Assembly (NCBI GenBank): GCA_002499705.1
Contig: DAMU01000040.1
Coordinates: forward strand, 114 to 64,113
Direction: 5' to 3'
DNA length: 64,000 nucleotides
Source: Euryarchaeota archaeon UBA91
GTDB lineage: Archaea; Thermoplasmatota; Poseidoniia; Poseidoniales; Poseidoniaceae
Part shown: positions 1 to 64,000 of the stretch, in pieces
Layout of the letters: each line of letters starts with the position of its first letter
Position numbering within the stretch: position 1 is the first letter of the stretch
Position numbers and translations under genes: made by a program
Notes under the pieces: model-generated
Told to the model about the DNA's origin: nothing
The model's input: only the letters and a program-made list of their open reading frames with translations
The model's database searches: none

Positions 1-3000
1 TTTTGAGTGGCCATTGGCGGTTCAGTAGCAGGGATATTTCCAAATGCCGAATATTTTTCTTCCTCTTGACTTCCTCTTCTGCGCGTGAGGAGTAGGAATA
101 CTGCGAGAATAACCACAATAATCGCAAGACCACCAACAATTGCAGTCGGCACCGAGCCAAGAGCAGCACTTACAGTTTCAACAAATCCTTCTGCGGGCTT
201 TTCAGCTACGGTCAGTGTGATTGTGTCCGTATCCTTCTCTCCATTATCATCGGTAACAGTGACCGTGAATGTCCATTGACCTGGTTCCAGATTTGTGATC
301 GTGTATTCTGCTCCGCTGAAATCGATTTCTCCGATGAAAACTCCATCGAGGTCACTGTCAATTAGGTCACTGTCCCAGTCGTATTGCAATGTCAGTAAAT
401 CACCGGCTGTTTCGCGAGAAATCAAGGTTGAAAGGGTAATGTTATCTCCTTCCATGAGTTCTGTAACATCGCTTGAATTGGTAATCGTAACTGAAGGAGC
501 GATATTTATTACACTGATATTTACTGAAGTCATGGCTTTTGCGCCATCATCGTCCATGACGGTAGCTGTGATTTGTCGTACGCCTTGAGTGGACCACAGT
601 GTCGTCATTTCCAAACCTTGTATTTCGCAATCATTGGTTGGATTCATATCGCTGTCAATGTCCACGAGTGCATTCAAGTCCCAACACACTTCAAGGGAGT
701 CTATATCGGATGCAGTATCACTTATTTCAGCAGTAAAACTGATGTTCGTGTCTTCATAAATAATCGCATCACCAAGGCCGCTTATTGTTGGAGCGACGTT
801 CAAAATGTTGACTTGCGATGTTCGGATTTCAGAGCGAGCGCCATCGTCATCATAGGCTGAAACTTGAATGGTGTGCATTCCTGAAGTAGGCCAAGATACA
901 GTTGCTGTTGAGGAAGGTCCCTTGGTTGTGACCGTCCAATTTGGGTCAAGGTCTGAAGGCATCCATTCGATATTGATGTCATCTCGGTCAGACAGCGTAT
1001 CGTCACCAACGATTCGTAACAGGGCCACTTGGTCTTCATCTAGAGTCCAGACTCCAGATGTATCAGCGGTCAAATTCATCCCACCATACCACAATTCTGG
1101 ATACTGAAGTGTTGGTTGAACGTTGAGAACATCCAATGTCGTGGTGACGGTTGTTGTCTCTTCATCATCATCAATAGCGACAGCAGTAATTTCAAGAGGT
1201 CCTTCTCCCATTGGGATGAACGTACATGTCGGCTGTGTCAATCCTTCTTGACAGTTCAGTCCAGGCCACGAGATACTGACTTGCTGACCCGAAGGTGAGA
1301 TAGTGTCGATGTCTCCTGAATCTGTAGCATCAATGGTGATTTCTGATTCCACATCGATACTTTCGACCATGCTGAGGTTGAGATAAGGAGCACGATTCAA
1401 CACCGTAACATTCAGTTCTACCGTATCCTCGTCAAGTTCTTCATCGTAAACAATAACTTTGACGTTCCAATCTCCATCATCGCTCCAATTCCATTGTGTA
1501 ATACAATCAGGCGCCTCAATGACTTCGATAAGTCCTGGCTTTGATTCCAATTCAAATCGACAATCTACATCCCCGCCGTCTTCATCGAAACTTGAGGAAG
1601 CGTTGAGAAGAATGTTTTCATAGGTATATTTGCCTTCTTCATAGGTAAAGAATCCAGTTGGCGCACGGCCAATGAAAATTTCAACTCCAGCCGCATTGTT
1701 CGAACGGTTCGCATCTTCAGTGACCAATTCATCAGGATCAACGGTAAATGAAAGCGTTTGATTTCCAATCGCAGCGTCTGTAGGAACAGTCCAGTTCACG
1801 GTTATTCGCTGCTCACTGTATGAAGGAATTGCTGGAACTGATTCACGAATACTCGTACCATCAGGAGTGATGACCTCAATTTCTGTCGCCGGAGAGGTGA
1901 GTACACCTCGGTTTTGTGCTGGAATTGAGAACGAGAGAATGTCATTCGGAAGGGCGCCGTATCCAATTGCCTGATTCAAAGTGTCAACTACCGTACCACG
2001 TGTGCGGGTCACAATAATTGAGTCAGATTGAGCAACCAAATCAATTGCTACGACATTCAGGTCAATGACAACCGTTGAAGCCCCGATTATTTCGTTAACC
2101 GGGTCCCAAACAATAACGCCGTTACTGGAATAGTCATCGCTCGAAGGAGTATTATCGATTCCATTTGAAATGTTGAGGTTATACTCGACAATACCTGAAC
2201 CATCTGTTGATGGGTTTGCTAAAAGGTTCGTCGATTCATACCGAACTTGCATATTAGTATTGCTTTGAGGTACACCGCCTGGTGAAGTTTCATATGTCGC
2301 AGTCACCATCTGTTCAGAGTTTGGTAGAGTCGCTAAGAATTGCAAATCTACATCGATATCGACGTTCCGAGTACCGGGTGTAGAGCCTGATTGAACACCG
2401 TATGAATCGGCAGGTGAATAGGACTTCAATAACCAGTCAATGGTAAAACCTGCAGCATTTGATATCCTCATCCACGAATTATATCGAACTGCAGGGCAAT
2501 ACCAGTTGTATCCTGCAGAAACACCAGTTTGATTCCATTCGTTTACCTTAAATGAATCATCACACCCGGTGTAGATGATTGAATCTGTTCCATCGGTAGG
2601 AACTCCTTCAGCCGTAATTTGCCAACTGTTGTTTTCAGGGCCAGCAGTATCGAATGTTGAAGGGTCAAAATAATCTGAACTTCCACTTACTCCAGTGGAT
2701 GCAAAGAATGGCATATACCACTGATCTCCGGTATGAACTGGGAAGTCAAGTTTTTCCTTTGGAGGTGAATACGTCGTGTCAAAAGTAATTTCAGCAATAT
2801 CTTGTTCAAGGAATCCGAAGTTGAGTGGTCGGAATGTAACATCAAGTGTAAATTCTGAATTTATCACTGCAAGGTCTCGAACACGAACCAAGTCTTCGCC
2901 TTGGTAGCCAATATCGAGCCTTCCAGAGACGCCCTCTAAGGTTGCTCCACTGTTCCCAGATGTGAAATCTCCATCCAGTTTGAGAACATAGGCGAGAGTT

Positions 3001-3302
3001 TGGGTTCCATTTTCCGTGATGAAGAGAATGTCTTCTACAGTATATGTTGTGTCTCCAGTTAGCGTGTTTAGCGAAGCAGATACATTGGCTTGAGCAATAA
3101 GTTGCGCTACATCGAATTTGGTTTCATAGACCCATTCATCACCAATTCTCCAAGTTGGGACATCAATGTCCTTATTCCAACCTTCTGCAAATTGAATTTC
3201 AGATTCCCCAAGGGCGGTTGAGTGATGCGAAACCATGCTTGTCAAAGGAGCAGCGAGCATCATAAATATCAATCCAAAGACAACTGGGCCAAAGCGATTC
3301 AT
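1..3302 (-). CDS. Giant secreted surface (adhesin-like) protein, 3' end beyond the left edge; conserved N-terminal domain, PKD-like Ig repeats, C-terminal TM anchor
   Basis: Absent from the ORF track because it has no stop inside the window. Reverse complement read by eye: ATG at 3302 gives MNRFGPVVFGLIFMMLAAPLTSMVSHHSTALGESEIQFAEGWNKDIDVPTWRIGDEWVYETKFD. That is a signal peptide followed by the same VPTWRIGD.WVY block as the neighbouring protein. In the same frame near the left edge: DSDLDGVFIGEIDFSGAEYTITNLEPGQWTFTVTVTDDNGEKDTDTITLTV (PKD-like), then TM helix IVGGLAIIVVILAVFLLLTRRRG and a tail running past position 1. If an in-frame stop lay between, the track would list an ORF starting at 3302. 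Confidence 0.8.
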   Translation of the reverse strand, partial: MNRFGPVVFGLIFMMLAAPLTSMVSHHSTALGESEIQFAEGWNKDIDVPTWRIGDEWVYETKFDVAQLIAQANVSASLNTLTGDTTYTVEDILFITENGTQTLAYVLKLDGDFTSGNSGATLEGVSGRLDIGYQGEDLVRVRDLAVINSEFTLDVTFRPLNFGFLEQDIAEITFDTTYSPPKEKLDFPVHTGDQWYMPFFASTGVSGSSDYFDPSTFDTAGPENNSWQITAEGVPTDGTDSIIYTGCDDSFKVNEWNQTGVSAGYNWYCPAVRYNSWMRISNAAGFTIDWLLKSYSPADSYGVQSGSTPGTRNVDIDVDLQFLATLPNSEQMVTATYETSPGGVPQSNTNMQVRYESTNLLANPSTDGSGIVEYNLNISNGIDNTPSSDDYSSNGVIVWDPVNEIIGASTVVIDLNVVAIDLVAQSDSIIVTRTRGTVVDTLNQAIGYGALPNDILSFSIPAQNRGVLTSPATEIEVITPDGTSIRESVPAIPSYSEQRITVNWTVPTDAAIGNQTLSFTVDPDELVTEDANRSNNAAGVEIFIGRAPTGFFTYEEGKYTYENILLNASSSFDEDGGDVDCRFELESKPGLIEVIEAPDCITQWNWSDDGDWNVKVIVYDEELDEDTVELNVTVLNRAPYLNLSMVESIDVESEITIDATDSGDIDTISPSGQQVSISWPGLNCQEGLTQPTCTFIPMGEGPLEITAVAIDDDEETTTVTTTLDVLNVQPTLQYPELWYGGMNLTADTSGVWTLDEDQVALLRIVGDDTLSDRDDINIEWMPSDLDPNWTVTTKGPSSTATVSWPTSGMHTIQVSAYDDDGARSEIRTSQVNILNVAPTISGLGDAIIYEDTNISFTAEISDTASDIDSLEVCWDLNALVDIDSDMNPTNDCEIQGLEMTTLWSTQGVRQITATVMDDDGAKAMTSVNISVINIAPSVTITNSSDVTELMEGDNITLSTLISRETAGDLLTLQYDWDSDLIDSDLDGVFIGEIDFSGAEYTITNLEPGQWTFTVTVTDDNGEKDTDTITLTVAEKPAEGFVETVSAALGSVPTAIVGGLAIIVVILAVFLLLTRRRGSQEEEKYSAFGNIPATEPPMATQ

Positions 3303-3360
3303 ATTACTCCGAGAGCGTTCTCCTACTTGAGAGGCTTGATTCTCCGTCCCGTAGGGACGG

Positions 3361-6300
3361 TTAAGGATGCGACGACTGTGCTTCCAAATATTGATGGCCG
3401 TAATGAGACCATTGTTCTTCAGTCCAACCTTCAGGAAGCCCTTCTGCCGGAAGCGGTGGGCCTTGTGATTCAACATCCACCTCATGAGGTGAGAAAATTG
3501 GCTCGGCTGCAACCTCTGCCTCGGATTCAATGGGGGCAGAATCGGCCTCAAAAGAGGTAGCAAACATCGTGTCCGATGGTGGAGCTTTGGGACGTCTTGA
3601 TTGTGCTTGGTCAACCAATGATTGCGAGTCCAAACCCTCACCTGACAAGTCTTCTCCCTCTAATCCAGTCTGTTGCCAAGGGTCACTCTCGATGTTGGTT
3701 TTCTTTCGACGAGTCAGCATAGCGAGAAGGAAGAGGGTCGCAATGAGCAGTCCCATCTGTGCGAAAGGATTCGCTTCATCACCGATTAAAGCAGCACCAA
3801 CCTGTTCAATGGAAGTTCGCTCAGGTGGAGCGACTTCAATCACCATCGTAGATTGGCCTGGGCGTTCGGGGTTTTCGTCCCATGCGATGGCTTTGACACG
3901 AATGGTTCCCGCCTTGAGGAACATGTGGGTTACCGTTGATCCAACTAAATCAGCGTCGTTATCCTTAATGCCGTCACCGTTACTATCGACAGTAATGTCG
4001 AGGTCCCAGACAATAGTCAATCCTTCCAAGTCATTGAGTGAATCAATGGTTTGTTCCGCATTGAGGAAGCAATCTCGATAAGCAACACAACTGACACTTT
4101 TCAGACGCACAATAGGTGGCATATTGAGAACTTCAACCGTGAGTACTTCGCTGGTTTGGGCCCCATCATCATCAGTAACGTGGTAGATGATTGTATGTGA
4201 GCCACTTCGATTCCAAGAATACTGGAGTAGGTCACCTTGCACATCGCAGTCATCATCTGCCCCTCCTATGTCATCGCTGTCAATTCCGGGATCGATATCC
4301 CAACAACGAACCAAGGAATCAATATCACTCGCAGTGTCGGTTGCATTTCCTTCGATGGTAATGCTTTGACCTTCAGCAATAGGCAGGAGAGAGACCAAAG
4401 GTTCGATGACCGGTGGGACATTTTGAATGTTAATCCATCGCTCTTCAATGTGGCTGGAATCGCCATCGGTATCGCTCACTTCCAATCGGATGGTGTGCAA
4501 TCCAGACGTGTCCCATTGCATTGGGAATGTTGAGGTTCTTCCGGTAAAGGAATACATGAGAGATGGCTGCTGACCGTCAGGCCACCACGTATGTGTCAAT
4601 GTTTCCAAGTCATCTATTGAATCAAGGGCTTGACCTTTCACGATGACTTGTTCATCTTCATTTAATTGCCAAATTTGCTGTTCATCACTCTCGATAAATT
4701 GGTTGTCTTTTTGGAGTGCAATCGATACGCTGTGAGGTGCAATATTCGTGAAACGGATATCGTAGGTCGCAGCCGTAGTTTCAAAATCATCATCAGTTGC
4801 AACCGCGGTAAATGTGTGCCATCCCTCCGTTGGTGCAGTGGTGGTACACACACGCGTATAGTATCCTTCTTTGCATAAAGCATCAGGCCAATGGACATCA
4901 ACAACTCCAGGCCATACATCTTCTGAATCAGAATCATTCGCAAATGCATAAAGCGTAATTGGATGCTCAACCTTTGCTTCACTTCGCGCACTTAGAATCT
5001 CAATTTTAGGATGTCTATTGCCAATGGTTGCCATTAAAATCGCTGTTTGTTCATCCCGTTCTTCATCAATAACAGTGACTTCAACCGGATAATCGCCGTC
5101 ATCGGTCCATGTCCAGTTTACTAAGCAAGATGCTGAAGGAATTGTTTCCCAAGCCCATGTACGGGAACCATCATCGTAAGGTATCTTGAACAAGCATGAA
5201 ACATTTCCACCGTCTTCATCAAAACTTTGGTTTGCTTCAAGTTGGATCCGTTCAAGGGTAAGTGCTGAAGAGTCCACAACTTGGGGCGTAGGCAAGCGAC
5301 CGACAAACATCGAAAGTTCTGCAACGTTATTGCTTGAATCAGCATCAGCAGAATTCACTCCATCCGGGTCAGCCTGCCAAGAGACAGGAACAATTCCAAT
5401 GGCTTGGTCAGTTGGAACCGTCCATGTGAAGTTGACTTTATGCGCTTCATATGTGTCAAGAGAAGGAAGTGGATGGGTTGAGGTTTGGCCATCGGGGTGC
5501 GTAATAGACATCGTGGTAGGCGTACTGGAGGTAATACCTCGATTTTGAACAGCCACTTCGACCAATAACTCATCACCTGGCAAGATATTCCAGCCTGACA
5601 AGGAGTTTAATTCAGTCACCACACCACTTCGGTTGCGGAGTACTTTAGCAAAACTTTCACTTGAGATTAAATCAAGCCCAACCAAAAATTCATCCAAAGT
5701 AAGCGTTGTAGCGCCGACGACATTTCCGAAAGACGAAGTGGCCGATGGTTGAATTCGAGCGACGATGCCATGACTTGCCCAATCAAGTGCAGATGCAGAA
5801 GAGTCTCTCGCATCACCCATGTTCATCACTGCATAGGCGCTGCCGTTACTTGCTGTAACAACAGAAACGACACTGTTCATCACTTCATTATGAATCTCCA
5901 AGGGAATGTTAGAGGTCGTAGAAAAACAGTTGGACGATGCATTTACCCATACTGCCATTGGCGTATTCAAAGCAGTAATTTCGCTTTCTAAATCAACGTT
6001 TAAGCATTCATCACGCGTCCCAGGGTTGCTGTATTGCTCTACACCTACAGAATCCAAAGGCATGTATCTTTTCAGTCGGAAATCAATCACTAAACCAATC
6101 TCGTCTTCGGTGTGAAGCCAAGCAAAGTTTCGTGCTTCCGGGCAATACCAACGGTATCCACTTTGCTCACCATCACTGTTGAGTGAGGTCAGCTCGTATG
6201 AGGCATTACATCCTCCGTATCCAATTGTTTCACCATATGAATTACGAGGTTTGCCAATGTCAGTAACCTCCCAAGTTGTGCTGTTGGTGTCGGATGAAGG

Positions 6301-6951
6301 TACTGGGAATGGTGTGATGTAGTCGCTTGAACCAGACCATGCAGATGATGCGGTGGTCGTCGTCGTCCATTGTTCATTGACTCGAAGAGGGAAATCATAG
6401 ACTTCACTTACGGGGCTGTAGGTATTTGTGATTGTGATATCACCGAGTATTTGAGCCAAACTTGACAACCCATAGGGTACGAATCGAATATACAATTCTA
6501 AATCACTTCTCATCGATGATAAATCGCTGACTCGGAGATATTCAGTTTGCTCAAAGGTGATGTAAACGTTACCGTTGTAACCATCCAGAGAGACGCCTGA
6601 TTTGTCAAAATTAGCAGATGTGCGTAGAGTATAAGCGAGAACACTCATGTTGTCAACAGTTCGCTCAGTGATTGCCATCACTTCTGCTGTAGTATCTCCA
6701 TAGATTTCACCAACTGTAGCCTGAACGCCTGAATCAGTGACCAGTTTGGTTGGGTCAAAGGTTCCCGAATAGACCCACTTGTCGCCAATTCGCCAAGTCG
6801 GAACATCCTGAACACCAGGGTCTTCTGAAGCATATTGAACAGTTGGAGACTCCTGTAAGGAGGACTCTGAAAACAAGGGCTGCATCGATGCCAAAAACAG
6901 CAAGAACACCAGCATCAGCGAGGACGCAAGTCGAGATGTGCCTTTGCCCAT
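3361..6951 (-). CDS. Giant secreted surface (adhesin-like) protein with PKD-like repeats, C-terminal TM anchor and acidic cytoplasmic tail; paralog of 1..3302
   Basis: The track ORF 3361..6969 starts at TTG. ATG at 6951 gives MGKGTSRLASSLMLVFLLFLASM, a signal peptide. Repeated PKD-like modules: GWHTFTAVATDDDFETT, GLHTIRLEVSDTDGDSS, GSHTIIYHVTDDDGAQT, GTIRVKAIAWDEN. TM helix MGLLIATLFLLAMLTRRKK is followed by a ~115-aa acidic tail. Confidence 0.85.
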   Translation of the reverse strand: MGKGTSRLASSLMLVFLLFLASMQPLFSESSLQESPTVQYASEDPGVQDVPTWRIGDKWVYSGTFDPTKLVTDSGVQATVGEIYGDTTAEVMAITERTVDNMSVLAYTLRTSANFDKSGVSLDGYNGNVYITFEQTEYLRVSDLSSMRSDLELYIRFVPYGLSSLAQILGDITITNTYSPVSEVYDFPLRVNEQWTTTTTASSAWSGSSDYITPFPVPSSDTNSTTWEVTDIGKPRNSYGETIGYGGCNASYELTSLNSDGEQSGYRWYCPEARNFAWLHTEDEIGLVIDFRLKRYMPLDSVGVEQYSNPGTRDECLNVDLESEITALNTPMAVWVNASSNCFSTTSNIPLEIHNEVMNSVVSVVTASNGSAYAVMNMGDARDSSASALDWASHGIVARIQPSATSSFGNVVGATTLTLDEFLVGLDLISSESFAKVLRNRSGVVTELNSLSGWNILPGDELLVEVAVQNRGITSSTPTTMSITHPDGQTSTHPLPSLDTYEAHKVNFTWTVPTDQAIGIVPVSWQADPDGVNSADADSSNNVAELSMFVGRLPTPQVVDSSALTLERIQLEANQSFDEDGGNVSCLFKIPYDDGSRTWAWETIPSASCLVNWTWTDDGDYPVEVTVIDEERDEQTAILMATIGNRHPKIEILSARSEAKVEHPITLYAFANDSDSEDVWPGVVDVHWPDALCKEGYYTRVCTTTAPTEGWHTFTAVATDDDFETTAATYDIRFTNIAPHSVSIALQKDNQFIESDEQQIWQLNEDEQVIVKGQALDSIDDLETLTHTWWPDGQQPSLMYSFTGRTSTFPMQWDTSGLHTIRLEVSDTDGDSSHIEERWINIQNVPPVIEPLVSLLPIAEGQSITIEGNATDTASDIDSLVRCWDIDPGIDSDDIGGADDDCDVQGDLLQYSWNRSGSHTIIYHVTDDDGAQTSEVLTVEVLNMPPIVRLKSVSCVAYRDCFLNAEQTIDSLNDLEGLTIVWDLDITVDSNGDGIKDNDADLVGSTVTHMFLKAGTIRVKAIAWDENPERPGQSTMVIEVAPPERTSIEQVGAALIGDEANPFAQMGLLIATLFLLAMLTRRKKTNIESDPWQQTGLEGEDLSGEGLDSQSLVDQAQSRRPKAPPSDTMFATSFEADSAPIESEAEVAAEPIFSPHEVDVESQGPPLPAEGLPEGWTEEQWSHYGHQYLEAQSSHP

Positions 6952-7004
6952 GGTTGGCCACGTTCGCAATAGAACATCAACGTTCTCTTACAAAAGCAGT
7001 CGAA

Positions 7005-7619
7005 TCAGAGAAGGTCTGCCAATTCATCCTTGATGATTTCAACGGCTTCAAGAATCTCATCTTTGTGTCGAGCGCCGGTAATAACCATCTTTCCGCTTCC
7101 GAAAATCAAACAAACAACCTTTGGATAGTCAAGTCGATAAATCAAACCAGGGAATTGTTCTGGTTCATATTCAACTTTATCAAAAGGCAAGTGGAACGTA
7201 AGATTGTTCAAGTTGAGTTTCCGAGGGACTCCAGCTTGTGGTTCATTGGTGAACTTGTCCTTTCCGTCATAATCTTCTGGGTAGTGGAGTGCATAGGTAG
7301 CAACCATGTTTTGAACTTCGATTTCAACTTGGTCAAGGTCCCAAGTTTCGATGCCTGCGTCACGAAGGTCGGCGATCATTCGCTCGATTCCGGTTTCGAT
7401 GTTTGCTTCGTCCTTGCCACCTGTGCAAACTGCACGGCCAGAGCGGAACATGAGAATTGCGAGTTTAGGGTCAGTTACACGGTAAACTACGCCAGGAAAT
7501 TGTTCTGGTTCGTATTCACAGTTCAGCTGGATTGCAATATCCGGCAAATCGAGTTCTTCAGCGACACGTGTGCTCGCTACTACATTCACTACAGTTAGAC
7601 GTTCTTCATCAGTTGTCAT
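7005..7619 (-). CDS. tbp: TATA-box binding protein (TBP) with an insertion in the second repeat
   Basis: 204 aa with two TBP repeats. The hallmark EYEPEQFPG(V/L)(V/I)YR occurs twice, followed by FRSGRAVCTGG and FGSGKMVITGA. VNVVAS and VQNMVAT begin each repeat. Confidence 0.95.
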   Translation of the reverse strand: MTTDEERLTVVNVVASTRVAEELDLPDIAIQLNCEYEPEQFPGVVYRVTDPKLAILMFRSGRAVCTGGKDEANIETGIERMIADLRDAGIETWDLDQVEIEVQNMVATYALHYPEDYDGKDKFTNEPQAGVPRKLNLNNLTFHLPFDKVEYEPEQFPGLIYRLDYPKVVCLIFGSGKMVITGARHKDEILEAVEIIKDELADLL

Positions 7620-7640
7620 AGTAGGGCCATATATAACGAC

Positions 7641-7650
7641 TATATAAAAA
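7641..7650 (-). promoter_or_regulatory. Candidate TATA box of tbp (TTTTTATATA on the minus strand); geometry implies a leaderless or near-leaderless mRNA
   Basis: The plus strand reads tatataaaaa at 7641..7650, which is TTTTTATATA on the coding strand. Its centre lies about 26 nt upstream of the tbp ATG (7619). No Shine-Dalgarno motif lies between. Confidence 0.5.
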
Positions 7651-7690
7651 GAAGGCAGGCGCCATAGCCAATATTTTCTTTGAAAAGGGA

Positions 7691-8890
7691 TTACTGGGAG
7701 CCTGTATCTTGTTCAGTGGCCCATAATGGCAACTTTTCTGACTCTTCGATGGTTAAGCCGGCGTTTCCAAACGTGGAAATCAGCGTTCGACCGCCGGCTA
7801 ATTCGATGGCTTCACTGGTTGCTTTGGGGTTAGTCGTCAATGCAACCATACAACCTCCACCACCTGCGCCAGTTAGTTTCGCACCCAGAGAAGAAGGTGC
7901 TGCGGCACGAATTAGAGTCTCCAATTCAGGACATGAAACTCCCAATCCTTGGAGCATGATTTGGTTTTCAGTCATCGCTCTACCGACCGAATGATAATCT
8001 CCATCTTTCAACGACTGAATGCCGCGACGAGCAATCAGTCCAATTGTTTCAATTTCTTTTATTCGCTCAGGATTTACTTGAAGTGCTTCAGCGACTTTCG
8101 CTACTTGGTCGGCAGTCGGTGCGTAGACGCCAGTGTTTCCGATGACTAAGTAGACCTGCTCATCAGTTGGCGTTAACTCGATTGAATGTAAATGCCATAA
8201 TCGCTGACCTTCCGGCGTAGTAAGTCGACGTGAGTAGAGGAATTTTTCATCTGGTTCGATTCGATCGGAGAGTAAGACAATCCCGCCATGAGCGCATGTT
8301 GATGCATCCATTGGAGATGCACGTCCACCTTGGGCAGCAGCCTCCACTGCATGACCAAGAAGTGCACATTCATCAACGTCTACAGCATTCTCACCGGTCA
8401 CATATCGAACTGCTTTTCCATCGTCTCCTTTTCGGAATGAATTGAACTCTTTTTCCGTCATAGAATACACTCCATCATCTCCAAAATGACTTGAATATCC
8501 TTCTGACCAGTGTTTCGTTTCTACCCCTTCCGGTTCGTTATACCACCTGCCTCGAGCAGCTCTAAGTGCAGCACTCGCCGCTACGGAAAGCGCTGCAGAA
8601 GAGCCGAGTCCTGAAGCGGGAGGAATATCTCCGGTGATTTGAACGGAAAGGTTCGGAGCGCCTTGGCCTGATTGCCATATCCGATTGCGCAGTGCCTGAA
8701 CGTGCGGGTGACGCTTTGGGTTGAACTTCATACCGTCAATTTTCCAAGTTTCACTGCTTGATGCCAGCGTTTCAATCTTTACAGAAATTCGTTGTTCTAT
8801 GGCCACGGCTACAGCGGGTTGTCCATAAACGACAGCGTGTTCACCGAAGAGAATACATTTCCCTGGCGCGCTCGCAGTAACTCGTCCCAT
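7691..8890 (-). CDS. mvk: Mevalonate kinase (GHMP kinase family) with an internal insertion
   Basis: N-terminal APGKCILFGEHAVVYGQPAVAVAI, GHMP motif PPASGLGSSAA, C-terminal GAKLTGAGGGGCMVAL. At 399 aa it is longer than the usual ~300-330 aa. Confidence 0.85.
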   Translation of the reverse strand: MGRVTASAPGKCILFGEHAVVYGQPAVAVAIEQRISVKIETLASSSETWKIDGMKFNPKRHPHVQALRNRIWQSGQGAPNLSVQITGDIPPASGLGSSAALSVAASAALRAARGRWYNEPEGVETKHWSEGYSSHFGDDGVYSMTEKEFNSFRKGDDGKAVRYVTGENAVDVDECALLGHAVEAAAQGGRASPMDASTCAHGGIVLLSDRIEPDEKFLYSRRLTTPEGQRLWHLHSIELTPTDEQVYLVIGNTGVYAPTADQVAKVAEALQVNPERIKEIETIGLIARRGIQSLKDGDYHSVGRAMTENQIMLQGLGVSCPELETLIRAAAPSSLGAKLTGAGGGGCMVALTTNPKATSEAIELAGGRTLISTFGNAGLTIEESEKLPLWATEQDTGSQ

Positions 8891-9035
8891 TCAATCCCCT
8901 TCGAGTACACCAGCACCTCGCGCTTCATATCCCTTGTTCTAAGGCGACTCTAAAGAACGGATAATTGTCGGTGCATTGAAGACTCGGACTTGCGTGCAGT
9001 TGAGTAGGGGAATCTTCCCGAGGGGGCTTTTTGGT

Positions 9036-11081
9036 ATGGAACATCCACTAACAATGATGTATGGACCATTTTCTGGATGGATTCTATTGCTCATCCTCGG
9101 TGGCGTTTCAGGCTCTTTTTTCGCCTATCAAGTCGTCAAAGCCTCACGTCTTGTTCTGATCGGTTCTTCTGATGACCGATTTGATAATTGGGGAGCGCGC
9201 ATTAAGGAAGTCATTACCGGCTGGCTCGGCCAGAAAAAAGTTCTCAAAGACCGTGTTGCAGGCGGTATACACGTCCTCATGTTTTGGGGATTTTTGATGC
9301 TTTCAACTGATATGTTTGATTTAGCAACAGCGAATTGGTTTTCCCATAACATTTTGCCAAACCTCATACGCGGTCCATGGAATTTGGTTGTTGAAACCGG
9401 TTACACACTTGCTCTGATTGGTTGTATGGCTGCATTGGTCCGACGCGTAATATTTACCCCTGAAAAGTTGAAGGGGAAATCACAACTTGAAGGGAACTTC
9501 ATTCTTGTTCTAATTATGACCATCACGGTCACCTCTTTCTTTGTTGAAGCGGGTGAATCCACAGTTTCTTCAACTTGGGAGCCAATCGGCGCATGGGTTG
9601 CTTCAACAATTGTACCCAGTTCAACAGTGGTTGTTGGTGCATATTGGATGCACATGCTTGCAATTTCGACATTTTTATTCTTGATTCCGTTATCCAAACA
9701 CATGCATTTAGTCATGGCATTTCCGAATGTTTTCTTCCACGATATGCGGCCAATGGGCGCAATGGAGCCACTTGCAAGAGGCGAAGATGGAAAGGCAGTA
9801 ACTTTGGACGATCTTGATATTGAATCGTTTGGAACGGTCAATTATACTGACTTGACGTGGCGTAATCTCATCGATGGCTGGGCATGCACTTCGTGTGCAC
9901 GATGTCAAGATGTCTGCCCTGCTTATGCATCGGGTAAAGCCCTTAATCCAATGCAAATTATTCACGATGTCCGCCATTACGCTAACGATAATGCGACTAC
10001 ACTTCTCGCAGGAGAAACGCCTGAGCAAGATATCATTGCTCGTTTTGGTGAAGATGCAATTTGGGCGTGCACAACCTGCCATGCATGCGTGGAGGCTTGC
10101 CCGATTTACATTGACCACGTTCCAAAATTAACCGACGCTCGTCGCCACTTGATGATGGAGCGTATGGAATTTGATGAATCGGTTGAGGAAACTGTGATGC
10201 CTCTCATGGCGACCATTGAAAATCTCGAATCCGATTCAAACCCCTATGGCTTGCCGTCACACGAACGAGCAGATTGGGCTGCTGACCTTGATGTCAAAGT
10301 TGCAGAACCGGCAGAATACATCTACTTCGCTGGATGTGCAGCATCATTTGATGAGCGAAACAAGAAAGTCGCGAGAGACACCATCAACATCATGAAAGAA
10401 GCCGGGCTTGACGTTGGTATTCTTGGCATGGAAGAAGGCTGCAGCGGTGATGCTGCTCGTCGAGCAGGAAATGAATACCTGTTCCAGATGCTCGCAGAAA
10501 CAAACATTGCAACATTCGAAGAAATCGGTGTGAAGAAAATCGTCGCATCATGCCCGCACTGTTTCCATACACTTGGAAAAGAGTACAAGGATTACGGTGG
10601 AGCAGATATTGAAGTCATGCATCATTCGCAATTGATTAATCACTTGCAGGTTGAGGGGATGCTTCCTGAACCCAAGCATGACGGTTCAGTCACGTATCAC
10701 GATCCTTGCTATTTGGGTCGCATAGGAGGCGAATTAAAAGCACCTCGAGACGCTATCGGTGGCGTAGATATTGAAACTGAACGGCATGGAAATGAATCCT
10801 TCTGCTGTGGCGCTGGTGGCGCTCAAATGTGGATGGAAGAGCACGTTGATGATGGCTATGACCGTGTGAACATTATCCGTTCAAAGGAACTTGCAGAAAC
10901 CGGTGCTGATACCGTTGCAGTCGGTTGTCCATTCTGTTCAACCATGGTTACCGACGGACTCTCTGCGATTGGCTCTGAAATGGAAGTCAAAGATATCGCA
11001 GAAATTGTTTGGGAACAAATCAAGGCTAATGATGCGGCGATTGAGGCAAAGAAGGCAAAAGCGGAAACTGCTGAGGCTTGA
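9036..11081 (+). CDS. Membrane-bound Fe-S oxidoreductase: NarI/DsrM/HmeC-like cytochrome b domain fused to an HdrD/GlpC/DsrK-like domain
   Basis: N-terminal ~6 TM helices carry conserved His residues (GGIHVLMFWGF; HMLAISTFLFLIPLSKHMHLV). Two ferredoxin motifs: CTSCARCQDVCP and CTTCHACVEACP. Two CCG-type Cys-rich regions: ASCPHCFHTLG; FCCGAGG...GCPFC. The track start at 8976 is TTG. ATG at 9036 follows a GAGGGGG Shine-Dalgarno-like motif. Confidence 0.8.
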   Translation: MEHPLTMMYGPFSGWILLLILGGVSGSFFAYQVVKASRLVLIGSSDDRFDNWGARIKEVITGWLGQKKVLKDRVAGGIHVLMFWGFLMLSTDMFDLATANWFSHNILPNLIRGPWNLVVETGYTLALIGCMAALVRRVIFTPEKLKGKSQLEGNFILVLIMTITVTSFFVEAGESTVSSTWEPIGAWVASTIVPSSTVVVGAYWMHMLAISTFLFLIPLSKHMHLVMAFPNVFFHDMRPMGAMEPLARGEDGKAVTLDDLDIESFGTVNYTDLTWRNLIDGWACTSCARCQDVCPAYASGKALNPMQIIHDVRHYANDNATTLLAGETPEQDIIARFGEDAIWACTTCHACVEACPIYIDHVPKLTDARRHLMMERMEFDESVEETVMPLMATIENLESDSNPYGLPSHERADWAADLDVKVAEPAEYIYFAGCAASFDERNKKVARDTINIMKEAGLDVGILGMEEGCSGDAARRAGNEYLFQMLAETNIATFEEIGVKKIVASCPHCFHTLGKEYKDYGGADIEVMHHSQLINHLQVEGMLPEPKHDGSVTYHDPCYLGRIGGELKAPRDAIGGVDIETERHGNESFCCGAGGAQMWMEEHVDDGYDRVNIIRSKELAETGADTVAVGCPFCSTMVTDGLSAIGSEMEVKDIAEIVWEQIKANDAAIEAKKAKAETAEA

Positions 11082-11101
11082 TCAACCGATGAGGTGGGCT
11101 T

Positions 11102-12058
11102 GTGGTTCTGCATCTATCTCAGAGCCACTTACTTGAATGGTATTCCGAGAAAAAAAGAGATTTACCTTGGCGTCATACGAATGACAGTTGGAAAATCCTT
11201 CTTTCTGAAATTCTACTTCAGCAAACCCAAGTAAGTCGCGGAATTGAGTACTGGCTCAAACTCGTTGAACGCTTCCCTACTCCTCAATCAATGGCTGATG
11301 CAGATGTTGATGAGGTGCTTCATCTCTGGCAAGGTGCGGGCTACTACAGCCGAGCACGACGTCTTCATGCTTTAGCTTGCCAAGTTTGCCTGCCATCTGA
11401 ACAAGGGGGCTATAACGGAATACTGCCGACTTCCTCTACCGAACTACTCGGATTGCCCGGAGTTGGGCCATATACCGCAGCAGCAGTTGCGAGTATCGCA
11501 CATGGCGAGCCAGTCGCTTGTGTTGACGGTAATATCCGCAGGGTTATGGCACGGCAGAATAAATCATTGAATCCCACAGTCAAAGAGGTGGAATCTTGGG
11601 CGCAGAGCACACTTTTCGCAAACGATGCAGGTAACTGGAACCAGGCATTGATGGAATTGGGTGCTACAGTTTGTACGCCAAAGCGCCCAAAATGTGATCA
11701 ATGCCCAGTGTCGAAAACCTGTTCGGGGAAAAGTGATGCATTATCGTTCCCACAGCCAAAAAAAGTGAAGAGAAAACGACTTGATCTCATGTGTGAACTT
11801 CGCTATGACGCCTCCGGGCTACCACACCTTGCCAAAAGGGGGAATGACGGTATTTTAGCCGGACTTTGGGGCCCACGGATGGAAGAGGAGATTGAGGTAG
11901 ATGCACTTTCATTTATTGGTGAAATCAAGCACGTACTTTCGCATCGAGATATTTTTGTTCAAGTTTGGATGGGTTCATGTGAGCAGGGAATCGATCCGTC
12001 CACGGTCGCACTCTCCTCCTTAGACCAGAAGATTCTCGCTCTTGGAGGCCGTCAATGA
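11102..12058 (+). CDS. mutY: A/G-specific adenine DNA glycosylase (MutY)
   Basis: LLEWYSEKKRDLPWR, EILLQQTQV, HhH LPGVGPYTAAAV, canonical Fe-S loop CTPKRPKCDQCPVSKTC, C-terminal NUDIX-like extension. GTG start, no nearby ATG. Confidence 0.85.
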   Translation: MVLHLSQSHLLEWYSEKKRDLPWRHTNDSWKILLSEILLQQTQVSRGIEYWLKLVERFPTPQSMADADVDEVLHLWQGAGYYSRARRLHALACQVCLPSEQGGYNGILPTSSTELLGLPGVGPYTAAAVASIAHGEPVACVDGNIRRVMARQNKSLNPTVKEVESWAQSTLFANDAGNWNQALMELGATVCTPKRPKCDQCPVSKTCSGKSDALSFPQPKKVKRKRLDLMCELRYDASGLPHLAKRGNDGILAGLWGPRMEEEIEVDALSFIGEIKHVLSHRDIFVQVWMGSCEQGIDPSTVALSSLDQKILALGGRQ

Positions 12059-12714
12059 TGCATATCCTTGTTGTAGACCTGTTGGCTGAACGGCGAGCCT
12101 TTGGTCGAGAAGGTGTACGAGAAATTCTTTCTCATTTTAATTCAAGCAAGGTATCTCTTTGGTCACCTCATGTATCCCAAAGAGTTGATTATGAATTTGG
12201 AACAGTTGTAGAACACCCTGTTGATGCAGATTTGATTATCATTACCGGTTCAAAAAGAAATGTTTCTCAATGGGAAGGGTGGATGGATGAAGTTGCACAC
12301 TTGATTCAAACGACAACTACCCCGATGCTTGGCATATGCTTTGGTCACCAAATCATAGCAGCCTCACTGGGTGGCCAGGTGAGGCGAGCGGAACAAAACA
12401 GTGCCTTTGTTCGCGAAGTGACCTATGATGATGGCCGAGTGGTTCATGCCCTTTTTACCCATCAAGACCACGTTGTTGACGCGGGTGAAATGAACGTAAT
12501 TGCTTCCTCACAACATTGCTCAATCGCAGCCTGTCAACACCCTGAACGACCGATACTTACCGTTCAATATCACCCCGAAGCAGTTTCAAACGTGATCGAA
12601 AAAGCGCTTCAACTCGGTGAGATGACCAAAGAAGAGTGTCTTCAATTCGATTTAGAATTACCGATTATCAACATGACAGATGCGTTGGTTAAACCGCTTC
12701 AGTCACTTGAATGA
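12055..12714 (+). CDS. Class I glutamine amidotransferase-like protein
   Basis: Nucleophile elbow GICFGHQ and His-Glu pair in VQYHPEA. ATGA start/stop overlap with mutY. Confidence 0.8.
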   Translation: MMHILVVDLLAERRAFGREGVREILSHFNSSKVSLWSPHVSQRVDYEFGTVVEHPVDADLIIITGSKRNVSQWEGWMDEVAHLIQTTTTPMLGICFGHQIIAASLGGQVRRAEQNSAFVREVTYDDGRVVHALFTHQDHVVDAGEMNVIASSQHCSIAACQHPERPILTVQYHPEAVSNVIEKALQLGEMTKEECLQFDLELPIINMTDALVKPLQSLE

Positions 12715-13421
12715 GATGCCTCGTTTTCTTTCAAGTCCCAATCGATTGAGGCCATGGTGATGATAAGGCCAAGGAAAAGGAGGTACTCCGCAGGGGCGGC
12801 AAAATCAATCACCGGCTGTAATTCATCAAGCCTGAATTGAAGTGAACCATTTTGTGTCAGATTTGACCTGTTAAATGCAACATATAACACGATAATAAGG
12901 TTCATTATAACAAAGCCAAACAATGCCATGACGAGCCCAACACGGCGGAGTTTTTTTGCCGCTTTCCTTGTAATATCAAAGAGAAAATGTGTTGAACTTC
13001 CCCAAATTAACCCGCCTCCGAATACGAAAATAGAAGCAACACAATGCAAGACGAGATAGTCATACATATTTGCAAATGCCAACACGACAAGTGAGATGCC
13101 GGTCGTCATTCCAGAGGTGTGTGAAATACGCAATTTCGTAATTTGTTCCGAGGTATCAAACATATTTCTGAAACGATACGAAAGGATGCAAAGAACAACT
13201 CCAGTGAGTGCCAATCCAGTTGTGAATATCCATCGTTCAATTCCTGGGTAGTCAGATTCAGAGATAAAAAAAGGAACATCTCTAGCATTCCCACTTATGA
13301 GATGAACTCCCATCGAACAGGTAACTGTCACCAACGGTAAGAGCCAACCTATTCGTGCAAGTGAGCGGTCACTCAAATTGAATGGAGTGGATTGAATCCC
13401 AGCCTTACTTTCAGGGTTCAC
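12699..13421 (-). CDS. Six-TM membrane protein, Frag1/DRAM/Sfk1-like
   Basis: Multi-pass hydrophobic profile. The segment VPFFISESDYPGIERWIFTTGLALTGVVLCILSYRF resembles the (L)PYISDTG..PE..(I/L)FG motif of DRAM/PGAP2/TMEM150 proteins. A later VLHCVASIFVFGGGLIWG block resembles the family's vH..ga..aF..g..y block. Overlaps the upstream SDR gene by 11 nt. Confidence 0.7.
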   Translation of the reverse strand: MNPESKAGIQSTPFNLSDRSLARIGWLLPLVTVTCSMGVHLISGNARDVPFFISESDYPGIERWIFTTGLALTGVVLCILSYRFRNMFDTSEQITKLRISHTSGMTTGISLVVLAFANMYDYLVLHCVASIFVFGGGLIWGSSTHFLFDITRKAAKKLRRVGLVMALFGFVIMNLIIVLYVAFNRSNLTQNGSLQFRLDELQPVIDFAAPAEYLLFLGLIITMASIDWDLKENEASHSSD

Positions 13422-14448
13422 TGTTAAATGCCTCCACAGTGTCCTTTATGCAAGTCTCAAATGATTCCCATTCGATGCCTAATACTTCAGTTGCTTTTTG
13501 AGAAGAGATATTTGCGTCACCTCTGAAATATCCTTTTACTGCTTTTCTTGTCATTCGGCGCTTAGCCCCAAACATTCCCAGCAGCCAATCCTGAAACACG
13601 ACAATGAACATCAAAGAGCGAGGTATGGCATATCGAGGTGATTTTGTATTTGGATAGATTTCACGGATGGTTCTGCATACATCAGCAATGGTTTTGTTTT
13701 TGTGAGGAGCTACAATGAATCGACCTTCTGCCTCTTCAACTTCAAATGCTCTGCGATGAGCAATAGCCACATCTCGAACATGGACGATTGGTATTGGGAT
13801 TTTTGGGGCAACGGGGAATTTTCCTGCCATTGCATCTGGGAAATAATCGACACTCGGTGTTGGTTCGACAAATCCTCCTCCAAGAACTCCACCAGGATTA
13901 ATGACGCGTAAATCCAATTGGTGCTTTTCTGCAAGCGTCCATGCCAGCCTTTCTGATTCTGTTTTAGCGACGGTATATGGTGAAGAGCGGAGTGTCTGCC
14001 AGTCGTCTTCGTTTTTTTCACGTCCTTTTGGCAAAGAGCCTACTGCTGCAACGCTTGAAGTGTAAATCACCCTCGAAATGTTTGCCTTTTTTGCTGCTGT
14101 TAGAAGATGAGTGGTGCCTTTGTTGGCAGTATCAAGGATGATCTCGGCATCCTTAGAATTTGAATAAACAGTAGCTGTGTGGAATAAAGAATCGCACCCT
14201 TTGATTTTTTCAGTCCAACCGTCGGCATCTAATACGTCCCCTTCGACCAATTGTAGATTTTCTTCGCACCCGAGGTCGATGGCATGTTGACGTACATGGT
14301 CGACTTTGAGTGGGTCACTGAGATCCCGAACTGACCCAACGACTTTGTATCCGTGTTCAAGTAGGTCGCGAACAATATGGTTGCCAATATGGCCATTTAC
14401 TCCAGTAACAAAAATCGTCTTTGGAGCTGCCATAGTCGTCTCAACCAC
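13411..14448 (-). CDS. NAD(P)-dependent epimerase/dehydratase-family reductase (cinnamoyl-CoA/dihydroflavonol reductase-like SDR)
   Basis: Rossmann motif IFVTGVNGHIGNHIV; extended-SDR layout with YTVAKTESE (YxxxK). Confidence 0.85.
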   Translation of the reverse strand: MVETTMAAPKTIFVTGVNGHIGNHIVRDLLEHGYKVVGSVRDLSDPLKVDHVRQHAIDLGCEENLQLVEGDVLDADGWTEKIKGCDSLFHTATVYSNSKDAEIILDTANKGTTHLLTAAKKANISRVIYTSSVAAVGSLPKGREKNEDDWQTLRSSPYTVAKTESERLAWTLAEKHQLDLRVINPGGVLGGGFVEPTPSVDYFPDAMAGKFPVAPKIPIPIVHVRDVAIAHRRAFEVEEAEGRFIVAPHKNKTIADVCRTIREIYPNTKSPRYAIPRSLMFIVVFQDWLLGMFGAKRRMTRKAVKGYFRGDANISSQKATEVLGIEWESFETCIKDTVEAFNSEP

Positions 14449-14513
14449 ACTGCCCTACCGCCCGAGGTATCTTAACCTTCAAGTGAGGCTGTTCATACCG
14501 CTGGTTGAATCCC

Positions 14514-16004
14514 ATGCCTATCCGACTGCACGACACTCGAAGGAGAACTAAGGTCGATTTCGCGACTATGGAACCCGGGAAAGTTTCGATGTATGTCTGT
14601 GGTGTGACTGTTTACGACCGTTGCCACTTAGGTCATGCAAGGTGTTACTTGGCTTTTGATTTGATACATCGCTGGCTTGAAGCATCAGGATTTGACGTCC
14701 ATTATGTTCAAAACTTTACCGATATTGATGACAAAATTATTCATCGAGCTAATGAAACCGGAGTTGATTGGAAAGTCTTGGTTGATGAAAATATTGCCAC
14801 TTATTATGAAGATATGGACGCACTCAATATCCTACGAGCAGATGACTACCCTCGATGTACAGAATACGTGGATGACATGATTCGGATTACACAAGACCTC
14901 ATCGATAAGGGTCATGCGTATCAAACCGATGAAGGGGTTTACTTTCACATTGATTCTGCTCCAGAAAAATACGGTGCATTGACCGGTCAAAATATCGAAG
15001 CCGTTCGTTCAGGTGCAGGAGGTCGTGTTGGTGATACGGGCTCTGCAAAGAAAGACCACAAGGACTTCGCCCTTTGGAAAGCAGCCAAACCAGATGAACC
15101 TACTTGGGATTCTCCATGGGGTCCAGGTCGGCCAGGATGGCACATCGAATGTACGGCGATGTCAATGGATTATTTTGGCGCACAATTCGATATTCATGGC
15201 GGCGGTCATGACCTTCGATTCCCTCATCATGAGGCTGAAATTTTCCAAGGTGAATGCCATACGGGTTGCAGTCCAGTTGTCCATCATTGGTTGCATAATG
15301 GCTTTGTAAACATCGATGGGGAGAAAATGAGCAAGTCTCTTGGAAACTTCTGGACGATTCAAGACATCTTGGAAAAAGTAGACGCTATGGTTCTTCGATT
15401 TTCTTTGATTAATGCTCATTATCGTTCACCAATTGATATGAATGAAACAATTCTCAAAGATGCAGAGCGAAATTATAACCGAATTTTAGAGACCTATGTG
15501 CGCGCATTAAATCACTTTGATTCAGACTCGCCTCGAGTGGATTTACCACATGCAGAAATCTCGAGCCAGCAACCATTGTCTCGTTCATTAGGCATGCTTG
15601 AAAAAATGGGTGAAGGATTTGCTCAAGCCATGGATGATGATTTTAACAGCCGTGAAGCGGTTGCCAAAGTATTGGGAGCCGTCCGAGAAATCAGTAAGGT
15701 GCTTGACAGCGGTATTGATCACACCGATCGCCATGCGTTTGCTCACTACGCAGTCGATTGGCTCGAAGAAACTGCAGGAACGGTTCTTGGTGTTCTTCCT
15801 TCAAGAGAGATGGCTCTTGCAGAGCCAGAAGAAGACCCTCGTCGTGCAGAGGTGGCGGATGATGTTGAACGTTTACTTGTCGCTCGCGGCGAAGCACGAG
15901 CCTCCAAAGATTGGCCGAAGGCCGATGAGATTCGAGATCAACTCAAAGCGATGGGCGTTGTGGTCAAGGATACACCTGAAGGCCCTTCTTGGACCCTTGA
16001 ATAA
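14514..16004 (+). CDS. cysS: Cysteinyl-tRNA synthetase
   Basis: MYVCGVTVYD, HLGHAR (HIGH-type), GWHIECTAM, KMSKSLGN. The track start at 14505 is TTG; ATG at 14514 gives MPIRLHDTRRR, typical of CysS N-termini. Confidence 0.95.
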   Translation: MPIRLHDTRRRTKVDFATMEPGKVSMYVCGVTVYDRCHLGHARCYLAFDLIHRWLEASGFDVHYVQNFTDIDDKIIHRANETGVDWKVLVDENIATYYEDMDALNILRADDYPRCTEYVDDMIRITQDLIDKGHAYQTDEGVYFHIDSAPEKYGALTGQNIEAVRSGAGGRVGDTGSAKKDHKDFALWKAAKPDEPTWDSPWGPGRPGWHIECTAMSMDYFGAQFDIHGGGHDLRFPHHEAEIFQGECHTGCSPVVHHWLHNGFVNIDGEKMSKSLGNFWTIQDILEKVDAMVLRFSLINAHYRSPIDMNETILKDAERNYNRILETYVRALNHFDSDSPRVDLPHAEISSQQPLSRSLGMLEKMGEGFAQAMDDDFNSREAVAKVLGAVREISKVLDSGIDHTDRHAFAHYAVDWLEETAGTVLGVLPSREMALAEPEEDPRRAEVADDVERLLVARGEARASKDWPKADEIRDQLKAMGVVVKDTPEGPSWTLE

Positions 16005-18716
16005 TCACTCTTCTTCGTCCAATTTTGGTGGAGTAATCTCCATTGGAGGTAAGGCTGGGATAAACGTTGAATCATCTGATTTCCATTGAGTTGCCTCTTC
16101 AATCTCCTCATCATCCCACATTTTCTCAATCATTGCTTCTTGATTTAGGTTGAGTTCATCTCCACGGCTTTGGCCGGCTAATAGCAGCCCACCTGCCATT
16201 ACGATAACCAAACCAATCAGTGCAAAAATCGCCTTATTCTGCGTGCTATCAGACGCGCTGGCATCCGTGTCACCCATGCCTCCATTCTCTTCGACGCATG
16301 CTTCAGAAGTATCTCCGGGCAGGCAGTCAGTGTTTGTCGAATCACCGGTGTTATCGTCAGAATCTGCATTGTCATTCGAACCAGTGTCGTCTGTGTTGCC
16401 ATTATTGTTTGAATTGTCATTGGTATCTGAATCATCATTATCCGAGTTACCAGATGTATCGTCTTGTTGAGGGTCAGTATCAAGATCCACATTGACTCCG
16501 GTTCGCTCTCCAGCGTCCATTGGAATGTCATAATAGGCATAGAGCTTGGTAAGGTCAACGTGCGTATTACCATGGGTGCTTCGGTTAACGACGTCGAAGT
16601 AGCGCTCGTCTCCTGTAGTGAAAATAGGGTCGACAGTCATGTTTTTCAACTGGGAGACTCCATTATTAGCTGAATTCTTGCCGTCGAATTCCGTGTCGAG
16701 GTATGCCTGAACATCTTCATCTGTTTCCCATGCAACACCGTCTGGAGCAGACCAGTGTTGACGAATCTCTGAGACATCGTTACGCATTGCCATTGCCATG
16801 CCCGATTCAATGCTTTCCCATGTTTGAGAGCCATCGACCTCAGACAATGAAGTGACGTCGACAGCCTTTGAAACACCGCCGCCGTTGATTGGTTCCCAAT
16901 CATCTTGGTTGATAGCGGTCATGATGTCTGCGTCACCAAAGACCGCTTTCCCTTGAACAACGGTCAGACGAACATCAGCATCAATCGCTTCAATCAAGTT
17001 TCGATAAGGGTCGTCGTGGAAAGTGTCCATGACCACAAGATCAGCATACATTCCAGATTTTATTTGTCCAACAAAGGCGTCCCAGTTTGCTGCCTTAGCA
17101 GGGTTACTGGTCACCATTGCAGCCAGTTCATAATCTGTGAAGTAGGTGTTCATCACATCTTTGTTCCATAAATCTGCAACTTTGAGTTCGTGTAAATTAT
17201 TCTTTGAACCACTTGGCCCCCAATCTGGAGCGATTGAAATCGTAACACCAGCAGCATCGGCGGCCCGAACATCAGTCGTGTTACCGTAGAGTAAGAGGTT
17301 TGATATCGGCGACCATACTAAATCGGCTCCAACAGTTGCCATCTTATCAAATTGTGAGCGGTCAAGGGCAGTGCAGTGAATGGCAACAGTTTCATCCATA
17401 ATGAGGCCCTTATCCCAGAGTGCATCAAATTCCGATTTGCTGCTGCTGTCAACGCCTTCAGCCAAGTGAACAAACCAAGCGTTCAGTGTACCTGATTGAT
17501 TTTGAGAAATCAAATGGTTTCCAGTATAGTCGTCATCTGCTGCACCGCATACGGCACAAGTTGAGATTCCGTCTTGTCCGAAATTGTACAATTCGACGTT
17601 TCGAGCCAACATGCTGTCCCATGCCGAAGTGCCTGAACCCGGCGAGCCTTGAATTGCAGTCACGCCACCAGCTACAGTTTGAACTTCCGCATATTTCATT
17701 TGTTCACTTGCCATTCCCCAGCGGCTGTTCTGTTGGACATTGTTCTTCATCCAAGTGATACTTGGTCCGTAATCGTAGTTGTCACCCCACTGGTATCGGT
17801 TGGTGTATCCACCCTCGTCCGAGCGTTGACCTTCACTCAAATGAACATTGAAATCCCATAATGGAATATGGTTGTAGTGAACGTGGTTGTGCAAGTCAAT
17901 AAGTCCAGGATAGATGGTGCCATTGGTTTCGATAATGACCGCATTGGTGAGGTCAGCGTTAATCGGGATTGAGGAACTTGATGACCATACGGCTTGGATC
18001 ATTCCATCACGAACCAAGACATTGCCTTGATTCATGACGCTGTTCTCACTTTCCATGGTGACAACACGCCCTTTGAGAATGAATGCATCAGAACCCGCTT
18101 CTGGAACTTTAAAGCATTTTACGATGTTGAGAGCAACGGTTGAATCAGGATCGTTTGGACCCCACCCAGGCGATGGGTCAACTTCAACAGCAGTACCGGA
18201 CGAATCAATTACAATCGAATTACCGTAAAATCCGAATTCTTTTGGAATCGTCATTGAGTTGGCGAGTGTGTTAGAGGTGTCGGTAATTGAAACAGTTTCC
18301 TCATCAAAATAACTCAGAATTATATCGGAGTCCGCACTGAAAATTACGATTCTTTGATCCGGGTCAATGACAGTATTCCAAGCGAGTTGACATGGAGGGC
18401 TGCCGGAGGTTGAACTGAGAACCCAATCAGAAACATTCACTGGAGATGAACCGGTGTTCCACAATTCAATGAACTGGTCTGAATATTTGCCATAATCGCC
18501 ATCGCTGTTCCAGTCGACAGCGTTGTAGATATTCGAATTGGTAGCGTTCGATTTCAATTGGTTTGGACTCCTGAAGAGTTCAGATACGACAATGTCCGAA
18601 TTCCGTGCATCAACTTCGGCGACATTCCTTGGTTCAAAGGATTCCGGAGTGGATGGAATCAGGGGTGCAAGGAATAGAACGAGGACTAGAAGAGTAGCCA
18701 ATCGATTGAGGCGCAT
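16005..18716 (-). CDS. Secreted, membrane-anchored lamin-tail-domain (LTD) + metal-dependent amidohydrolase protein
   Basis: ATG at 18716 gives the signal MRLNRLATLLVLVLFLAPL. LTD-like VVSELF...DQFIELWNTGSSPVNVSDWVL. Amidohydrolase metal motif GLIDLHNHVHYNH. Asp/Asn/Ser/Thr-rich stalk, then TM AIFALIGLVIVMAGGLLLAG and an acidic tail. Confidence 0.8.
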   Translation of the reverse strand: MRLNRLATLLVLVLFLAPLIPSTPESFEPRNVAEVDARNSDIVVSELFRSPNQLKSNATNSNIYNAVDWNSDGDYGKYSDQFIELWNTGSSPVNVSDWVLSSTSGSPPCQLAWNTVIDPDQRIVIFSADSDIILSYFDEETVSITDTSNTLANSMTIPKEFGFYGNSIVIDSSGTAVEVDPSPGWGPNDPDSTVALNIVKCFKVPEAGSDAFILKGRVVTMESENSVMNQGNVLVRDGMIQAVWSSSSSIPINADLTNAVIIETNGTIYPGLIDLHNHVHYNHIPLWDFNVHLSEGQRSDEGGYTNRYQWGDNYDYGPSITWMKNNVQQNSRWGMASEQMKYAEVQTVAGGVTAIQGSPGSGTSAWDSMLARNVELYNFGQDGISTCAVCGAADDDYTGNHLISQNQSGTLNAWFVHLAEGVDSSSKSEFDALWDKGLIMDETVAIHCTALDRSQFDKMATVGADLVWSPISNLLLYGNTTDVRAADAAGVTISIAPDWGPSGSKNNLHELKVADLWNKDVMNTYFTDYELAAMVTSNPAKAANWDAFVGQIKSGMYADLVVMDTFHDDPYRNLIEAIDADVRLTVVQGKAVFGDADIMTAINQDDWEPINGGGVSKAVDVTSLSEVDGSQTWESIESGMAMAMRNDVSEIRQHWSAPDGVAWETDEDVQAYLDTEFDGKNSANNGVSQLKNMTVDPIFTTGDERYFDVVNRSTHGNTHVDLTKLYAYYDIPMDAGERTGVNVDLDTDPQQDDTSGNSDNDDSDTNDNSNNNGNTDDTGSNDNADSDDNTGDSTNTDCLPGDTSEACVEENGGMGDTDASASDSTQNKAIFALIGLVIVMAGGLLLAGQSRGDELNLNQEAMIEKMWDDEEIEEATQWKSDDSTFIPALPPMEITPPKLDEEE
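16329..16487 (-). repeat. Coding low-complexity stalk (Asp/Asn/Ser/Thr-rich) inside the LTD-amidohydrolase gene
   Basis: Encodes DLDTDPQQDDTSGNSDNDDSDTNDNSNNNGNTDDTGSNDNADSDDNTGDSTNT. The composition bias also generates spurious ORFs on both strands here. Confidence 0.8.
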
Positions 18717-18806
18717 GGAATGGCCTTTAGCCGTGAGCACATGAACTCGTCGCTTGACCAACTACAAACGAACATGTTGAAGTAGTGCCGATTTTCACAA
18801 ACTTTC

Positions 18807-19187
18807 ATGGCCACCATAGAGATTAACGAACCAAGTTTTTCCGACATAATCGACAACAACTCCATCGTACTGCTCGACTTTTGGGCTTCATGGTGCGGAC
18901 CATGCGTTGCGTATGGCCCTGTATATGAACGAGTTTCTGAAGATTTCCCAGATGTCGTATTCGGGAAAATCGATACAGAAGCCGAACCGAAACTTGCTCA
19001 ATCCTTCAATATCCGTTCTATACCCACTACAATTGCATTCAAAGAGGGTATCGGCGTTTTCATGCAACCCGGCGCTCTTCCCGAAGATGCTCTACGAGAC
19101 TTGGTGGCCAAAATCAGTGAGTTGGACATGGATGAAGTTCGAGCTGAGCTCAAAAATCGAAAGGATTCTGAAGAAGTCCAAGAATAA
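18807..19187 (+). CDS. trxA: Thioredoxin
   Basis: WASWCGPC active site in a ~105-aa thioredoxin fold, plus a short acidic C-terminal extension. Confidence 0.9.
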
Positions 19188-19246
19188 TTTTTCTTGAAGA
19201 CCAAACAGCCGGTGCGTTCAAGAAACCCACCCCATCAGCGTTACAC

Positions 19247-21058
19247 ATGAACTTCCGTCCGTGGCTCATCTTGTTCGTCTTGATGACAACGAGTTTGTCA
19301 GGCTGCTTCGGCGAGCAAAACGTCGAAGAGGGTGGAGATTCTGCACTTTATGACGTCTATCCAGAGCCATGGGAACGCAGTCAAATGCAATACGATGATT
19401 CTGATATTTACTCTCGAGTATCGGTCAACGGAAGTTACGCAATTGATGCAGTCCAATCGGTTTTTGTTCCAGTTCCAACCATTACTGCAGCTGATGGAGG
19501 CTCCGGTATTACCGGTAATGCTGAGGTTCACCTCGGACTTTGGTTACCCGTGATTGAGGGATGCGATTGGACTTCTGAGAATCTTTCTGCGGAATGCCAA
19601 GTCCCCGTCATTGCTGAAGTAGGACCTTACTACAACGATGGTGATGTTGACGCACTCACTCCAGCAGATCGCTTGGGTAAATTTTTGATTGAAAATTATG
19701 TTCCTCATGGGTATGGGGTTGCACAGGTTTCAGTGTTCGGCACTGGTGAGTCAAACCACTGCATGGACCTCATGGGCACTGATGAACAACGTGGTATCGA
19801 TGCAGCAGTCACTTGGCTTGGAACACAATCTTGGTCAAACGGTAACGTTGGACTCATTGGCAAATCCTATGACGGCTCTACTCCTTGGCAGGCTGCCACT
19901 TTTGGAAATCCCCATCTTGCGACCATCGTTCCGATGTCTGGCTTGATCGGCGTTCATGAATTGATGTGGCGAAATGGAAGTATGGAGGCTCGAGGTGCAA
20001 TCATGCACAACGGTGTCTATGGCTCATTTGGAATTGATGGCGATGCTGAAGACCCACAAAATCTCTGTGAAGGCTATGTGGAAGGCTACGTCAACGGGCC
20101 TGCAGCATACCTTTCAGGTGGTATGGTTGACTATGCCGGCAATACGTATTGGACCGAGCGCTCATTCATCGACAGAGTTGTTGAAAACTACAACGGTTCA
20201 GTGTATATTATTCAGGGAATGCAAGACTGGAACGTCGATCCTCACATGGCTTTCCCAACTCACCAAATTATGGAAGCAGCAGGAATTGAAACCAAAACAC
20301 TCGCAGGTCAGTGGGCACATGATTATCCTGACCGTAAATCCGGTCACGAAGGATTACCTGCAGGAGAAGGTGCTGAAGCCTACCCATACACTCTACGATG
20401 GGATTGGGCTGATGAGATGCTGTATTGGTTTGACTGGTATCTCAAAGGTGAAGGACGAGCACCAACTCTTGGTGTCGAAATGCAGGACAATCGAGGCGGA
20501 TGGAGGCTTGAAACAACTTACCCTGCACCGGATACCGAATACTTCACTGTAATCGGATCTGAGATGAATCCTTCAGGTGCTTCAATCGGTTTGACCTCAC
20601 TGGCTCCAATCACCTTGCAGTATGGTCCTTTTGACAGAGATGTCTACATTGCTGGGATGCCAACATTCCATATTGCCGTAACTCCGCATACCGCAAACGG
20701 TGGTCACGCATTTTTAGAAATGAAAGATGAAGCTGGAATCCATCTTGGTCATGCAGTGATGGACTTCCGATTTGCTGATGGCGGGCGTGACGGAAATCTT
20801 GCACTTGCTGCTTTTTCAACTGTGAAGGCAAAGATGGAGTTTATGCCAATGGATGTTTTCCTTGAAGCAGGTGAATCGATTACCATAACGCTCTCTCAAA
20901 CAGGTGATGATTATGTTCCATCGCCTGCTGCAGTCGGTGGCTATACAATTAATTGGGCAGATTCGACAATGACACTTCCTCTGGTGAACAGAACATGTGC
21001 TGATTTGTTCCAAGCGCCAATGCATGAATACTCTGCAGACGCAGGACGAATCTGCTGA
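19247..21058 (+). CDS. Secreted CocE/NonD-family hydrolase / X-Pro dipeptidyl-peptidase (S15), probable lipoprotein
   Basis: Signal plus lipobox-like [10 protein letters not shown]. Nucleophile elbow IGKSYDGS (GxSYxG as in CocE/PepX). [11 protein letters not shown] and WAHDYP blocks. About 60% identical by eye to 23256..25094. Confidence 0.85.
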
Positions 21059-23050
21059 TCAGTCGAACATCGAAAGGATGTCTCTGAACAGATTTTGTGC
21101 ATGTCCGTCACTTCGTTCAACGAGACGTTTTACAATGAGTTCAGGTGTTGAGCGAGCCAAGTGGTTCCTCTTCGGAGTTCGGTCCACCATCAGTTCCAAG
21201 TTTGCATCAAGACCAGTCGCTTCTATTCCATCAACCCGCAAATCCTGACGTCCAGTAGCCTTGATGATTGCAGGCGCTAAGTGGGTCACAAGCATCATGC
21301 ACGTGTCATCTTGTGCTTCTGCTGCCAACAACATTCCAGCAATGATACGAGCTCCAGCACCGGGTTCAGTGATGGCTTCTAATTCATCAGCAAGAATCAA
21401 TTTCGGAGTCGGATCGCTGACGACGTTTGCTAATTCGACTAGAGTCTGCTCAAGTGCGCCTGCACTTTGTGTTCCGCCGGCTTTGGCAAGAATATGTAGG
21501 GCATCAACTTGTCCAACACGGGCAGAATCAGCTGGGACAGGTAAGCCCATGTGAGCAAGAATACAGGTATGGGCAAGGAGCTCTAAAAGCGTAGTTTTAC
21601 CACCTGAATTAGCGCCAGTAAGCAGTGCGAGAGATTGCTGATCTTGTGTATCAGCCGCAAATCCTAGTCCATAAGTGACAGGGTCTGGTCGGCAACCGAG
21701 AAGAAGATGCCTTCCCTGTTCGATAAATATTCCATGGTCGACCATTTCAGGAAGAACGCAGTTTCTCTCTACAGCCCATTGTGCAATACAGACCCACTGA
21801 TCGAATTCAATCAGTGAGCGTACAACTTCTTCGCAACGTTCTCGCAGAGGGCCGAGTTTCTTTGCGAGAATGAGCATATGCTCAATCTCCCCGGTCTTGA
21901 GTTTAGTTTCCAATGCCTGATCAATTTCATCGATGGTTTTACGATTAATCTTCGCCGGCCATTGTGAAGAAAATATTTCGTAAGGGCATCGAACACCGGT
22001 CCCTTCAAGTGTCGCAACCATCGTTTGTTTGGCTTTTTCCATCGCTTCATTGATGACATCGGTTGTAGCCTCTTGCAACTTCCTTTGGAAGGCTGCTCCA
22101 TCAGAGAGTGCTTCGAGTAATTCTGCACCGCTTAAGTCCATTTTTGCATCATTCATGGCTTGGCCAACTTCAGTATTGACCTGCTCTTCGAGTGCCTTTG
22201 CAGTCTTCCAAAGTTGGTCTTTCACTTTTGCAATGGTGTCTAAATCACCTTGATCATCGATACTCATGAGAATCTCAGGAAGTTGTTCAAGCCCTACAGT
22301 CAACGCATATAATTCGTTGATGAAAGGATGCTTTTCAGGAGGGTTGCGACTCATCTGAACTACGTCTGCAATGACGGTAAGTGTTCGTATGTTGTGCCGA
22401 AACCAATCGATGGTTCGTTCAGGTAGAATCAATTCAGTATTGTTTGCGTTTGGCAACACTACCCATCCATCAGGCACATCTGTTGGCGCCCCCGAACCAA
22501 TCCATGTTACCGATTTGAACACGGTATAATCCTTCCATGTTTCTCCATCGCCAGGTTGTAATACTCGACACCATTTTTTGAATAAATCAATTTGCTCTTT
22601 GCACACAACAACTCGCTCATACCGTTCATTATTGAATCGAGTTTGTCGAAGGTTGTGAAACAGTCCACTGAGTGTTTTCATGCGTTCAGAATATTTCTTG
22701 GCAAAGTTCATTGCATGACTCACTTTCAACCTTCGTTCAGCTGGATTTTCAATTGGCATCAATAATTGCATCCGCTCTCGTGTAGCAGCGCACGAAGCAA
22801 ACGAAACAATATCATTGAGCAGACTGCGATGCAAACGTTCTGCCTCCTTGGTTGCTAAGAAGGAGCCTGATTGACCTGCAACCATTCGAGCAAGCGTCAA
22901 TGCTCTCTTTGGAGATACGCCATCTATCTCTGCAATTCGGGCGATATCACCGGATTTTAACGAGGCAAGTGCTTGGTCTTCTCCACCAAAATGGTCGGTT
23001 ATTTTTTGGGCAAGTCGTTCACCAACGCCGGGTAAGGTACTCAGAACCAT
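21059..23050 (-). CDS. Archaeal MutS-like ATPase (MutS domain V only; N-terminal helix-hairpin-helix; no mismatch-binding or Smr domain)
   Basis: N-terminal LPGVGERLAQKI...IDGVSPKRA (HhH). C-terminal Walker A TGANSGGKTTLLE, then ILADELEAITEP and LVTHL, typical of the MutS ABC ATPase. Confidence 0.85.
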   Translation of the reverse strand: MVLSTLPGVGERLAQKITDHFGGEDQALASLKSGDIARIAEIDGVSPKRALTLARMVAGQSGSFLATKEAERLHRSLLNDIVSFASCAATRERMQLLMPIENPAERRLKVSHAMNFAKKYSERMKTLSGLFHNLRQTRFNNERYERVVVCKEQIDLFKKWCRVLQPGDGETWKDYTVFKSVTWIGSGAPTDVPDGWVVLPNANNTELILPERTIDWFRHNIRTLTVIADVVQMSRNPPEKHPFINELYALTVGLEQLPEILMSIDDQGDLDTIAKVKDQLWKTAKALEEQVNTEVGQAMNDAKMDLSGAELLEALSDGAAFQRKLQEATTDVINEAMEKAKQTMVATLEGTGVRCPYEIFSSQWPAKINRKTIDEIDQALETKLKTGEIEHMLILAKKLGPLRERCEEVVRSLIEFDQWVCIAQWAVERNCVLPEMVDHGIFIEQGRHLLLGCRPDPVTYGLGFAADTQDQQSLALLTGANSGGKTTLLELLAHTCILAHMGLPVPADSARVGQVDALHILAKAGGTQSAGALEQTLVELANVVSDPTPKLILADELEAITEPGAGARIIAGMLLAAEAQDDTCMMLVTHLAPAIIKATGRQDLRVDGIEATGLDANLELMVDRTPKRNHLARSTPELIVKRLVERSDGHAQNLFRDILSMFD

Positions 23051-23255
23051 GCGTCACATCGTTTGTCAAGGGCTTTTGAGGATATTGCTCAAACACCCTC
23101 ATTTGATGTGAAAAGTGAACATCTCCAGTCAATGCATTGTCGCGTTAACCTCAAATGAAAGATACACTAGGAAAGGTTGGTGGACAGAGGTGAGTCAAGA
23201 TGCTAAGACCATTCCCGAAGCCATCATTATCTCCCAACCTGTTGGCCAAACCCGA

Positions 23256-25094
23256 ATGGCTCGTGAATTTAATCTCGTCTTAGGTTCAACAATCGCCGTC
23301 GCTCTTGTTTTTCTTTTTGTTTCCGCTGTTTTCGGTAGTGCAGTCGTTGAACTCATCGATGGTGAGGACCAACAATCCGGTCTTCGAGTGCCTGTTTGGG
23401 AGCGTTATACGCTCCCCTACGAAACAGACGGAGAGTTTAGTGTAGCACTTGAAGTGGGTCCTTATGAGCCTCTACCGACCGATAATGAATGGAACTCTAC
23501 GCACCATTTTGTCCAATACTCATTACCAATCGAAGAAGGCGGTGCTGCTCCTGATGGTGCGGTGATTAGCCTTGCAGTATGGCGTCCAAATGTTCCAGAA
23601 GGTGTCAAAGTTCCCGTTATAGCAGAATTTGGACCATATTTCCAAGAGGCATCAGTTGAAACTCCTTCCATCGAAGTTCCAGGTACCTGGCTGGGACAGA
23701 TGATCATCGATCAAATCCTTCCTCACGGTTTTGCGTTCGCACAAGTTTCTGTTGCGGGCACAGGTCGTTCAAACCATTGTATGGATTTGATGGGTAATGC
23801 TGAGCAACTCGGTAACGATGCCGCAGTTCGTTGGTTAGCAGAACAAAACTGGTCGAATGGCGCTGTCGGTATGATTGGTAAATCTTACGATGGGAGCACT
23901 CCTTGGCAAGCAGCAATGTTTGGCGCTGAACACGATTATCTCAAAACCATCGTCCCAATTTCTGGTTTGATTGGCGTCAAAGAATTGATGTGGCGCAACG
24001 GTTCTTCTGAAGCAAGAGCTCCTATTATGCACAACGGAGTCTATGGCTCGTATGGAATTGATGGTGATGAGGAAGATTATCAAAACATATGCCCAGATTA
24101 CATCATCGGCCCAGGAACTGGAGTTGCTGCCTACATGTTTGGCTCGGAAGTCGCAGGTGATTATTGGGCTGAACGTTATTTCCTTGAACGAGTTTTAGAC
24201 AACTACCAAGGCAGTGTTTACCTGATACAAGGCATGCATGATTGGAATGTTGACCCACACATGGCCGTTCCTACAATGAATGCTCTGAAGGATGCGGGAA
24301 TTGAGGCTAAAGGTTTGTTTGGCCAGTGGGATCATGACTATCCCGACCGTCCAGTCCAACTTGATGATCGCTCAGAACTCGGTGGCCGAGGGGGCGAAGC
24401 ATTCCCCGAGATGATGCGATACGATTGGATGCAAGACTTGCTTGAGTGGTTTGATTTCTATCTCCGTGGTGTAGGCGAACAACCAGGGCTTTACGTCGAA
24501 ATTCAATCCAATCAGGGTTCATGGCGTCTTGAAGACCGTTATCCTCCAAGCGACGTCACTGAAGTTTCCTTTGATTTGGGAGGCTCACTGACCAACATTG
24601 GCGGTGGCTCAACAGTATTCCCTGATGCGAATACGGGTCCAGTTTGGCAATCTGAACCGCTTACTGAGTCGATCTATGTAGCTGGCACTCCACGACTTCA
24701 TGTCGATGTCACAACTGCATCGGTTGGTGGTCAACTTTACGCCTTACTCGAAGACTGTGACGATGCAGACAATTGCATCCATATTGGCCATGCTATCATG
24801 GATTTACGTTACTATGCGGGTGGTGATGAAATCCAAACATGGACTCCTGTTGTACAGACGATTAATGCCAAAATGGAGTTCATGCCTTTGGATGCTGAGA
24901 TTTCAGAAGGCCACACACTTCGATTGAGTCTTCTATCGACAGGTGAGGATTACTTGCCAGCCAGCACTTCTTCGGTTGTATTTGTCCAGGAAGGAGAGAC
25001 CTCAACCCTTCTGTTGGATACCTTCATTCCAGAAGACCGAATGTATTTCACGCCACCTGAATGTTTGCATGAACGCTGCATTGCTGCTGCATAA
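23256..25094 (+). CDS. Secreted CocE/NonD-family hydrolase / X-Pro dipeptidyl-peptidase (S15), paralog of 19247..21058
   Basis: [25 protein letters not shown] and WDHDYPDR are shared with the paralog. ATG at 23256 gives the signal/anchor MAREFNLVLGSTIAVALVFLFVSAVFG. In-frame GTG at 23190 or the track start at 23115 cannot be excluded. Confidence 0.8.
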   Translation: MAREFNLVLGSTIAVALVFLFVSAVFGSAVVELIDGEDQQSGLRVPVWERYTLPYETDGEFSVALEVGPYEPLPTDNEWNSTHHFVQYSLPIEEGGAAPDGAVISLAVWRPNVPEGVKVPVIAEFGPYFQEASVETPSIEVPGTWLGQMIIDQILPHGFAFAQVSVAGTGRSNHCMDLMGNAEQLGNDAAVRWLAEQNWSNGAVGMIGKSYDGSTPWQAAMFGAEHDYLKTIVPISGLIGVKELMWRNGSSEARAPIMHNGVYGSYGIDGDEEDYQNICPDYIIGPGTGVAAYMFGSEVAGDYWAERYFLERVLDNYQGSVYLIQGMHDWNVDPHMAVPTMNALKDAGIEAKGLFGQWDHDYPDRPVQLDDRSELGGRGGEAFPEMMRYDWMQDLLEWFDFYLRGVGEQPGLYVEIQSNQGSWRLEDRYPPSDVTEVSFDLGGSLTNIGGGSTVFPDANTGPVWQSEPLTESIYVAGTPRLHVDVTTASVGGQLYALLEDCDDADNCIHIGHAIMDLRYYAGGDEIQTWTPVVQTINAKMEFMPLDAEISEGHTLRLSLLSTGEDYLPASTSSVVFVQEGETSTLLLDTFIPEDRMYFTPPECLHERCIAAA

Positions 25095-25108
25095 GTATTC
25101 GAATCTGC

Positions 25109-26506
25109 CTAATACGGCAATTCGAGTTCAACGGCAAACAGAGGATCTGGATCGGTTGAATCGTGGTAAGCAACTATAACGCCACCATCGTTGAGTATGC
25201 CGAGTGATGCAAAGTCGAATCGAATGTCATTACCAGCACCCGAGGTTGAATCAAGGTCACCTTGACCGATGTAGGTGAGTGTGTCAGGTGACATGTCTTC
25301 AGAATAGCCTCGAACATGATAGACCATGTCAACATCAGGTCCGTCGGTACTTTGGTAACGGATGTTGAGCACGAATAAATCCAATTCACCATTGGCTTGG
25401 AATTCCCATTCTTCAATTGAAGAGGAGACAGAACTCATGTCATAGGTTTGATTCTGCCAAGTAACTGCTCCGTCTTTCGACATGTAGTGCGTGAAAGAGG
25501 TGCCGGAATTTGCAACACAGTGGAGTGTTCCTGCAGAGTCATAATGACAATATTCGGATGGAAATTGAACTTCTAATTCATTCCACGATAAGGTGGTATC
25601 CATGTATGCAGCATTTCCGTTTGAATAGTAACTTGGGAAAATAAGGCCACCCGTGGGCATTGGGAATGCCCTCATCTCTTTGTGTGGCTTGTTGACGTCA
25701 TAGTATGAAGTCAAACCTTCTGCCGTGAAATTGAGGTCCAGTTCAACAACAGGGTCATTTGAATCACGGTCGGTAAACTGGAACGGATAATAGTTTAGTC
25801 CATCGACGCTAATTTGACCTCCAGCATCAAGAGATTGATGCCAGAAATTAGAGACCACGATGCTTGCCCAATCTCCGTTTCCAATCGTTGAAGTGATCGG
25901 ACCAACAACTTCAACTTGCCATGAACGGTCGTAGAAAGGCTCGGTCAAACGGTTGTAACACCACTTCCACTCGTCTTCTGATTCATCAAAGAGGATGGCA
26001 TAGAACTTGTCAATTTTACCATCTGCTCCTATGTATGGGAACCATGACATCGAGATGATGTCACCGTTTGTCGCTTGAACAATACTGCCTTCTCCAAGTC
26101 CTTCTTGACCAGGATTGGTTGGGATTGCAGTCACACATTGGCCAAGAGCAGGCAGAACGCCAGGGATGTAGGTATCCCAAGCATGACCTCTGTCTTCACT
26201 GAAAACGGGGTATTCTCCTCCAATATTGAGAATGTCACCTTCGATGGTTGTTGCCAAATAATGCTCACAACAGTTTCCGCCTTTCGTGGCATCAAAGACT
26301 GCCCAAGATGTGTTGGTTGTTTGATTGGTCCGTAAATCCACAGTCATGAACATTCTTGGGTCTTCATGTTGAATCATGTCAACAAGTGAATAGGAATCCC
26401 ATATTGGCTCGACCGTTTCTTGTTCGACCAATTTTTCTCCAGCACCAAAACAGCCCGCAAGTAGCATGGAAGTTACCATGAGGACGGACAGTGCAATGCG
26501 ACGCAT
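25109..26506 (-). CDS. Secreted Asp-box (BNR) repeat protein, probably a beta-propeller lipoprotein (sialidase-like fold)
   Basis: ATG at 26506 gives MRRIALSVLMVTSMLLAGCFG (lipobox-like). Asp-box motifs SKDGAVTW and SEDRGHAW. The start could instead be 26560. Confidence 0.65.
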   Translation of the reverse strand: MRRIALSVLMVTSMLLAGCFGAGEKLVEQETVEPIWDSYSLVDMIQHEDPRMFMTVDLRTNQTTNTSWAVFDATKGGNCCEHYLATTIEGDILNIGGEYPVFSEDRGHAWDTYIPGVLPALGQCVTAIPTNPGQEGLGEGSIVQATNGDIISMSWFPYIGADGKIDKFYAILFDESEDEWKWCYNRLTEPFYDRSWQVEVVGPITSTIGNGDWASIVVSNFWHQSLDAGGQISVDGLNYYPFQFTDRDSNDPVVELDLNFTAEGLTSYYDVNKPHKEMRAFPMPTGGLIFPSYYSNGNAAYMDTTLSWNELEVQFPSEYCHYDSAGTLHCVANSGTSFTHYMSKDGAVTWQNQTYDMSSVSSSIEEWEFQANGELDLFVLNIRYQSTDGPDVDMVYHVRGYSEDMSPDTLTYIGQGDLDSTSGAGNDIRFDFASLGILNDGGVIVAYHDSTDPDPLFAVELELPY

Positions 26507-26568
26507 GAATCGGCGTAGTGGCCCATCTCTTTGAAGGCGTCGCAGAGCCGTTAAGCGCAATTATACTC

Positions 26569-29500
26569 TTATTTGACAGTAAACCACACAGAAGTGCCAT
26601 CCACTTCAAAGGATTCTGAATCGCCTGAAGGCGTTTCGGATTCTGAGTAAAATATGGCAGCAGCAGCACGGGTTTCCGATACAATCCATTCACGGTCTTG
26701 CTCAAACATTTCAGGTGCATTTTGAGTCCAAACTTCCAAATCAATGGTCGCTTCAATAGCGAGGTTGAGATCTTTACGCATGGCTTGAATTCTCCGAGTA
26801 ATATCTCGAGCAAGACCTTTGGATAGAAGTGCGGGGGTGTCGTTCATGTCCAGCACGAGGCTGATTTGTTGGGCTTCTTCACCTTGACCAATGGTTACAG
26901 TAGATGCTGCGAAACCTTGTCGCTCAACACGTCGAATCTCGACATCGGACTCTTCAATTTGAATCCCCATAATCTCGCAGGTTCCCGCTTGAATAGATGC
27001 AAACATTGCTGTAGGGTCTTCAGTATTCTTGATTTCTCCTGCTACAGCATTGACTTCGCTTCTAGCCTTGGGTGCAAGCGCACGGAAGTTCGGAGCAAGT
27101 TCAATTTGTTGAAATCGGTCAAGGTCATTCTCAACAGCAATGGTTTCAACATTCAACTCTTCAGCAAGAATATCGTGGAACTCTTCCATCTCCGGGCCAG
27201 AGACAATCCATCCTTGAGCACAAGGTAATCTCTGCCTACGTCTTGCATCAACTCGAATTCTACGCCCAACCTCAGCCAGTTCGCGAACCAGCGCCATGGT
27301 TGCTTCCAAATCGAGGTCTTGAGGTGGAAGAACAGCAGTTGCAGCAGCTTCTTGTTCATCCCAATGGTCTGCAGTTGCCCCGTCAAGAGAGCCAGGTACA
27401 CCGAGCGGCCAAGCGGCTTGGTGAACGGTCTCTCCGGTGAGGTTTCGATGAATTGTATCGACCATGAATGGGCTTACTGGAGCGACTAAACGGCATACAG
27501 TCGTCAAGATTTCATGGAGGGTATGTTGGCATGCGACCTTGTCTGTTGTCTCAGCATCATCCCAAAGTCGGCGGCGGCTACGTCGAACATACCAATTGGA
27601 AACATCGTTGACAATGAAATCTTCGAGGTCACGGCATGCCTTGTGGAAGTTCCAACCTTTGAAATCTGCATGATAATTGTGTGCAGTCGTGGCGAGGCGA
27701 GATAAAATCCAACGGTCAAGCGATGGCCGAGTTGCGATTTCAGATGTAGATTGCTCAGGGTCAAAACCATCCAGTGCAGCATAATCAGCATGGAACTTGT
27801 AAATATTCCAGAGCGTCAAGAACATCTTTGCATAGGTTTCTCGAACGCCGTTTGAGTCGAACTTAAGGGGATTCCAAGGTGCTCCAGCAGTGACCATGTA
27901 CCATCGAGTAGCATCAGCGCCTTCTCGATTAAAGTGGTCCCAAGGGTCAACAATATTTCCGCGTGATTTGGACATCTTCTTTCCTTCAGCATCTAAAATC
28001 AGTCCTAAACTCAGGCATCGCTTGTAAGCAGGTTTGTCAAAAACGGTTGTTGATACAGCAAGTAAGGTGTAAAACCATCCCCGTGTTTGGTCGACACCTT
28101 CGCAGATATAGTCAACTGGGAATGAAGCATCAAAGGTTTCACCACCATCAAATGGGTGATGCCACTGAGCAAAAGGAGCACAACCAGAATCAAACCAACA
28201 ATCCATGACAAAGGGTTCTCTATGCATTGGTTTTCCATTATCAGAAAGCAGGGTGAATCCGTCAACAATCGGGCGGTGAAGGTCGACATCATCCGGACAA
28301 TCAGGATTTTCGATTCCAGCTGCGACCGCCTTTGCGACTTCTTGTTGTAATTCAGCAATTGAGCCGATGCATTTCATGTTGCCCTCATCGTCACGCCAAA
28401 CTGGAAGGGGAGTGCCCCAATATCGCTCACGTGAAATCGCCCAATCTTTGACGTTGCGCAACCATTCTCCAAATCGACCTTCTCCAACCCAATCAGGTGC
28501 CCATTCGACATCATTGTTGAATTCAAGAAGGCGCTCTTTGACCGCAGTCATTCGAACAAACCATGAATCCATGGCATAGTAAAGCAGTGGATGGTCGGTT
28601 CGCCAACAATGTGGATAGTCGTGCAAGTATGCTTTTTCACGATACAAAAGACCACTTTCGGGGCCCTTACCGTTGCTACCTCCAGACGCAGAGAGAAGTT
28701 CGATGATCGTTTGATCGCATTCTTTGACGTATCGACCATCCAGTTGTGGATGTGTCCCCGTGAGGAATGCGCCATCCATCCCAACCGTGTGGTAGGCTGG
28801 CAAGCCAGCAGCCATTCCGAGATTGTAATCGTCTTCACCATACATGACTGCGGTATGAACAACACCTGTTCCGTCAGTCGTTGTCACCCAATCTGCTTCA
28901 AGGACGGTCCATGCAGAGTTTGAATCTCCACGAGGGACTGCTTCAGGGAACAGTGGCTCATACGAGCGTCCCACAAGAGAAGAGCCTGGGAATTCTTCGA
29001 TAATTTCGACGTTATGACGAAGAACTTCTTTCATCAAATCCTTCGCTAAAATAATCTCTTCACCGACAGCAGCCCCACCTTGACCAACCCAGTTTTCAGC
29101 CTGTTCTGTTATGCGCGCTCGCACATAGGTTACATCAGGTCCAACGGCTAATCCCACATTCCCTGGGAGTGTCCATGGTGTAGTCGTCCATGCTAAGATG
29201 CTGGCTGAATCATCGTTGAGTTTGAATTTTACATAGACCGATGGTTCTTCTACTTCTTTGTAGCCAAGAGCGACTTCGTGACTTGAATAGGATGTTCCAG
29301 TTTGGGGGCAATACGGAAGAACTTTGTATCCTCGATAAAGCAAACCTTTGTCGAACATTTGTTTCATTGCCCACCAGCACGATTCCACATAATTGTTCTC
29401 GAGTGTGACATAGGGGTTGTCTAAATCGACCCAGTAAGCCATACGCTCAGTCATTTCTCTCCATGCCGATTCATAGGTCCAAACAGAGTCGCGACAAGCT

Positions 29501-29862
29501 TGATTGAAGTTTTCCATTCCATACGCTTCAATGGCTTCATTTGACATCAAATCCATTCGCTTCTGAACTTCAATTTCCACTGGTAGTCCATGCGTGTCCC
29601 ATCCACCTTTTCTTTCAACTCGGAATCCTTCCATGGTTTTCCACCGGCAAACCAGGTCTTTGTAAGCCCGAGCGACGACGTGGTGAATCCCCGGTTTTCC
29701 GTTTGCAGTAGGAGGCCCTTCAAGGAAGATGAATGGTGCGCCATTTCTGTTGGATTCGATGGATTGCTGAAATGCATTTTCGCTTTTCCACGCTTCTAAC
29801 AAGGCAGTTTCAAGAGCGACAGCGTCGAGTTCACCTGCAGCATGAGGTCGTGCCATAGCCAT
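26569..29862 (-). CDS. ileS: Isoleucyl-tRNA synthetase
   Basis: PPTANGKPGIHHV (HIGH-type), KMSKSRGN, WISRERYWGTPLP, large editing-domain insertion. The track start at 29919 adds 19 aa. The internal ATG at 29862 (MAMARPH) fits IleS N-termini better. Confidence 0.95.
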   Translation of the reverse strand: MAMARPHAAGELDAVALETALLEAWKSENAFQQSIESNRNGAPFIFLEGPPTANGKPGIHHVVARAYKDLVCRWKTMEGFRVERKGGWDTHGLPVEIEVQKRMDLMSNEAIEAYGMENFNQACRDSVWTYESAWREMTERMAYWVDLDNPYVTLENNYVESCWWAMKQMFDKGLLYRGYKVLPYCPQTGTSYSSHEVALGYKEVEEPSVYVKFKLNDDSASILAWTTTPWTLPGNVGLAVGPDVTYVRARITEQAENWVGQGGAAVGEEIILAKDLMKEVLRHNVEIIEEFPGSSLVGRSYEPLFPEAVPRGDSNSAWTVLEADWVTTTDGTGVVHTAVMYGEDDYNLGMAAGLPAYHTVGMDGAFLTGTHPQLDGRYVKECDQTIIELLSASGGSNGKGPESGLLYREKAYLHDYPHCWRTDHPLLYYAMDSWFVRMTAVKERLLEFNNDVEWAPDWVGEGRFGEWLRNVKDWAISRERYWGTPLPVWRDDEGNMKCIGSIAELQQEVAKAVAAGIENPDCPDDVDLHRPIVDGFTLLSDNGKPMHREPFVMDCWFDSGCAPFAQWHHPFDGGETFDASFPVDYICEGVDQTRGWFYTLLAVSTTVFDKPAYKRCLSLGLILDAEGKKMSKSRGNIVDPWDHFNREGADATRWYMVTAGAPWNPLKFDSNGVRETYAKMFLTLWNIYKFHADYAALDGFDPEQSTSEIATRPSLDRWILSRLATTAHNYHADFKGWNFHKACRDLEDFIVNDVSNWYVRRSRRRLWDDAETTDKVACQHTLHEILTTVCRLVAPVSPFMVDTIHRNLTGETVHQAAWPLGVPGSLDGATADHWDEQEAAATAVLPPQDLDLEATMALVRELAEVGRRIRVDARRRQRLPCAQGWIVSGPEMEEFHDILAEELNVETIAVENDLDRFQQIELAPNFRALAPKARSEVNAVAGEIKNTEDPTAMFASIQAGTCEIMGIQIEESDVEIRRVERQGFAASTVTIGQGEEAQQISLVLDMNDTPALLSKGLARDITRRIQAMRKDLNLAIEATIDLEVWTQNAPEMFEQDREWIVSETRAAAAIFYSESETPSGDSESFEVDGTSVWFTVK

Positions 29863-30018
29863 GCGAGTAGAGTTTTTGTCTTGAACCTCACCCCTCTTTT
29901 GATAAGAAAAAATCAACATTGAACGAGTTTAAGAGGTAGTGAAAAAAAGGCCATTGAAGGTAAATTGACGAAAATGGGTCGGCGTATGTTTGAAGTCCTT
30001 TAACCGATAGGGGAGAAT

Positions 30019-33000
30019 ATGTGGGGGTCGAGGTCGAGCCGCAAAGCAATCCTGCTTGCGCTTCTCATGCTTTTCAGCGGCTCGTTGCAAATCGTGCTGA
30101 CTCAGAACCCTTCTTCGCCTTTCGACTCAATTCTTTCAGACGAGGATTCCCCTCTTTTAGCGGGTGCTGGAGATTCTGCTATCGTCCAATTACCAGGTTC
30201 GGGATTGTATTCCAATTCCTTCAGCGTGGAGGTTCCGAGTAATGCTCCAATCACTGATGTTCATCTTTCGATGGAACCATCCGTCGATCCAACTCATCAA
30301 GGTTTTGTGTGGGATGACAACAGCGTTTGGTCGCACAGCAGTGCAATCAACAATGGGACCTCTTCAGCAAACGGGGCTCTCAAAGCAGAAGGTGGAGGTG
30401 TCTTGTGGGATTTCAACACTGGCCTTCAAGGTTGGACGGTTTCAAGTTCGACTTACGTGAGTCGATGGACCTCGAATTCTTGTGGCTACAATGGTTCTTC
30501 CGGAGGTTCAATCAAAACACAAGCCTCGGGAGCACAACATGCTACATCTCCAGTAGTCAATCTGGCAGGTGTGACTACCATGCCATTGCATGCATGGGTG
30601 CGTGAAGGAGATTCTTCATGCGGTGAGGAGCCTGACGCCAATGAAAACTTGCAAATTCAATACAAAACTTCCTCGGGAACTTGGACTACTGTGAATACCT
30701 TTTCTGCCGCGACCTACGGCCCTCACTCCCCGCAACAATGGTCTACCAATTTGCCAGCAGCTGCGCTTCACTCCACTTCACAGATACGCTTGAATCAGGT
30801 TTCAGGTAGTGGTTCAGGTGCGACGTGCTGTGATTTTTGGTTTATTGATGATGTTCATTTAGCAGTTCCTCCAACCGCAGATTGGACAAGCCCGACGATT
30901 GGTTTTGCTCCCAGTTCATTCCAAGATGTTGAAGCAGGACCATGGGCACCTCTCCATCTCAACGCGGATATTCCAACGGGTGCAAGCCTCAACTGGACGA
31001 TTCTTGATGGTGCAACTGGTGAACCCATTCCGGGCATGAGCGGGACTGGAGCAGGTTGGATTCCACTCAATGCAATGGATTGGCAAACCATTACCTCGAT
31101 TCGGTTGAGTTTGTTCTTCGAACCTTCTCCAAACGGACAAATGGCGAGTGTTTATTCTATCAGCGGTGATGGTCAATATGCCCTTTCTGCAAATTACCCT
31201 CAGGCCTTCGATGAATGGTCTACCACTGGTGGAGCATTTTATGTCCCAGGAACCAATTCTATCGATGGAATGGCAAACGACAGTCTGGTCTCTCCATGGT
31301 TTACCGCCTCAGCAGCACTTGCAGAAATCCACATCGACGCTACGACGAATTTGGTTCAGACTCAAATGAGAACATCGCCTGCTGATAATTGGACCAACAT
31401 TTCCCTCCCCTACTCGATGAGTATGCTTGGAAGTGAAGGTACGGTTGGATCTTACCAAGTCCAATTCATCGCAGCCTCAAACAATACGGCAGATGTATGG
31501 CAAGTGTTTGATTTCGAAACAGGAACGTATGGAGGAATTCAACCAACTGCTCCCGCTATTGATTTCTCCCAAGATGGGTTATTGGAATGGGGTGGAAGCG
31601 ATTCTCGGGTTGGTTCTTGGGGATGGCAAGACCGTTTTGAAAATGGCCAGACTTCAATAGCAGCGAATCCAGGAATCAGTGGAAGTTCGACCGCTAAGGC
31701 TTGGATTCCAGCTACAGAACTCGGTAGTTTTTGCTTTAGTGCTCTTTCTAGTAACGGCAATTTAGCCGCAATAAATCTCGTTTATGACGGCACTATTCTC
31801 GCAAATTGGACGATTGAAAGCGGTTCAAGCCTCTTTGTTTTGAATCAAACACAACTTACCGACCTCAATGCTGCTATTGCTGCGACATCCTCGTTGGCAG
31901 GTGCGCTGGGAACCTATTTCACAGAAGTTGAGTTTGAAGTCTATGGGACAGGAAACGTGACCTTGGCAGGTCTTGGTGTACCGTATGAAGCATCCAATAC
32001 ACTGCTCGCTCCGGTTGATTCGATCTTCGTTTTGGAGATGAATGGCGCTCGCTATGGATTGTCGACTGCAGGCGGTGTACACAACATTCCATTGCCATTT
32101 ACATCAGATACTCCCGGCGGAATCCACGTGACAATCGAAGGGTTGAACACCTCCTCAAGTGTTGAACTGTTGAGCATGAACATGCTCACCGATGTTCTCA
32201 CATTGACTCCAAGTCAGCGATGGCAAACCATGGAGACGACCTTCGACATCTTTTCTTCATCTGCGACATCAGCCCGCCTTGATGTCGTTGGAGGTGGAAA
32301 TGCTGCAACATGGTTGTTACCACTCAACGGTGGCTCACCGATTGGGACAGGTGATTCTCATCTTGTCGAATTACATCCAACCAATGCAGTGAGTAGTTCA
32401 TTATCGGGGACCACTTTGACGATGAACCTCACCTTCAGAATAGAACCATCATGGGATGATTCTGACACCATTCAAGTCTCATCACGATTATTGCTTTCAA
32501 GTGGCATTCTCTCTATCCCAGCCTCCCATACGTGGGGTGGATTCGGAACGCAAGGCTTTGAAAATGATTTAGAAATTAAGCAGGTTACTTTCCGAGATTC
32601 TCAAAATATTGAATTAGATCCAACCGACTATTACCTCAAAGCAGGTTCAACCATTCAAATCGATGTTCAAATTGGCTTTGAAGGGATGGACTCAATCGAC
32701 GCATTTGCTGATGAAGATGCAATCGTGGAGTTTTACAGAGGAGAGGATCTGGTAGCCAATACGACGACGATTAACGGCAACATGTGGAGTTTTACCGACA
32801 ATGTACCGTTTACTTTTGGCGTTGCAGTTTGGCATTTTGAAGTGAAACCACTCAATGGTTCAGGTACAACTCCTGCTTCTGTATTTACTCGAACATTCCA
32901 CATCGATTCAATATCACCACAGGTCCTTGACGTCAATATGCACCGATACGACCATCGCATTCCATCGACAACTCAGACGATACAAATTCAGATTTCTGAT

Positions 33001-35163
33001 CAACCTGTGCTGCCGGATAACATCTATGCTATGGTCTGGAGGGAATGGGCTGATGACGATAATTTCAATCAGTGGCCAGACGAAGGTGAATACCAGCAAA
33101 CCGCCTTGTATGTCCCCAATAACCTCTCGTCACTCATCGGTCAATACACCTTGATGATGGATGATACAGGTGGAAGTTTGGGACAGAAAGTTTCTGTTTA
33201 TCTTAACGGTTCAGATAATGCAGGGCACCCGTTAGAAAACGGTGGTTCAAATATCCCGGGAGAACAGTTATTCATGTATCAACTGGCAACAGACGGGGCG
33301 CCAACGGTTGCATCAAACGCATTTTCCTTTGAAGGTGGAAAGAAACCTTGGATGCATCCAGAAATGCCTTACGTTTTCGCCGTTGATATTTCAGAACCGA
33401 ATGGAGGATCAGACTTGTCCACTGTCGTTGTCGAGTTAGCATCGAACCAAGGCAGTGACCCTCTTCCAATCCAGTGGGATTTCATGACTGGAAACTGTAC
33501 TACTACCAGCCCGCACGTCATGATTGAAGATTGCGAAATGAGGGGTGCAAACGGACCTGCTGATCCTTATGAGCGTGACATGACTCTGCATGTTGAAATG
33601 AAATTAGCTTGGACAACACCCGATTTAGGTGAAACCAGAAGAGAGCCAGGTATCCGTGTTATTGACCGAGCCGGCCAAGAAGTCTTCCACGCATTCCCTG
33701 AGCACCGGTGGCGATTCTCAGCAGCAATGGAGATTCCAGAAGAAAGCGTATCTCTGATTCTCTCTCAAGGAACTTTGCTTGGCGACGGTGCCCGTTTAGC
33801 GCCGAACAGTCCATTGGAAGTTGCTGGTGCAGTTGTCTTTGCAGAAACTGGTTTAATTCCAGACTTTGAATGCGAAGTCGACGTGTTGTTTGCAGGTTCT
33901 ACAACTACTGCAAGTTCACTCGATGGTATTTGGTCAGTCGCACTTCAAGCGCCTTCGACAACCATGACGACTCCTATGACGTGGAGTATTGGTTGTCTGC
34001 AAGCACAAGGAATCGATGCAACCAATCAAGAGACCTCCGTTCGTTGGATTATTGTTGACGGAACAGGTCCGGAACCTGTTGAGGTTTCGAACCCGCGTCC
34101 AGCCTCAGTCCTTGAACCAGAATCTCATGAAGTGCGAATACTGCTTTCTGAAGCAGGTGGCTTAGAGGCCGAATCTTTGGAATTGGTTTGGTGGGTTGAA
34201 GAGAAAGCAACGGGTGACCGCCTCAGAAACGGTGTCGAACCACTTACCTTGGTTGGAACAGACATTTCGGGATTGCGTCTCGAAGTTGTCGGTTCCTTTG
34301 ACTTGAGCGAAATCACACCTGAGATGCTGGAGAATCGCCTCTCTGTTCACATCTTGGTCACTGGTCGGGATCTTGCAGACAATGAAGTTCTCGGGTTGGG
34401 AGGAACGCCTTCAGGCTCAACTGTCGGAGTTTGGGATATGGTTTGGCTCAAGCCAGAATTTTCGATTCAGAGTTCTTCCATAAGTTATTCTCGTCTCCTT
34501 GTAGAAGTTGGTCAGACTTCAATTGTTACCGCATATGTTGAAAACACGGGAAGTTTGAACGGTTCAGTTGAAGTCATTTTCACAGAGGTTCTTTTCGATG
34601 GGAATACCTCGACACTTCGCCGAGTCACCGTTGAAGTGCCCAAAGGTGGAGGCATCCCTGTCTCTACAGATTGGAATCCCTCTCAACCTGGCCTGCAATG
34701 GGTCGAAGTTCAACTCGCATCTGAGATGTCTTCTATCGGACCATCTATCGATGTGAGGCCACAGCGTGAAGAATCCTTTTCCGAAAGAGTGTTCGGAGAT
34801 GTGAATCCAGTTTTGGGGTCTTTTGCTGCCGTTCTTTTCCTTTCGATTGTCCTCACTGGATTGGTGTGGGCGAGACGAGTTACGCTCAATCGTGGCTCAA
34901 GATTGGAGTATGATTGGGATGAATATTCGTCAGAGTTTGAGGATGATGATGAATATGAGTATGAAGATGAACACGAAGCCTCTACTCCAGAACCTACTCC
35001 TACTGCACAAACAGCAGTTGCAGCCGTAACTCAAACTTCTTCCCAAACTGCAGAAGAAACCGACTGGGTTATGGGTTCAGATGGCTATTGGTGGTATCAT
35101 GATAAGGTCGCCAATGAATGGTGGTACAAGAACGCTGAAGGCGAAATTGTTCAACACAAGTGA
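30019..35163 (+). CDS. Giant (1714 aa) secreted surface protein: MAM-like jelly-roll domain, long beta-rich region, C-terminal TM anchor, acidic/Trp-rich tail
   Basis: Signal MWGSRSSRKAILLALLMLFSGSLQ. Residues ~125-285: LWDFNTGLQGWTV...LQIQYKTSSGTWTTV...CCDFWFIDDVHL (MAM-like ending in xIDDV). TM LGSFAAVLFLSIVLTGLVWARR. Tail EYDWDEYSSEFEDDDEYEYEDEHE...DGYWWYHDKVANEWWYKNAEGEIVQHK. Confidence 0.85.
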   Translation: MWGSRSSRKAILLALLMLFSGSLQIVLTQNPSSPFDSILSDEDSPLLAGAGDSAIVQLPGSGLYSNSFSVEVPSNAPITDVHLSMEPSVDPTHQGFVWDDNSVWSHSSAINNGTSSANGALKAEGGGVLWDFNTGLQGWTVSSSTYVSRWTSNSCGYNGSSGGSIKTQASGAQHATSPVVNLAGVTTMPLHAWVREGDSSCGEEPDANENLQIQYKTSSGTWTTVNTFSAATYGPHSPQQWSTNLPAAALHSTSQIRLNQVSGSGSGATCCDFWFIDDVHLAVPPTADWTSPTIGFAPSSFQDVEAGPWAPLHLNADIPTGASLNWTILDGATGEPIPGMSGTGAGWIPLNAMDWQTITSIRLSLFFEPSPNGQMASVYSISGDGQYALSANYPQAFDEWSTTGGAFYVPGTNSIDGMANDSLVSPWFTASAALAEIHIDATTNLVQTQMRTSPADNWTNISLPYSMSMLGSEGTVGSYQVQFIAASNNTADVWQVFDFETGTYGGIQPTAPAIDFSQDGLLEWGGSDSRVGSWGWQDRFENGQTSIAANPGISGSSTAKAWIPATELGSFCFSALSSNGNLAAINLVYDGTILANWTIESGSSLFVLNQTQLTDLNAAIAATSSLAGALGTYFTEVEFEVYGTGNVTLAGLGVPYEASNTLLAPVDSIFVLEMNGARYGLSTAGGVHNIPLPFTSDTPGGIHVTIEGLNTSSSVELLSMNMLTDVLTLTPSQRWQTMETTFDIFSSSATSARLDVVGGGNAATWLLPLNGGSPIGTGDSHLVELHPTNAVSSSLSGTTLTMNLTFRIEPSWDDSDTIQVSSRLLLSSGILSIPASHTWGGFGTQGFENDLEIKQVTFRDSQNIELDPTDYYLKAGSTIQIDVQIGFEGMDSIDAFADEDAIVEFYRGEDLVANTTTINGNMWSFTDNVPFTFGVAVWHFEVKPLNGSGTTPASVFTRTFHIDSISPQVLDVNMHRYDHRIPSTTQTIQIQISDQPVLPDNIYAMVWREWADDDNFNQWPDEGEYQQTALYVPNNLSSLIGQYTLMMDDTGGSLGQKVSVYLNGSDNAGHPLENGGSNIPGEQLFMYQLATDGAPTVASNAFSFEGGKKPWMHPEMPYVFAVDISEPNGGSDLSTVVVELASNQGSDPLPIQWDFMTGNCTTTSPHVMIEDCEMRGANGPADPYERDMTLHVEMKLAWTTPDLGETRREPGIRVIDRAGQEVFHAFPEHRWRFSAAMEIPEESVSLILSQGTLLGDGARLAPNSPLEVAGAVVFAETGLIPDFECEVDVLFAGSTTTASSLDGIWSVALQAPSTTMTTPMTWSIGCLQAQGIDATNQETSVRWIIVDGTGPEPVEVSNPRPASVLEPESHEVRILLSEAGGLEAESLELVWWVEEKATGDRLRNGVEPLTLVGTDISGLRLEVVGSFDLSEITPEMLENRLSVHILVTGRDLADNEVLGLGGTPSGSTVGVWDMVWLKPEFSIQSSSISYSRLLVEVGQTSIVTAYVENTGSLNGSVEVIFTEVLFDGNTSTLRRVTVEVPKGGGIPVSTDWNPSQPGLQWVEVQLASEMSSIGPSIDVRPQREESFSERVFGDVNPVLGSFAAVLFLSIVLTGLVWARRVTLNRGSRLEYDWDEYSSEFEDDDEYEYEDEHEASTPEPTPTAQTAVAAVTQTSSQTAEETDWVMGSDGYWWYHDKVANEWWYKNAEGEIVQHK

Positions 35164-35180
35164 TGCATTGGAGTGATACA

Positions 35181-36944
35181 ATGGGTCGAATGATTGGTCT
35201 TCTACAAGTGGACCCTACGGTTGGTGACCTTACTGGAAACGCGAAGCGTCTCGAGCAATTATCTCACTTGGCATCCAAAAACGGTGCAGATGTTGCCGTT
35301 ACTACCGAACTTGCAATATCGGGATATCCTCCCCGTGACTTATTGCTGCAGGATGAATTCATTCGTCTTGCACAACAGACAGCAATCTCATTGAACGTGC
35401 CTCTTCCTGTCCTTGTTGGTACGCCAATTGAAGCGAAGACAGAACGGCAATTGCCGGGTAACGGTGTCGTTCGTGCTGGAAACAAAGATGCGGTTTCTAA
35501 GGATGGGAGTTCTCATATTCTTGCGCGAAAACAACTTCTACCATCGTATGACGTTTTTGACGAAGCGCGTTATTTCCAGCCAGATACCCGTTCAGGCATC
35601 GCTCGAACAATCGCACAACTTGACCTAGGAGTGACTGTTTGTGAAGATGCGTGGCAAGCTGCCGGTTTGACACCCTCAACCTATTCCGCTGATCCGATTG
35701 AGCACTTGGCAGAATGGGGACGTCAAGGTGTACAACTGGATGCTACAGTGAATCTTTCAGCTTCTCCTTATCACGCAGACAAGTTGAGTTCTCGAATCCA
35801 CGTTTGCCGCACTGCTGCTCGTATTCTCAATCATCCATTTTTATTGGCGAATCAAGTCGGAGGTAACGATGACTTACTGTTCGATGGAAATTCCTTAGTC
35901 GCTTGGCCAGACGGTCGAGTTGTTGTCGCTCCAGCATGGCAAGAAGGCGTTCTTCTCGTCGATATTGATGATTCAGAAAATTGCAGATGGGTTGCCTCGG
36001 AAACCCAAGGTGCACTTTGCATTGGTAGCGATCAAATTCGGCATGTTTCACCGGATGACAAAGGCCATGAGTACGACAAAGATTTGCTCGAAGACCTCAC
36101 TGATGCAGTTGTAACCGGACTTTCTGATTACTGTCGCAAATCTGGAATCTCTTCGATTGTGTTGGGGCTGTCAGGCGGAATTGATTCAGCAGTTGCAGCA
36201 TGCGTTGCTGCCGCAGCAGTTGGACCTGAGAACGTGACTGGTATCGCCATGCCAAGCCGCCATTCATCTCAACATTCAATCGATGACGCACGCCATACTG
36301 CTCAAGCACTTGGCATTCATTTCGATATGATTCCGATTGATTCATTCCATCTTTCGGTTGAAGAATCAATTGGTGAAGTTCTCTCAAACGGCCATCCAGT
36401 TGCCTCCGAGAACTTGCAATCACGCTTACGAGGTCTGCTTGTAATGGCACATGCAAATGCCCAAGGTCACATGGCAATAGCGACCGGTAATAAATCAGAA
36501 TTAGCTCAAGGATATTGCACATTGTATGGGGACATGGCGGGTGGCTATACACCGCTTGGCGACCTTTACAAGATGCAGGTTTACGGGCTTGCAGACATGT
36601 TCAATACCCGTGCAGAACGTGATGGACGCATTCAACCTGTGAACGAATCTACTCGCACGAAACCGCCTTCTGCTGAACTGGCTCCAGACCAAAAAGATGA
36701 GGATTCTCTGCCACCGTATGATGTATTAGACGGTATTCTCCATGCTCATATCGAAGAAGGATTGGACGCACAGGCTATCGCTGAGAAAGGATTTGACCGG
36801 GGTATGGTCGTTGAAGTGCTTACTCGATTGGAACACAGTGAGCACAAACGTTGGCAGATGTCTCCAGCGCCTCGCGTCTCATCGCGTGCCTTTGGCCAAG
36901 GATGGCGACGACCACTCGCCTCCCGTCATGATTGGCGTCATTGA
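35181..36944 (+). CDS. nadE: Glutamine-dependent NAD+ synthetase (CN-hydrolase domain + NadE domain)
   Basis: N-terminal nitrilase-like domain (VTTELAISGYP, GVTVCEDAW). C-terminal PP-loop LGLSGGIDSAV. Start chosen at the ATG following GGAGTGA. Confidence 0.9.
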   Translation: MGRMIGLLQVDPTVGDLTGNAKRLEQLSHLASKNGADVAVTTELAISGYPPRDLLLQDEFIRLAQQTAISLNVPLPVLVGTPIEAKTERQLPGNGVVRAGNKDAVSKDGSSHILARKQLLPSYDVFDEARYFQPDTRSGIARTIAQLDLGVTVCEDAWQAAGLTPSTYSADPIEHLAEWGRQGVQLDATVNLSASPYHADKLSSRIHVCRTAARILNHPFLLANQVGGNDDLLFDGNSLVAWPDGRVVVAPAWQEGVLLVDIDDSENCRWVASETQGALCIGSDQIRHVSPDDKGHEYDKDLLEDLTDAVVTGLSDYCRKSGISSIVLGLSGGIDSAVAACVAAAAVGPENVTGIAMPSRHSSQHSIDDARHTAQALGIHFDMIPIDSFHLSVEESIGEVLSNGHPVASENLQSRLRGLLVMAHANAQGHMAIATGNKSELAQGYCTLYGDMAGGYTPLGDLYKMQVYGLADMFNTRAERDGRIQPVNESTRTKPPSAELAPDQKDEDSLPPYDVLDGILHAHIEEGLDAQAIAEKGFDRGMVVEVLTRLEHSEHKRWQMSPAPRVSSRAFGQGWRRPLASRHDWRH

Positions 36945-36946
36945 GA

Positions 36947-37804
36947 ATGAATCAAAAAGCCCCCCTCAATCCCGAGGACATGGAGGGGATGATTTCCAAT
37001 GTTGCCGGTTATCGTTTCGTCGATATACCTGACCGCGACAAATTGCGAGAGCCCTTCAGGCAAATTTGCAATGAAAACGGACTCAAAGGGACAATCTTAC
37101 TTTCCTTTGAAGGAATCAACTTCTTTTTGGCAGGTCCGCAATCATCCATTGACCAATATCTTCAATTTTTGGAGGAAGACTCACGCTTTTCCGGAATTCA
37201 ACTCAAGTATTCCTATACAGAATACCAGCCTTTCAATCGCATGAATGTGAGGCTTAAGAAAGAAATTATTTCGCTCGGCCTTGACCACATTAAGCCCGCT
37301 GAGCGTACCGGTGAAGAAATTACGCCGACCGAATTCAAACAGTGGTTGGACGAAGGTCGTGAAGTTGCAATCATCGATACTCGTAACGATTATGAAATCA
37401 GATTAGGCACGTTTGAAAACGCATTCGATCTCAACATCAAATCGTTTCGAGCTTTTCCAAAGGCCGTTGAGTCACTTCCAGATAGCATGAAAGACACTCC
37501 TGTGGTGATGTTTTGTACAGGTGGAATACGTTGCGAAAAAGCCAGCGTTGTGATGATGGATGCAGGTTTTTCAAATGTAAAGCAACTCAAAGGCGGTATC
37601 CTCGGATATTTTGAGGAAGTTGGTGGAGAACACTGGGATGGAGATTGCTTCGTCTTTGACCATCGCGTTGCGCTCAGTGCTGAACTTGAACAAGCCGATG
37701 TTGTGCAGTGTTTTGCTTGCCGACAACCGTTGACAGTTGAAGAACAAGAATCACCCGATTACGTCATCGAGGTTTCTTGCCCGCATTGCATACACTTACG
37801 CTGA
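36947..37804 (+). CDS. trhO: Rhodanese-domain protein of the YceA/TrhO (UPF0176) family, tRNA U34 hydroxylase-like
   Basis: Rhodanese active-site loop MFCTGGIRCEKAS and C-terminal Cys cluster CFACRQP...CPHC. The start is uncertain (36947 or 36980). Confidence 0.8.
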   Translation: MNQKAPLNPEDMEGMISNVAGYRFVDIPDRDKLREPFRQICNENGLKGTILLSFEGINFFLAGPQSSIDQYLQFLEEDSRFSGIQLKYSYTEYQPFNRMNVRLKKEIISLGLDHIKPAERTGEEITPTEFKQWLDEGREVAIIDTRNDYEIRLGTFENAFDLNIKSFRAFPKAVESLPDSMKDTPVVMFCTGGIRCEKASVVMMDAGFSNVKQLKGGILGYFEEVGGEHWDGDCFVFDHRVALSAELEQADVVQCFACRQPLTVEEQESPDYVIEVSCPHCIHLR

Positions 37805-40075
37805 AGACGGCCAAATCAACCAGTCACCGGTTCGCTCCCCATGACTCCAAGCATGAATTTCATGCCCTCGTACACCATCATGCGATACGAAAATCAGATG
37901 ATGTTCAGTCAAGAGAAGTTCACCATAGGTGCCAGATGCTGAATTGTTATTCACTCCTGGCCAAGGGTCATAGGCCAAACTCGGTTGTTCACCGTCTTTG
38001 AGATGCCACAAGGATGAACCACTCTCAACTCCATCAACTTGACCCGAAGCCAAGACAAACAAGTGCTCTTGGTATGAGGCAAAACCGAGAATATTGGAAC
38101 TTGCCATTCCTGCTCGCAAGTCCGTTTCGACGTATGTTCCACTCACAGTTCCATCAGTAGAGCAGATTTCATGAGCCACATTTGGAGCTACACAATCGAA
38201 CCAAACGCGTTGTTGATGAACAATTCCGCCTGCCCAGTCACCGGGTGCTACAATGGATGTTGACATGATTTGGGTATTCCCTGAGGTGAGATTATGCGCC
38301 CACACTTGAGGGTCCACTCCAGAGGTAAGTGCATCAAAGACCAGAACATCTCCAATTTGATGAATTCCAAGATGTTCTGCGATATGCGTCGTCGGATTTC
38401 CAGTTCCTTGATGCAGTAAACTGGTCAACCAAGTGTGACCGCCTTGTTCAAGCAGTCGAACAAGTTGACGGCCATCTAAACCATCTGCTGCTACCACAAT
38501 TCCGTTTTGAAGAATCAAAGGGCTGTTGGGTTGGCTTGCTCCGGTTGGATGAAGATCCCAACTTTCGAGACGTGCATCAATCGTGAGTAGATGGGGTTCA
38601 ATGTTGTTCTCAGATTTTGCTGAAAACCATAAGTGGGTCGAGTTTGAGAAAAGCATTTCAGTGGCAAAAGTCGTCATTCCAAGCGTTTCATTTGCAAGAC
38701 TTTGTTGTTGAATTTGGTTGAAGGACGGATGTTCAAACACGCTTTCAACGGTGTAACCATCGCTCCATAACAAGGCATCATCGCCTGATTTCACCGCAAC
38801 GCCTTGCGCCCAAATCACCGCTTTGGAAGAACTGCTTACTGATATTGAATCCCCTGAATCATCGACTGGTGATGTGCCGTTCACTGTTGCATCACTGACC
38901 CATAACTGTCGGCCATTGACACCATCATCAGCATCGAAAAAGACGCGTTCTCCGTATGGAGTTTGAACCGATGTTAGGCCAAGATACAATCCGGGTAAGG
39001 CATCTCCAGTTGGGTTGATGTCAAGCAAGAGTTGAGTCGAAGCATCGGTGCCTTCACTGACCCAAAGTTCACATCCATCAATTCCATTCACGCCTGCGCT
39101 CAACAAGCGCTGTTGTTCAATCATCCAAACCATTGCGTCGCAATTTGTGGTGAGTCCATTTGCAGTTCCTGATGCAAAATCAGAAATTGGTCCGTAGAGA
39201 AGTGGAGAACTGCAAATTTGAATGCTGCTTCGCACTTCATCATCATGCAGTATGCCATCAAATTCAAGACCATCCCCCAATCCATCATCAACTCCAAATC
39301 GAAGAATGATTCCTGAAATACAAACAGCAGGTGATGGTTGGTGTTGCTCGACCAATGCAGGGGCACCTTGAGTTCCTGTTTCACCTGGTGCACCGTTTAA
39401 TCCGCTTTGACCGTTGGCGCCATTGCTACCGATCAGGCCGTCGCATACCGCGTCACTTGAGGCTCGCTCATTGACTTCAAGTTGATTATTTTCATCCGCA
39501 TCAATACCGCTGTGAATCAGAATTCCGCCGTTTACACAAGTGAGATTTCCAATGTCTAAATGCTCAATTTCTAACAAACTGGTAGGGAGTGAAGTTGTCA
39601 AACCAGGAGCGCCTTGAGGACCGGAAAGCCCTTCCTTTCCGTGGCATACTTTGGTTGATGAAGTCACTTCATCTTCATCGAGATATCCGTTGGAGTTGAG
39701 GTCGTTACCCAGGTAAATCTCAGCACCGCCTTCGGTACAGATTGAATCAGCAATGCGTCCTTCAGTGCGAACAAGCATTTCAGGGGCATTTTCACCGGTG
39801 TTTCCTTTTTGCGCTGAAAGGGTATCAAGTTGAACATAGGAATACGTTGAGAGCATGAGTGCACAAACCAAGAGAATCGTTTGGAGCAAAGAAAGGAAAA
39901 ATTTTCTCTTCGGTTGAGTCTTTTTATTCACTGTTTGTTGTTTAGTCGGTGGAATGTGCAGATTTGGCACATTCTTGCGGGTTTGGTTTCGTGCAGGTTC
40001 TCCTGCAATAGAAGCGTCGACATCCATTCTTGGCGGGTTTGACATGATTCGTGTTAAATTCGTCAACGCTATCAA
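37796..40075 (-). CDS. Secreted ELWxxDGT-repeat protein with N-terminal Cys-bounded Ca-binding-like modules and collagen-like G-X-Y runs
   Basis: Signal anchor FFLSLLQTILLVCALMLSTYSYV. Three modules of the type C..GG......G.D.N.NG.LD.DEV.SS...C. G-X-Y runs GKEGLSGPQGAPGLT and GLIGSNGANGQSGLNGAPGETGTQGAP. Repeats ELWVSEGTDASTQLLLDINPTG, QLWVSDATVNGT, SLWHLKDGEQ. Confidence 0.8.
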   Translation of the reverse strand: MIALTNLTRIMSNPPRMDVDASIAGEPARNQTRKNVPNLHIPPTKQQTVNKKTQPKRKFFLSLLQTILLVCALMLSTYSYVQLDTLSAQKGNTGENAPEMLVRTEGRIADSICTEGGAEIYLGNDLNSNGYLDEDEVTSSTKVCHGKEGLSGPQGAPGLTTSLPTSLLEIEHLDIGNLTCVNGGILIHSGIDADENNQLEVNERASSDAVCDGLIGSNGANGQSGLNGAPGETGTQGAPALVEQHQPSPAVCISGIILRFGVDDGLGDGLEFDGILHDDEVRSSIQICSSPLLYGPISDFASGTANGLTTNCDAMVWMIEQQRLLSAGVNGIDGCELWVSEGTDASTQLLLDINPTGDALPGLYLGLTSVQTPYGERVFFDADDGVNGRQLWVSDATVNGTSPVDDSGDSISVSSSSKAVIWAQGVAVKSGDDALLWSDGYTVESVFEHPSFNQIQQQSLANETLGMTTFATEMLFSNSTHLWFSAKSENNIEPHLLTIDARLESWDLHPTGASQPNSPLILQNGIVVAADGLDGRQLVRLLEQGGHTWLTSLLHQGTGNPTTHIAEHLGIHQIGDVLVFDALTSGVDPQVWAHNLTSGNTQIMSTSIVAPGDWAGGIVHQQRVWFDCVAPNVAHEICSTDGTVSGTYVETDLRAGMASSNILGFASYQEHLFVLASGQVDGVESGSSLWHLKDGEQPSLAYDPWPGVNNNSASGTYGELLLTEHHLIFVSHDGVRGHEIHAWSHGERTGDWLIWPSSA
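39359..39439 (-). repeat. Collagen-like G-X-Y triplet run (9 triplets) inside the ELWxxDGT protein
   Basis: Reverse complement reads GGC CTG ATC GGT AGC AAT GGC GCC AAC GGT CAA AGC GGA TTA AAC GGT GCA CCA GGT GAA ACA GGA ACT CAA GGT GCC CC. A second 5-triplet run lies at about 39596..39640. Confidence 0.75.
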
Positions 40076-40168
40076 AGCCTTCGGTTCAAGTCCTCTTCAT
40101 CATAATCTCAAACTTTCATGTTTTATTCAAGGGGTGACTTCAAGGGTGTTCACCGATTGCAGTTGAAT

Positions 40169-41938
40169 ATGGACCTGCCTGAGCGCCTCTCATCTCAATT
40201 GGCAGGCGAGGAAGGCCCAACGCGACAAAAAGCGGCTCGTTTAGTCGTTGATTTAGCGGTCACAGCAGGAGCTCAAGGCTTTGTCAATGTTGACCATGCT
40301 CACGTTTCGGGCGTTTCAGTCATCACTGGAGGGCACGGTTTGCGTCGTTTTCTTTCGGATTTGTCAAGTTCAGGTGATGGAAAAGTATCCATTCCAACCA
40401 CGCTCAATTCCGCTGGATGCGACAAAGAGAAAATGGAGGAAATGGATATCGACTGGCCAGATTTTCTTGAACAACAATTTGAGATTGTCGAAGCCTATTC
40501 AGAACTTGGAATACAAGCAACACTCTCATGCACGCCTTATGATCGAGGTGTTGATGATGAAAGTGGAATCGCTTCTTGGGCAGAATCCAATGCAGTCTGT
40601 TTCTCAAATACGTGGACTTCTCTGATTACGAATCGCGAATCTGGTCTTTCCGCATTGGCAACTGCGCTCACTGGTTTTGCTCCTCGGTGGGGTCTTCATC
40701 TTGAAGAAAATCGTCAACCGAATATCCATGTTCGAGTTGACTGTGAGCTTCATACGCTTTCAGATTGGTCGGTATTAGGTGACTGGATAGGAAAACAGGT
40801 TCGGCCGGATTGGAATGTTCCATGGGGGCCAATGCCGTTCATTCAGGGGCTTCCCAAGAAAGCGAGTTTTGCTCGTAAAAAAGCACTCACTGCGGCAGCA
40901 GCGAATTATGGAACGCCAATGTTGTGGGCTGAAGGCCTCTCTGCCGACCCGCCTTTAGCACGGGATGGAGATGTTTGGCGTGCTCCTGAGGCTGGATGGC
41001 AGGGTGAGTTGGTTTTCACTGAACAAGATTTGAATGCTCGATATGCGGATTTAGCACCGCAGGGTCAAGTTGATTTAGTGGTCATTGGATGTCCTCAAGC
41101 GAGTTTAGAAGAGATTCGTATTACTGCAGCAGCAGTTCGTTCACATGCTGAGATGGGTGCTAAAATTCCCGACCAAAGGTTGTGGGTTTTCACCAGTGGA
41201 GAAAATTACCAACTTGCGGTGGCCGATGGTAGCGTAGAAATGCTGGAACAGGCTGGTGCCGTATTGCTACAGGATACTTGTCCTGAAGTAACACCATACA
41301 ATCGCAATCATTACAACCACTTGTTGACAAATTCCCTCAAGGCTGAACACTATTTGACAAGTGGACTCAATCGGCTTCCAACCAGTGTAATGCCAATTGT
41401 CGACTGCGTTGCCCACGCTTTTGACCCAATGTTATCAGAAGGTCCCCGTCCGGTTCTCAGTGCTAAAGCACAACCTCAGCACGCGAGCGCAAAATCTCAT
41501 CATACTACAGATGTAACATTGAAAGGGGCTCCACTCCAAAGTCAAGGTGATTTTTGCATTACAGGTCCTGCTATGGTTACTGATGTGCCCATCACCTATC
41601 TAGGCTATGTGAACCGTGATTCTGGCGTGATTGAAGAAACTGGCCACCCACTTGACGGCAGGGCAATTGAAAATTCAATTCTCATCTATCCCAAAGGCTC
41701 AGGGTCAACGGTTGCGCCCTTTGTTTTGATGGGTTTGCTCTATACTGAAAAAGGCCCGAAAGCAATTGTTAATCGTGATGTTTGTCCACTTACTTTGCCT
41801 GCATGCTCGCTGTTAGGCCTTCCTTACGGTCATGGATTTGACCAAGATCCTTGCATGGCAATTAACGACGGTGACCTTGTTGAACTCAAATCGGAAAGCG
41901 GAGTCGTATCTCTTACGGTTCTTGAACGAGTGAAATGA
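40169..41938 (+). CDS. Aconitase X family protein, fused catalytic (DUF521) and swivel (DUF126) domains
   Basis: MDLPERLSSQLAGEEGPTRQKAARLVVDL...VDHAHVSGVS...SIPTTLNSAGCD...SCTPYD...IGCPQAS...DTCPEV is the DUF521 pattern. After a linker: ITYLGYVNRDSGVIEETGHPLDGRAIENSILIYPKGSGSTVAPFVLMGL is the DUF126 pattern. The track start at 40118 is over-extended. Confidence 0.85.
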   Translation: MDLPERLSSQLAGEEGPTRQKAARLVVDLAVTAGAQGFVNVDHAHVSGVSVITGGHGLRRFLSDLSSSGDGKVSIPTTLNSAGCDKEKMEEMDIDWPDFLEQQFEIVEAYSELGIQATLSCTPYDRGVDDESGIASWAESNAVCFSNTWTSLITNRESGLSALATALTGFAPRWGLHLEENRQPNIHVRVDCELHTLSDWSVLGDWIGKQVRPDWNVPWGPMPFIQGLPKKASFARKKALTAAAANYGTPMLWAEGLSADPPLARDGDVWRAPEAGWQGELVFTEQDLNARYADLAPQGQVDLVVIGCPQASLEEIRITAAAVRSHAEMGAKIPDQRLWVFTSGENYQLAVADGSVEMLEQAGAVLLQDTCPEVTPYNRNHYNHLLTNSLKAEHYLTSGLNRLPTSVMPIVDCVAHAFDPMLSEGPRPVLSAKAQPQHASAKSHHTTDVTLKGAPLQSQGDFCITGPAMVTDVPITYLGYVNRDSGVIEETGHPLDGRAIENSILIYPKGSGSTVAPFVLMGLLYTEKGPKAIVNRDVCPLTLPACSLLGLPYGHGFDQDPCMAINDGDLVELKSESGVVSLTVLERVK

Positions 41939-41947
41939 GGTGCTGAT

Positions 41948-42949
41948 ATGTCGGGGTTGAAAATTCTCGTAACCGGCGGTGCAGGTTTCATTGGCTCTTC
42001 ATTGTGCGAGCGTTTAATCAGTCAAGGTCATTCAGTTTTAGCGTATGATTCACTTTTCAGGGGCAATAAATCAAACCTCTCTGCGTTAGCAGGGAATCAA
42101 CGATTTCAATTCATGCAAGGAGATGTTCGTGATGTTGAGCGCCTCGATGAAGCGATTGAATGCTTAGACGGTGTTGATTTGATTTATCATCTTGCAGCAG
42201 TTAACGGTACCAAATGGTTTCATGATGCAGCTCATTCTGTAATTGATGTCAATATCAACGGTACGCTTCGAACATTGGAACTGGCAATGGCACATGATGC
42301 GCGTTATGTGCTTGCTTCCTCTCCCGAAGCCTTTGGTGAGGCACTTCAACAGCCGATTCAAAACGGCAATGAGATGACGTTTACTGACCCTTCAATGCAT
42401 CAACGTCATTCGTATGGAGCCAGTAAATACCTTGATGAAATAGCCTGTCAACATGCAGCCCGTGAAGGTCTTGATGTCCGTATTGTTCGACCATTTAACG
42501 CCTATGGCCCTCGACTTCTCGGTGATGAATACGGGCAGGTAGTGGCCATGTTTTTCCAAGCCATCCTCTCTCGAGAACCATTACAGTTGCACAACGGTGG
42601 CCAACAGACTCGTTCTTTTACCTGGATAGAGGACATTGTTGACGGCTTTATGCTCACTGGCCTACAAGAAAAAGGCCTACAAGGTGAATCACTTTCAGGA
42701 TGTGCTTTGAATATTGGTTCTACAGAAGAAGTGACGATACAACATTTACAAGAACGTATTTTTTCTTTAGTCTCTCATGATGAGACTTGGGGTAAAGACT
42801 TGCCTCAAATCGAGGATTCGCAGGGGTATCATGGTGATGCTTTACGAAGACTTCCAGATTGCAGCCAAGCGATTACACTGCTTGGGTGGAGTGCACCAAC
42901 TTCTTTGGAACAGGGGCTTCACTTGATGTGGTCATCCTTACGATCTTAG
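41948..42949 (+). CDS. NAD-dependent nucleotide-sugar epimerase/dehydratase (UDP-glucuronate decarboxylase/4-epimerase-like)
   Basis: ILVTGGAGFIGSSLCERL, YGASKYLDE (YxxxK). GAGGTG Shine-Dalgarno motif just upstream, 9 nt after the AcnX stop. Confidence 0.85.
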   Translation: MSGLKILVTGGAGFIGSSLCERLISQGHSVLAYDSLFRGNKSNLSALAGNQRFQFMQGDVRDVERLDEAIECLDGVDLIYHLAAVNGTKWFHDAAHSVIDVNINGTLRTLELAMAHDARYVLASSPEAFGEALQQPIQNGNEMTFTDPSMHQRHSYGASKYLDEIACQHAAREGLDVRIVRPFNAYGPRLLGDEYGQVVAMFFQAILSREPLQLHNGGQQTRSFTWIEDIVDGFMLTGLQEKGLQGESLSGCALNIGSTEEVTIQHLQERIFSLVSHDETWGKDLPQIEDSQGYHGDALRRLPDCSQAITLLGWSAPTSLEQGLHLMWSSLRS

Positions 42950-43758
42950 ATTTTTGAACCGTAGTGCTTGAGGACTTTTTGCCCCCAAGAAGATGGAGAG
43001 GGTGTTAGTCGGTCGTGTCCATGCTGACACAAAATGTCCAATCCTTCAGGAGGAATCTCCTGTTCGGTGGTCCACAAGCCAGTCACACGTAAGACTGCAA
43101 GACGTGCTACAGCATCGGGAAGTTCACGGTCTTCAAGATACTCAACCTCAATTGCAGCAACTGCTTCGTTAACGAGCAAAGGCTCCAATTCATGAGGGGT
43201 GAATCCCGCGTAATTCCACTCACTTTCTTCTTTCGGAAGAGGGCTTGCGGTCTCATCAATGGCATCCACCATCGAAGCGTTACTCGGCATAAGGTGAAGA
43301 ATTGCCTTTTTTGTCGAACGAAGGTTCAGCAGCGTATCCCTATACCTTCCTTCTCGATTACAACTGAATGAAGCAATAAGCAGAGGTGGTCCAGTTGATA
43401 CAGCCATCACAGATGTGTAGGGTGCAAGATTCTTGTTTCCGTGTTCGTCTTGGGTAGATGCGATAATAAGTGGACGTGGGGACAAAAGTCCTGAAAGCCA
43501 TCCTGCACGCTGAGCATGCTCTATTTCGTTCACATCCATCCGCTTTGCATCCACCATATTGGTAGTAGGAAGCGGGGTAAACCAGTGGTCAAGTGTGCCG
43601 TTTTTAATCTCCTCAATGGCATGGTCGTTGAATTCAATGTATGATTTCCATGAATCCGTTTGTTGTTCTTCACCACGTTCTCTTTTTCGAGCAATCGACG
43701 CTTCAGCATAGGAATTACATCGTTTGAGGTATTCCAAAACAACTGCTTTTCGATCCAT
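42946..43758 (-). CDS. Flavin reductase-like (FMN-binding split-barrel) protein with a ~90-aa N-terminal extension
   Basis: NLAPYTSVMAVSTGPPLLIASFS is typical of flavin reductase-like domains. GAGGTGA lies 4 nt upstream of the ATG. Confidence 0.7.
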   Translation of the reverse strand: MDRKAVVLEYLKRCNSYAEASIARKRERGEEQQTDSWKSYIEFNDHAIEEIKNGTLDHWFTPLPTTNMVDAKRMDVNEIEHAQRAGWLSGLLSPRPLIIASTQDEHGNKNLAPYTSVMAVSTGPPLLIASFSCNREGRYRDTLLNLRSTKKAILHLMPSNASMVDAIDETASPLPKEESEWNYAGFTPHELEPLLVNEAVAAIEVEYLEDRELPDAVARLAVLRVTGLWTTEQEIPPEGLDILCQHGHDRLTPSPSSWGQKVLKHYGSKI

Positions 43759-43767
43759 TTATTCACC

Positions 43768-44286
43768 TCAGTCTTCCCTTGCTGATTGACTCTTGAGTTG
43801 GAGTTGTTTTTCATCATATGTATGCCGCTTCATCAAATAAACAGCGGGGTTTCCAGCCCAAACCTCCTTCTCAGGTAAGTCTCGCGTTAAGGTAGAACCT
43901 GCGCCAAGAACAGCTCCTTTACCAATCGAACATCCCGCATTTACTGTAGCGCCACCACCAATGACAGCTCCTTTGTAGATTCGAACGGGTTGCCATTGTT
44001 CAGGATTGCCTGATGGTGGATATTTGTCATTGAGCAACGTAGCATTTGGTCCGATGAATACATTTTGTTCAAGAGTGCACCCATCAGCAATGTAGGCGCC
44101 TCCTTGAATCCGGCATTTGTTTCCAATCGATACATTGCGGCCTACATGCGCTAAGGAACCAATCGAACACTGATTCCCGATTTGCGTGCCTTTACCGATG
44201 TGGCACGGGCTCCAAGCAATACTGCCTTTGCCAAGGTCAACTGGTCGGCCATGTAGCGGGGAATTCTCGTTCATTTGATCCCTCAT
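43768..44286 (-). CDS. Left-handed beta-helix (hexapeptide-repeat) acyl/acetyltransferase
   Basis: Successive hexapeptide repeats (IGKGTQIGNQCSIGSLAHVGRNVSIGNKCRIQGGAYIADGCTL...) and C-terminal WAGNPA. ATGA overlap with the bcp stop. Confidence 0.8.
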   Translation of the reverse strand: MRDQMNENSPLHGRPVDLGKGSIAWSPCHIGKGTQIGNQCSIGSLAHVGRNVSIGNKCRIQGGAYIADGCTLEQNVFIGPNATLLNDKYPPSGNPEQWQPVRIYKGAVIGGGATVNAGCSIGKGAVLGAGSTLTRDLPEKEVWAGNPAVYLMKRHTYDEKQLQLKSQSARED

Positions 44287-44768
44287 TCACCGAGACCGAG
44301 TTCACGAAGAAGCATACCAACGTGTCCTTTTGCCTTGACGTTGTATCTCAGCCAAGAGAATGTTCCATCCGGCCCGATTACAAAAGTAGAGCGAGAACAG
44401 CCCATGTATTCTCGACCGTAATTCTTCTTGAGGCGCCATGTACCGTATGCTTCATGGAGCGCACCTTCGGTGTCCATCAAAAGAGGGAAATTGAGGGATT
44501 GACGGCCAATGAATTTTTCATGTGAGCCCTCTGAATCCTTTGAGACGCCAAGTACAACATATCCGTGAGAGGCTAATTGCGCCATGTTATCTCGAAAATC
44601 ACACGCTTGAGTTGTGCACCCAGGTGTGGAATCTCGAGGGTAAAAATACAAAATTACCTTTTGACCTGCTGCGGAATACGCAGACAAATCATGCATTTCA
44701 CCGTTTGAATCAACGCAATTGAACTGCGGAGCGATTTGGCCTATCTCGTGTGTTTTTGGTTCGTTCAT
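44283..44768 (-). CDS. bcp: Peroxiredoxin, Bcp type
   Basis: ILYFYPRDSTPGCTTQACDFRD, the peroxidatic Cys motif of Bcp/PrxQ. Confidence 0.9.
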   Translation of the reverse strand: MNEPKTHEIGQIAPQFNCVDSNGEMHDLSAYSAAGQKVILYFYPRDSTPGCTTQACDFRDNMAQLASHGYVVLGVSKDSEGSHEKFIGRQSLNFPLLMDTEGALHEAYGTWRLKKNYGREYMGCSRSTFVIGPDGTFSWLRYNVKAKGHVGMLLRELGLGE

Positions 44769-44927
44769 GCTGTTGCCACAGGCGCGTAGGACATGAATTA
44801 TTGCATTTGGCCACTTTCGGATGTTAAAGCCCTTTTTTCAGCGCAAATACTGGGCATTTATGTCGCTGTAATGGCTGTTTATGCAATATGGTTTGAAACT
44901 CTTGCATTTCGGGTCAATCATTGTGTG

Positions 44928-44939
44928 AGAACCGGTTCT
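44928..44939. promoter_or_regulatory. Perfect 12-bp palindrome AGAACCGGTTCT, 30 nt upstream of the first gene of the archaellum-linked operon
   Basis: Read directly: ...gtgAGAACCGGTTCTttc... Located in the 200-bp bcp / 44969 divergent intergenic region, which also holds three TGCATTT/GCATTT copies and an A/T-rich TTTATGCAATAT stretch. Confidence 0.3.
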
Positions 44940-44968
44940 TTCAATAACCGGCGAGTGTTAAGAGGTCT

Positions 44969-45400
44969 ATGGTGGCTAAGCGTATGTCTCGACGTTGTCG
45001 CCGGTATTCGAAAAAGATTCTACGCGCAAACACCAAGTTTGATCTTCAAACCATTGCAAGTACTATCCAAAGCGAACTCGATAAGCGTAATTTGTCTTAT
45101 GACGAGGCTTTGACACTCGGCAACATCATTCAAAGTCGTGCAGACCAATTGCCCGGAGACGCAATCGTCTATGCTGTATCAGACCGAGACGCATACCGTC
45201 GAACACTCGAACTCTACTTGCGCGACTCTCTACTGACTCAGACTGAGCAACTTCTTCTCTGGGATGAACGTCGTCGTCTCGGCATTTCCGATGTTGAACA
45301 CGAGCGATTACTCGAGCAACTTCTCCTCCAGTGGCGCAAACAAGGCAAGAAAGTTACAATCGCCAATTTTGAAAGACCAGGAAGTGGTACATCTGCGTAA
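44969..45400 (+). CDS. Hypothetical basic helical cytoplasmic protein (143 aa), first gene of the archaellum-linked unit
   Basis: ATG preceded by AGAGGT. Balanced, helix-rich sequence (…LTQTEQLLLWDERRRLGISDVEHERLLEQLLLQWRKQG…) with a basic N-terminus. I recognise no family. Confidence 0.55.
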   Translation: MVAKRMSRRCRRYSKKILRANTKFDLQTIASTIQSELDKRNLSYDEALTLGNIIQSRADQLPGDAIVYAVSDRDAYRRTLELYLRDSLLTQTEQLLLWDERRRLGISDVEHERLLEQLLLQWRKQGKKVTIANFERPGSGTSA

Positions 45401-48400
45401 TCTTCGATTGAATCAAACGACTTTGGCTGCACTCCTTGTTGCATTGTTCCTCGTGCCCTCGTTTTTACCGTTGGTTGGAGCAGACCAATCAGATGATTCA
45501 AGCACGACTGCTCGAAACTCACAACTCGATTTCACGTTCCGAAATCCATTGATGGTGACCAATTATGGTAGTGGTGACAATGGTTCTGCAATCATCGATG
45601 GTGCATTGTATCTTGAACCAGGAAAACACATGATTACTGCTAACATTTCTGCTACAGGAAGCGGAAGTGGAGAGCTCTGGCTTGTATTGCAGCACAAAGG
45701 TTCTCCTATTCTTGGATTCAGCGATGTCCCTGGAAAGACCATATCTCTTGGAACTGTAACCGGCAACGGAGGAGTGCTCGACCTTGCTCCAGTGACTTTC
45801 AGTTGGGATGCGACGACCGGTGCAGGTCAAGAGTTGCGAATTAAAATCCAATCTTCCAACGAGGCTGGTAACCAACTTCTCAACAACATCCAAGCATTGC
45901 CAATTTCATTTTCGGTTGAGAACAAGCATTTTGGCGAGGTCATCTCAAATAATCTGCCAACCGTTTCTGCCGACACCAATCAAATGGTCATGTCCGAGAC
46001 CATCAATCAGATCAATGTAAGTGTGACCAACTCGGGCGTTACCTCACTTCAAGCGAACATGACGGTAACTCTCACTCAAAACGGAACTTCACCTATAGAG
46101 ATAGATTCAAATGCCCTTAATCTTGAACCCGGCAGTTTTACCTTCACGCCAGTCCAAGATTCAGGAGTTCTTACCGCTTCTATTGACGTACCAGCCCTCG
46201 GAATTACAGGCGTTTACAACTTATCAATCACGGTTAAATTTTGGGGAGCAGGGTGGCAATCCGACCCTGCAACTCAACCTTCTTTGAAAATCGAAGGATG
46301 GGTAAAGTTCACTGACTACAATTCCGAAGTAATTGCGCCATCGACCATCGTTGGTGAACCTGGCGACACTGTTAGCATGACTTTCGTGGTTAAAAACACA
46401 GGTATCAAGAATGACCGGTTCAACATCGGTATGGTCGAAACCATCTCTCCAGCATGGACTTCAGGAGTGGCTCCTGACTTCGGAGCAAATGATTTGGCTC
46501 CGGGCGCTGTTCGACTTGTCACTGTTGAGGTGAGCATACCGGCAAGTGCTCAGCGCTCGATGACCGATACCATCACACTCACGTTCACTTCTCAAGCATC
46601 GACTGACAACTTCCAGATTGTAGCAGTCGGTAGAGTGATGGTCGGGGATTTCTTTAGTGGCGAAGCCAAATTCGAGGGTGATGCAAACGACCCCGGTGCT
46701 GACGATGCCCAATCTATTGTTCCTGGAGGTTTTGTTGATTTTAATGTCCGTGTCTCGAATTTAGGGAGTGTCGACTCTGCATTTTTGCTTGGCTCAGGAT
46801 TTGCGGTAAATGCTCTCAATTGGTCATTGGAAGTAGGAACGACAGGTAGTGGCCAACACACAACCCGAGTTATCTCTGCAGGAAGTTCTGAAATTGTCCA
46901 AGTAAAGGTTATTTCACCCCCAATTCAATCACCTATCGTAACCAGCGAGCGTAATACTGCTGGAGATTTAGTCGGCATATGGCTCTCTTGCCAACCGCTG
47001 AGTGGCGGTTCGCTTACATTGGATGACGCCACCGTTAAAGTCACATCAACAATCGTTGTTGACCCCGGCATAAACACAGAACCACAGACCGTATCTGCTG
47101 AAGAAATATCGGCTGCATTGACCGGTTCAATTATCACTCGGAATCCTTCGCTTAATTTGAGAGTGTTCAACAACCTTGCTCTTGCAACATCGTCTGGTGG
47201 AGGTTCCTTAAGCGACGAGAAACTCGACGCCGTCATTTCTTTTACCACCAGTTTTACCAGCGCAAGTGATGGTGGGTTTAGTGAAGCCGACCGTTGGAGT
47301 GTTTCGCTAACAAATCCGATTTACACAGGATTGCTCCCCAATGCCAGCGAAGATACCACACTCAATATTGCAGGACCAACCGGCGGAGAATTCCCTCTCG
47401 CAGGCACATTCACCGTATCAGTAACGGTCACGCCCACCCTCAGCGTAGCGCTTGAAGGAAGCGGCGTAGGTGTTGTTACAGTTACTCGAGATTACACTTT
47501 GATTATTCCTTCGATTATTCAAGGTGAATTCCTTGGGCCAAATTTCCCTCAAGACATCAATGTCGGTACTGAAAACCAAATCCCTCTCCAATTTGCAAAC
47601 ACTGGCAATGATGTTGCATCCTACCGTCTGCGCGTCTTAGACAGCGACCTTCCTGAGAACTGGATTGCGAACTTTAGCGAAGCCGATACAACCATTGAAA
47701 ATTTGACTTCTGATATTTCCGATGGAATAATCGACACGGGCACTTCCAGCCCTAACGTAATTCACACACGCATCGTGACCCTGAATATTCGAACAGATCC
47801 ACTTGCTCCTTCAGGACTTGTCCAGCCAATCCCAATACAAGTTGAAGATCCGTATTCTGGCCAAATCATAGGTGAGCAGTTCACCGTATATGTGGTCGTA
47901 GGTCAAGTCTATGACGCTGCTCTTTCGCCAACCAATCACACGGAACAACTTGAAGTTACACAATCTCAAGAGCACACAATCTTTGTTCGAAATACCGGTA
48001 ATGCCCCTACAGATTATTCCATTATGATAGATACATCTCAAGCAGGAGATGTTGAGTTTGAAATAGTCTCTCCTTTGAATAATAAATTGTTCATCGCTGC
48101 AGGCTATGAAGATTCTATTCGAGTGCGAATGACTGCAAATGCGGATGCCAATTATGACGAATTCTACATGGCAACCGTTTGGGTTTCCGCTAACGATGGT
48201 CAAATTTTGCTTTCATCGAACATTGTTGCAAACATAAGTGAAAATCATTCGTTCGTCATATCAGCAATTGAGGAATTAGCAGTTACACCGGGGACAGAAG
48301 AAGTCATTGATTTCAACTTGACCAATCGAGGAAATTTACAAGAATCCATCACTGTGAATTTCACCGTCGAAGGCGATCTCTCGTTATCCGACTATACCAT

Positions 48401-50501
48401 GACGCAGACAATACCAATCAATCAATCGTTTTCTGACCAACTCACGGTCACGATTCCTGAACTTACTTCATCAGACTCGATGGCTCAAGGAGATAGTTAC
48501 AATCTTACCATTACCGTGCTTAGTTCTGCAGGAAATGAATACAGCAGTCGCGTCATTAAATTGATTGTGCAACCATTGTTTATTGTAGAATCAAACGATT
48601 GGCCATCAGTCATGGAGTTTATGCCTCAATCGGATCGTACATGGGAAGTAACGCTCACAAATACCGGGAATCGTGATGTTATGGTGAGCGCAGCTTACAC
48701 CATCACCCGGCCTGGTCTGAGCAATTTCTCTTCTGATTGGCAAATGGTAAGTCAACCTTCGACTATTTCTCTTCCAAGAAATACACCTGTCGTTCATACA
48801 TTCACTGTGGTCGGAATGACTTCGAATCCTCTGCTATCACTGTCAGCTGATTTGACTATTTTCCTCCAACCGATGGACCTCACCGTTCAAGGAAGTGGTG
48901 AATTCTCGACACAACTGGTCATGTCACGATTCTATTCAACCGGTGAGATTGGACTGGCTCCGAGTGAAAACGACAATGATCCTGTGCCGGTGTACATTCC
49001 TCACACGCACATACCGGTGAGCAACTCCTCGTCCGCAGCCTATGAAGTTGAGTTGTGCAACTCGCAACGCCTGTTAAACCTCAACGCAATGGGCCTAGTA
49101 GAATCAGATTATCCATGGAACTTTACTCTTGTAGAAGAAAAAATAGACGGAACGACTGTCGGCCACCCGCTTGACCTCAACCAAGAATGTGGTGCCTCTT
49201 CTCTTGGCCCAACATCCCGTTATCCGTTATTAGAACAAGTAGCGTGGGATACTTCCAACATCAAACTCGAGGTTGATATCCCTAATCGCGGCTTCATTTT
49301 ACCTGGAGATGGTTGGAATCTAACGTTCCGGTTGTATCATCCCGAGGATAATGCTGGTTACACGCAGTATGATGAAGAAACATTCACCTTGGTCTTGGCG
49401 GTCTTTGCAGATCCAATGATTATGAGCGTTTCTTCGAATGACGGTTACTTCGAAGAAGGCACTGAAACAACCGTCACAGTCCTCATTCAGAATGTTGGTT
49501 CTGCTTCTGCTCTTGATGTAATCGTTGAATTACAATGTGATCTCCTAACGGTATCAAACAAAGCGAACGAACAGCCTCCATTGTATAACCGAAGCGTGAA
49601 TGGTGGAGTGAACACATCTATGATACCGTTCTTCTTCCCTGGTGATTCTGTATCTTTGCAATGGGTTGTTACAGCAAATTCAATCGATTGGTGGTCGCAA
49701 CGAGCCGAGGCAACTTGTATTGCTTCTCTTAATGCATCTTACATGGACAGTAACATCGAGGCGAACGATCAACTAAGCCTTATTGAAGATGTCAAATCTC
49801 AATCACCTGGTGTATCCAACAGTTTCATTGCGTGTATTGTTTTCATGCTCCTTTCGATTATCCTCTTCAGATTAACTGCCCAAAATGAGAACTTCAGATT
49901 ACTCGGTATTTATTCAGGAGTCGTTGGATTTGGATTCTCATTCCACATTTTCCAATATGCCTGGTGGGGTATTGTCGTCCTTGTTCTCAGCGCGCTCTGG
50001 ATATGGAGAGTGAGTTGGGGCAGTACTGAAGAGTTCAGATTATTGCATGAAGACTACCAGCGCGCACGCAAAGGTGTTTCAACGCTGTATTCTGACCACT
50101 TTGAGGAATTGGCAGACACTCGTCGCCAACTCAGCGTCATTCTCGCAGTTCCGGTTCTTGGTATGCTTGCTGTTGTTCTCGGACTTCCACCGTCCCTCTC
50201 AACAGACCAAACCAATTTGGTAAGTCTTATTTCGTATATCGGCGTTGTAATGATTGGGGTTTGGCTCATCATCAAGCGTGCAGATTCAGCTTACGGCTCA
50301 TTGTATGGACGTCTCACCGATATTGAGGTTAAATCTGTTCGAATTGAGAGAGATTTGAGCGATCCAGCACGACTCTTCAATGAACTTGCAGTCGATGGAT
50401 TAAATCTCGATGAAATCTTTGGAGACCTTGAACCTCCTGTGCCTGTGCCTGCTCCTGTCGTCATTGACGGAACAAACGAGGAGGTGAGTGACGATGTCTG
50501 A
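45384..50501 (+). CDS. Giant (~1706 aa) surface protein: 8 or more CARDB/NEW3-like beta-sandwich repeats, five C-terminal TM helices, cytoplasmic tail
   Basis: Signal LRNLRLNQTTLAALLVALFLVPSFLPLVGA. Repeated (V/L)xNxGN-type strands: VKNTGIKNDRFNI, VSNLGSVDSAFLL, FANTGNDVASYRL, VRNTGNAPTDYSI, LTNRGNLQESITV, LTNTGNRDVMVSA, IQNVGSASALDVIV. TM helices lie at about 49824..50275. The in-frame GTG at 45384 is preferred over the ATG at 45264, which would overlap the previous ORF by 137 nt. Confidence 0.8.
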   Translation: MVHLRNLRLNQTTLAALLVALFLVPSFLPLVGADQSDDSSTTARNSQLDFTFRNPLMVTNYGSGDNGSAIIDGALYLEPGKHMITANISATGSGSGELWLVLQHKGSPILGFSDVPGKTISLGTVTGNGGVLDLAPVTFSWDATTGAGQELRIKIQSSNEAGNQLLNNIQALPISFSVENKHFGEVISNNLPTVSADTNQMVMSETINQINVSVTNSGVTSLQANMTVTLTQNGTSPIEIDSNALNLEPGSFTFTPVQDSGVLTASIDVPALGITGVYNLSITVKFWGAGWQSDPATQPSLKIEGWVKFTDYNSEVIAPSTIVGEPGDTVSMTFVVKNTGIKNDRFNIGMVETISPAWTSGVAPDFGANDLAPGAVRLVTVEVSIPASAQRSMTDTITLTFTSQASTDNFQIVAVGRVMVGDFFSGEAKFEGDANDPGADDAQSIVPGGFVDFNVRVSNLGSVDSAFLLGSGFAVNALNWSLEVGTTGSGQHTTRVISAGSSEIVQVKVISPPIQSPIVTSERNTAGDLVGIWLSCQPLSGGSLTLDDATVKVTSTIVVDPGINTEPQTVSAEEISAALTGSIITRNPSLNLRVFNNLALATSSGGGSLSDEKLDAVISFTTSFTSASDGGFSEADRWSVSLTNPIYTGLLPNASEDTTLNIAGPTGGEFPLAGTFTVSVTVTPTLSVALEGSGVGVVTVTRDYTLIIPSIIQGEFLGPNFPQDINVGTENQIPLQFANTGNDVASYRLRVLDSDLPENWIANFSEADTTIENLTSDISDGIIDTGTSSPNVIHTRIVTLNIRTDPLAPSGLVQPIPIQVEDPYSGQIIGEQFTVYVVVGQVYDAALSPTNHTEQLEVTQSQEHTIFVRNTGNAPTDYSIMIDTSQAGDVEFEIVSPLNNKLFIAAGYEDSIRVRMTANADANYDEFYMATVWVSANDGQILLSSNIVANISENHSFVISAIEELAVTPGTEEVIDFNLTNRGNLQESITVNFTVEGDLSLSDYTMTQTIPINQSFSDQLTVTIPELTSSDSMAQGDSYNLTITVLSSAGNEYSSRVIKLIVQPLFIVESNDWPSVMEFMPQSDRTWEVTLTNTGNRDVMVSAAYTITRPGLSNFSSDWQMVSQPSTISLPRNTPVVHTFTVVGMTSNPLLSLSADLTIFLQPMDLTVQGSGEFSTQLVMSRFYSTGEIGLAPSENDNDPVPVYIPHTHIPVSNSSSAAYEVELCNSQRLLNLNAMGLVESDYPWNFTLVEEKIDGTTVGHPLDLNQECGASSLGPTSRYPLLEQVAWDTSNIKLEVDIPNRGFILPGDGWNLTFRLYHPEDNAGYTQYDEETFTLVLAVFADPMIMSVSSNDGYFEEGTETTVTVLIQNVGSASALDVIVELQCDLLTVSNKANEQPPLYNRSVNGGVNTSMIPFFFPGDSVSLQWVVTANSIDWWSQRAEATCIASLNASYMDSNIEANDQLSLIEDVKSQSPGVSNSFIACIVFMLLSIILFRLTAQNENFRLLGIYSGVVGFGFSFHIFQYAWWGIVVLVLSALWIWRVSWGSTEEFRLLHEDYQRARKGVSTLYSDHFEELADTRRQLSVILAVPVLGMLAVVLGLPPSLSTDQTNLVSLISYIGVVMIGVWLIIKRADSAYGSLYGRLTDIEVKSVRIERDLSDPARLFNELAVDGLNLDEIFGDLEPPVPVPAPVVIDGTNEEVSDDV

Positions 50502-51504
50502 TTCGGATAGCGTAGACCTCCCAGGTGAAGAACATACACTTGAGGAACAACCTCCATTTGACGGGGTTCAATCCGGTGACGCTCCATCCCCAAATCAACT
50601 AAGCAACGAATCTATGTCCGAGCAAGCAATCGCAATATCTCGAGACTTAGAGACAATGGTCCTTGGAGTGGCTCAGAACGATGCGAATTCACTTGCGGGA
50701 ACTGAACTCGAAATTGGTGACGCAAGGAGATTTTTGCGCTCACACAAACTTCGACGAGCACTCGCAAGCGTAAAGAATGCAGAAGCATCTCTTGTTGAAC
50801 TTGAAGAAGATGTCTTGTATCTTCGCCGTAACATTGCTATGTTGCACCGCCTTCTTAATGAGAAAAGAGTGAGTGAAGCAGATATAGAAACGATTCTTCT
50901 TCGCCTTCGAAGTGCAACTGGGGCAGCTGAAATAGGCGATGTTGGCGGTGCTGCAGGTGAAGTTGAATTCCTCGTGGACGATCTCATCGGTGGAAACACA
51001 TCAACTCTCAACCCCTTCCTCTTCCGTCATTTCTGGATGGGTCTGGAAACCCGATGGCCAGCAGGTGGTGATGAAGGCGTTCTCGTGGTTCGTATCATCA
51101 ATGATGGACCCGTTGCCATGCCCCCTATGCGACTTGCTCCCCCAGTCCCTGAAGGATGGACTGCAAAACCATCTTCGGTTGACCTTCCAACGATCGCTCC
51201 TGGTGGAAACCTCCCTGTGCGTTTCAATGTCGCGACAAATCGCCGTCAGGCTGCGGATGAAATTCCACTTTCTCGTAAGCTCGCAATTTCCACAGGTTAT
51301 GAAATCAGAACAGGTGAAGTCTTTGTGACCATCCGTGCACAAAATCGTTCGATGGAACCTCTAACAGATATTCTCCTCACGCCTTGGTTCCCGCCAGGTT
51401 ACATTTCGGACAAGGTGCCCTTTGTGTCACGTCTTGCTCCAGACGAAGTGGCAATGATTCGGATTCCACTTCGAATTAACATGAGTTCAGGAGGTAATTC
51501 TTGA
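50494..51504 (+). CDS. Hypothetical cytoplasmic protein (337 aa): acidic N-terminus, helical/coiled-coil region, two NEW3/CARDB-like beta-sandwich modules
   Basis: GAGGAGGTGA lies 6 nt upstream of the ATG. ATGTCTGA overlaps the stop of the giant gene. No signal peptide or TM. Helical LRRALASVKNAEASLVELEEDVLYLRRNIAMLHRLLNEK. Beta modules VLVVRIINDGPVAMPPMRLAPPVPEGWTAKPSSVDLPTIAPGGNLPVRFNV and VFVTIRAQNRSMEPLTDILLTPWFPPGY...EVAMIRIPLRI. Confidence 0.75.
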   Translation: MSDSDSVDLPGEEHTLEEQPPFDGVQSGDAPSPNQLSNESMSEQAIAISRDLETMVLGVAQNDANSLAGTELEIGDARRFLRSHKLRRALASVKNAEASLVELEEDVLYLRRNIAMLHRLLNEKRVSEADIETILLRLRSATGAAEIGDVGGAAGEVEFLVDDLIGGNTSTLNPFLFRHFWMGLETRWPAGGDEGVLVVRIINDGPVAMPPMRLAPPVPEGWTAKPSSVDLPTIAPGGNLPVRFNVATNRRQAADEIPLSRKLAISTGYEIRTGEVFVTIRAQNRSMEPLTDILLTPWFPPGYISDKVPFVSRLAPDEVAMIRIPLRINMSSGGNS

Positions 51505-51553
51505 ACTCAATCTATTCCACCCTGTATTGGGGGATTCTAAAAACGGTGAAATT

Positions 51554-52102
51554 ATGAAAGAAAATACGGACGAAAAACACGACAATCTCGCAGCCATAGG
51601 TATCGGCGCAATGATTGTTTTTATTGCGCTAATTCTGGTTGCGTCAGTTGCAGCAGCTGTAATTATATCAACTGCTGAAAAATTACAACAAAACGCCCAG
51701 AATACAGGTGCGGAGACGACAAACATGCTCTCCTCAAAGGTAGTTGTTCTGAGTGTTATGGTAATACAGAACAGTGATTTGTATATTACTTTTGAATTAG
51801 CACCAGGTTCTTCAAATATTGCTCCAGGAGACATTGATTTCGCGATTGTATGCTCGAATGGTGCAGTGTATGGGGATTTCTCTCTAACTTCACTCGTTGG
51901 TACTAATGCGGGTTTACCGCTTAATACACTGTTACAATCCCATACGACCTATGACATTACTTTAGCATCAGCACTTATTGCAGACTGTCCACCGACTGCC
52001 AACGATGACCATTCACTTGTCATTCAGTCAGAATACGGCGGATACACGTTTGAAGCATTGAATTATGGATCCGACGTTACTCCAGGGGCGGTGGTTGTAT
52101 GA
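51554..52102 (+). CDS. arlB: Archaellin (class III signal peptide)
   Basis: MKENTDEKHDNLAAIGIGAMIVFIALILVASVAAAVIISTAEKLQQNAQNTG is the archaellin N-terminal helix. The track start at 51527 is TTG; the ATG at 51554 follows GGTGA. Confidence 0.9.
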   Translation: MKENTDEKHDNLAAIGIGAMIVFIALILVASVAAAVIISTAEKLQQNAQNTGAETTNMLSSKVVVLSVMVIQNSDLYITFELAPGSSNIAPGDIDFAIVCSNGAVYGDFSLTSLVGTNAGLPLNTLLQSHTTYDITLASALIADCPPTANDDHSLVIQSEYGGYTFEALNYGSDVTPGAVVV

Positions 52103-52707
52103 AGACTGACTCTAAGCAAATTAAGGACGACAAGATTGCAGCAATCGGTATTGGAGCAATGATTGTTTTCATCGCTCTTATTCTGGTCGCAGCAGTTGCC
52201 GCAGCCGTTATTATTCAAACCGCAGAGAAACTTCAACAAAGCGCAGAAACAACTGGCGATGACACCGCCAAAAATCTCGCAGGGAAGTTTGTAATCCACG
52301 ACGGTTTTGTCGCAACAGGGGCAAACGGTGGTTTACCAACCTACACTGATGCGAACGCTTACTTCTTTACAGCGACACTCGCACCAGGAAGTACACCGAT
52401 TCGAATCAATACAATCACCTACCAAATGTTTTGTGATAGTGGTTTAATCGAAGGGGTATTTGGTACGGATGCAGATGTTCAAGAAATGCATAACGGAGAC
52501 AATGGAGTCCTTGCGGCTACAGTTGAACTCCAACCTAAACAGCAGTACGTTTTGTGGGTTCTAGCGTCTGATAACGGTATCGATTGTTCAGCAGGAAATG
52601 CTGCAGGTGATACGACCATTGAACTTGCAATCCACGTCGGCACTGGAGGTTCGACCTTCCTCACATTAAATGTTGATTCAACCACTGCTGGAGCACCGGT
52701 GGTCTGA
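52099..52707 (+). CDS. arlB: Archaellin (class III signal peptide), second copy
   Basis: MKTDSKQIKDDKIAAIGIGAMIVFIALILVAAVAAAVIIQTAEKLQQSAETTG. ATGA overlap with the first archaellin. Confidence 0.9.
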   Translation: MKTDSKQIKDDKIAAIGIGAMIVFIALILVAAVAAAVIIQTAEKLQQSAETTGDDTAKNLAGKFVIHDGFVATGANGGLPTYTDANAYFFTATLAPGSTPIRINTITYQMFCDSGLIEGVFGTDADVQEMHNGDNGVLAATVELQPKQQYVLWVLASDNGIDCSAGNAAGDTTIELAIHVGTGGSTFLTLNVDSTTAGAPVV

Positions 52708-52741
52708 TGTTGACTTTTAGAAAAGAATTGGAGGAATAATT

Positions 52742-53578
52742 ATGGCATGGCCTTTTAGTAAAAATACCAATCAAAATCAAGATGCTGATGCAGCTCTCAC
52801 AGAAGAGCGCCTCAAGATTATGTCGAACATTGCTATTGAGCAAGTTCCACTACCGGAACAAGGTGAACTGGGTGAAGAAGATGCATGGACGATCAGTCCT
52901 GGGCTTACGAAAGCTCGGCTCAACAGTATCGGAAGCGTACCAACTGTTGCTGCGAATCTTGCACCAGCCTCAGCACCGGCACCTGTGAGTACTACCGTAG
53001 ACACATCGGGACTTGAACGTCTCATCAGCACCCGCCTTGACATGGTAGAAGATGTCCTGCGCATGGTTGAAGTTCGTCTGGATGAGGGACCGTCCGGTTC
53101 CAATTCAGGAGAGTCTCAATCCGAAGGTGACGGAGATACTGCTGCCTTGGATGGTGACACGATTGTTACTGCCTCTGGCGAGACAATTAGTGTCTCAGGC
53201 ACTGATCGAATGATGGGTACTGATGAAGCACCATTGGTCGAATTGTATGAAGCACAGGCATTGGCAGCGAATCCATTTTTGCATGCCCCTTCATTTGGCG
53301 CACATACAGAAACAAACCATGTTGGTGCTCCAACCATTTCAGCGCTCTTGCTTGCAAACATGTCCGGAATGGCTGCGGTGAGTTTTGCTCAGAAAGCCAT
53401 GGCTTCTGGAATGCTTACCGATGATGAAGGCCGAAAAGTCCTCGCAATCGTGCAACTTGCAGAACCTGGTGAATCAGAAGCCGCTCTTGACGACCACTTG
53501 ACACACAAGGAGTTGCTCACGTTTTCATCGCTTGTGAGTTCATGGCGAAGCGTGAAATCACTTCGAGGTGAAGTCTGA
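52742..53578 (+). CDS. Hypothetical acidic soluble protein (278 aa) in the position normally held by arlC/D/E
   Basis: GGAGGA lies 6 nt upstream. No TM. Ala/Pro-rich linker, acidic Ser/Gly-rich middle, helical C-terminal region. I see no match to the FlaC or FlaD/E domains. Confidence 0.7.
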   Translation: MAWPFSKNTNQNQDADAALTEERLKIMSNIAIEQVPLPEQGELGEEDAWTISPGLTKARLNSIGSVPTVAANLAPASAPAPVSTTVDTSGLERLISTRLDMVEDVLRMVEVRLDEGPSGSNSGESQSEGDGDTAALDGDTIVTASGETISVSGTDRMMGTDEAPLVELYEAQALAANPFLHAPSFGAHTETNHVGAPTISALLLANMSGMAAVSFAQKAMASGMLTDDEGRKVLAIVQLAEPGESEAALDDHLTHKELLTFSSLVSSWRSVKSLRGEV

Positions 53579-53579
53579 T

Positions 53580-54233
53580 ATGGGCGCCTCGGTTGGTGTG
53601 GGGGGTCTCATTGTAGGGATCTCAATGTTGTTGGTCTTTTCAATGGCCATTACAACATTAAGCAGTCAAACAACGACTTCTTTAGAAGTTATTGAATCTG
53701 CTCAGACACCAGCCCCAATCATCACAATCGAAAGTGCGCAATACCTCAATTCAATACACAGTATTAGCATCCTTAACGGCGGTAATGGCTATGTTGACGG
53801 TCAACTCATCTCATCAGATTGTCCTGGTTTTTCAGCAGATTTCACCGTGATTGCCGGTGTCATATCTTCCGTTGATACAATTGTCAACCGAGGTGTTTGT
53901 AATGCTGACCCTGCCACAATCGAAGTCGAAAACCAACCCGGTGGAAGTAACGCAGATTTTGACTCAGAGATAAAACGCTATTTTCACGGCGAAGTCACGA
54001 ATGATGGGTCTGAGACACTTTCTACCGGCGAGGTTTGGTTTTTCTTTGACGGCTTGTCACCAACAACCATGACTTCATCCGATTTTTCTCCATCCGTAGT
54101 GAAGAATAATTGGTTTTCTGGAGAGACAATTTCCGTTATTGGTGCGAGTGAAGGCCCTACGCCTTTACTTTCTCGAATGAGTATTACTGTTGGTGAAACG
54201 AGTGTTTCGAAAACGATAGTCGTTCCAGCATGA
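53580..54233 (+). CDS. arlF: ArlF-like archaellum protein
   Basis: MGASVGVGGLIVGISMLLVFSMAITTL resembles the FlaF-type MGFS... N-terminal hydrophobic helix followed by a beta-rich domain. Position is upstream of arlG-H-I-J. GAGGTGA lies 8 nt upstream. The F versus G assignment rests on order and N-terminus only. Confidence 0.65.
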   Translation: MGASVGVGGLIVGISMLLVFSMAITTLSSQTTTSLEVIESAQTPAPIITIESAQYLNSIHSISILNGGNGYVDGQLISSDCPGFSADFTVIAGVISSVDTIVNRGVCNADPATIEVENQPGGSNADFDSEIKRYFHGEVTNDGSETLSTGEVWFFFDGLSPTTMTSSDFSPSVVKNNWFSGETISVIGASEGPTPLLSRMSITVGETSVSKTIVVPA

Positions 54234-54242
54234 GGTGAGAAG

Positions 54243-54761
54243 ATGGCAGACGGTGGAGCATCAACAATCATCATGCTGGTTACCGCATTGCTCATTTCAA
54301 GTGCAGCGAGTGCTGTCCTAATCCAAGAATGGTCCTCTACCTCACGAGTCATGCAACAGCAACAGATGGGGTTACAAATCTCTGAAGAGATCGGAATTGA
54401 TTTTGCTGGTGACCCGATGATGGTCGATCTCCAACTGGGCGCAACTCCGGCAGCACTCAACGAAATAACGTTCTATGTTCAGAACACTGGCATTCACAAG
54501 ATGAATGAAAACTCACTTTCTATCATCGTCGATGGAGTTACCCTTGACGGAACTTCAATTGTAAGTCGGTCGTTTGTACCAAACACTGCCGGTGATTGGG
54601 ACTCACATGTTTTACTTGAAATAAAAATGCGCGATATCGCCTTTGACGCATATGTCGATGGCGAAGAAATTTCAATCTTTGCGATCGCACGTTCGCTCAA
54701 TATTAACGGAATTTCGATGAGTGCCGAGATGAGTGAGGAGGTGCAATTGCATGTCTCCTGA
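54243..54761 (+). CDS. arlG: ArlG-like archaellum protein
   Basis: MADGGASTIIMLVTALLISSAASAVLIQEW is an archaellin-like N-terminal helix. 172 aa, located between arlF and arlH. GAGGTGA lies upstream. Confidence 0.65.
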   Translation: MADGGASTIIMLVTALLISSAASAVLIQEWSSTSRVMQQQQMGLQISEEIGIDFAGDPMMVDLQLGATPAALNEITFYVQNTGIHKMNENSLSIIVDGVTLDGTSIVSRSFVPNTAGDWDSHVLLEIKMRDIAFDAYVDGEEISIFAIARSLNINGISMSAEMSEEVQLHVS

Positions 54762-55494
54762 GCACGGTAATGAAGATCCGTTGATGACGGCACACAAGCC
54801 AATAGAAGATGGATTCCCTTATGATCTTGAAACGGATTCATTAGCAGATTCGATGGGTCTTCGTCTTCCGAATCGTTCTCTCTATGTTCTCCAGGGGACT
54901 GTTGGTGGTGGTAAATCTCTCATTTCCCAACGCCTTGTCTATGGATTAGTTGAAAACGGTGTCAAGGTCTTGGTTATCACAACTGAACTGACGACTCGCG
55001 GTTGGATTGAACAAATGGAATCCATTGGATACGGCGTTACCGATGCAGTTCGTGAAGGAAAACTTCTCATCTTCAGCCGTTTTGGAACTATTGCTGAATC
55101 TAAACCTGAGGTTAAGTTGGAACAACTCTTAGATTCTGAAGCAATCGAATTAGCCGATGTTGTTGTCATCGATTCAGCGAGTTCGATTATGCCTTCTGAT
55201 CTTGACGATATCAGTCGTTTTAATTTGATGCAGCGTCTTCGTCAAATCTCATCGAAAGGGCGTTCACTGATGTTGTGCGTCGACCCTGAAGAGATGGATG
55301 AGAAGTTGATGCATAACATGCGCAGTTCTGCTGAAATTGTATTGGATCTTACAACGAACATGATTGGAGGAGAAATCAAACGAAACATCGTTGTTACTCG
55401 TTTCTTACGCGCAGCCGGTCCTGTCCAAACATCGATTGGATGGCGTGTTGAACCAAGTATGGGCTTCATCGTTGATATTACTGCGGTGAGTTGA
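54751..55494 (+). CDS. arlH: ArlH (FlaH), RecA/KaiC-like ATP-binding archaellum protein
   Basis: Walker A LQGTVGGGKSLISQRL, KVLVITTELTT, VVVIDSAS (Walker B-like). GAGGAGGTG lies 7 nt upstream of the ATG at 54751. Confidence 0.85.
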   Translation: MSPEHGNEDPLMTAHKPIEDGFPYDLETDSLADSMGLRLPNRSLYVLQGTVGGGKSLISQRLVYGLVENGVKVLVITTELTTRGWIEQMESIGYGVTDAVREGKLLIFSRFGTIAESKPEVKLEQLLDSEAIELADVVVIDSASSIMPSDLDDISRFNLMQRLRQISSKGRSLMLCVDPEEMDEKLMHNMRSSAEIVLDLTTNMIGGEIKRNIVVTRFLRAAGPVQTSIGWRVEPSMGFIVDITAVS

Positions 55495-55508
55495 GGAGGG
55501 ATATTACG

Positions 55509-57227
55509 ATGGTTGAAGAAGAACTCCGATTTGCTCGAGGTGACCTGAATGCGGTCATGAACGCACACCCTCACGTTGGCGATTGGGTTCGGGATTTTGA
55601 GGCGAAATACGGTTCCCGTCCTATCTATTATGGGCCCTTGGATCGAGATGCTAAAAAGCAACGACCACTCAATTTAATTTATCTTGCAAAGGAACCTATC
55701 TTTGTCCATATTTACGAACCTCCTGCGGACGAAGAAGGTGGTGGTCAAGTCCTATGGTTCGGTTTAGAGCCTCAATTGACTGAAGAAGAAGAGAATATTC
55801 GTAGACAATTGGTTGAAACACTGCTCCAAGAGGCTCCAAGCGCTCCGACTTTTACAACCGATTCAGAGTTTGAGTCAATCCTCGCTCGAATGATTGATCA
55901 ATACACTGTCCTTGAATCTGAACTTACTACCAATGTACGTCGTCAAGGACGCATGTGGGAAATGATGGGCTTAGATGACAAGCGCATGCTTGTTACTCCT
56001 GAGCAGCGCGAACGATTACAATACATCATCATTCGCGATTTGATACGAAACGGCCCTCTTGAACCCCTACTCTCCGATGAAATGTTGGAAGATATTCACT
56101 CCATTGGTTTGAAGCACGTTCACATGGATCACAAAGTGTTTGGAATGGTCTCCTCAAACATCCGTTTCCGAGACCGCGACGTTCTCGCTCGTTTCTTACG
56201 TGCCATGTCTGAACGTATCGGCCGACCAGTTTCAGACAATAAGCCGATTATCGATGGTGCTTTGCTTGACGGCTCACGTATCAATATTATTTTCTCCGAT
56301 GACGTATCAATGCTCGGCCCTTCGTTCACCATCCGTAAGTTCGCTGAGGAAACAATTTCGATTACTCAACTTATCGCATGGGGGACGATTTCATCTCAAG
56401 TTGCCGCCTATATCTGGATCTGTCTTGAATACGGCATGTCCGTGCTCGTGTCTGGTGAAACCGCATCCGGAAAGACGACGACATTGAATGCAATTTTACC
56501 GTTCATTGATCACAATGTTAAGATCTATTCAGCAGAAGACACACCTGAAGTTAAGGTTCGTCACAAGATTTGGCAACGTCTGGTTACTCGAACATCAAAG
56601 AGTGAAGATTCGAGCGTTGAAATGTTCGATTTGTTGAAGGCAGCTTTACGTAGCCGTCCCAGATACATCATCATCGGTGAAATTCGTGGTGTTGAAGGAG
56701 CAACTGCATTCCAAGCAATGCAGACTGGTCACCCAGTTATCGCTACATTCCACGCATCATCCATCGTTAAAATGATTCAGAGATTTACCGGTGACCCAAT
56801 CAATGTTCCAATTCGTTTCTTCGACAACCTGAACTTCGCTATTTTCCAAGAAGTGGTTGAAGCGCCTGGTGGCGGAATTGCTCGACGTGTTACGGGTATT
56901 GACGAGGTCATTGGATACAATAAACACAGCGACGGTGTGCTTACCCGTGGTATGTTCGAATGGGATCCTGTGAAGGACAAGCACTATTTCCGAGGTATGT
57001 TTCAAAGTCATTTACTTGAAAACAAAATTGCAGCAATGGCAGGATTTGCTAATAAGCGTGACATTTACGATGAAATGCTCAAGCGCGCAGATGCTCTTCA
57101 ACGCATGGTAGACCGAGACCTTACCCACTATGACGACGTTTTCGATTTACTTGGAATTTATTACAACAGTGGATGGGATCATTTCGATAAAGCCGTTGAT
57201 AGTTGGAAAGGCATAAACCATGATTGA
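55509..57227 (+). CDS. arlI: ArlI (FlaI), archaellum assembly/motor ATPase (type II/IV secretion ATPase superfamily)
   Basis: VLVSGETASGKTTTLNAILPFI (Walker A), YIIIGEIRGVEGATAFQAMQTGHPVIATFHA. GAGGAGGG lies 8 nt upstream of the ATG at 55509. Confidence 0.95.
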   Translation: MVEEELRFARGDLNAVMNAHPHVGDWVRDFEAKYGSRPIYYGPLDRDAKKQRPLNLIYLAKEPIFVHIYEPPADEEGGGQVLWFGLEPQLTEEEENIRRQLVETLLQEAPSAPTFTTDSEFESILARMIDQYTVLESELTTNVRRQGRMWEMMGLDDKRMLVTPEQRERLQYIIIRDLIRNGPLEPLLSDEMLEDIHSIGLKHVHMDHKVFGMVSSNIRFRDRDVLARFLRAMSERIGRPVSDNKPIIDGALLDGSRINIIFSDDVSMLGPSFTIRKFAEETISITQLIAWGTISSQVAAYIWICLEYGMSVLVSGETASGKTTTLNAILPFIDHNVKIYSAEDTPEVKVRHKIWQRLVTRTSKSEDSSVEMFDLLKAALRSRPRYIIIGEIRGVEGATAFQAMQTGHPVIATFHASSIVKMIQRFTGDPINVPIRFFDNLNFAIFQEVVEAPGGGIARRVTGIDEVIGYNKHSDGVLTRGMFEWDPVKDKHYFRGMFQSHLLENKIAAMAGFANKRDIYDEMLKRADALQRMVDRDLTHYDDVFDLLGIYYNSGWDHFDKAVDSWKGINHD

Positions 57228-57237
57228 GGGATAATGT

Positions 57238-59040
57238 ATGCAGCGAATGTCTTCCTGGCAAATCGCTCTGCGTCGCATAGAAATGCCCATTTCACAATTC
57301 ATTTTGTTCTTCGTTGGTGGTGCTGCACTTACAGGATTTATCTTCTCTTTCATTTTGATATCCGTCACCGGTGGTACTGGTGATCAAGGTCTTTTTACTG
57401 GTAGTTCGAGTATTCTTTTGGCCCTCTTACTCCCACTCATCACAGGTGGGGCAGCCTTCGTATTCCCGTTACTTGAGGTCCGTCGTTCGGCGACCATGAT
57501 CGAAAAAGAGATGCACATGTTCATCACTCGAATGGGAATTCTATCATTGGGTGAAGTCGCAGCCCAATCGATTTTCGATATCCTAAAGCAGATGAGTGAT
57601 TATGGTGAACTCGCTATTGAAGTGAAGCGGATTGAAACTCTTGTCGACAAATGGCATACCTCTTTGCCTGAAGCATCTCGAATCGTTGCTCAGCAAAGTC
57701 CCAGCCCCCTGTGGGCTGATTTCCTTGATCGAATGGCTTTTTCAATTGAGGCAGGTCAACCGATTGACGAATTTATGCGCTCAGAACAAGAAACGGTTTC
57801 CGAACAATACGCTACGCTCTACGACACTCGCCTTGAATCGGTCGATACGATGAAAGAAATCTATGTTTCTTTGGTTTCTGCCGGATTATTTGGTTTAGTT
57901 ATTGCAGGAATTCACCTTGTCCTTTTCGAAGTTGGTTCAGCAAGCGATACTCCAATCATGGTTGCGAGTCGCCTGCGCTTCTTACTGCTTGCAGGTTTGT
58001 TGTTTACCGTCGTTCAGGTTGGTGCTGTTTTTGCATTCCGTGCCTCTATTCCTGAAGACCCAACTTTTGCTCGTGACACCTTAGATACTCCGTTTCGTAT
58101 TAATTTCGTTCGCTCGCTTGTACTGTCCTTCGTTCTTACAGGCATACTTCTGGTTGTAACCATCATCACTATTCTTTCAGCTTGGCAGGCGGTCACGTCT
58201 CAGTGGGACCGTTATGGATTGCTGCTCATCGCTGCTCCGTTATCTCCAATGCTTATTCCTGCGCTGATGGTTGGACGAGAAGAGCGACAAATTCTTCGCA
58301 GAGACGAAACCTATCCTGATTTTATTCGAGCACTTGGTGGAACCGCTCAAGCACGTTCGGCAGAACCTTCTGCTACAATCAAAGCACTCCGTGGCATTGA
58401 TTTTGGAATGCTTGACAACTCTATCGACCGTTTGGAACGTCGACTTTCAACCCGAATCGATTCGGATAGAGCATGGGATTACTTCAATGCAGATACGAAC
58501 TCTGCTGTTATCTCTCGTTATACTCGAATTTACATTGAAGGCTCTCAATCTTCGGGTCAGCCGGCACGAACTGCCGAAATGGTTTCTCGAACGGTAGGCA
58601 GTCTTCTTTCTCTGCGCCGCCGCAGATCTCTCTCAGCCAACACCATGCGTGGCGTAGCGCTTGGTTTACTCATTGCTTGTGTAACCAGCCTGAATGTTAC
58701 GATTTCTATTGTCGTACGTCTCGGTGATTCAATTGCAGGAATCGCAACGACATTCACTGAGAACAGCAATGTCGACCTCGCCCAGTTCGGTGCTCAAATT
58801 GCACTACCAATCATGGACGATGCTTCAGGAGTTAGTGAAAACATTCGCTTGTTCAAAATCATTGTTTCCATTCTTATCCTTTTCCAAGTCTGGGCGGTTT
58901 CAGTCATTTCGAATCGACTCCGAGGTGGTGGTATGACCACCGCACTGGGGCAATCGATTCAACTGCTTTGGATTGCCGGGATAACTTCGTATGTCACATC
59001 GCTGATTCTCGAATCTGCTGCAGCACTATTCAATGTGTGA
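57238..59040 (+). CDS. arlJ: ArlJ (FlaJ), polytopic archaellum membrane platform protein
   Basis: 600 aa. Two blocks of TM helices separated by cytoplasmic helical domains (T2SS-F-like duplication). Immediately downstream of arlI. Confidence 0.85.
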   Translation: MQRMSSWQIALRRIEMPISQFILFFVGGAALTGFIFSFILISVTGGTGDQGLFTGSSSILLALLLPLITGGAAFVFPLLEVRRSATMIEKEMHMFITRMGILSLGEVAAQSIFDILKQMSDYGELAIEVKRIETLVDKWHTSLPEASRIVAQQSPSPLWADFLDRMAFSIEAGQPIDEFMRSEQETVSEQYATLYDTRLESVDTMKEIYVSLVSAGLFGLVIAGIHLVLFEVGSASDTPIMVASRLRFLLLAGLLFTVVQVGAVFAFRASIPEDPTFARDTLDTPFRINFVRSLVLSFVLTGILLVVTIITILSAWQAVTSQWDRYGLLLIAAPLSPMLIPALMVGREERQILRRDETYPDFIRALGGTAQARSAEPSATIKALRGIDFGMLDNSIDRLERRLSTRIDSDRAWDYFNADTNSAVISRYTRIYIEGSQSSGQPARTAEMVSRTVGSLLSLRRRRSLSANTMRGVALGLLIACVTSLNVTISIVVRLGDSIAGIATTFTENSNVDLAQFGAQIALPIMDDASGVSENIRLFKIIVSILILFQVWAVSVISNRLRGGGMTTALGQSIQLLWIAGITSYVTSLILESAAALFNV

Positions 59041-59081
59041 AATATCCCAACAATCATAACCCGATTGTAAGATGAATTATC

Positions 59082-59540
59082 ATGCAAGTCCCTCCACCAC
59101 CCGCCCCAGTCTCGCCAACTCAACCCGTAATCCCAGCTGCGCCATCACCATACCAGCCAGCAGCAGGTTTCCAACAGTCTGTTCTCAGTTACTCGTTTCA
59201 CCGTTGTCTCATGATTGGTGTAATCCTTATTCTTGCATCGGTCGTCTTTGTTGAAGTTATTGAGATGGATGGAGCACCATCTTTGGTTGACTATGACATG
59301 GAAGTTGAAGGTCAAATGGAACAGATGCTGGAAGATACTGAATCACATACCGACTTGAATCGCGTTATAGGTTCCTTTAGTGCAATTCTCCAAGCCATCG
59401 GACTTGGGATGATTGGCTATGCACTGCTAAGAGAATCTCATGACGGAACCAATGAGCACACAGCACTGCGAGTCACTACCGTTATCGTTGGTGCTTTGGT
59501 TCTCGTAAACATTGCTTCTCGAAGTATTACCATCTTCTGA
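59082..59540 (+). CDS. Hypothetical membrane protein (152 aa) with a Pro-rich N-terminus, last gene of the archaellum unit
   Basis: MQVPPPPAPVSPTQPVIPAAPSPYQP, then three hydrophobic helices (LMIGVILILASVVFV, FSAILQAIGLGMIGYALL, TTVIVGALVLVNIA). Starts 41 nt after arlJ. Confidence 0.6.
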   Translation: MQVPPPPAPVSPTQPVIPAAPSPYQPAAGFQQSVLSYSFHRCLMIGVILILASVVFVEVIEMDGAPSLVDYDMEVEGQMEQMLEDTESHTDLNRVIGSFSAILQAIGLGMIGYALLRESHDGTNEHTALRVTTVIVGALVLVNIASRSITIF

Positions 59541-59541
59541 A

Positions 59542-60201
59542 TCAGCGTTTCATCTCTTGAGAAATTCGCTTTTTCGTTGCAGTCCAAGAACAAATTGGGC
59601 ACTTTGTAAGATCATGTCCTCGCGCTGGGCAGTATTCTCTCCCAAAGAAAATAATTTGTAAATGTAATTTGTTCCAGATTTCTTTCGGAAAAATTGCTTT
59701 GAGGTCGTGCTCGGTTTTCTGTACTGTAGTGTCGTTTGAAAGTCCCCATCGAGCAGCAAGTCGATGGATATGCGTATCGATTGGGAAAGCAGGAACTCCA
59801 AAGGCTTGAGCCATGACAACACCTGCTGTTTTGTGACCAACACCTGGTAAATCCTCGAGTTCCTCAAACGTTTGTGGAACAATACCATTGTGGCGTTCGA
59901 CCAGCAATTCTGATAATCGATGAATGTTCTTCGCTTTTGTAGGAGCAAGGCCTACCTGACGAATATCGCTGAGGATGGTCTCAACACTGAGTTTGACCAT
60001 CGCTTCAGGAGTCGGTGCTTTCTCAAAGAGGGCAGGAGTTACTTGGTTGACTTTGAGGTCAGTCGTTTGAGCGCTCATCAACACTGCTACGAGCAGTTGG
60101 AAATCATTTTCGTGATCGAGTGGAACGGGTGTTTCCGGATAGAACTCCTCAAGCATAACGGCAATTCGTTGCGCTTTTTCACTCCGTTTCATCTCATTCA
60201 C
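59542..60201 (-). CDS. nth: Endonuclease III (Nth) family DNA glycosylase/AP lyase
   Basis: FQLLVAVLMSAQTTD, HhH-GPD LPGVGHKTAGVVM...PIDTHIHR. The C-terminal Cys loop is atypical: CPARGHDLTKCPIC. Confidence 0.9.
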   Translation of the reverse strand: MNEMKRSEKAQRIAVMLEEFYPETPVPLDHENDFQLLVAVLMSAQTTDLKVNQVTPALFEKAPTPEAMVKLSVETILSDIRQVGLAPTKAKNIHRLSELLVERHNGIVPQTFEELEDLPGVGHKTAGVVMAQAFGVPAFPIDTHIHRLAARWGLSNDTTVQKTEHDLKAIFPKEIWNKLHLQIIFFGREYCPARGHDLTKCPICSWTATKKRISQEMKR

Positions 60202-60499
60202 CCTTCACGAGTTGTGGAGGGACTTTGTAGGTATAATCAACCCCATCACCTAAAAGTTGGATTTCAAATTTTTCTTGATTGAAATGAACTTCTTCCACTT
60301 TTGCGTCAATACCATGCAATGGCATAGATGCGGCAAAGTTCCCTTTTCGATAGAGGAATAGACTCGTCTGAACTTGGTCTGGTGGTGAAATAAAGCGAAG
60401 AGCATCTCCACTGAATTCGACTTCACCGTTGACTTTGGTAAAAAAAACTTCGAAGGCTTCGCATAATTCAGGCCAGTGCTCGATATTCATGCTGGACAT
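60194..60499 (-). CDS. Hypothetical protein (101 aa)
   Basis: ORF overlaps the nth start by 8 nt on the same strand. Soluble, beta-rich composition. I recognise no family. Confidence 0.5.
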   Translation of the reverse strand: MSSMNIEHWPELCEAFEVFFTKVNGEVEFSGDALRFISPPDQVQTSLFLYRKGNFAASMPLHGIDAKVEEVHFNQEKFEIQLLGDGVDYTYKVPPQLVKGE

Positions 60500-60508
60500 C
60501 CAATCACC

Positions 60509-60718
60509 TCATGATTCCATTTTCACAGCGTATGCTTCACCGGTTTTCCAACCGAAGAATATCCCGATGCTCACCGAAAGAAGCGGTATGCCGTTGCAGA
60601 TGAGTGACTCCATAGGTTCCGTAACCGGCTGGCCAGCAAGATACCATACAATCATCGACAAAAGAAGACCAGGAATCAACATGACTCCACCAATAATGAG
60701 GGTCCTTAGAAGGCGCAT
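60509..60718 (-). CDS. Hypothetical small two-TM membrane protein (69 aa)
   Basis: Two hydrophobic helices (LIIGGVMLIPGLLLSMIVWYL; IPLLSVSIGIFFGW). Same strand, lying between polX and the 101-aa ORF. Confidence 0.45.
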   Translation of the reverse strand: MRLLRTLIIGGVMLIPGLLLSMIVWYLAGQPVTEPMESLICNGIPLLSVSIGIFFGWKTGEAYAVKMES

Positions 60719-60765
60719 GATGTGTCCAACAGGCGGTGTGGCATGAAGGTGTGGTTCAAATTCGC

Positions 60766-62706
60766 TTACGCAAGGCGTTGCGTCAACTCACTTGCAGAGA
60801 GCGAATTGAGAACATTTTGAGATTCAATCCAACCTTTGCGAGCCGCCATTACTCCGTAGCTTACATCAGCCAAACCACGTATTGAATGCGCATCCGGGTT
60901 GATGATGACTGGAACGCCCAATCCTTTGGCATGCTTGCACAAGCGCCAGTCTAAATCTAAACGGTAAGGACTTGCATTCAATTCAACCGCTTTGAGTCGT
61001 CCTTCATCGTTGTGTTCCGCCATGTGTTCAAGTATCGCAAATAAATCGACTTCATAGCCATCCCTTCCCTGAAGTATTCGTCCAGTAGGATGGCCGAGAA
61101 CAGTAGTTGAGGGATGGTCTATGCAACGAATCAACTCTTCTGTGTTTTGAATTTCATCACGTGCTTTCCATTTTGAAAGAGCGTGAACTGAAGCAACAGT
61201 ATAGTCCAATTGTTCGAGCACGTCATCAGGGTGGTCGAGTTTACCACCTTCAAGAATATCGGATTCAACACCGTGGAATAATTTGAAGTCAACACCTTCT
61301 TCTTTCCAAGCAGCGTTGTATTGGCGTATCGTTTCGCCTTGGCTTAGCAAATCTTCTGCGCTGGCTCCATTTGCAATTTTGAGCGTCGGTGAATGGTCCG
61401 CAATACCCAGCCAATTCCAACCCATCTTTCGAGCCGTATCTGCCATTTCTTCAAGCGTAGCTTCCCCATCCGAAAGCGTGGTATGATTATGCAAGGCTCC
61501 ACGAATATCCTTTCCTGTTAGAAGTGAGGGGAGTCCGGAGGATTCTGCAGCAGCAATTTCACCCGTATCTTCTCTCAATTCGGGTGTGACCCAATCGAGC
61601 TCAAGATGCCGGTAGATGTCGGCTTCATCTGTGGCAGGGAGTGAAAATTTCGCTGCAGCCATGCCTTTCAAATCCCCTGCCTTTTCATCGGGGATGAGTC
61701 CAAATTCGTTGAGTTTCAAACCTCGGTCAATGGCGCGTTGGCGCATGGCAATGTTGTGCTCTTTACTACCGGTGAAATAGGCCAAAGTAAATGGGAAAAC
61801 CTCTGGAGGTACTAAGCGAACTTGAGCGTCAATCGTTCCACCACTTTCCAGTTGTTCGTAATCATCCCCTCCAATTGCCTCCAATACATTTGGGTCAATG
61901 TGGCCTACCGTAAACCCGCCTTCAAAGACACTCGTGTCAAGAATAATACTGATTTTGGAATCGCCAGCACCTTTGACATCTGCAATTCCTGGTAATCCAA
62001 GAATTGCTTCAGAGACCATCTCGTGCTGCTCACTTTCAACGGCGACAACCAAATCTAAGTCTCCGATTGTTTCTTTTCTTCTTCGAGCACTTCCAGCTAA
62101 TTGGGCTTTAAGAACGCCATCAAGAGCAGCGATTTTGGATTGGAAAGCCTCACCATACTTCAAACCGACATCAAGTCGTCTTCGTGCTCTAAATCGAGCA
62201 AGTAGTTCGATGCCGTCCAACATTCGGTTTTGAGACTTTTCTCCGAAACCTTTCATTGGAGCAATGAGGCCATCAAGTGCTGCTTGCTTCAAGGTTGCAA
62301 CTGAGTCGACCCCCAATTTTTCATTCATCAGTTTGATACGCTTTGGACCAAGCCCTGGTATGCCGAGCATTTCGATCAAACCCTTTGGCGTTTGTTCATG
62401 CAGGTCCTGCCAGTCACTGGGCCATCGTCCTTCACCAATGGCTTGCGTAAGGGCGGAACCAAGCCCTTTTCCAATACCTTTCATATCAAAAAGACGCCCA
62501 GTTGCGACCAATTCTCCGAGATCTTCAGTGAGTCCGCCGAGCATCCGACTTGCGTTCTGATACGAGCGAACTCGGAATACATTTGCTCCGTTGAGTTCGA
62601 GTAAAACTGCGACTTGGTGAAGCACCGTAGCGACTTGGTTTCGAGAAAAATATGGTGGGCCTTTGGGCCGGGCCTTGGGAAGAACAAAACCACCGCCGCC
62701 TGCCAT
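60766..62706 (-). CDS. polX: Family X DNA polymerase with C-terminal PHP domain (PolX)
   Basis: N-terminal FRVRSYQNASRML, HhH motifs (GIGKGLG, IPGLGPKRI), GSARRRKETIGDLDLVV (catalytic Asp pair), TGSKEHNIAMRQRA. PHP domain LHNHTTLSDG...ADHSP. Confidence 0.9.
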   Translation of the reverse strand: MAGGGGFVLPKARPKGPPYFSRNQVATVLHQVAVLLELNGANVFRVRSYQNASRMLGGLTEDLGELVATGRLFDMKGIGKGLGSALTQAIGEGRWPSDWQDLHEQTPKGLIEMLGIPGLGPKRIKLMNEKLGVDSVATLKQAALDGLIAPMKGFGEKSQNRMLDGIELLARFRARRRLDVGLKYGEAFQSKIAALDGVLKAQLAGSARRRKETIGDLDLVVAVESEQHEMVSEAILGLPGIADVKGAGDSKISIILDTSVFEGGFTVGHIDPNVLEAIGGDDYEQLESGGTIDAQVRLVPPEVFPFTLAYFTGSKEHNIAMRQRAIDRGLKLNEFGLIPDEKAGDLKGMAAAKFSLPATDEADIYRHLELDWVTPELREDTGEIAAAESSGLPSLLTGKDIRGALHNHTTLSDGEATLEEMADTARKMGWNWLGIADHSPTLKIANGASAEDLLSQGETIRQYNAAWKEEGVDFKLFHGVESDILEGGKLDHPDDVLEQLDYTVASVHALSKWKARDEIQNTEELIRCIDHPSTTVLGHPTGRILQGRDGYEVDLFAILEHMAEHNDEGRLKAVELNASPYRLDLDWRLCKHAKGLGVPVIINPDAHSIRGLADVSYGVMAARKGWIESQNVLNSLSASELTQRLA

Positions 62707-62797
62707 GAGCGATGATGCACTCCACCCTTCTCAAACATTGCTCTCATCCTCAACCGTCAAACTTCATGTTGAAGAACCACAAGCGACAGGCCTGTTC

Positions 62798-63127
62798 ATG
62801 GTCAGCGTCGTGTTCATCGAACATCTTGCTGAGTTGCTCTGCGGAGTTTCAGCCTTTCTGTTCACGTTCATTGCAACCTTTTCACGTTCAGAAAAAGCCG
62901 AAAATCTCGTTCAAAATCTCATTGCAGTTTTACTTCTGAGCGCTGCGGGTGTATTGTGGTGGCTTTCTCTGTCAGGTGGTGAATTGTGGGGTTCGAACTA
63001 TCTGCCAAAACCACTCTCACTGGTATGTATTGTCATTGCAATTTCAGCAAGAATGAACATCAAGGGCGAAAACGTATCGTTTGGTGCGAATCCACATACG
63101 ATTGGAAAATCAAATGAAGATGAGTGA
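62798..63127 (+). CDS. Possible small three-TM membrane protein (109 aa)
   Basis: The track ORF 62663..63127 overlaps the polX start. The internal ATG at 62798 leaves ~90 nt for divergent promoters and gives MVSVVFIEHLAELLCGVSAFLFTFIATF... with three hydrophobic helices. No homology recognised. Confidence 0.4.
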   Translation: MVSVVFIEHLAELLCGVSAFLFTFIATFSRSEKAENLVQNLIAVLLLSAAGVLWWLSLSGGELWGSNYLPKPLSLVCIVIAISARMNIKGENVSFGANPHTIGKSNEDE

Positions 63128-63463
63128 TTAGACAATTTCGCCACGAGGCTGCGATGAGTCTGTATCCACTTGTTCTGTGCTCGACGCTTCCTTTGCCATC
63201 TTTTGATCGATGAAGGTGCGCATATATTCTGGAAGTTCGCCGTTGACAAAAATCACATCGTTGATGTATTCCAACTTTTTGAGAGAGTAGTAAATTTGCA
63301 TGGCTGTCATTGGAGTAGAGGAACAACCGTTGCAGCCTCCGTCAAGTGAGAGCATGATGTTACCATCGGTTGTATCCAAGACGGTGACAACGCCATCGTG
63401 CTCATCAAGGATGTCTTGAACAGGGCCAATTTCGGCCAAGATATCCTCTGCAGTGAGACTCAT
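63128..63463 (-). CDS. NifU/Nfu-like Fe-S cluster assembly domain protein
   Basis: VQDILDEHDGVVTVLDTTDGNIMLSLDGGCNGCSSTPMTAMQ, the Nfu C-terminal domain pattern with GxCxGC. Confidence 0.8.
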   Translation of the reverse strand: MSLTAEDILAEIGPVQDILDEHDGVVTVLDTTDGNIMLSLDGGCNGCSSTPMTAMQIYYSLKKLEYINDVIFVNGELPEYMRTFIDQKMAKEASSTEQVDTDSSQPRGEIV

Positions 63464-63632
63464 CGATACAGTGTGTGCGCCTCTCCCCTTTGAAGAATTG
63501 CTTCTTTTGGCAGGCTCGGAAGGGCTATCGGCGAGGCGAATGAACCCGTAAAAAGCCGTAAAGAGGGGGATTTAATGGGGGAACCTCTTATCAAGGGTTC
63601 TTAGGTCGCCGGAATAACAAGGTGTTCTATAA

Positions 63633-64000
63633 TGATGGATAATATACCAATGATTGCCGCTGCTGCAGGTCTTTTCGGACTTGCTGTTGCGTTTATGCTG
63701 TACCAACAAGTAAACAAAGTGAAAATTGACAATGAGAAAGTTGCCAACATCACCGAAGAAGTTCAAAAAGGCGCTATGGCGTTTCTGTTTGCAGAATACC
63801 GAGTCCTCGCCATTTTCGTGGTTGTTGTTGGTGCTGCACTTACCCAACTCAACGATGTAAATACCGCTCTTGCCTTCTTTGGTGGTGCTCTTGCATCCGT
63901 TGCTGCAGGATTCTCAGGAATGCGTGCTGCAACCTCAGCCAATGGCCGAACCACTATGGCTGCCAAGAATGATGGAAAGGCTGGCGCGCTTGCCGTATCT
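63633..64000 (+). CDS. hppA: Membrane-bound H+(/Na+)-translocating pyrophosphatase, 5' part (continues beyond the right edge)
   Basis: Not in the track because it has no stop in the window. My translation from ATG 63633: MMDNIPMIAAAAGLFGLAVAFMLYQQVNKVKIDNEKVANITEEVQKGAMAFLFAEYRVLAIFVVVVGAAL...GFSGMRAATSANGRTTMAAK. This matches the conserved H+-PPase N-terminus (I.EGA.AFL..EY; GF.GM..AT.AN.RTA). Confidence 0.85.

Follow-up and report, generated by a model that had tools for sequence, protein, structure and literature searches.

A Poseidoniaceae archaellum gene cluster with a putative diverged ArlC-family protein and a conserved upstream module

Results

Gene content and layout of the cluster

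Judged by its gene content, the locus described here is an archaellum gene cluster and a lineage-specific variant of a known machine. It is probably the Poseidoniales version of the euryarchaeal arl1-type cluster, composed of a core module (module B) with a diverged ArlC-like gene, g6, and an adjacent upstream module (module A, genes g1-g2-g3). The cluster was analyzed within a 64-kb stretch of DNA from an uncultured Poseidoniaceae (Marine Group II a) archaeon (hereafter, the window). All 12 same-strand ORFs of the initial annotation were found at their positions in the ORF listing, and the two stop/start overlaps and the 11-nt overlap that it described are real (Table 1). Shine-Dalgarno motifs, said to precede most starts, are clear at 8 of the 12 genes: sequences of the GGAGG/GGTGA type occur 5-12 nt 5' of g3, arlB1, g6, arlF, arlG, arlH, arlI, and arlJ, with a weaker motif at arlB2 and weak or absent ones at g1, g2, and g12. 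The physical descriptions of the five uncharacterized proteins (g1, g2, g3, g6, and g12) also hold by isoelectric point, transmembrane (TM) prediction, and AlphaFold2 modeling.

Table 1. Features of the cluster, with positions in the window; junctions are given to the next gene and use the most plausible start codon of each gene
Feature	Position	Strand	Junction	Evidence or remark
Conserved non-coding element CCGGTTCTTTCAATAACCGG	44932..44951	+		Near-invariant in 14 Poseidoniaceae upstream regions
g1, 143 aa, basic helical	44969..45400	+	-17 nt (with GTG 45384)	ORF; first gene of upstream module
g2, surface protein, about 1705 aa	45384..50501	+	ATGTCTGA overlap at 50494	ORF open from 45264
g3, 336-337 aa, cytoplasmic	50494..51504	+	+49 nt (with ATG 51554)	AlphaFold2, Foldseek, weak NPCBM_assoc
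g3-arlB1 spacer	51505..51553	+		Conserved across 14 Poseidoniaceae loci
arlB1, archaellin	51554..52102	+	ATGA at 52099	Pfam PF01917, E=1.5e-19
arlB2, archaellin	52099..52707	+	+34 nt	Pfam PF01917, E=3.8e-20
g6, 278 aa, acidic cytoplasmic, arlC/D/E slot	52742..53578	+	about +1 nt	ArlC motif
arlF, stator component	53580..54233	+	+9 nt	ORF open from GTG 53568; NCBIfam ArlF
arlG, stator component	54243..54761	+	11-nt overlap at 54751	NCBIfam ArlG
arlH, KaiC-like regulator	54751..55494	+	+14 nt, or -4 nt with TTG 55491	NCBIfam ArlH; PDB 4WIA
arlI, motor ATPase	55509..57227	+	+10 nt	ORF open from TTG 55491; NCBIfam FlaI
arlJ, membrane platform protein	57238..59040	+	+41 nt	NCBIfam ArlJ/FlaJ; Pfam T2SSF
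g12, 152 aa, Pro-rich, three TM	59082..59540	+		Poseidoniaceae-specific

The arlB, arlB, arlF, arlG, arlH, arlI, and arlJ assignments were confirmed by Pfam, NCBIfam, and the PDB FlaH structure. Both archaellins have a short charged leader followed by a hydrophobic N-terminal helix, and arlB1 shows a class III signal peptide (...NLAA/IGIGAMIVFIALILVA). ArlI was matched by the NCBIfam archaellum ATPase FlaI model well above its cutoff (E=1.1e-203, 678 bits versus 550) and also by Pfam T2SSE, whereas the matches of ArlJ (NCBIfam ArlJ/FlaJ, E=3e-117; also Pfam T2SSF) and ArlH (NCBIfam, E=1.1e-54; PDB 4WIA FlaH, E=1.1e-32) were strong but fell under the strict NCBIfam equivalog cutoffs. The ArlF and ArlG matches were under the curated NCBIfam cutoffs (E=1.1e-4 and 1.2e-9, respectively); each protein has an N-terminal TM segment, arlF precedes arlG, and ArlG additionally matched Pfam Arch_flagellin slightly under cutoff (E=2.2e-6). 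Module B (arlB1, arlB2, g6, arlF, arlG, arlH, arlI, and arlJ) would encode a complete archaellum core with two archaellins, the ArlF/ArlG stator pair, the ArlH regulator, the ArlI ATPase, the ArlJ platform, and g6 in the arlC/D/E position.

A putative ArlC-family protein in the arlC/D/E slot

The slot between the archaellins and arlF holds a single gene, g6. The initial annotation stated that nothing in the cluster resembles arlC/D/E. This is correct for the curated ArlC, ArlD/E, and ArlX models, which none of the ORFs passed and to which neither the 278-aa nor the 337-aa protein showed a significant profile match, but it overlooks that g6 occupies the exact slot and carries an ArlC signature after a coiled coil. 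The g6 protein is acidic (pI 4.35) and without a TM segment; it consists of a helix (residues 89-114), an acidic linker, the motif LYEAQALAANPFL at residues 168-180, and a helical C-terminal domain. The g6 family is narrow, with 71 representatives among 1.8 billion sequences and with database matches named Poseidoniales or Poseidoniaceae, and L-x2-LYE-x6-NPFL is invariant at the core of its members. The ArlC signature (a coiled coil, then LYE-x6-NPF[LI]) is the most conserved block of g6, and LYE-x6-NPF has the same rank in FlaC. At the motif, canonical FlaC from Methanocaldococcus-like contigs reads ALYEVVSNQINPFIG and ArlC-ArlD/E fusions read LYDWLTRQYNPFI, both with spacing identical to that of g6.

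Profile comparisons pointed in the same direction with low scores. Alignment of g6 with ArlC by hhalign gave P values of 0.0029, 0.0048, and 0.0022 at a probability of 7-13%, with an aligned core of 20 columns, and the coiled coil preceding the motif aligned as well. The profile-profile score of 26.3 was reached by none of 150 column shuffles (mean 10.3, sd 1.8, maximum 17.8). A regular expression for the motif found 94 matches in 3.1 million six-frame residues, all of them in g6 orthologues or canonical FlaC, with zero off-target matches. Weak Pfam FlaC_arch matches were obtained for 5 of 15 g6-family members (12-16 bits, E=0.016-0.27, versus a gathering cutoff of 27.8 bits), and the four with listed positions map to the C-terminal end of the profile. 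In contrast, g6 itself had zero Pfam or NCBIfam matches, and HMMs built from the few recovered canonical sequences missed it. The AlphaFold2 model of g6 was unusable (pLDDT 46.8).

The C-terminal domain of g6 has zero similarity to ArlD/E or to the ArlC C-terminus. The ArlD/E domain (PF04659 Arch_fla_DE; WLEFL...YY..IGWIS...DH..SL) had no Pfam match in the 15 g6-family members, hhalign of the family against ArlD/E gave E=0.33-0.88, and an unfiltered HMM of 22 canonical ArlD/E domains reached an E value of at best 1.4 when run on the window and on the Marine Group II loci. Like ArlC/FlaC (PF05377 FlaC_arch), g6 is an acidic, predicted cytoplasmic protein with a coiled coil followed by [LM]Y[ED]-x6-NPF[LI], encoded between arlB and arlF; unlike ArlC/FlaC, it scores under the family threshold, is about twice as long, and is extended by additional N-terminal sequence, an acidic linker, and a helical domain of ~95 aa at the C-terminus that matches nothing. 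FlaC/D/E are described as universal in archaellated archaea and often too diverged for recognition (PMC4858521). On sequence grounds, the most fitting interpretation of g6 is a strongly diverged scaffold protein of the ArlC family, which may form a cytoplasmic ring or scaffold around ArlH/ArlI.

In other Euryarchaeota, the ArlD/E domain is the part tied to CheF and chemotaxis. The presence of arlCDE has been linked to CheF (2026 preprint, 10.64898/2026.04.22.720090). The lack of a detectable ArlD/E domain in g6 agrees with publications that describe this order as free of chemotaxis genes: none was reported by Rinke 2019 (PMC6461757) or Orellana 2019 (PMC6864105).

The upstream g1-g2-g3 module

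The genes g1, g2, and g3 form a translationally coupled module: the end of g1 overlaps or abuts the g2 start in every lineage having g1, the same holds for the g2 stop and the g3 start in all lineages, and both junctions are overlapping or at most 7 nt long everywhere. In module A, g1 would encode a small basic protein; g2, a giant surface glycoprotein with Ig repeats and a polytopic anchor in the membrane; and g3, a cytoplasmic protein that combines a helical region with an NPF motif and an Ig-like domain.

The g1 protein (pI 9.8) has no relatives in Pfam, NCBIfam, or PDB; homologues share 69-97% identity within Poseidoniaceae and 48-61% in distant lineages, a level close to that of ArlH. The g2 protein combines an N-terminal signal peptide, an acidic S/T-rich ectodomain of ~1440 aa with Ig-like repeats and 25 N-x-S/T sequons, and a C-terminal anchor of four to five TM segments that includes a conserved loop and an acidic tail. 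Its profile matches in Pfam and NCBIfam were weak (NPCBM_assoc, CARDB, and choice-of-anchor-T). The best-conserved stretch is the TM3-TM4 loop (residues 1551-1600), with 82% conservation versus ~45% in the ectodomain; we take this loop to be cytoplasmic, which depends on counting five TM segments. The window also encodes a second giant secreted protein, unrelated to g2, with a classical single C-terminal anchor.

The g3 protein has no predicted TM segment and comprises an acidic disordered N-terminus, a helical region, the invariant block LVDDLIGGNTSTLNPFLFRHFW, and an Ig-like beta-sandwich. Its AlphaFold2 model, of modest confidence (mean pLDDT 61.8), places the helical region at residues 38-166 and the beta-sandwich at 181-326; Foldseek returned generic Ig-like folds and nothing else, and the match to NPCBM_assoc (E=1.4e-4) was under the curated cutoff. 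Among the 17 proteins in or beside the cluster, the conserved NPF of g3 occurs in no other (g6 carries LYE-x6-NPF[LI]); the motif is short, and the best profile match of g3 to ArlC was a generic coiled-coil match reached by 2 of 150 shuffles.

Conservation of gene order

The arrangement is not due to chance: of 83 Poseidoniaceae loci, all collected through g6, those of sufficient length share an identical gene order without exception. Within this family, synteny says little about function, since the flanking housekeeping genes (peroxiredoxin, endonuclease III, and PolX) are as syntenic as the cluster itself. In the more divergent loci L084, L086, L094, and L096, likewise collected through g6, where g6 is just 28-32% identical, homologues of g2 and g3 precede arlB, accompanied by g1 in three of the four, and in L086 and L096 the visible flank or flanks carry different genes. 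The g2 homologues in these loci are full-length at 23-25% identity, and the g3 motif is kept as NPF in L084, L086, and L094 and as SPF in L096. The initial annotation had proposed five uncharacterized genes as a set linked to arl. These comparisons support the 143-aa, ~1705-aa, 337-aa, and 278-aa genes as conserved arl partners across deep divergence, but not the 152-aa g12. The latter, encoding three TM segments after a Pro-rich N-terminus, varies from 28 to 87% identity within Poseidoniaceae, lacks a clear Shine-Dalgarno motif, and is missing from several loci; it is absent 3' of arlJ in L084 and L094, and L086 has a 913-aa gene at this place. We consider g12 Poseidoniaceae-specific and its link to the archaellum doubtful.

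Predicted promoters and transcription units

The element CCGGTTCTTTCAATAACCGG, which occurs once in the window, lies 18-37 nt 5' of the g1 start and stands out from diverged surroundings in the Poseidoniaceae upstream regions (Table 1); a second conserved octamer, TTTATGCA, is found at 44878. The distance of CCGGTTCTTTCAATAACCGG to the ATG and the similar TTCAAK/TTTAAC boxes before other genes of the window suggest that it is a probable BRE/TATA-type promoter of g1-g2-g3. Across the 14 Poseidoniaceae loci, the g3-arlB1 spacer preserves the element ATCTATTCCACCC...GGGGG together with a Shine-Dalgarno motif, GGTG, and it is a probable archaellin promoter or leader by prediction. Between lineages, the g3-arlB spacer ranges from 43 to 214 nt (103-214 nt in L084, L086, and L094), and in L086 runs of T7 and T8 directly follow g3. 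The variable spacer length, the oligo-T runs in one lineage, and the promoter-like element conserved in Poseidoniaceae argue against the single ~14.6-kb unit proposed in the initial annotation and make two transcription units more likely, with module A probably transcribed separately from its own promoter.

Discussion

The Marine Group II cluster shares its core genes and their order with the euryarchaeal arl1-type operon (arlB-C-D-E-F-G-H-I-J in Methanocaldococcus; arlB-C-D-F-G-H-I-J in Oxyplasma meridianum), running from archaellins with class III signal peptides through a C/D/E-slot gene to arlF, arlG, and then arlH, arlI, and arlJ; an arlB-arlC-arlD-arlF order has been described in a Thermoplasmatales relative (PMC12448462). 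It differs in having a single 278-aa gene in place of one to three recognizable arlC/D/E genes, no detectable ArlD/E domain, the extra upstream trio, and a downstream lineage-specific 152-aa membrane gene. The set is not previously undescribed, as had been suggested: Tully 2019 depicted a 'putative MGII motility operon' with unannotated conserved hypothetical proteins (PMC6336850, Fig. 4), and this operon and the flagella operon of Rinke 2019 (PMC6461757) are the same cluster. Both papers noted FlaA/G/H/I/J, additional flagellins, and a number of conserved proteins that they left unassigned, with synteny of the whole set across Marine Group II a. What the present analysis adds is that one unannotated gene is linked to ArlC and that the upstream trio accompanies the arl genes even in lineages whose flanks differ.

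The roles that we infer for g1, g2, g3, and g6 admit other readings. It is unlikely that g6 is a lineage-specific replacement unrelated to ArlC, in which LYE-x6-NPF arose by convergence on a common binding partner or by coincidence; the failure to pass any curated model, the ~20 alignable columns, and the mismatch of the rest of the protein with both ArlC and ArlD/E count in favor of such a replacement, but the specificity of the motif in 3.1 million residues, its top rank in both families, the alignable coiled coil before it, and the exact syntenic slot speak against it. A further reading, somewhat unlikely in our judgment, is that g1-g2-g3 are a cell-surface operon in their own right, which would specify an S-layer-like protein or adhesin together with its chaperone or regulator and merely adjoin the archaellum genes. 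It would account for the probable promoter 5' of g1, the probable promoter or terminator in the g3-arlB interval, the equally fixed unrelated flanks in Poseidoniaceae, and the resemblance of g2 to a generic Ig-repeat surface protein; moreover, Makarova 2016 left many S-layer-like genes out of type IV pilus (T4P) sets on account of their variable association (PMC4858521). It is at odds with the adjacency that persists in L086 and L096 despite differing visible flanks and with the conserved NPF block of g3, which resembles that of g6 and ArlC, and the true S-layer protein could instead be the other giant secreted protein in the window.

Published views are split between motility (PMC6336850) and adhesion (PMC6461757), and the cluster could build a non-swimming adhesion filament rather than a rotating archaellum, with the extra genes being adhesin-related. 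Rinke 2019 argued for adhesion, as chemotaxis genes were not found and flaJ was enriched in particle fractions (PMC6461757), and g2 is adhesin-like. We nevertheless regard this as unlikely given the ArlF/ArlG stator genes and ArlH, the former being called system-defining for the archaellum in one 2026 preprint (10.64898/2026.04.22.720090), and given that archaella drive swimming without chemotaxis both in Crenarchaeota (PMC8978795) and in Oxyplasma meridianum, a species of the Thermoplasmatales (PMC12448462).

Under the preferred arl1-type reading, g2 and g3 may provide an envelope-spanning anchor of the motor or a local cell-wall adaptor, comparable to the S-layer-like Ig-fold proteins that have been reported from arl loci (2026 preprint, 10.64898/2026.04.22.720090; PMC4858521); those of Methanococcales (arCOG05057) and Thermococcales are, by description, large, secreted proteins with Ig-like repeats encoded beside arl genes, as is g2, which differs by its anchor of four to five TM segments with a conserved loop and by its coupling to two cytoplasmic proteins. 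Compared likewise by description, the crenarchaeal ring protein ArlX offers a possible functional analogy, in which g2 and g3 together would surround ArlH/ArlI as a scaffold anchored in the membrane; ArlX itself is a single small protein that combines a TM segment at the N-terminus with a coiled coil, and TM prediction found no such segment in g3 or g6. A bolder proposal, which we rate as improbable, is that g2, g3, g6, and possibly g1 form an envelope-spanning scaffold that takes the place of both the ArlC/D/E ring and the anchoring by a polar cap seen in other Euryarchaeota. The polytopic anchor of g2 would offer its conserved cytoplasmic loop to the NPF-motif proteins g3 and g6, which would encircle ArlH/ArlI, so that a cytoplasmic stator would be bolted directly to the cell wall.

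Marine Group II are the most abundant archaea in surface ocean water, and whether they swim or attach to particles affects their processing of organic matter. Current questions about the archaellum concern the way in which its motor is kept stationary in the cytoplasm, the positions and stoichiometry of ArlC/D/E, and the composition of the polar cap. Because the present cluster keeps the ArlC motif alone, belongs to a lineage in which the chemotaxis system is absent, and adds a module of surface and cytoplasmic proteins, it offers two leads: ArlC-family proteins may contact the motor through the LYE-x6-NPF block as their smallest conserved interface, and g2 and g3 are candidates for the anchor of the motor.

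The archaellum gene cluster and its host

Inspection of the ORFs and their junctions confirmed the initial annotation of twelve same-strand genes, g1-g2-g3-arlB1-arlB2-g6-arlF-arlG-arlH-arlI-arlJ-g12, which are separated by -17 to +49 nt when the most plausible start codons are used and overlap at the positions listed in the table. A GGAGG/GGTGA-type motif precedes 8 or 9 of the 12 starts, in agreement with the Shine-Dalgarno motifs described before most of them, and the physical descriptions of the five unnamed proteins (g1, 143 aa; g2, ~1705 aa; g3, 336-337 aa; g6, 278 aa; g12, 152 aa) were accurate for all five. The recognition of two arlB genes and of arlF, arlG, arlH, arlI and arlJ was upheld by family matches, weakly for arlF. 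In the window arlF precedes arlG, as in clusters of the euryarchaeal arl1 type. An Rfam search of the window gave no match.

Features of the window and their supporting evidence
Feature	Position	Strand	Match or description
Second giant secreted protein	30019-35163	+	1714 aa; signal peptide, single C-terminal transmembrane segment, acidic tail
Octamer upstream of g1	44878-44885		TTTATGCA
20-nt element upstream of g1	44932-44951		CCGGTTCTTTCAATAACCGG; 18-37 nt ahead of the g1 start
Archaellum gene cluster	44969-59540	+	12 ORFs
g2	45384-50501	+	25 N-x-S/T sequons
Gene overlap	50494		ATGTCTGA
g3-arlB1 spacer	51505-51553		ATCTATTCCACCC...GGGGG element, conserved in Poseidoniaceae
arlB1, arlB2	51554-52707	+	PF01917, E about 1e-19 to 1e-20
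Gene overlap	52099		ATGA
arlB2-g6 spacer	52708-52741		CTTTTAGAAAAG only
arlF	53580-54233	+	E=1e-4, weak
Gene overlap	54751		11 nt
arlG		+	E=1e-9
arlH		+	E=1e-54; PDB FlaH 4WIA, E=1e-32
arlI		+	NCBIfam FlaI, 678 bits
arlJ		+	E=3e-117

Two further features concern the core proteins. ArlF is about 213-217 aa long in Poseidoniaceae; in the related loci it has 210 aa (L086), 188 aa (L096) or only 132-133 aa (L084, L094 and L095), the longer forms carrying an extra segment of ~80 aa. N-glycosylation is usual for archaellins; neither archaellin of the window contains an N-x-S/T sequon, and the neighbouring g2 is rich in them.

The near relatives of g6 carry the names Candidatus Poseidoniales or Poseidoniaceae, corresponding to Marine Group II a, and the related loci include the original MG-II genome (CM001443). 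The cluster itself is already published. It was shown as the "putative MGII motility operon", which is syntenic throughout Marine Group II a and also occurs in a few subclades of Marine Group II b (Tully 2019, PMC6336850, Fig. 4), and it was reported from every Poseidoniaceae genus, with chemotaxis genes absent (Rinke 2019, PMC6461757), in agreement with Orellana 2019 (PMC6864105). Neither the cluster nor the presence of its unnamed genes is therefore a new observation, and the description of these genes as a previously undescribed set does not stand.

Conservation of the accessory genes

Every related locus was reached through g6, and the comparison is one of g6-positive loci only. Within Poseidoniaceae all 12 genes keep a constant order, which by itself says little because the flanking housekeeping genes are equally ordered. 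At the deepest splits of the family, g1 (69% identity), g6 (61%) and g3 (55%) can be set beside ArlH (67%), and g2 (36%) beside ArlF (35%) and ArlG (37%), while g12 retains about 30% and is sometimes missing.

A more distant set comprised five g6 representatives that are 28-32% identical to the g6 of the window. Four of these loci (L084, L086, L094 and L096) encode, in this order, a giant protein, a g3 homologue, one or more archaellins, g6 and the genes from arlF onwards. In all of these but L096, where it was not found, g1 lies ahead of the giant protein. The fifth, L095, is a 2.4-kb contig with an archaellin, g6 and arlF only. The order continues to arlJ wherever the contig is long enough, and the flanking genes differ in L086 and L096. 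Homology to the distant lineages extends over the full length of g1 (48-61% identity), g2 (23-25%) and g3 (32-38%). Conservation of the accessory candidates with the arl genes thus held in divergent lineages for g1, g2, g3 and g6, but not for g12, which is absent from all of them. In L086 a 913-aa gene with no Pfam match (16264-19005) begins at the arlJ stop in place of g12.

Features of g1, g2 and g3

We infer the roles given to g1, g2, g3 and g6. The searches brought up no detectable relative of g1, and profiles of g1, g3 and g6 had no match among PDB sequences. In g2, a signal peptide is followed by an acidic ectodomain, which bears the sequons; towards the C-terminus come 4-5 transmembrane segments and an acidic tail. 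Conservation of g2 peaks in the loop that links transmembrane segments 3 and 4 (82% versus about 45% in the ectodomain). The g3 model predicts a helical region followed by an Ig-like sandwich, for which Foldseek retrieved only generic Ig-like sandwiches from the PDB (TM scores <=0.21). An invariant block with an NPF motif lies at the junction of the two regions; NPF is retained in three of four distant lineages and is otherwise found in g6 alone among the cluster and flanking proteins.

The second giant secreted protein of the window, which belongs to no Pfam family, may be the real S-layer protein. It was ruled out as a g2 paralogue, the two being unrelated by BLASTP.

Promoter-like elements and transcription units

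Upstream of g1, the 20-nt element and the octamer are nearly invariant across Poseidoniaceae within diverged surroundings. The 20-mer has a single copy in the window and resembles TTCAAK/TTTAAC boxes located at comparable distances ahead of other window genes; by its sequence and position it would be a promoter that gives the transcript a short leader or no leader at all. Its palindromic appearance suggested an RNA hairpin, which was unsupported: most relatives have CCGATT...AACCGG, with one pair broken. Since the inverted-repeat look is not retained in relatives, a promoter or operator is more likely than a hairpin.

The initial annotation read the cluster as one ~14.6-kb unit. In all lineages, g1 and g2, and likewise g2 and g3, overlap or lie no more than 7 nt apart. 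The g3-arlB spacer has its own conserved element in Poseidoniaceae. It measures 43-214 nt in the distant lineages, and in L086 it opens with a T7 and a T8 run, as is typical of archaeal terminators. Because of this spacer, its element, the T runs and the element before g1, two units, g1-g3 and arlB to arlJ, appear more likely than a single 14.6-kb transcript. A bacterial sigma-70 and intrinsic-terminator scan, a model irrelevant for an archaeon, stayed at shuffle level. A YCACCC box similar to the spacer element lies ahead of arlB in L084 and L086 and ahead of the gene at 19247. In many relatives the spacer that separates the last archaellin gene from g6 contains a GC-rich palindrome, which may set the archaellin-to-motor ratio as a partial terminator or stabiliser.

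g6 as a probable diverged ArlC-family protein

The g6 protein occupies the slot between the archaellin genes and arlF, and arlC/D/E had been considered absent. No match of g6 to Pfam or NCBIfam was found, and its AlphaFold2 model (pLDDT 46.8) was left out of the fold search. The family is narrow, since a profile search found only 71 relatives among 1.8 billion representatives; a narrower alignment used as a genome-scan query returned Poseidoniaceae only. In one database representative, P0287 (258 aa), the C-terminal half of g6 follows an N-terminal Polysacc_synt_2/epimerase part, a fusion that probably arose as a chimera in assembly or gene calling.

An alignment reaching down to 25% identity has the invariant core L-x2-LYE-x6-NPFL. 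Weak matches to FlaC_arch were obtained for 5 of 15 family members; for all four with listed positions, the part of the 55-position profile that aligns is its final 15-38 positions, and the match coincides with this core. Canonical comparators were metagenome contigs with flaB-C-D-E-F-G-H, retrieved with Methanocaldococcus jannaschii FlaH (PDB 4WIA) as query. The motif region of their FlaC reads ALYEVVSNQINPFIG. In an ArlC-ArlD/E fusion of 238 aa, encoded on a DPANN-like contig, it reads VLYDWLTRQYNPFIE; all 13 relatives of this fusion contain PF04659 and about half PF05377, and N, P and F do not vary among them. Profile-profile comparisons between the g6 family and the canonical and fusion alignments gave P=0.0029, 0.0048 and 0.0022, in one case also aligning the coiled coil ahead of the motif; the real score was 26.3, whereas 150 column-shuffled templates averaged 10.3 and reached at most 17.8. 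The six-frame translation of the window and 96 loci (3.1 million residues) contains 94 matches to the pattern [LMIV]Y[ED].{6}NPF[LIV], all of them in g6 orthologues or canonical FlaC.

The compact fusion of ~240 aa with PF05377 and PF04659 (P0360, locus L093, 259-975; relatives P0361-P0373) offers a useful comparison for minimal ArlC/D/E architectures. Two members of its family carry the name Nanopusillaceae (DPANN).

The ArlC motif in g6 weakens the claim that arlC/D/E are missing. Neither the window nor the Marine Group II loci gave a match to an unfiltered ArlD/E-domain HMM, and the C-terminal 95 residues of g6 showed no similarity to the domain; an ArlD/E-like reading of this region, made by eye, was dropped (hhalign E=0.33-0.88). 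A canonical arl operon was also sought in plasmid records, and none was found. The assignment of g6 to ArlC fits the report that FlaC/D/E occur in all archaellated archaea and are sometimes too divergent to recognise (Makarova 2016, PMC4858521), the order arlB-arlC-arlD-arlF in a Thermoplasmatales relative (PMC12448462) and the link between arlCDE presence and CheF (2026 preprint, 10.64898/2026.04.22.720090). Based on these comparisons, we consider g6 likely to be a diverged member of the ArlC family whose chemotaxis-linked part has been lost or replaced. The archaellum cluster is real and is a lineage-specific variant of a known machine.

Follow-up and report, generated by a model that had tools for sequence, protein, structure and literature searches.

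The giant gene at 45384..50501 of the window (the whole stretch of DNA analysed, 64,000 nucleotides from Euryarchaeota archaeon UBA91) probably encodes an undescribed part of the archaellum machine. We found that it shares one tightly packed gene string with the archaellins and ArlF-J. The role that we favour, with about as much belief as doubt, is that of a Thermoplasmatota-type, membrane-spanning archaellum accessory (an anchor or scaffold) that would be paired with p337, the protein encoded at its 3' end. The features of the unit were as follows.

44969..45400, plus strand: p143, first gene of the unit; 143 aa, basic, helical, soluble.
45384..50501, plus strand: the giant gene; 1705 aa, GTG start, TGA stop.
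45384..45488, plus strand: predicted signal peptide of the giant (aa 1-35), from hydropathy; cleavage would fall at a V-G-A/D cleavage-like site.
45489..49805, plus strand: acidic ectodomain (aa 36 to ~1474) of Ig-like NEW3/CARDB-type sandwiches.
49809..50024, plus strand: TM1 (aa 1476-1499), TM2 (1502-1519) and TM3 (1526-1547), from hydropathy and AlphaFold2.
50025..50120, plus strand: charged cytoplasmic loop STEEFRLLHEDYQRARKGVSTLYSDHFEELADTRRQ between TM3 and TM4, from conservation.
50121..50282, plus strand: TM4 (aa ~1580-1600), a short outside loop PPSLSTDQTN and TM5 (1609-1633), from hydropathy and AlphaFold2.
50283..50498, plus strand: cytoplasmic tail (aa 1634-1705), from AlphaFold2.
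50480..50501, plus strand: coupling signal inside the last codons of the giant; GGAGGTGA at 50480-50487, ATG 50494, TGA 50499-50501.
50494..51504, plus strand: p337, 336 aa, cytoplasmic; its ATG lies inside the end of the giant, and the gene precedes the archaellins.
51527..52707, plus strand: two archaellin genes (PF01917, E 1e-19 and 4e-20).
52742..53578, plus strand: p278, soluble and acidic, occupying the ArlC/D/E slot; no family match in Pfam/NCBIfam.
53568..54761, plus strand: ArlF-like (53568-54233) and ArlG-like (54243-54761) genes (NF052590 E 1e-4 and NF052591 E 1e-9, both below cut-offs).
54733..59040, plus strand: ArlH (54733-55494), ArlI (55491-57227) and ArlJ (57238-59040), by Pfam KaiC-like ATPase, T2SSE and T2SSF.
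59082..59540, plus strand: p152, after ArlJ; small, about three TMs, Pro-rich N-terminus.

The longest open frame around the giant gene spans 45264..50501. Because its orthologues and the called proteins (among them P0004, 1705 aa and 99% identical) begin at the site of GTG 45384, which is preceded by an AGGA(A/G) motif, the coordinates 45384-50501 of the preliminary description were retained. Upstream, the 143-aa ORF ends 17 nt into the giant gene. At the other end its TGA (50499-50501) overlaps the start ATG 50494 of p337 (ATGTCTGA), so that the overlap with a cytoplasmic protein ahead of the archaellins was as first described. This arrangement was identical in 35 of the 35 Poseidoniaceae orthologues inspected, the junctions of distant orthologues being ATGA, TGATG or TAGATG, and p337 homologues followed the giant in every case inspected. 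Judged from these junctions, the stop of the giant and the start of p337 are translationally coupled in all lineages inspected. The GGAGGTGA element encodes E-E-V-S in the giant. A conserved C-terminal EEVxDDV had been considered as a docking peptide; its conservation is largely explained by the embedded GGAGGTG and ATG, since p337 has its ribosome-binding site and its start codon there.

The phyletic distribution of the giant was compared with that of ArlJ in 301 Poseidoniales genomes. Both were present in 193 and both absent from 102; 3 genomes had the giant without ArlJ, and another 3 had ArlJ without the giant. These counts are not phylogenetically independent, and two of the three giant-only genomes were contig-end artefacts. 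By genus, the distributions of the two proteins coincided (17 of 26 genera). The giant was kept, almost perfectly, only where the archaellum was kept. The family is single-copy and conserved in length; distant orthologues are full-length, likewise single-copy and 24-28% identical, and the gene order (p143)-giant-p337-archaellin-p278-ArlF-G-H-I-J was preserved in six distant genomes. The preliminary description had named, as an outcome that would refute it, orthologues mostly remote from arl genes or belonging to lineages without an archaellum. We did not find this, and the description's assignment of the giant gene to the archaellum unit was upheld by ArlJ co-occurrence and conserved gene order. 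By its position in arl clusters and its matching phyletic pattern, the giant can be counted, operationally, as a component of the archaellum gene cluster.

Beyond Poseidoniales, at least five more Thermoplasmatota families (f10, f18, f35, f43, and f44) have complete arl clusters headed by an equivalent of the giant and a p337 homologue; in f43 and f44 the giant runs off the contig end. In f20, the pair heads a locus of archaellin and ArlCDE; because it coexists there with recognisable ArlC/D/E, the pair is an addition to ArlC/D/E and not a replacement. Outside Poseidoniales the equivalents are multi-Ig proteins of 1,489-1,664 aa with an N-terminal TM and about five C-terminal TMs, and the p337 profile gave E-values of 1e-21 to 4e-37. 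Weak profile matches, together with shared architecture and position, hint that the Poseidoniales giant and those of the other families are homologous. The genes flanking the pair in the non-Poseidoniales families were unrelated to those in the window. The pair and ArlJ lay on different contigs in f7 and f16, and f24 had an arl cluster with no giant in place. The ArlJ profile search at the phylum level also catches probable pilus platform paralogues at E 1e-100.

The giant begins with a signal-peptide-like hydrophobic segment (aa 9-35 in Kyte-Doolittle windows), and the N-termini of its orthologues are conserved. All 24 N-x-S/T sequons counted for the ectodomain fall at 45489..49805. The (V/L)xNxG strand motif occurs there in 11 copies spaced 110-130 aa apart, a spacing that suggests about 12-13 Ig-like modules. 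NEW3 (PF10633) was the only Pfam domain to pass its cut-off (31.9 bits versus 24.4, aa 325-392); with at least one domain above the gathering threshold, the giant belongs with the NEW3/CARDB-type Ig-like repeat surface proteins. CARDB (PF07705) was sub-threshold in the giant (19.4 versus 22.7), as were Ig_VWA7 and other Pfam domains, while CARDB, Ig_VWA7 and others are on record for its orthologues, CARDB for many of them; beyond such Ig-type domains, Pfam/NCBIfam scans of the giant gave no informative family. The strand motifs, the PF10633 match and the module spacing agree with the earlier proposal of at least eight CARDB/NEW3-like modules. The last two sandwiches, which were the ones modelled, match Ig folds of the CARDB, Fsx1 domain IV and TRAP-beta type, including the CARDB structure 3idu, and the rest of the ectodomain reads as Ig repeats by sequence. 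The top fold match, Fsx1, had raised a fusexin (HAP2-like fusogen) reading; this was not adopted, as the match covers a single sandwich, the last one (Fsx1 residues 327-420, one Ig-like domain; fold E 1e-7, sequence E 3e-4). The N-terminal, distal third of the ectodomain is the most variable part of the giant.

At the C-terminus, Kyte-Doolittle analysis gave hydrophobic segments at aa 1474-1501, 1522-1544, 1580-1607, and 1610-1633, with a weaker one at ~1502-1520. An AlphaFold2 model built on a 50-sequence alignment (pLDDT 79.7) placed helices at aa 1476-1499, 1502-1519, 1526-1547, 1572-1600, and 1609-1659, and modelled the TM helices at pLDDT 85-91. Hydropathy and model together predict that the giant carries five C-terminal TM helices (nt ~49809-50282), compatible with the positive-inside rule and in line with the five first placed at 49824-50275. 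Formal prediction did not lower the helix count, the second outcome that the preliminary description had named as refuting it. The remaining giant proteins of the window have one C-terminal TM each, a contrast already drawn in the preliminary description, and the charged cytoplasmic loop it proposed is STEEFRLLHEDYQRARKGVSTLYSDHFEELADTRRQ. Its account of the tail was correct as to the Pro-rich acidic end but not as to the length, which is ~72 aa (1634-1705) instead of ~85 aa. In the model, TM5 runs on as a long helix to ~aa 1659 and is followed by two short helices; the tail stays helical to ~aa 1679, after which comes the disordered Pro-rich acidic end. The giant is thereby modelled as a secreted, glycosylation-site-rich Ig-like chain anchored in the membrane through a bundle of five helices.

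Conservation of the giant peaks at TM3-loop-TM4. The loop after TM3 is the most conserved stretch of all (52% mean identity versus 20-35% elsewhere), with the order-wide motif W..S..E(F/L)..IH.D.(Q/R)(R/K)A..G......(D/N)H, in which E, D, G, and H are invariant in Poseidoniales. The tail carries the conserved motif YG.LYG.L...E....RI.R.L.DPA, and in the alignment no part of the giant is better conserved than its putative cytoplasmic loop and tail. Invariant charged residues within the TM helices were not seen in the giant alignment. The invariant loop residues had suggested a catalytic or metal site. As a general explanation this is unlikely, because equivalents from outside Poseidoniales lack the loop or have a different one; in those families the motif is missing although the pair is retained. 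When the 253-aa C-terminal module was compared with 1.84 billion representative proteins, the matches were members and fragments of the same family, in no other architecture, and the module therefore seems to have no independent life. PDB sequence and fold searches found no known family for the TM module, and the fold search with the C-terminal model, dominated by Ig domains, returned Ig-domain matches only.

The coupled partner p337 opens with a disordered acidic N-terminus; five helices follow at aa 35-165, and aa 180-328 form a tandem beta-sandwich. The p337 model suggests a helical bundle with tandem Ig-like domains, as is typical of protein-protein adaptors. The fold search with this model gave weak Ig matches of the ASH/PapD/adaptin-appendage type and no functional lead, and Pfam/NCBIfam scans gave no family match. 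By hhalign, the p337 profile showed no similarity to p278 or to the ArlCDE fusion of genome G318 (probability <=2%). Having no PF04659/PF05377 match and an hhalign probability of 2% against the ArlCDE fusion of G318, p337 falls outside ArlX and ArlC/D/E.

ArlF and ArlG are extracytoplasmic beta-sandwich stator proteins of the archaellum that bind the S-layer and are believed to attach the motor to the envelope. The giant is likewise an extracytoplasmic beta-sandwich protein. However, ArlF/ArlG are ~150 aa with an N-terminal pilin-like TM and a single beta-sandwich, whereas the giant starts with a normal signal peptide, comprises ~13 domains and is anchored by a polytopic C-terminus, and it did not match the ArlF/ArlG models NF052590 and NF052591. 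In the window, the ArlF-like and ArlG-like proteins have one N-terminal TM each. Since these ArlF/G-like genes are present in the unit, a stator already exists, an observation that speaks against an accessory role of the giant. ArlX of Thermoproteota and ArlC/D/E of Euryarchaeota offer a second comparison, being lineage-specific, poorly conserved motor accessories encoded beside the archaellins. Like them, p337 and p278 are soluble proteins with helical parts, but the p337 profile is without similarity to the ArlCDE fusion (hhalign <=2%). Ion-driven stators of the MotA/ExbB/TolQ type characteristically have 3-4 TMs and a partner with an essential TM carboxylate; such a stator is not indicated either, as the TM module had no PDB sequence or fold match (in an Ig-dominated fold search) and no invariant TM charge. 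Overall, sequence, profile and fold searches found no similarity of the giant or p337 to ArlX, ArlC/D/E, ArlF/G, MotA/ExbB or solved membrane modules, and structure and sequence searches for known stators or scaffolds resembling the giant found none. A further close likeness, by description, is to the multi-Ig proteins of arCOG05057 in the archaellum loci of Methanococcales and Thermococcales, for which local envelope modification or anchoring has been predicted (PMC13705601), and to the 'S-layer-like' components of archaellum and type IV filament loci (Makarova et al. 2016, PMC4858521). These, too, combine a large secreted Ig-like chain with a C-terminal membrane anchor and an archaellum-locus gene. 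Compared with the description of arCOG05057, the giant differs in its conserved five-helix anchor and its conserved cytoplasmic loop and tail, and in that its gene is translationally coupled to one for a dedicated partner in the cytoplasm; the pair is conserved across Thermoplasmatota. The locus itself corresponds to the 'putative MGII motility operon', described as unannotated syntenic orthologues around FlaA/G/H/I/J (Tully 2019, Rinke 2018; PMC6336850, PMC6461757). No mention of the giant, the five-TM module, the coupled partner or the spread to other Thermoplasmatota was found in the motility-operon passages of these two papers.

As a membrane-spanning accessory, the giant would bind p337 through its loop and tail, and p337 may in turn contact the cytoplasmic motor, either ArlH/I/J or the protein in the ArlCDE slot. 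The long ectodomain would extend into or through the envelope next to the filament. Through these contacts the pair would link motor and envelope. It would be a stator-like scaffold beside ArlF/G that works as a static anchor or collar, and not an ion-driven stator. A more specific proposal, which is possible though doubtful, is a Thermoplasmatota-specific trans-envelope stator or anchor, in which a ring of polytopic subunits would use its Ig chains as a static hold or drag and its loops would clamp the ATPase via p337.

Marine Group II outnumber all other archaea in the surface ocean and are uncultured, and many members of the Thermoplasmatota have no conventional rigid wall. Whether the MGII archaellum swims or sticks is debated. 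The conserved pair heads the arl cluster in MGII and in several Thermoplasmatota families, and is therefore a candidate for a missing machine part, whether for anchoring, as a collar or for attachment, in the form of a two-protein membrane-spanning module so far annotated only as 'hypothetical'. If the giant were a stator anchor, it would represent a third way to keep the motor in place, in addition to ArlX and ArlCDE with ArlF/G; a trans-envelope stator or anchor would explain how an ATP-driven rotary motor stays still in this phylum. The five-TM module, the conserved loop and p337 are targets for structural biology, and the pair can serve comparative genomics as a marker of the Thermoplasmatota-type archaellum locus.

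The strongest alternative is that the giant is a surface adhesin for particle or cell attachment, merely co-expressed with the archaellum, whose multi-Ig ectodomain would bind substrates and whose five-TM module and p337 would anchor it or signal its engagement outside the motor. Its NEW3/CARDB/Ig modules are typical of adhesins, the distal third of its ectodomain varies most, and the pair does not adjoin the arl core genes in f7 and f16. The motility-operon passages of one study proposed adhesion over swimming for the MGII operon, chemotaxis genes being absent (PMC6461757). Co-regulation with the archaellum would suit an adhesin equally well, given the attachment role proposed there for the operon (PMC6461757). 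However, typical adhesins are not conserved in copy number, length and domain count as the giant is, throughout the order and beyond; the constraint is strongest on the cytoplasmic loop and TM module instead of a tip domain, an obligatory coupled cytoplasmic partner is unusual among adhesins, and the family is lost along with the archaellum. We consider an adhesin rather unlikely. Less likely again is a local envelope or S-layer-like collar that would replace or remodel the surface layer at the filament exit to let the filament through, as has been proposed for the arCOG05057 proteins. Such a collar would have a precedent in the S-layer-like Ig-fold proteins of archaellum and type IV pilus loci (PMC13705601, PMC4858521), and it would fit both the Ig chain with its C-terminal membrane anchor and the archaellum-specific distribution, but it leaves the polytopic anchor, the highly conserved loop and the coupled partner unexplained, and it overlaps with the membrane-spanning accessory explanation.

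We regard it as improbable that the giant is a sensor or regulator, whose ectodomain would sense contact or a ligand and whose TM module would relay this via p337 to the motor, replacing a missing chemotaxis input. The operon passages cited above report no chemotaxis genes in MGII (PMC6461757), the loop has invariant E, H, D, G, and H residues, and the p337 model is adaptor-like; against this, Pfam/NCBIfam scans revealed no known signalling domain in the giant, the loop motif is missing outside Poseidoniales where the pair is kept, and the pair is also found alongside ArlC/D/E. The preliminary description had further offered the cell-envelope protein itself, and a large, acidic, sequon-rich, multi-Ig, membrane-anchored protein could pass for a general S-layer protein, but this was rejected as scarcely credible because the 102 of 102 non-archaellated Poseidoniales genomes sampled that lack the family, high-quality ones included, must still make an envelope; in addition, the gene sits within a motility operon and the remaining giant surface proteins of the window carry one C-terminal TM each, as is usual.

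Several observations were made on the neighbouring genes. The first archaellin probably starts at ATG 51554. Pfam/NCBIfam scans assigned p143 to no known family and p152 to no informative one. Upstream of the giant, p143 was found in Poseidoniaceae, in family f2 and in the Thalassarchaeaceae-like genera g20, g22, and g24 (47-60% identity), and it was absent in g21, g26 and the non-archaellated genomes listed. An ORF of 142-146 aa occupies the position of p152 in L001-L003.

The giant protein lay in the longest frame of its region, one ORF running from 45264 to 50501 on the + strand. Because its orthologues and the called proteins started at the position of GTG 45384, just behind an AGGA(A/G) motif, the gene was taken to be 45384..50501 (1705 aa), as the preliminary description had placed it. 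The closest relative among the best 120 of 296 (P0004) was also 1705 aa long and 99% identical. The giant start overlapped the stop of the preceding ORF, p143, by 17 nt. The genes of the unit, in order, were:

44969-45400, p143, a 143-aa ORF
45384-50501, + strand, the giant multi-Ig surface protein
50494-51504, + strand, p337, its 336-aa cytoplasmic partner
then two archaellins
then p278, acidic and 278 aa long, occupying the ArlC/D/E slot
then weak ArlF-like and ArlG-like genes, followed by ArlH, ArlI and ArlJ
59082-59540, p152, a small protein with ~3 TMs

No recognisable ArlC/D/E or ArlX was found downstream of the giant among the genes through p152.

Synteny in close relatives carried little information, since they shared the entire neighbourhood. 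We therefore relied on 301 Poseidoniales genomes, MAGs of 73-98% completeness, searched with the giant and with ArlJ. Each was detected in 196 of the 301, and both shared one set of 17 genera out of 26; 193 genomes carried both, 3 the giant only, 3 ArlJ only and 102 neither, counts that are not phylogenetically independent. Contig-end artefacts explained two of the three giant-only genomes (G039 and G096), and one 94% complete genome (G035) of an otherwise positive genus lacked both genes. The proposed co-occurrence with arl genes was thus upheld, and orthologues were not concentrated away from arl genes or in non-archaellated lineages. In the second large family and a third, the matches were single-copy and full-length at 24-28% identity, compared with 47-60% for p143 across families. 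All six distant genomes examined kept the order (p143)-giant-p337-archaellin(s)-p278-ArlF-ArlG-ArlH-ArlI-ArlJ to the limit of each contig, with p143 accompanying the unit in most lineages, not all. At one Thalassarchaeaceae-like locus (L013 9070-12222, G039:C207), an extra 1,050-aa ORF stood between p143 and the giant, to which it aligned at only ~15% identity.

Searches were extended beyond the order. An order-wide C-terminal profile found the complete C-terminal module in Poseidoniales only, with a weak match in a genome of another class-level lineage (G318) to a multi-Ig protein of 1,282 aa with ~five C-terminal TMs. Behind this gene came a p337 homologue, then an archaellin and a fusion recognisable as ArlC/D/E; the pair therefore appears alongside the known accessory proteins, as an addition and not a replacement. 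A p337 profile recovered full-length homologues in several further families. There the layout was the same: it opened with a protein of 1,489-1,664 aa bearing one TM at its N-terminus and four to five at its C-terminus; next came the p337 homologue and the archaellin(s), then a soluble protein in the slot position and ArlF, ArlG, ArlH, ArlI and ArlJ. It was seen in families f10, f18 and f35 (two genomes checked per family), and in f43 and f44, where the contig end cut the giant. Since the flanking genes differed from those of Poseidoniales, the layout was not inherited neighbourhood synteny. Genomes that had a name were MAGs of an uncultured 'Thermoplasmata archaeon', their proteins being labelled 'hypothetical'. 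In f7 and f16 the pair and ArlJ lay on separate contigs, with ArlJ present in the genome. The arl cluster examined in f24 (L120, G331:C131) had neither giant nor p337 directly upstream of the archaellin, with weak p337-profile matches on other contigs; the module is therefore not universal in archaellated Thermoplasmatota. Homology of the p337 partners across families was clear. That of the giants was likely though weakly supported: they aligned with the Poseidoniales giant over the last sandwich and the TM1-TM3 and TM4-TM5 layout, and their cytoplasmic loop was variable or absent.

Hydropathy placed a signal-peptide-like segment at aa 9-35 of the giant, followed by VGA/DQ. The whole protein had a net charge of -117 and a strongly acidic ectodomain, and every N-x-S/T sequon in the mature protein, 24 in total, lay N-terminal of aa 1451. 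NEW3 (PF10633) alone passed the Pfam threshold; CARDB, Ig_VWA7, Cep192_D3 and choice-of-anchor-T were sub-threshold, and several of these were recorded for orthologues. The strand motif (V/L)xNxG occurred at aa 56, 212, 334, 455, 735, 866, 977, 1089, 1210, 1297 and 1366, and because its spacing is 110-130 aa, the ectodomain would comprise ~12-13 Ig-like modules, of which only the last two were modelled.

The five predicted C-terminal TM helices were retained on formal prediction, with four strong hydrophobic segments and one weaker by hydropathy and agreement from an AlphaFold2 model of the last 416 residues (50-sequence alignment; mean pLDDT 79.7, helices 85-91). The modelled features were:

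N-terminal side of the helices, two beta-sandwiches
aa 1476-1499, 1502-1519 and 1526-1547, helices
aa 1549-1562, a short loop helix
aa 1572-1600, a helix containing TM4
aa 1609-1659, the TM5 helix, extending into the cytoplasm
C-terminal end, two short helices, then ~25 disordered final residues

The helices span nt 49809-50282, correcting the 49824..50275 first given, and the cytoplasmic tail, described as ~85 aa, is indeed present at ~72 aa. The predicted topology, with the ectodomain outside and the tail and charged loop inside (the loop at 35-40 aa), agrees with the Arg/Lys distribution. Each of the other giants in the window has just one C-terminal TM, so the contrast drawn with them held.

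Conservation peaked in this module. The best 120 of 296 relatives from a whole-length search all measured 1,571-1,732 aa and matched over nearly their full length at 35-99% identity, and any names among the matches listed were 'hypothetical protein' of Poseidoniaceae or Poseidonia. With 31 orthologues from across the order aligned, identity to the query averaged 20-26% in the distal ectodomain, the lowest value, and 52% at aa 1551-1600 (cytoplasmic loop and TM4), the highest. The loop carried the motif W..S..E(F/L)..IH.D.(Q/R)(R/K)A..G......(D/N)H, in which E, D, G and H were invariant order-wide; also invariant, in the last sandwiches, were two Cys, a GDGW motif and an N..ND motif. Among 1.84 billion representative proteins searched, the 253-aa C-terminal module matched only 62, either full-length giants, matched C-terminally, or short fragments, so by sequence it is restricted to the giant family. 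A typical Poseidonia-type giant also stood on a contig deposited as a 'Verrucomicrobiales bacterium' MAG (L094, NZEQ01000038.1), which was probably binned wrongly in the public record.

The partner p337 had no TM segment. In its model (pLDDT 76.9) the acidic N-terminus was disordered, a region of five helices covered aa 35-165, and a tandem beta-sandwich occupied aa 180-328. A fold search gave weak matches alone, all to cytoplasmic Ig-like adaptor folds: ASH domains of ciliary central-apparatus proteins, CEP192 SPD-2, PapD-like chaperones and adaptin appendages. Profile comparison found no similarity of p337 to the ArlCDE fusion or to p278. Homologues outside Poseidoniales bore C-terminal CxxC...CxxC zinc-ribbon-like motifs (L026 6013-10312, G313:C64; L025 9889-11592). 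In G313 three coiled-coil proteins that terminate in CXXCXGXG motifs of the DnaJ type came after the pair, with no archaellin within 7 kb.

As previously described, the giant stop (TGA 50499-50501) overlapped the start of the cytoplasmic protein preceding the archaellins (p337 ATG 50494), with GGAGGTGA at 50480-50487. GGAGGTG stood 5-7 nt ahead of the stop-overlapping ATG, within the giant's last codons, in 35 of 35 Poseidoniaceae orthologues inspected, and distant orthologues had ATGA, TGATG, TAGATG or TGAgATG junctions. The codons for the conserved C-terminal peptide EEVxDD(V/A) read GAGGAGGTG...GATG..TGA (window 50477-50501; loci L027-L106). Since the Shine-Dalgarno and start codon of p337 are embedded there, the peptide's conservation at least partly reflects nucleotide-level constraint, and a docking motif was set aside. 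The conserved junction argues for coupled synthesis of giant and p337.

We consider with good confidence that giant and p337 are functionally part of the Thermoplasmatota archaellum system. Because the TM bundle and cytoplasmic loop were under the strongest constraint, the coupled adaptor was obligatory, and size and copy number were conserved, the pair would link the cell exterior with the interior. The reading we favour, a composite one with a mode of action we infer, is that beside the motor it forms a static anchor, a collar or a scaffold; this stands at about even odds. A local envelope 'collar' formed by the giant is close to a published proposal, excerpts of PMC13705601 suggesting such a role for arCOG05057 multi-Ig proteins at archaellum loci of Methanococcales and Thermococcales. 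A serious rival is an adhesin co-expressed with the archaellum and provided with a cytoplasmic adaptor; an attachment function was already proposed for the MGII operon in excerpts of PMC6461757. The suggested cell-envelope protein itself, a general S-layer, is disfavoured by the giant's absence from all the non-archaellated relatives sampled. An ion-driven stator was rejected, as MotA/ExbB-like features were not found in the giant; the order-wide alignment held no invariant charged residue inside its TM helices. Excerpts of Tully 2019 and Rinke 2018 describe the MGII 'motility operon' and note unannotated syntenic genes (PMC6336850, PMC6461757), and those of Makarova 2016 and the 2026 T4F survey count S-layer-like proteins among the additional components at archaeal loci for type IV filaments. 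In the text of these four sources matched by keyword, neither the five-helix polytopic anchor and its conserved loop nor the tandem-Ig partner coupled to it was described, and the same held for the pair's Thermoplasmatota spread.

Other features of the unit were noted. The basic, helical p143 could be a regulator or chaperone of the unit; its residues 70-117 resembled a segment of a 342-396-aa protein elsewhere in genus genomes (G000:C78:5166-5309). A perfect 12-bp palindrome, AGAACCGGTTCT, at 44928-44939, precedes the start of p143 by ~30 nt in a 200-bp gap divergent from the bcp-like gene and may act as the unit's operator. The Pro-rich N-terminus of p152 and its positional equivalents of 142-146 aa in other Poseidoniaceae were recorded; p152 may be a further unrecognised cluster member. 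The first archaellin ORF was listed from TTG 51527, and ATG 51554, behind GGTGA, looks like its true start. Both archaellins had Ala-Ala, not Gly, ahead of the hydrophobic helix.

Follow-up and report, generated by a model that had tools for sequence, protein, structure and literature searches.

ArlX consists of one polypeptide, in which an N-terminal TM helix precedes a cytoplasmic domain that self-assembles into a ring of ~30 nm, which binds ArlH and ArlI (PMC8978795). In euryarchaea, ArlCDE lacks such an anchor, what makes up the 'polar cap' is not known, and how the ring is attached is an open question (PMC8978795). Large S-layer-like proteins with multiple Ig folds are encoded within arl loci in Methanococcales (arCOG05057) and Thermococcales, and their proposed role is a local adaptation of the envelope to the filament (PMC13705601).

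The window analysed here is a stretch of 64 000 nt from contig DAMU01000040.1 of Euryarchaeota archaeon UBA91 (Poseidoniales, Poseidoniaceae). It includes an arl gene unit (Table 1) in which the gene for a protein referred to here as the partner protein lies between the gene for a giant membrane protein and the archaellin genes. A preliminary description had proposed that the partner protein stands in for a missing component of the cytoplasmic ring. Our reading is that it is probably the cytoplasmic one of two proteins that form a membrane-spanning accessory module, not described before, in the archaella of Thermoplasmatota. The module would act beside an ArlC-D/E-type ring and not replace it.

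The arl gene unit and the giant membrane protein

Table 1. Features of the arl gene unit in the window
Feature	Position	Strand	Basis
orf143, first gene of the unit; basic, 143 aa, no TM segments	44969..45400	+	ORF list, composition
Giant membrane protein (GTG start at 45384, 1705 aa)	45384..50501	+	Pfam, NCBIfam, hydropathy
Shine-Dalgarno-like GAGGAGGTGA	50478..50487	+	Sequence; within 3' end of giant gene
Partner gene; predicted cytoplasmic partner protein, 336 aa	50494..51504	+	ORF, no internal stops
Partner N-terminal extension, acidic, disordered, aa 1-37	50494..50604	+	pLDDT <50
Partner helical domain, aa 38-165, five helices	50605..50988	+	AlphaFold2 secondary structure
Partner β-module 1, aa 178-256, NEW3/NPCBM_assoc-like	51025..51261	+	Pfam, Foldseek
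Partner β-module 2, aa 257-332, diverged copy of module 1	51262..51489	+	hhalign
Archaellin arlB1	51554..52102	+	Pfam Arch_flagellin, E 1e-19
Archaellin arlB2	52099..52707	+	Pfam Arch_flagellin, E 4e-20
p278, in the ArlC-D/E slot; acidic, 278 aa, no TM segments	52742..53578	+	Position, AlphaFold2, motif
arlF-like	53568..54233	+	Pfam/NCBIfam
arlG	54243..54761	+	Pfam/NCBIfam
arlH	54733..55494	+	Pfam/NCBIfam
arlI	55491..57227	+	Pfam/NCBIfam
arlJ	57238..59040	+	Pfam/NCBIfam
orf152, last gene of the unit; small multi-TM protein	59082..59540	+	Hydropathy

The order orf143-giant-partner-arlB-p278-arlF-arlG-arlH-arlI-arlJ is kept in six divergent Poseidoniales loci, across which the partner proteins are 29-38 % identical and the giant proteins 22-26 %, and the conserved order was also found in four Poseidoniaceae contigs. 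Orthologues of orf143, 46-56 % identical, occupy the same position in four of the six divergent loci, and a profile scan returned no family match for this protein. At the other end of the unit, orf152 is present in the four Poseidoniaceae contigs and has a weak match to Pilin_N (E 0.039).

The linkage to arl genes extends well beyond the window. Among 151 Poseidoniales genomes, all of them MAGs of uncultured organisms, the partner gene tracks arlJ: 91 genomes have both, one has only the partner gene, four have only arlJ and 55 have neither. By genus, too, the distributions of the two proteins coincide (14 of 22).

As had been described, the partner gene starts inside the stop of the giant gene. 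A perfect GAGGAGGTGA is located 6 nt ahead of the ATG at 50494, and with the TGA of the giant ORF at 50499-50501 the genes share 8 nt (ATGTCTGA). A stop-start overlap or abutment of these two genes, preceded by GGAGG, was found in every locus examined, the equivalent arrangement in sister Thermoplasmatota operons being GGAGG followed by an ATGA or GTGA stop-start overlap. The two proteins are thus predicted, from this arrangement of signals, to be made together via translational coupling.

The giant ORF starts at 45264 in its longest form. Hydropathy and a positive-inside reading predict an N-terminal TM segment, an Ig-rich ectodomain of ~1440 aa and a C-terminal five-TM module. The parts predicted to be cytoplasmic are a loop of ~35 aa (1546-1580) and an acidic tail of ~70 aa (1636-1705), which would expose ~105 residues. 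Matches were to Pfam NPCBM_assoc and CARDB and to NCBIfam choice-of-anchor T; the modules of the ectodomain are Ig-like, of the CARDB, NEW3, FixG_C and Ig_VWA7 types, and the ectodomain has 24 N-X-S/T sequons. Orthologues that are 22-25 % identical occur across the order, and weaker ones in the sister operons, where the tail is much shorter. The cytoplasmic loop is the best-conserved segment, with 30 % identity compared to 20 % for the ectodomain, which is a modest excess. By description, the Methanococcales and Thermococcales proteins resemble the giant protein in being large and Ig-fold, but the available portion of PMC13705601 mentions neither a coupled cytoplasmic partner nor a C-terminal module of five TM segments in them.

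Architecture of the partner protein

The preliminary description found no signal peptide or TM segment and an acidic N-terminus in the partner protein, and both observations hold. None of its 19-residue windows has TM-like hydropathy, no TM or signal-like segment was found in any family member examined from Poseidoniales or the sister lineages, and the first 50 residues include 11 acidic and one basic. As it has neither a signal peptide nor a TM segment, the protein looks cytoplasmic. The N-terminal extension varies from 0 to ~200 residues among the homologues in two family alignments.

An AlphaFold2 model built from an alignment of 25 sequences (mean pLDDT 81.7, pTM 0.65) has a disordered N-terminal extension, followed by the five helices and by β-strands at aa 180-328. 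The helical region reported earlier was recovered, but as a bundle and not as one long coiled coil. In sequence, this part has only weak similarity to EzrA and TPR proteins. The conserved junction motif LNPFLF (aa 172-177) follows it, and P174 and F175 are invariant in the family alignment.

The C-terminal half, with pLDDT ~90 across aa 180-330, has an Ig-like β-sandwich fold. Here, the two NEW3/CARDB-like modules of the preliminary description were confirmed, with matches to NEW3/NPCBM_assoc and CARDB domains in both sequence and fold. In the window itself the match of NPCBM_assoc (PF10633) to aa 192-254 scores 22.4 bits, slightly below the gathering cut-off of 24.4 bits. In the family, 22 of the 25 members are matched (best E 1.1e-5), and several cluster representatives carry a precomputed PF10633 annotation. 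By hhalign, each β-half is a homologue of the other (93 %, E 3.6e-7, 65 columns). Foldseek matched β-module 1 to the NEW3 domain of 9fyn with a probability of 1.00, and other Ig-like sandwiches were also found. NEW3 and CARDB domains are typically extracytoplasmic, whereas the partner protein has no export signal. However, the Foldseek matches include cytoplasmic Ig-like interaction platforms, for example adaptin appendage, BBSome and ASH/HYDIN-type domains, and an intracellular β-sandwich is therefore not anomalous.

The gene is under strong constraint. There are 621 homologues, and the β-region is >80 % identical across Poseidoniaceae. No confident match to an unrelated characterized family was found for the partner protein. 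The likeness to an archaellum component that had been anticipated did not emerge either, as the fold search returned only generic Ig-like sandwiches and the NCBIfam and Pfam scans placed no archaellum family on the protein. No solved structure of ArlC, ArlD or ArlE was found for comparison.

The partner protein resembles ArlX in being encoded in an arl operon, in its helical cytoplasmic portion and in the idea of a scaffold that ties the ArlH/ArlI/ArlJ core to the membrane. However, ArlX (FlaX) has an N-terminal TM segment, which the partner protein and its sister members lack, and the partner protein carries the two Ig-like modules. The gene positions also differ. ArlX is encoded between arlB and arlG in operons of the Thermoproteota type (arlG-arlF), whereas the partner gene is upstream of arlB in operons of the euryarchaeal arlF-arlG type. 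It is the giant and partner proteins together that, as a membrane-anchored cytoplasmic element, would resemble ArlX.

Sister operons and the ArlC-D/E slot

Seven loci from three other Thermoplasmatota families contain genes for a giant protein, a partner protein, ArlB, an ArlC-ArlD/E fusion, ArlF, ArlG, ArlH, ArlI and ArlJ. The sister giants are 1489-1675 aa, with an N-terminal TM segment and a C-terminal TM cluster, and straight after them are encoded acidic, TM-free partner proteins of 330-469 aa. The two partner families are homologous at the profile level (hhalign 97.2 %, E 3.6e-11, 246 columns covering aa 70-326); the alignment pairs the helical domain with its sister counterpart, and the homology spans this domain and both β-modules. 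By profile search, the homologues extend to at least six other Thermoplasmatota families; besides the three that contribute the seven loci, coordinates put full-length members adjacent to arl genes in three more. In the window, the other Poseidoniales loci and the sister loci, the partner gene lies directly upstream of arlB and overlaps or abuts a giant gene of 1400-1750 codons, whose product has an N-terminal TM segment, an Ig-rich ectodomain and a C-terminal TM cluster; the module is defined here by this arrangement.

These operons bear directly on the proposal that the partner protein oligomerizes as a cytoplasmic ring or scaffold around ArlH, ArlI and ArlJ, replacing the ArlX or ArlCDE that is absent from Poseidoniales. 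The premise was supported, in that Pfam ArlC (PF05377) and ArlD/E (PF04659) are absent from Poseidoniales while positive controls were detected. The partner protein is also soluble, acidic, partly helical and encoded in a euryarchaeal arl operon, as are ArlC, ArlD and ArlE, and its co-occurrence with arlJ is strict. In addition, aa 88-176 have a weak hhalign match to the coiled-coil and NPF end of the sister ArlC-D/E proteins (25.8 %, E 7e-4), and the short NPF(L) motif ending a helical stretch is common to the partner protein and FlaC_arch. However, a replacement is expected to be mutually exclusive with ArlC-D/E, with one of them per operon, and in all seven sister operons homologues in the same position coexist with the canonical ArlC-ArlD/E fusion. 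Therefore, the family has its own role alongside ArlCDE, and replacement of ArlX or ArlCDE is not supported.

Searches for the ArlC/D/E domains argue in the same direction. FlaC_arch and Arch_fla_DE matched none of 25 family members. In hhalign comparisons with two ArlD/E alignments, the partner protein had no similarity to the Arch_fla_DE part (0.08 % for one alignment, and for the other a signal in the coiled-coil region only), and the sister partner family has no similarity to ArlC-D/E (0.2 %). Read from its sequence, the Arch_fla_DE region of ArlD/E looks helical, unlike the C-terminus of the partner protein, which is modelled as a β-sandwich. The lack of a TM anchor and the modelled helical bundle, in place of a long coiled coil, also count against a ring component, and we regard the replacement as improbable.

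The position of the partner gene also differs from that of ArlC, ArlD and ArlE. The slot between arlB and arlF, which holds the ArlC-ArlD/E fusion in the sister operons, is occupied in the window by p278. The AlphaFold2 model of p278 contains a helix at 89-115 and, at 196-275, a C-terminal domain that is helical; the sequence includes the motif LVELYEAQALAANPFL. The motif matches the C-terminal end of FlaC_arch in the sister ArlC-D/E proteins, and FlaC_arch matches were found in two of nine members of the p278 family, both weak. By position, p278 is a better candidate than the partner protein for a diverged ArlC-D/E.

The shared NPF motif could suggest that the partner protein is a highly diverged ArlC paralogue, with the helical domain ending in NPFL derived from the FlaC_arch coiled coil and the β-modules replacing the ArlD/E domain. 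The FlaC_arch part of the sister ArlC-D/E proteins ends in ...LYDxISAxxNPF and, at the equivalent helix end, the partner protein has ...LVDDLIGGNTSTLNPFL and p278 has LVELYEAQALAANPFL. However, the signal consists of this short motif and a coiled-coil-like composition, the sister orthologues have LPFPLL and score 0.2 % against the ArlC-D/E of their own genomes, and FlaC_arch did not match any of 32 family members (25 + 7) up to E 10. An origin from ArlC is accordingly very improbable.

Proposed role of the giant-partner pair

As related archaea carry the pair alongside ArlC-D/E, we consider the partner protein to be an addition to the ring that does not substitute for it. Its own partner would be the giant protein encoded just upstream, and the helical domain and/or the tandem Ig-like modules may dock on the cytoplasmic loop and tail that the five-TM module is predicted to present. 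Modules left free, or the acidic disordered arm, could then contact the motor, namely ArlH, ArlI and ArlJ together with either ArlC-D/E or, for Poseidoniales, p278. In this way, the two proteins would tie the cytoplasmic motor to a large envelope-embedded structure.

In the alignment complex of bacterial type IVa pili, PilM, which has an actin-like fold, clamps a short cytoplasmic segment of PilN, a membrane protein with a large extracytoplasmic part, and so links the motor to the envelope. Of known mechanisms, this one comes closest to the proposed pair, and the analogy is purely functional. The helical bundle and Ig-like modules of the partner protein are unrelated in fold to PilM, and there is no sequence relationship.

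An alternative is that the giant protein acts at the cell surface, as an adhesin or an S-layer-like part of the envelope, and has no more than its regulation in common with the archaellum. The partner protein would then be its private cytoplasmic chaperone, anchor or regulator and would make no contact with the motor. Particle attachment would be an example of such a use. The Ig-like ectodomain evolves fast (~20 % identity within the order), the archaella of Marine Group II (MGII) have been proposed to serve in adhesion (PMC6461757), and S-layer-like multi-Ig proteins are reported from the Methanococcales and Thermococcales arl loci (PMC13705601). Neither partner profile matched the module in three Thermoplasmatota families that have ArlD/E; the module is therefore dispensable for the archaellum as such, and a co-regulated surface function is possible instead. 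Paralogues of the partner protein consisting of the β-region only are also found away from arl genes in other families. However, the pair was essentially never seen without arl genes in the 151 genomes, and over phylum-level divergence it has stayed in exactly the same place, immediately before arlB and tightly spaced. This linkage is stronger than co-regulation alone usually maintains, and we consider a surface protein unconnected with the motor rather unlikely.

A more specific form of the accessory module can be put forward tentatively, as one possibility. The giant and partner proteins may form a trans-envelope motor brace, in which the ectodomain would be a collar or anchor, the five-TM module the link, and the partner protein the clamp on the anchor-less ArlC-D/E-type ring (p278 in MGII). 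If so, the brace would supply, throughout one euryarchaeal phylum, the membrane anchorage that ArlX gives in Thermoproteota and that is elsewhere attributed to the uncharacterized 'polar cap'.

Among the planktonic archaea of the surface ocean, MGII are reportedly the most abundant (PMC6461757). That they lack a recognizable ArlCDE does not make the partner protein the substitute. The conserved, coupled pair that heads the arl operons of many Thermoplasmatota is a testable candidate for the connection between the ring and the membrane or, alternatively, for an envelope-side adaptation of the machine.

Gene unit and linkage to the archaellum

Twelve genes on one strand form a unit at 44969-59540 of the window (see table). 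The arl genes among them were assigned confidently using Pfam and NCBIfam; ArlI scored 678 bits (cut-off, 550), and ArlJ, ArlH, ArlG and the archaellins also gave clear matches. The 336 aa protein analysed here (the target) is encoded directly downstream of the gene for a giant membrane protein. Its start had been described as embedded in the stop of the giant gene behind GAGGAGGTGA, and this translational coupling is real; the coordinates agree, with GAGGAGGTGA at 50478-50487, the target ATG at 50494 and the TGA of the giant gene at 50499-50501.

Features of the archaellum unit in the window, of the giant protein (topology as predicted from its sequence) and of the corresponding operons in other Thermoplasmatota families (sister lineages)
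Feature	Window position (nt)	Protein position or length (aa)	Remarks
orf143	44969-45400		
Giant protein	45384-50501		
Giant, N-terminus		TM1, 9-33	inside
Giant, ectodomain		~1440	24 N-X-S/T sequons
Giant, five TMs		1478-1633	
Giant, cytoplasmic loop		1546-1580	charged
Giant, cytoplasmic tail		70	acidic, Pro-rich
Target	50494-51504		
Target, LNPFLF	51007-51024	172-177	P174, F175 invariant
arlB1	51554-52102		
arlB2	52099-52707		
p278	52742-53578	278	
p278, NPFL	53258-53269		
arlF-like	53568-54233		
arlG	54243-54761		
arlH	54733-55494		
arlI	55491-57227		
arlJ	57238-59040		
orf152	59082-59540		
Sister operon, gene 1 (giant)		1489-1675	N-terminal TM, CARDB/NEW3/FixG_C-type ectodomain, C-terminal TM cluster
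Sister operon, gene 2		330-469	acidic, TM-free; start overlaps or directly follows giant stop
Sister operon, gene 3			arlB
Sister operon, gene 4		FlaC_arch, 125-178; Arch_fla_DE, 234-315	both domains in one protein
Sister operon, genes thereafter			arlF, arlG, arlH, arlI, arlJ

The host organism belongs to the Poseidoniales (Marine Group II, MGII), and part of the target homologues carry the label Poseidoniaceae. These homologues form 621 clusters at 90 % identity, all of them unnamed, and are abundant in marine metagenomes. When the target alone was used in a phmmer search of 1.84 billion representatives, a library without names or taxonomy, only 49 clusters were recovered, none apparently extending beyond close homologues or their fragments. 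In the motility region of MGII, Tully (2019; PMC6336850) pointed out 'several orthologous proteins lacking annotations' and did not assign roles to them.

Linkage to arl genes extends across the order. Both the target and ArlJ were present in 91 of 151 genomes and both absent from 55; the target occurred alone in one genome, a metagenome-assembled genome (MAG) of 260 contigs, and ArlJ alone in four, though these counts are not phylogenetically independent. The two were found in the identical 14 of 22 genera, and in a second family, where the trait is patchy, they track each other. The genomes compared are MAGs of uncultured organisms. In six divergent loci, the gene order orf143-giant-target-arlB-p278-arlF-arlG-arlH-arlI-arlJ is kept at protein identities of 29-38 % for the target, 22-26 % for the giant, 28-43 % for p278 and 66-75 % for ArlI. 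In all Poseidoniales loci compared, the target gene overlaps or abuts the giant gene. In one MGIIb genome (G141:C130:2284-3144), a target-like match lies within a 1063 aa open frame broken by a single TGA, and the giant and partner genes are apparently in one frame with only the stop codon between them.

Two small genes open and close the unit. The basic 143 aa product of orf143, which overlaps the start of the giant gene by 17 nt, is 46-56 % identical in four of the six divergent Poseidoniales loci, was undetected by BLAST in the divergent loci L018 and L022 and in the sister Thermoplasmatota loci, and has no family match; it may be a regulator or a chaperone. Directly 3' of arlJ, orf152 encodes a small protein, Pro-rich at its N-terminus and with approximately three TM segments, that is kept in four Poseidoniaceae contigs (L001-L004) and weakly matches archaeal Pilin_N (E 0.039).

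Anatomy of the target

The first 50 residues of the target are acidic and no TM-like segment is present, as the preliminary description had reported. Export was rejected as a reading, as no family member examined contains a signal-like or TM segment. An AlphaFold2 model built from an alignment of 25 sequences covering the whole order (mean pLDDT 81.7, pTM 0.65) has a disordered segment at aa 1-37, five helices at aa 38-165 and a β-region at aa 180-328. The helical region proposed earlier is present in the model, but its helices are modelled as a bundle and not as a single long coiled coil; weak EzrA/TPR-like matches were obtained for this part.

The two NEW3/CARDB-like modules that had been proposed were borne out. 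The β-region is a tandem duplication (half versus half by profile, 93 % probability, E 3.6e-7) with folds of the NEW3/CARDB type, and its first half matches Pfam NPCBM_assoc/NEW3 slightly below threshold, a match shared by 22 of the 25 family members. Searches of the target in Pfam and NCBIfam, and of the family profile against PDB sequences, returned nothing beyond this sub-threshold NEW3 match and coiled-coil noise. Using Foldseek against the PDB, the model matched a NEW3 domain, that of a GH20 enzyme, as well as numerous other Ig-like sandwiches, including the cytoplasmic adaptin appendage, BBSome and ASH/HYDIN-type domains. The matches are tandem Ig-like sandwiches of a generic kind, their whole-chain TM-scores are low, and no archaella protein was among them. 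No solved structure of ArlC/D/E or ArlX was found to exist.

The target family beside ArlC-D/E in sister lineages

The cytoplasmic ring component is missing from Poseidoniales at the Pfam level: neither Arch_fla_DE (ArlD/E) nor FlaC_arch (ArlC) exceeded the threshold in any of 31 Poseidoniales genomes, and control genomes were positive. Of 201 Thermoplasmatota genomes, 87 had Arch_fla_DE, none of them Poseidoniales. Over the same 201 genomes, the target-family profile gave weak matches outside Poseidoniales (E 1e-6 to 1e-2). These are nonrandom, as in approximately 15 genomes the match lies ~2 kb upstream of an Arch_fla_DE match on the same contig and strand. Eight such regions were retrieved and seven, from three other families, share the gene order listed in the table. 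The junction of the giant gene with its 330-469 aa partner is an ATGA/GTGA-type overlap in most loci, with GGAGG upstream wherever that sequence was read.

By profile comparison, the partner family and the target family are homologous (hhalign, 97.2 % probability, E 3.6e-11), with 246 aligned columns that begin in the helical region and take in both β-modules. This sister family was missed by the single-sequence search and detected by a profile search over genomes; its named members are all 'hypothetical protein' of Thermoplasmatota MAGs. A sister-family profile found full-length members adjoining ArlD/E in at least six families and β-only paralogues elsewhere in four further families, and found nothing in several ArlD/E-bearing families.

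The proposal that the target replaces the missing ring component was not upheld, because its sister homologues coexist with a canonical ArlC-D/E fusion; the target family most probably does not replace ArlCDE. The target differs from ArlX in having no TM and in its operon slot, and from ArlC/D/E in lacking the domain, in its slot and in the absence of mutual exclusivity. Comparison of the target with two ArlD/E alignments using hhalign revealed no significant similarity, including to the ArlD/E domain. A reading of the target as an ArlC paralogue was dropped as the main one, as its sister orthologues are without the NPF motif and are not similar to the ArlC-D/E encoded in the respective genomes.

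Several further features of the sister family were recorded. The β-only paralogues (365-452 aa; families f8, f23, f25 and f31) match the sister-family β-modules only and lie away from the ArlD/E gene (L046:7295-8413; G168, G179, G189, G198, G205, G210, G215, G220, G225, G230 and G235). The N-terminal helical module (model positions 4-107) recurs, often in tandem repeats, in many Thermoplasmatota ORFs of 400-7000 aa, for example with five matches in a 3155 aa ORF at G168:C3; the helical domain thus appears to be of a repeat type widespread in the phylum. In the sister alignment, an acidic low-complexity tract is C-terminal and precedes a terminal motif that is conserved (DFTPV..YDL...P.K.PE), whereas the acidic disordered tract of Poseidoniales targets is N-terminal. 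One member, P0325, carries the label 'Nitrospinaceae bacterium'; as a partial sequence on a 1005 bp contig, it most likely stems from misbinning and is no bacterial homologue.

p278 and the giant-target pair

The sister ArlC-D/E fusion sits between arlB and arlF, exactly where p278 lies in the window, and p278 is clearly a better positional candidate for this slot than the target. This unassigned protein is acidic and without TM segments, with a helix at residues 89-115, the motif LVELYEAQALAANPFL and a helical domain of ~95 residues (AlphaFold2 pLDDT 71-87; mean for the whole protein low, at 57). The order matches that of a coiled coil, NPF end and 96-position Arch_fla_DE domain, and in alignments LVELYEAQALAANPFL falls on the C-terminal end of FlaC_arch of the sister fusions. 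FlaC_arch is the sole recurrent Pfam match in the p278 family (two of nine members, E 0.24). Profile comparison of the p278 C-terminus with ArlD/E was collinear and not significant (E 0.004 versus 0.24 for a reversed control), hhalign against two ArlD/E alignments found no significant similarity and Foldseek of the model returned nothing. No single line is significant alone, and we consider the chances that p278 is a strongly diverged ArlC-D/E to be about evenly balanced. The target, p278 and FlaC_arch all have an NPF(L) where a helical stretch ends, and this may be a common docking motif or a coincidence; in the sister orthologues of the target, LPFPLL stands in place of LNPFLF.

Conservation of translational coupling over phylum-level divergence suggests that the giant and the target form a complex. 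We therefore propose that the target would dock on the cytoplasmic face of the giant, where the cytoplasmic loop is the best-kept segment, by a modest excess, and in this position could connect the giant's envelope structure with the motor assembly in the cytoplasm. Alternatively, the pair could be a co-regulated surface or adhesion module making no contact with the motor. Adhesion has been argued as the role of MGII archaella (Rinke et al., PMC6461757) and the arl loci of other euryarchaea contain S-layer-like multi-Ig proteins (PMC13705601); we regard this alternative as unlikely.

The giant-target module as a whole is undescribed, and no paper assigning it a role was found. We class the system as an archaellum operon supplemented by a membrane-spanning pair of accessory proteins. 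What is new is that this module is phylum-wide in distribution and coexists with ArlC-D/E.
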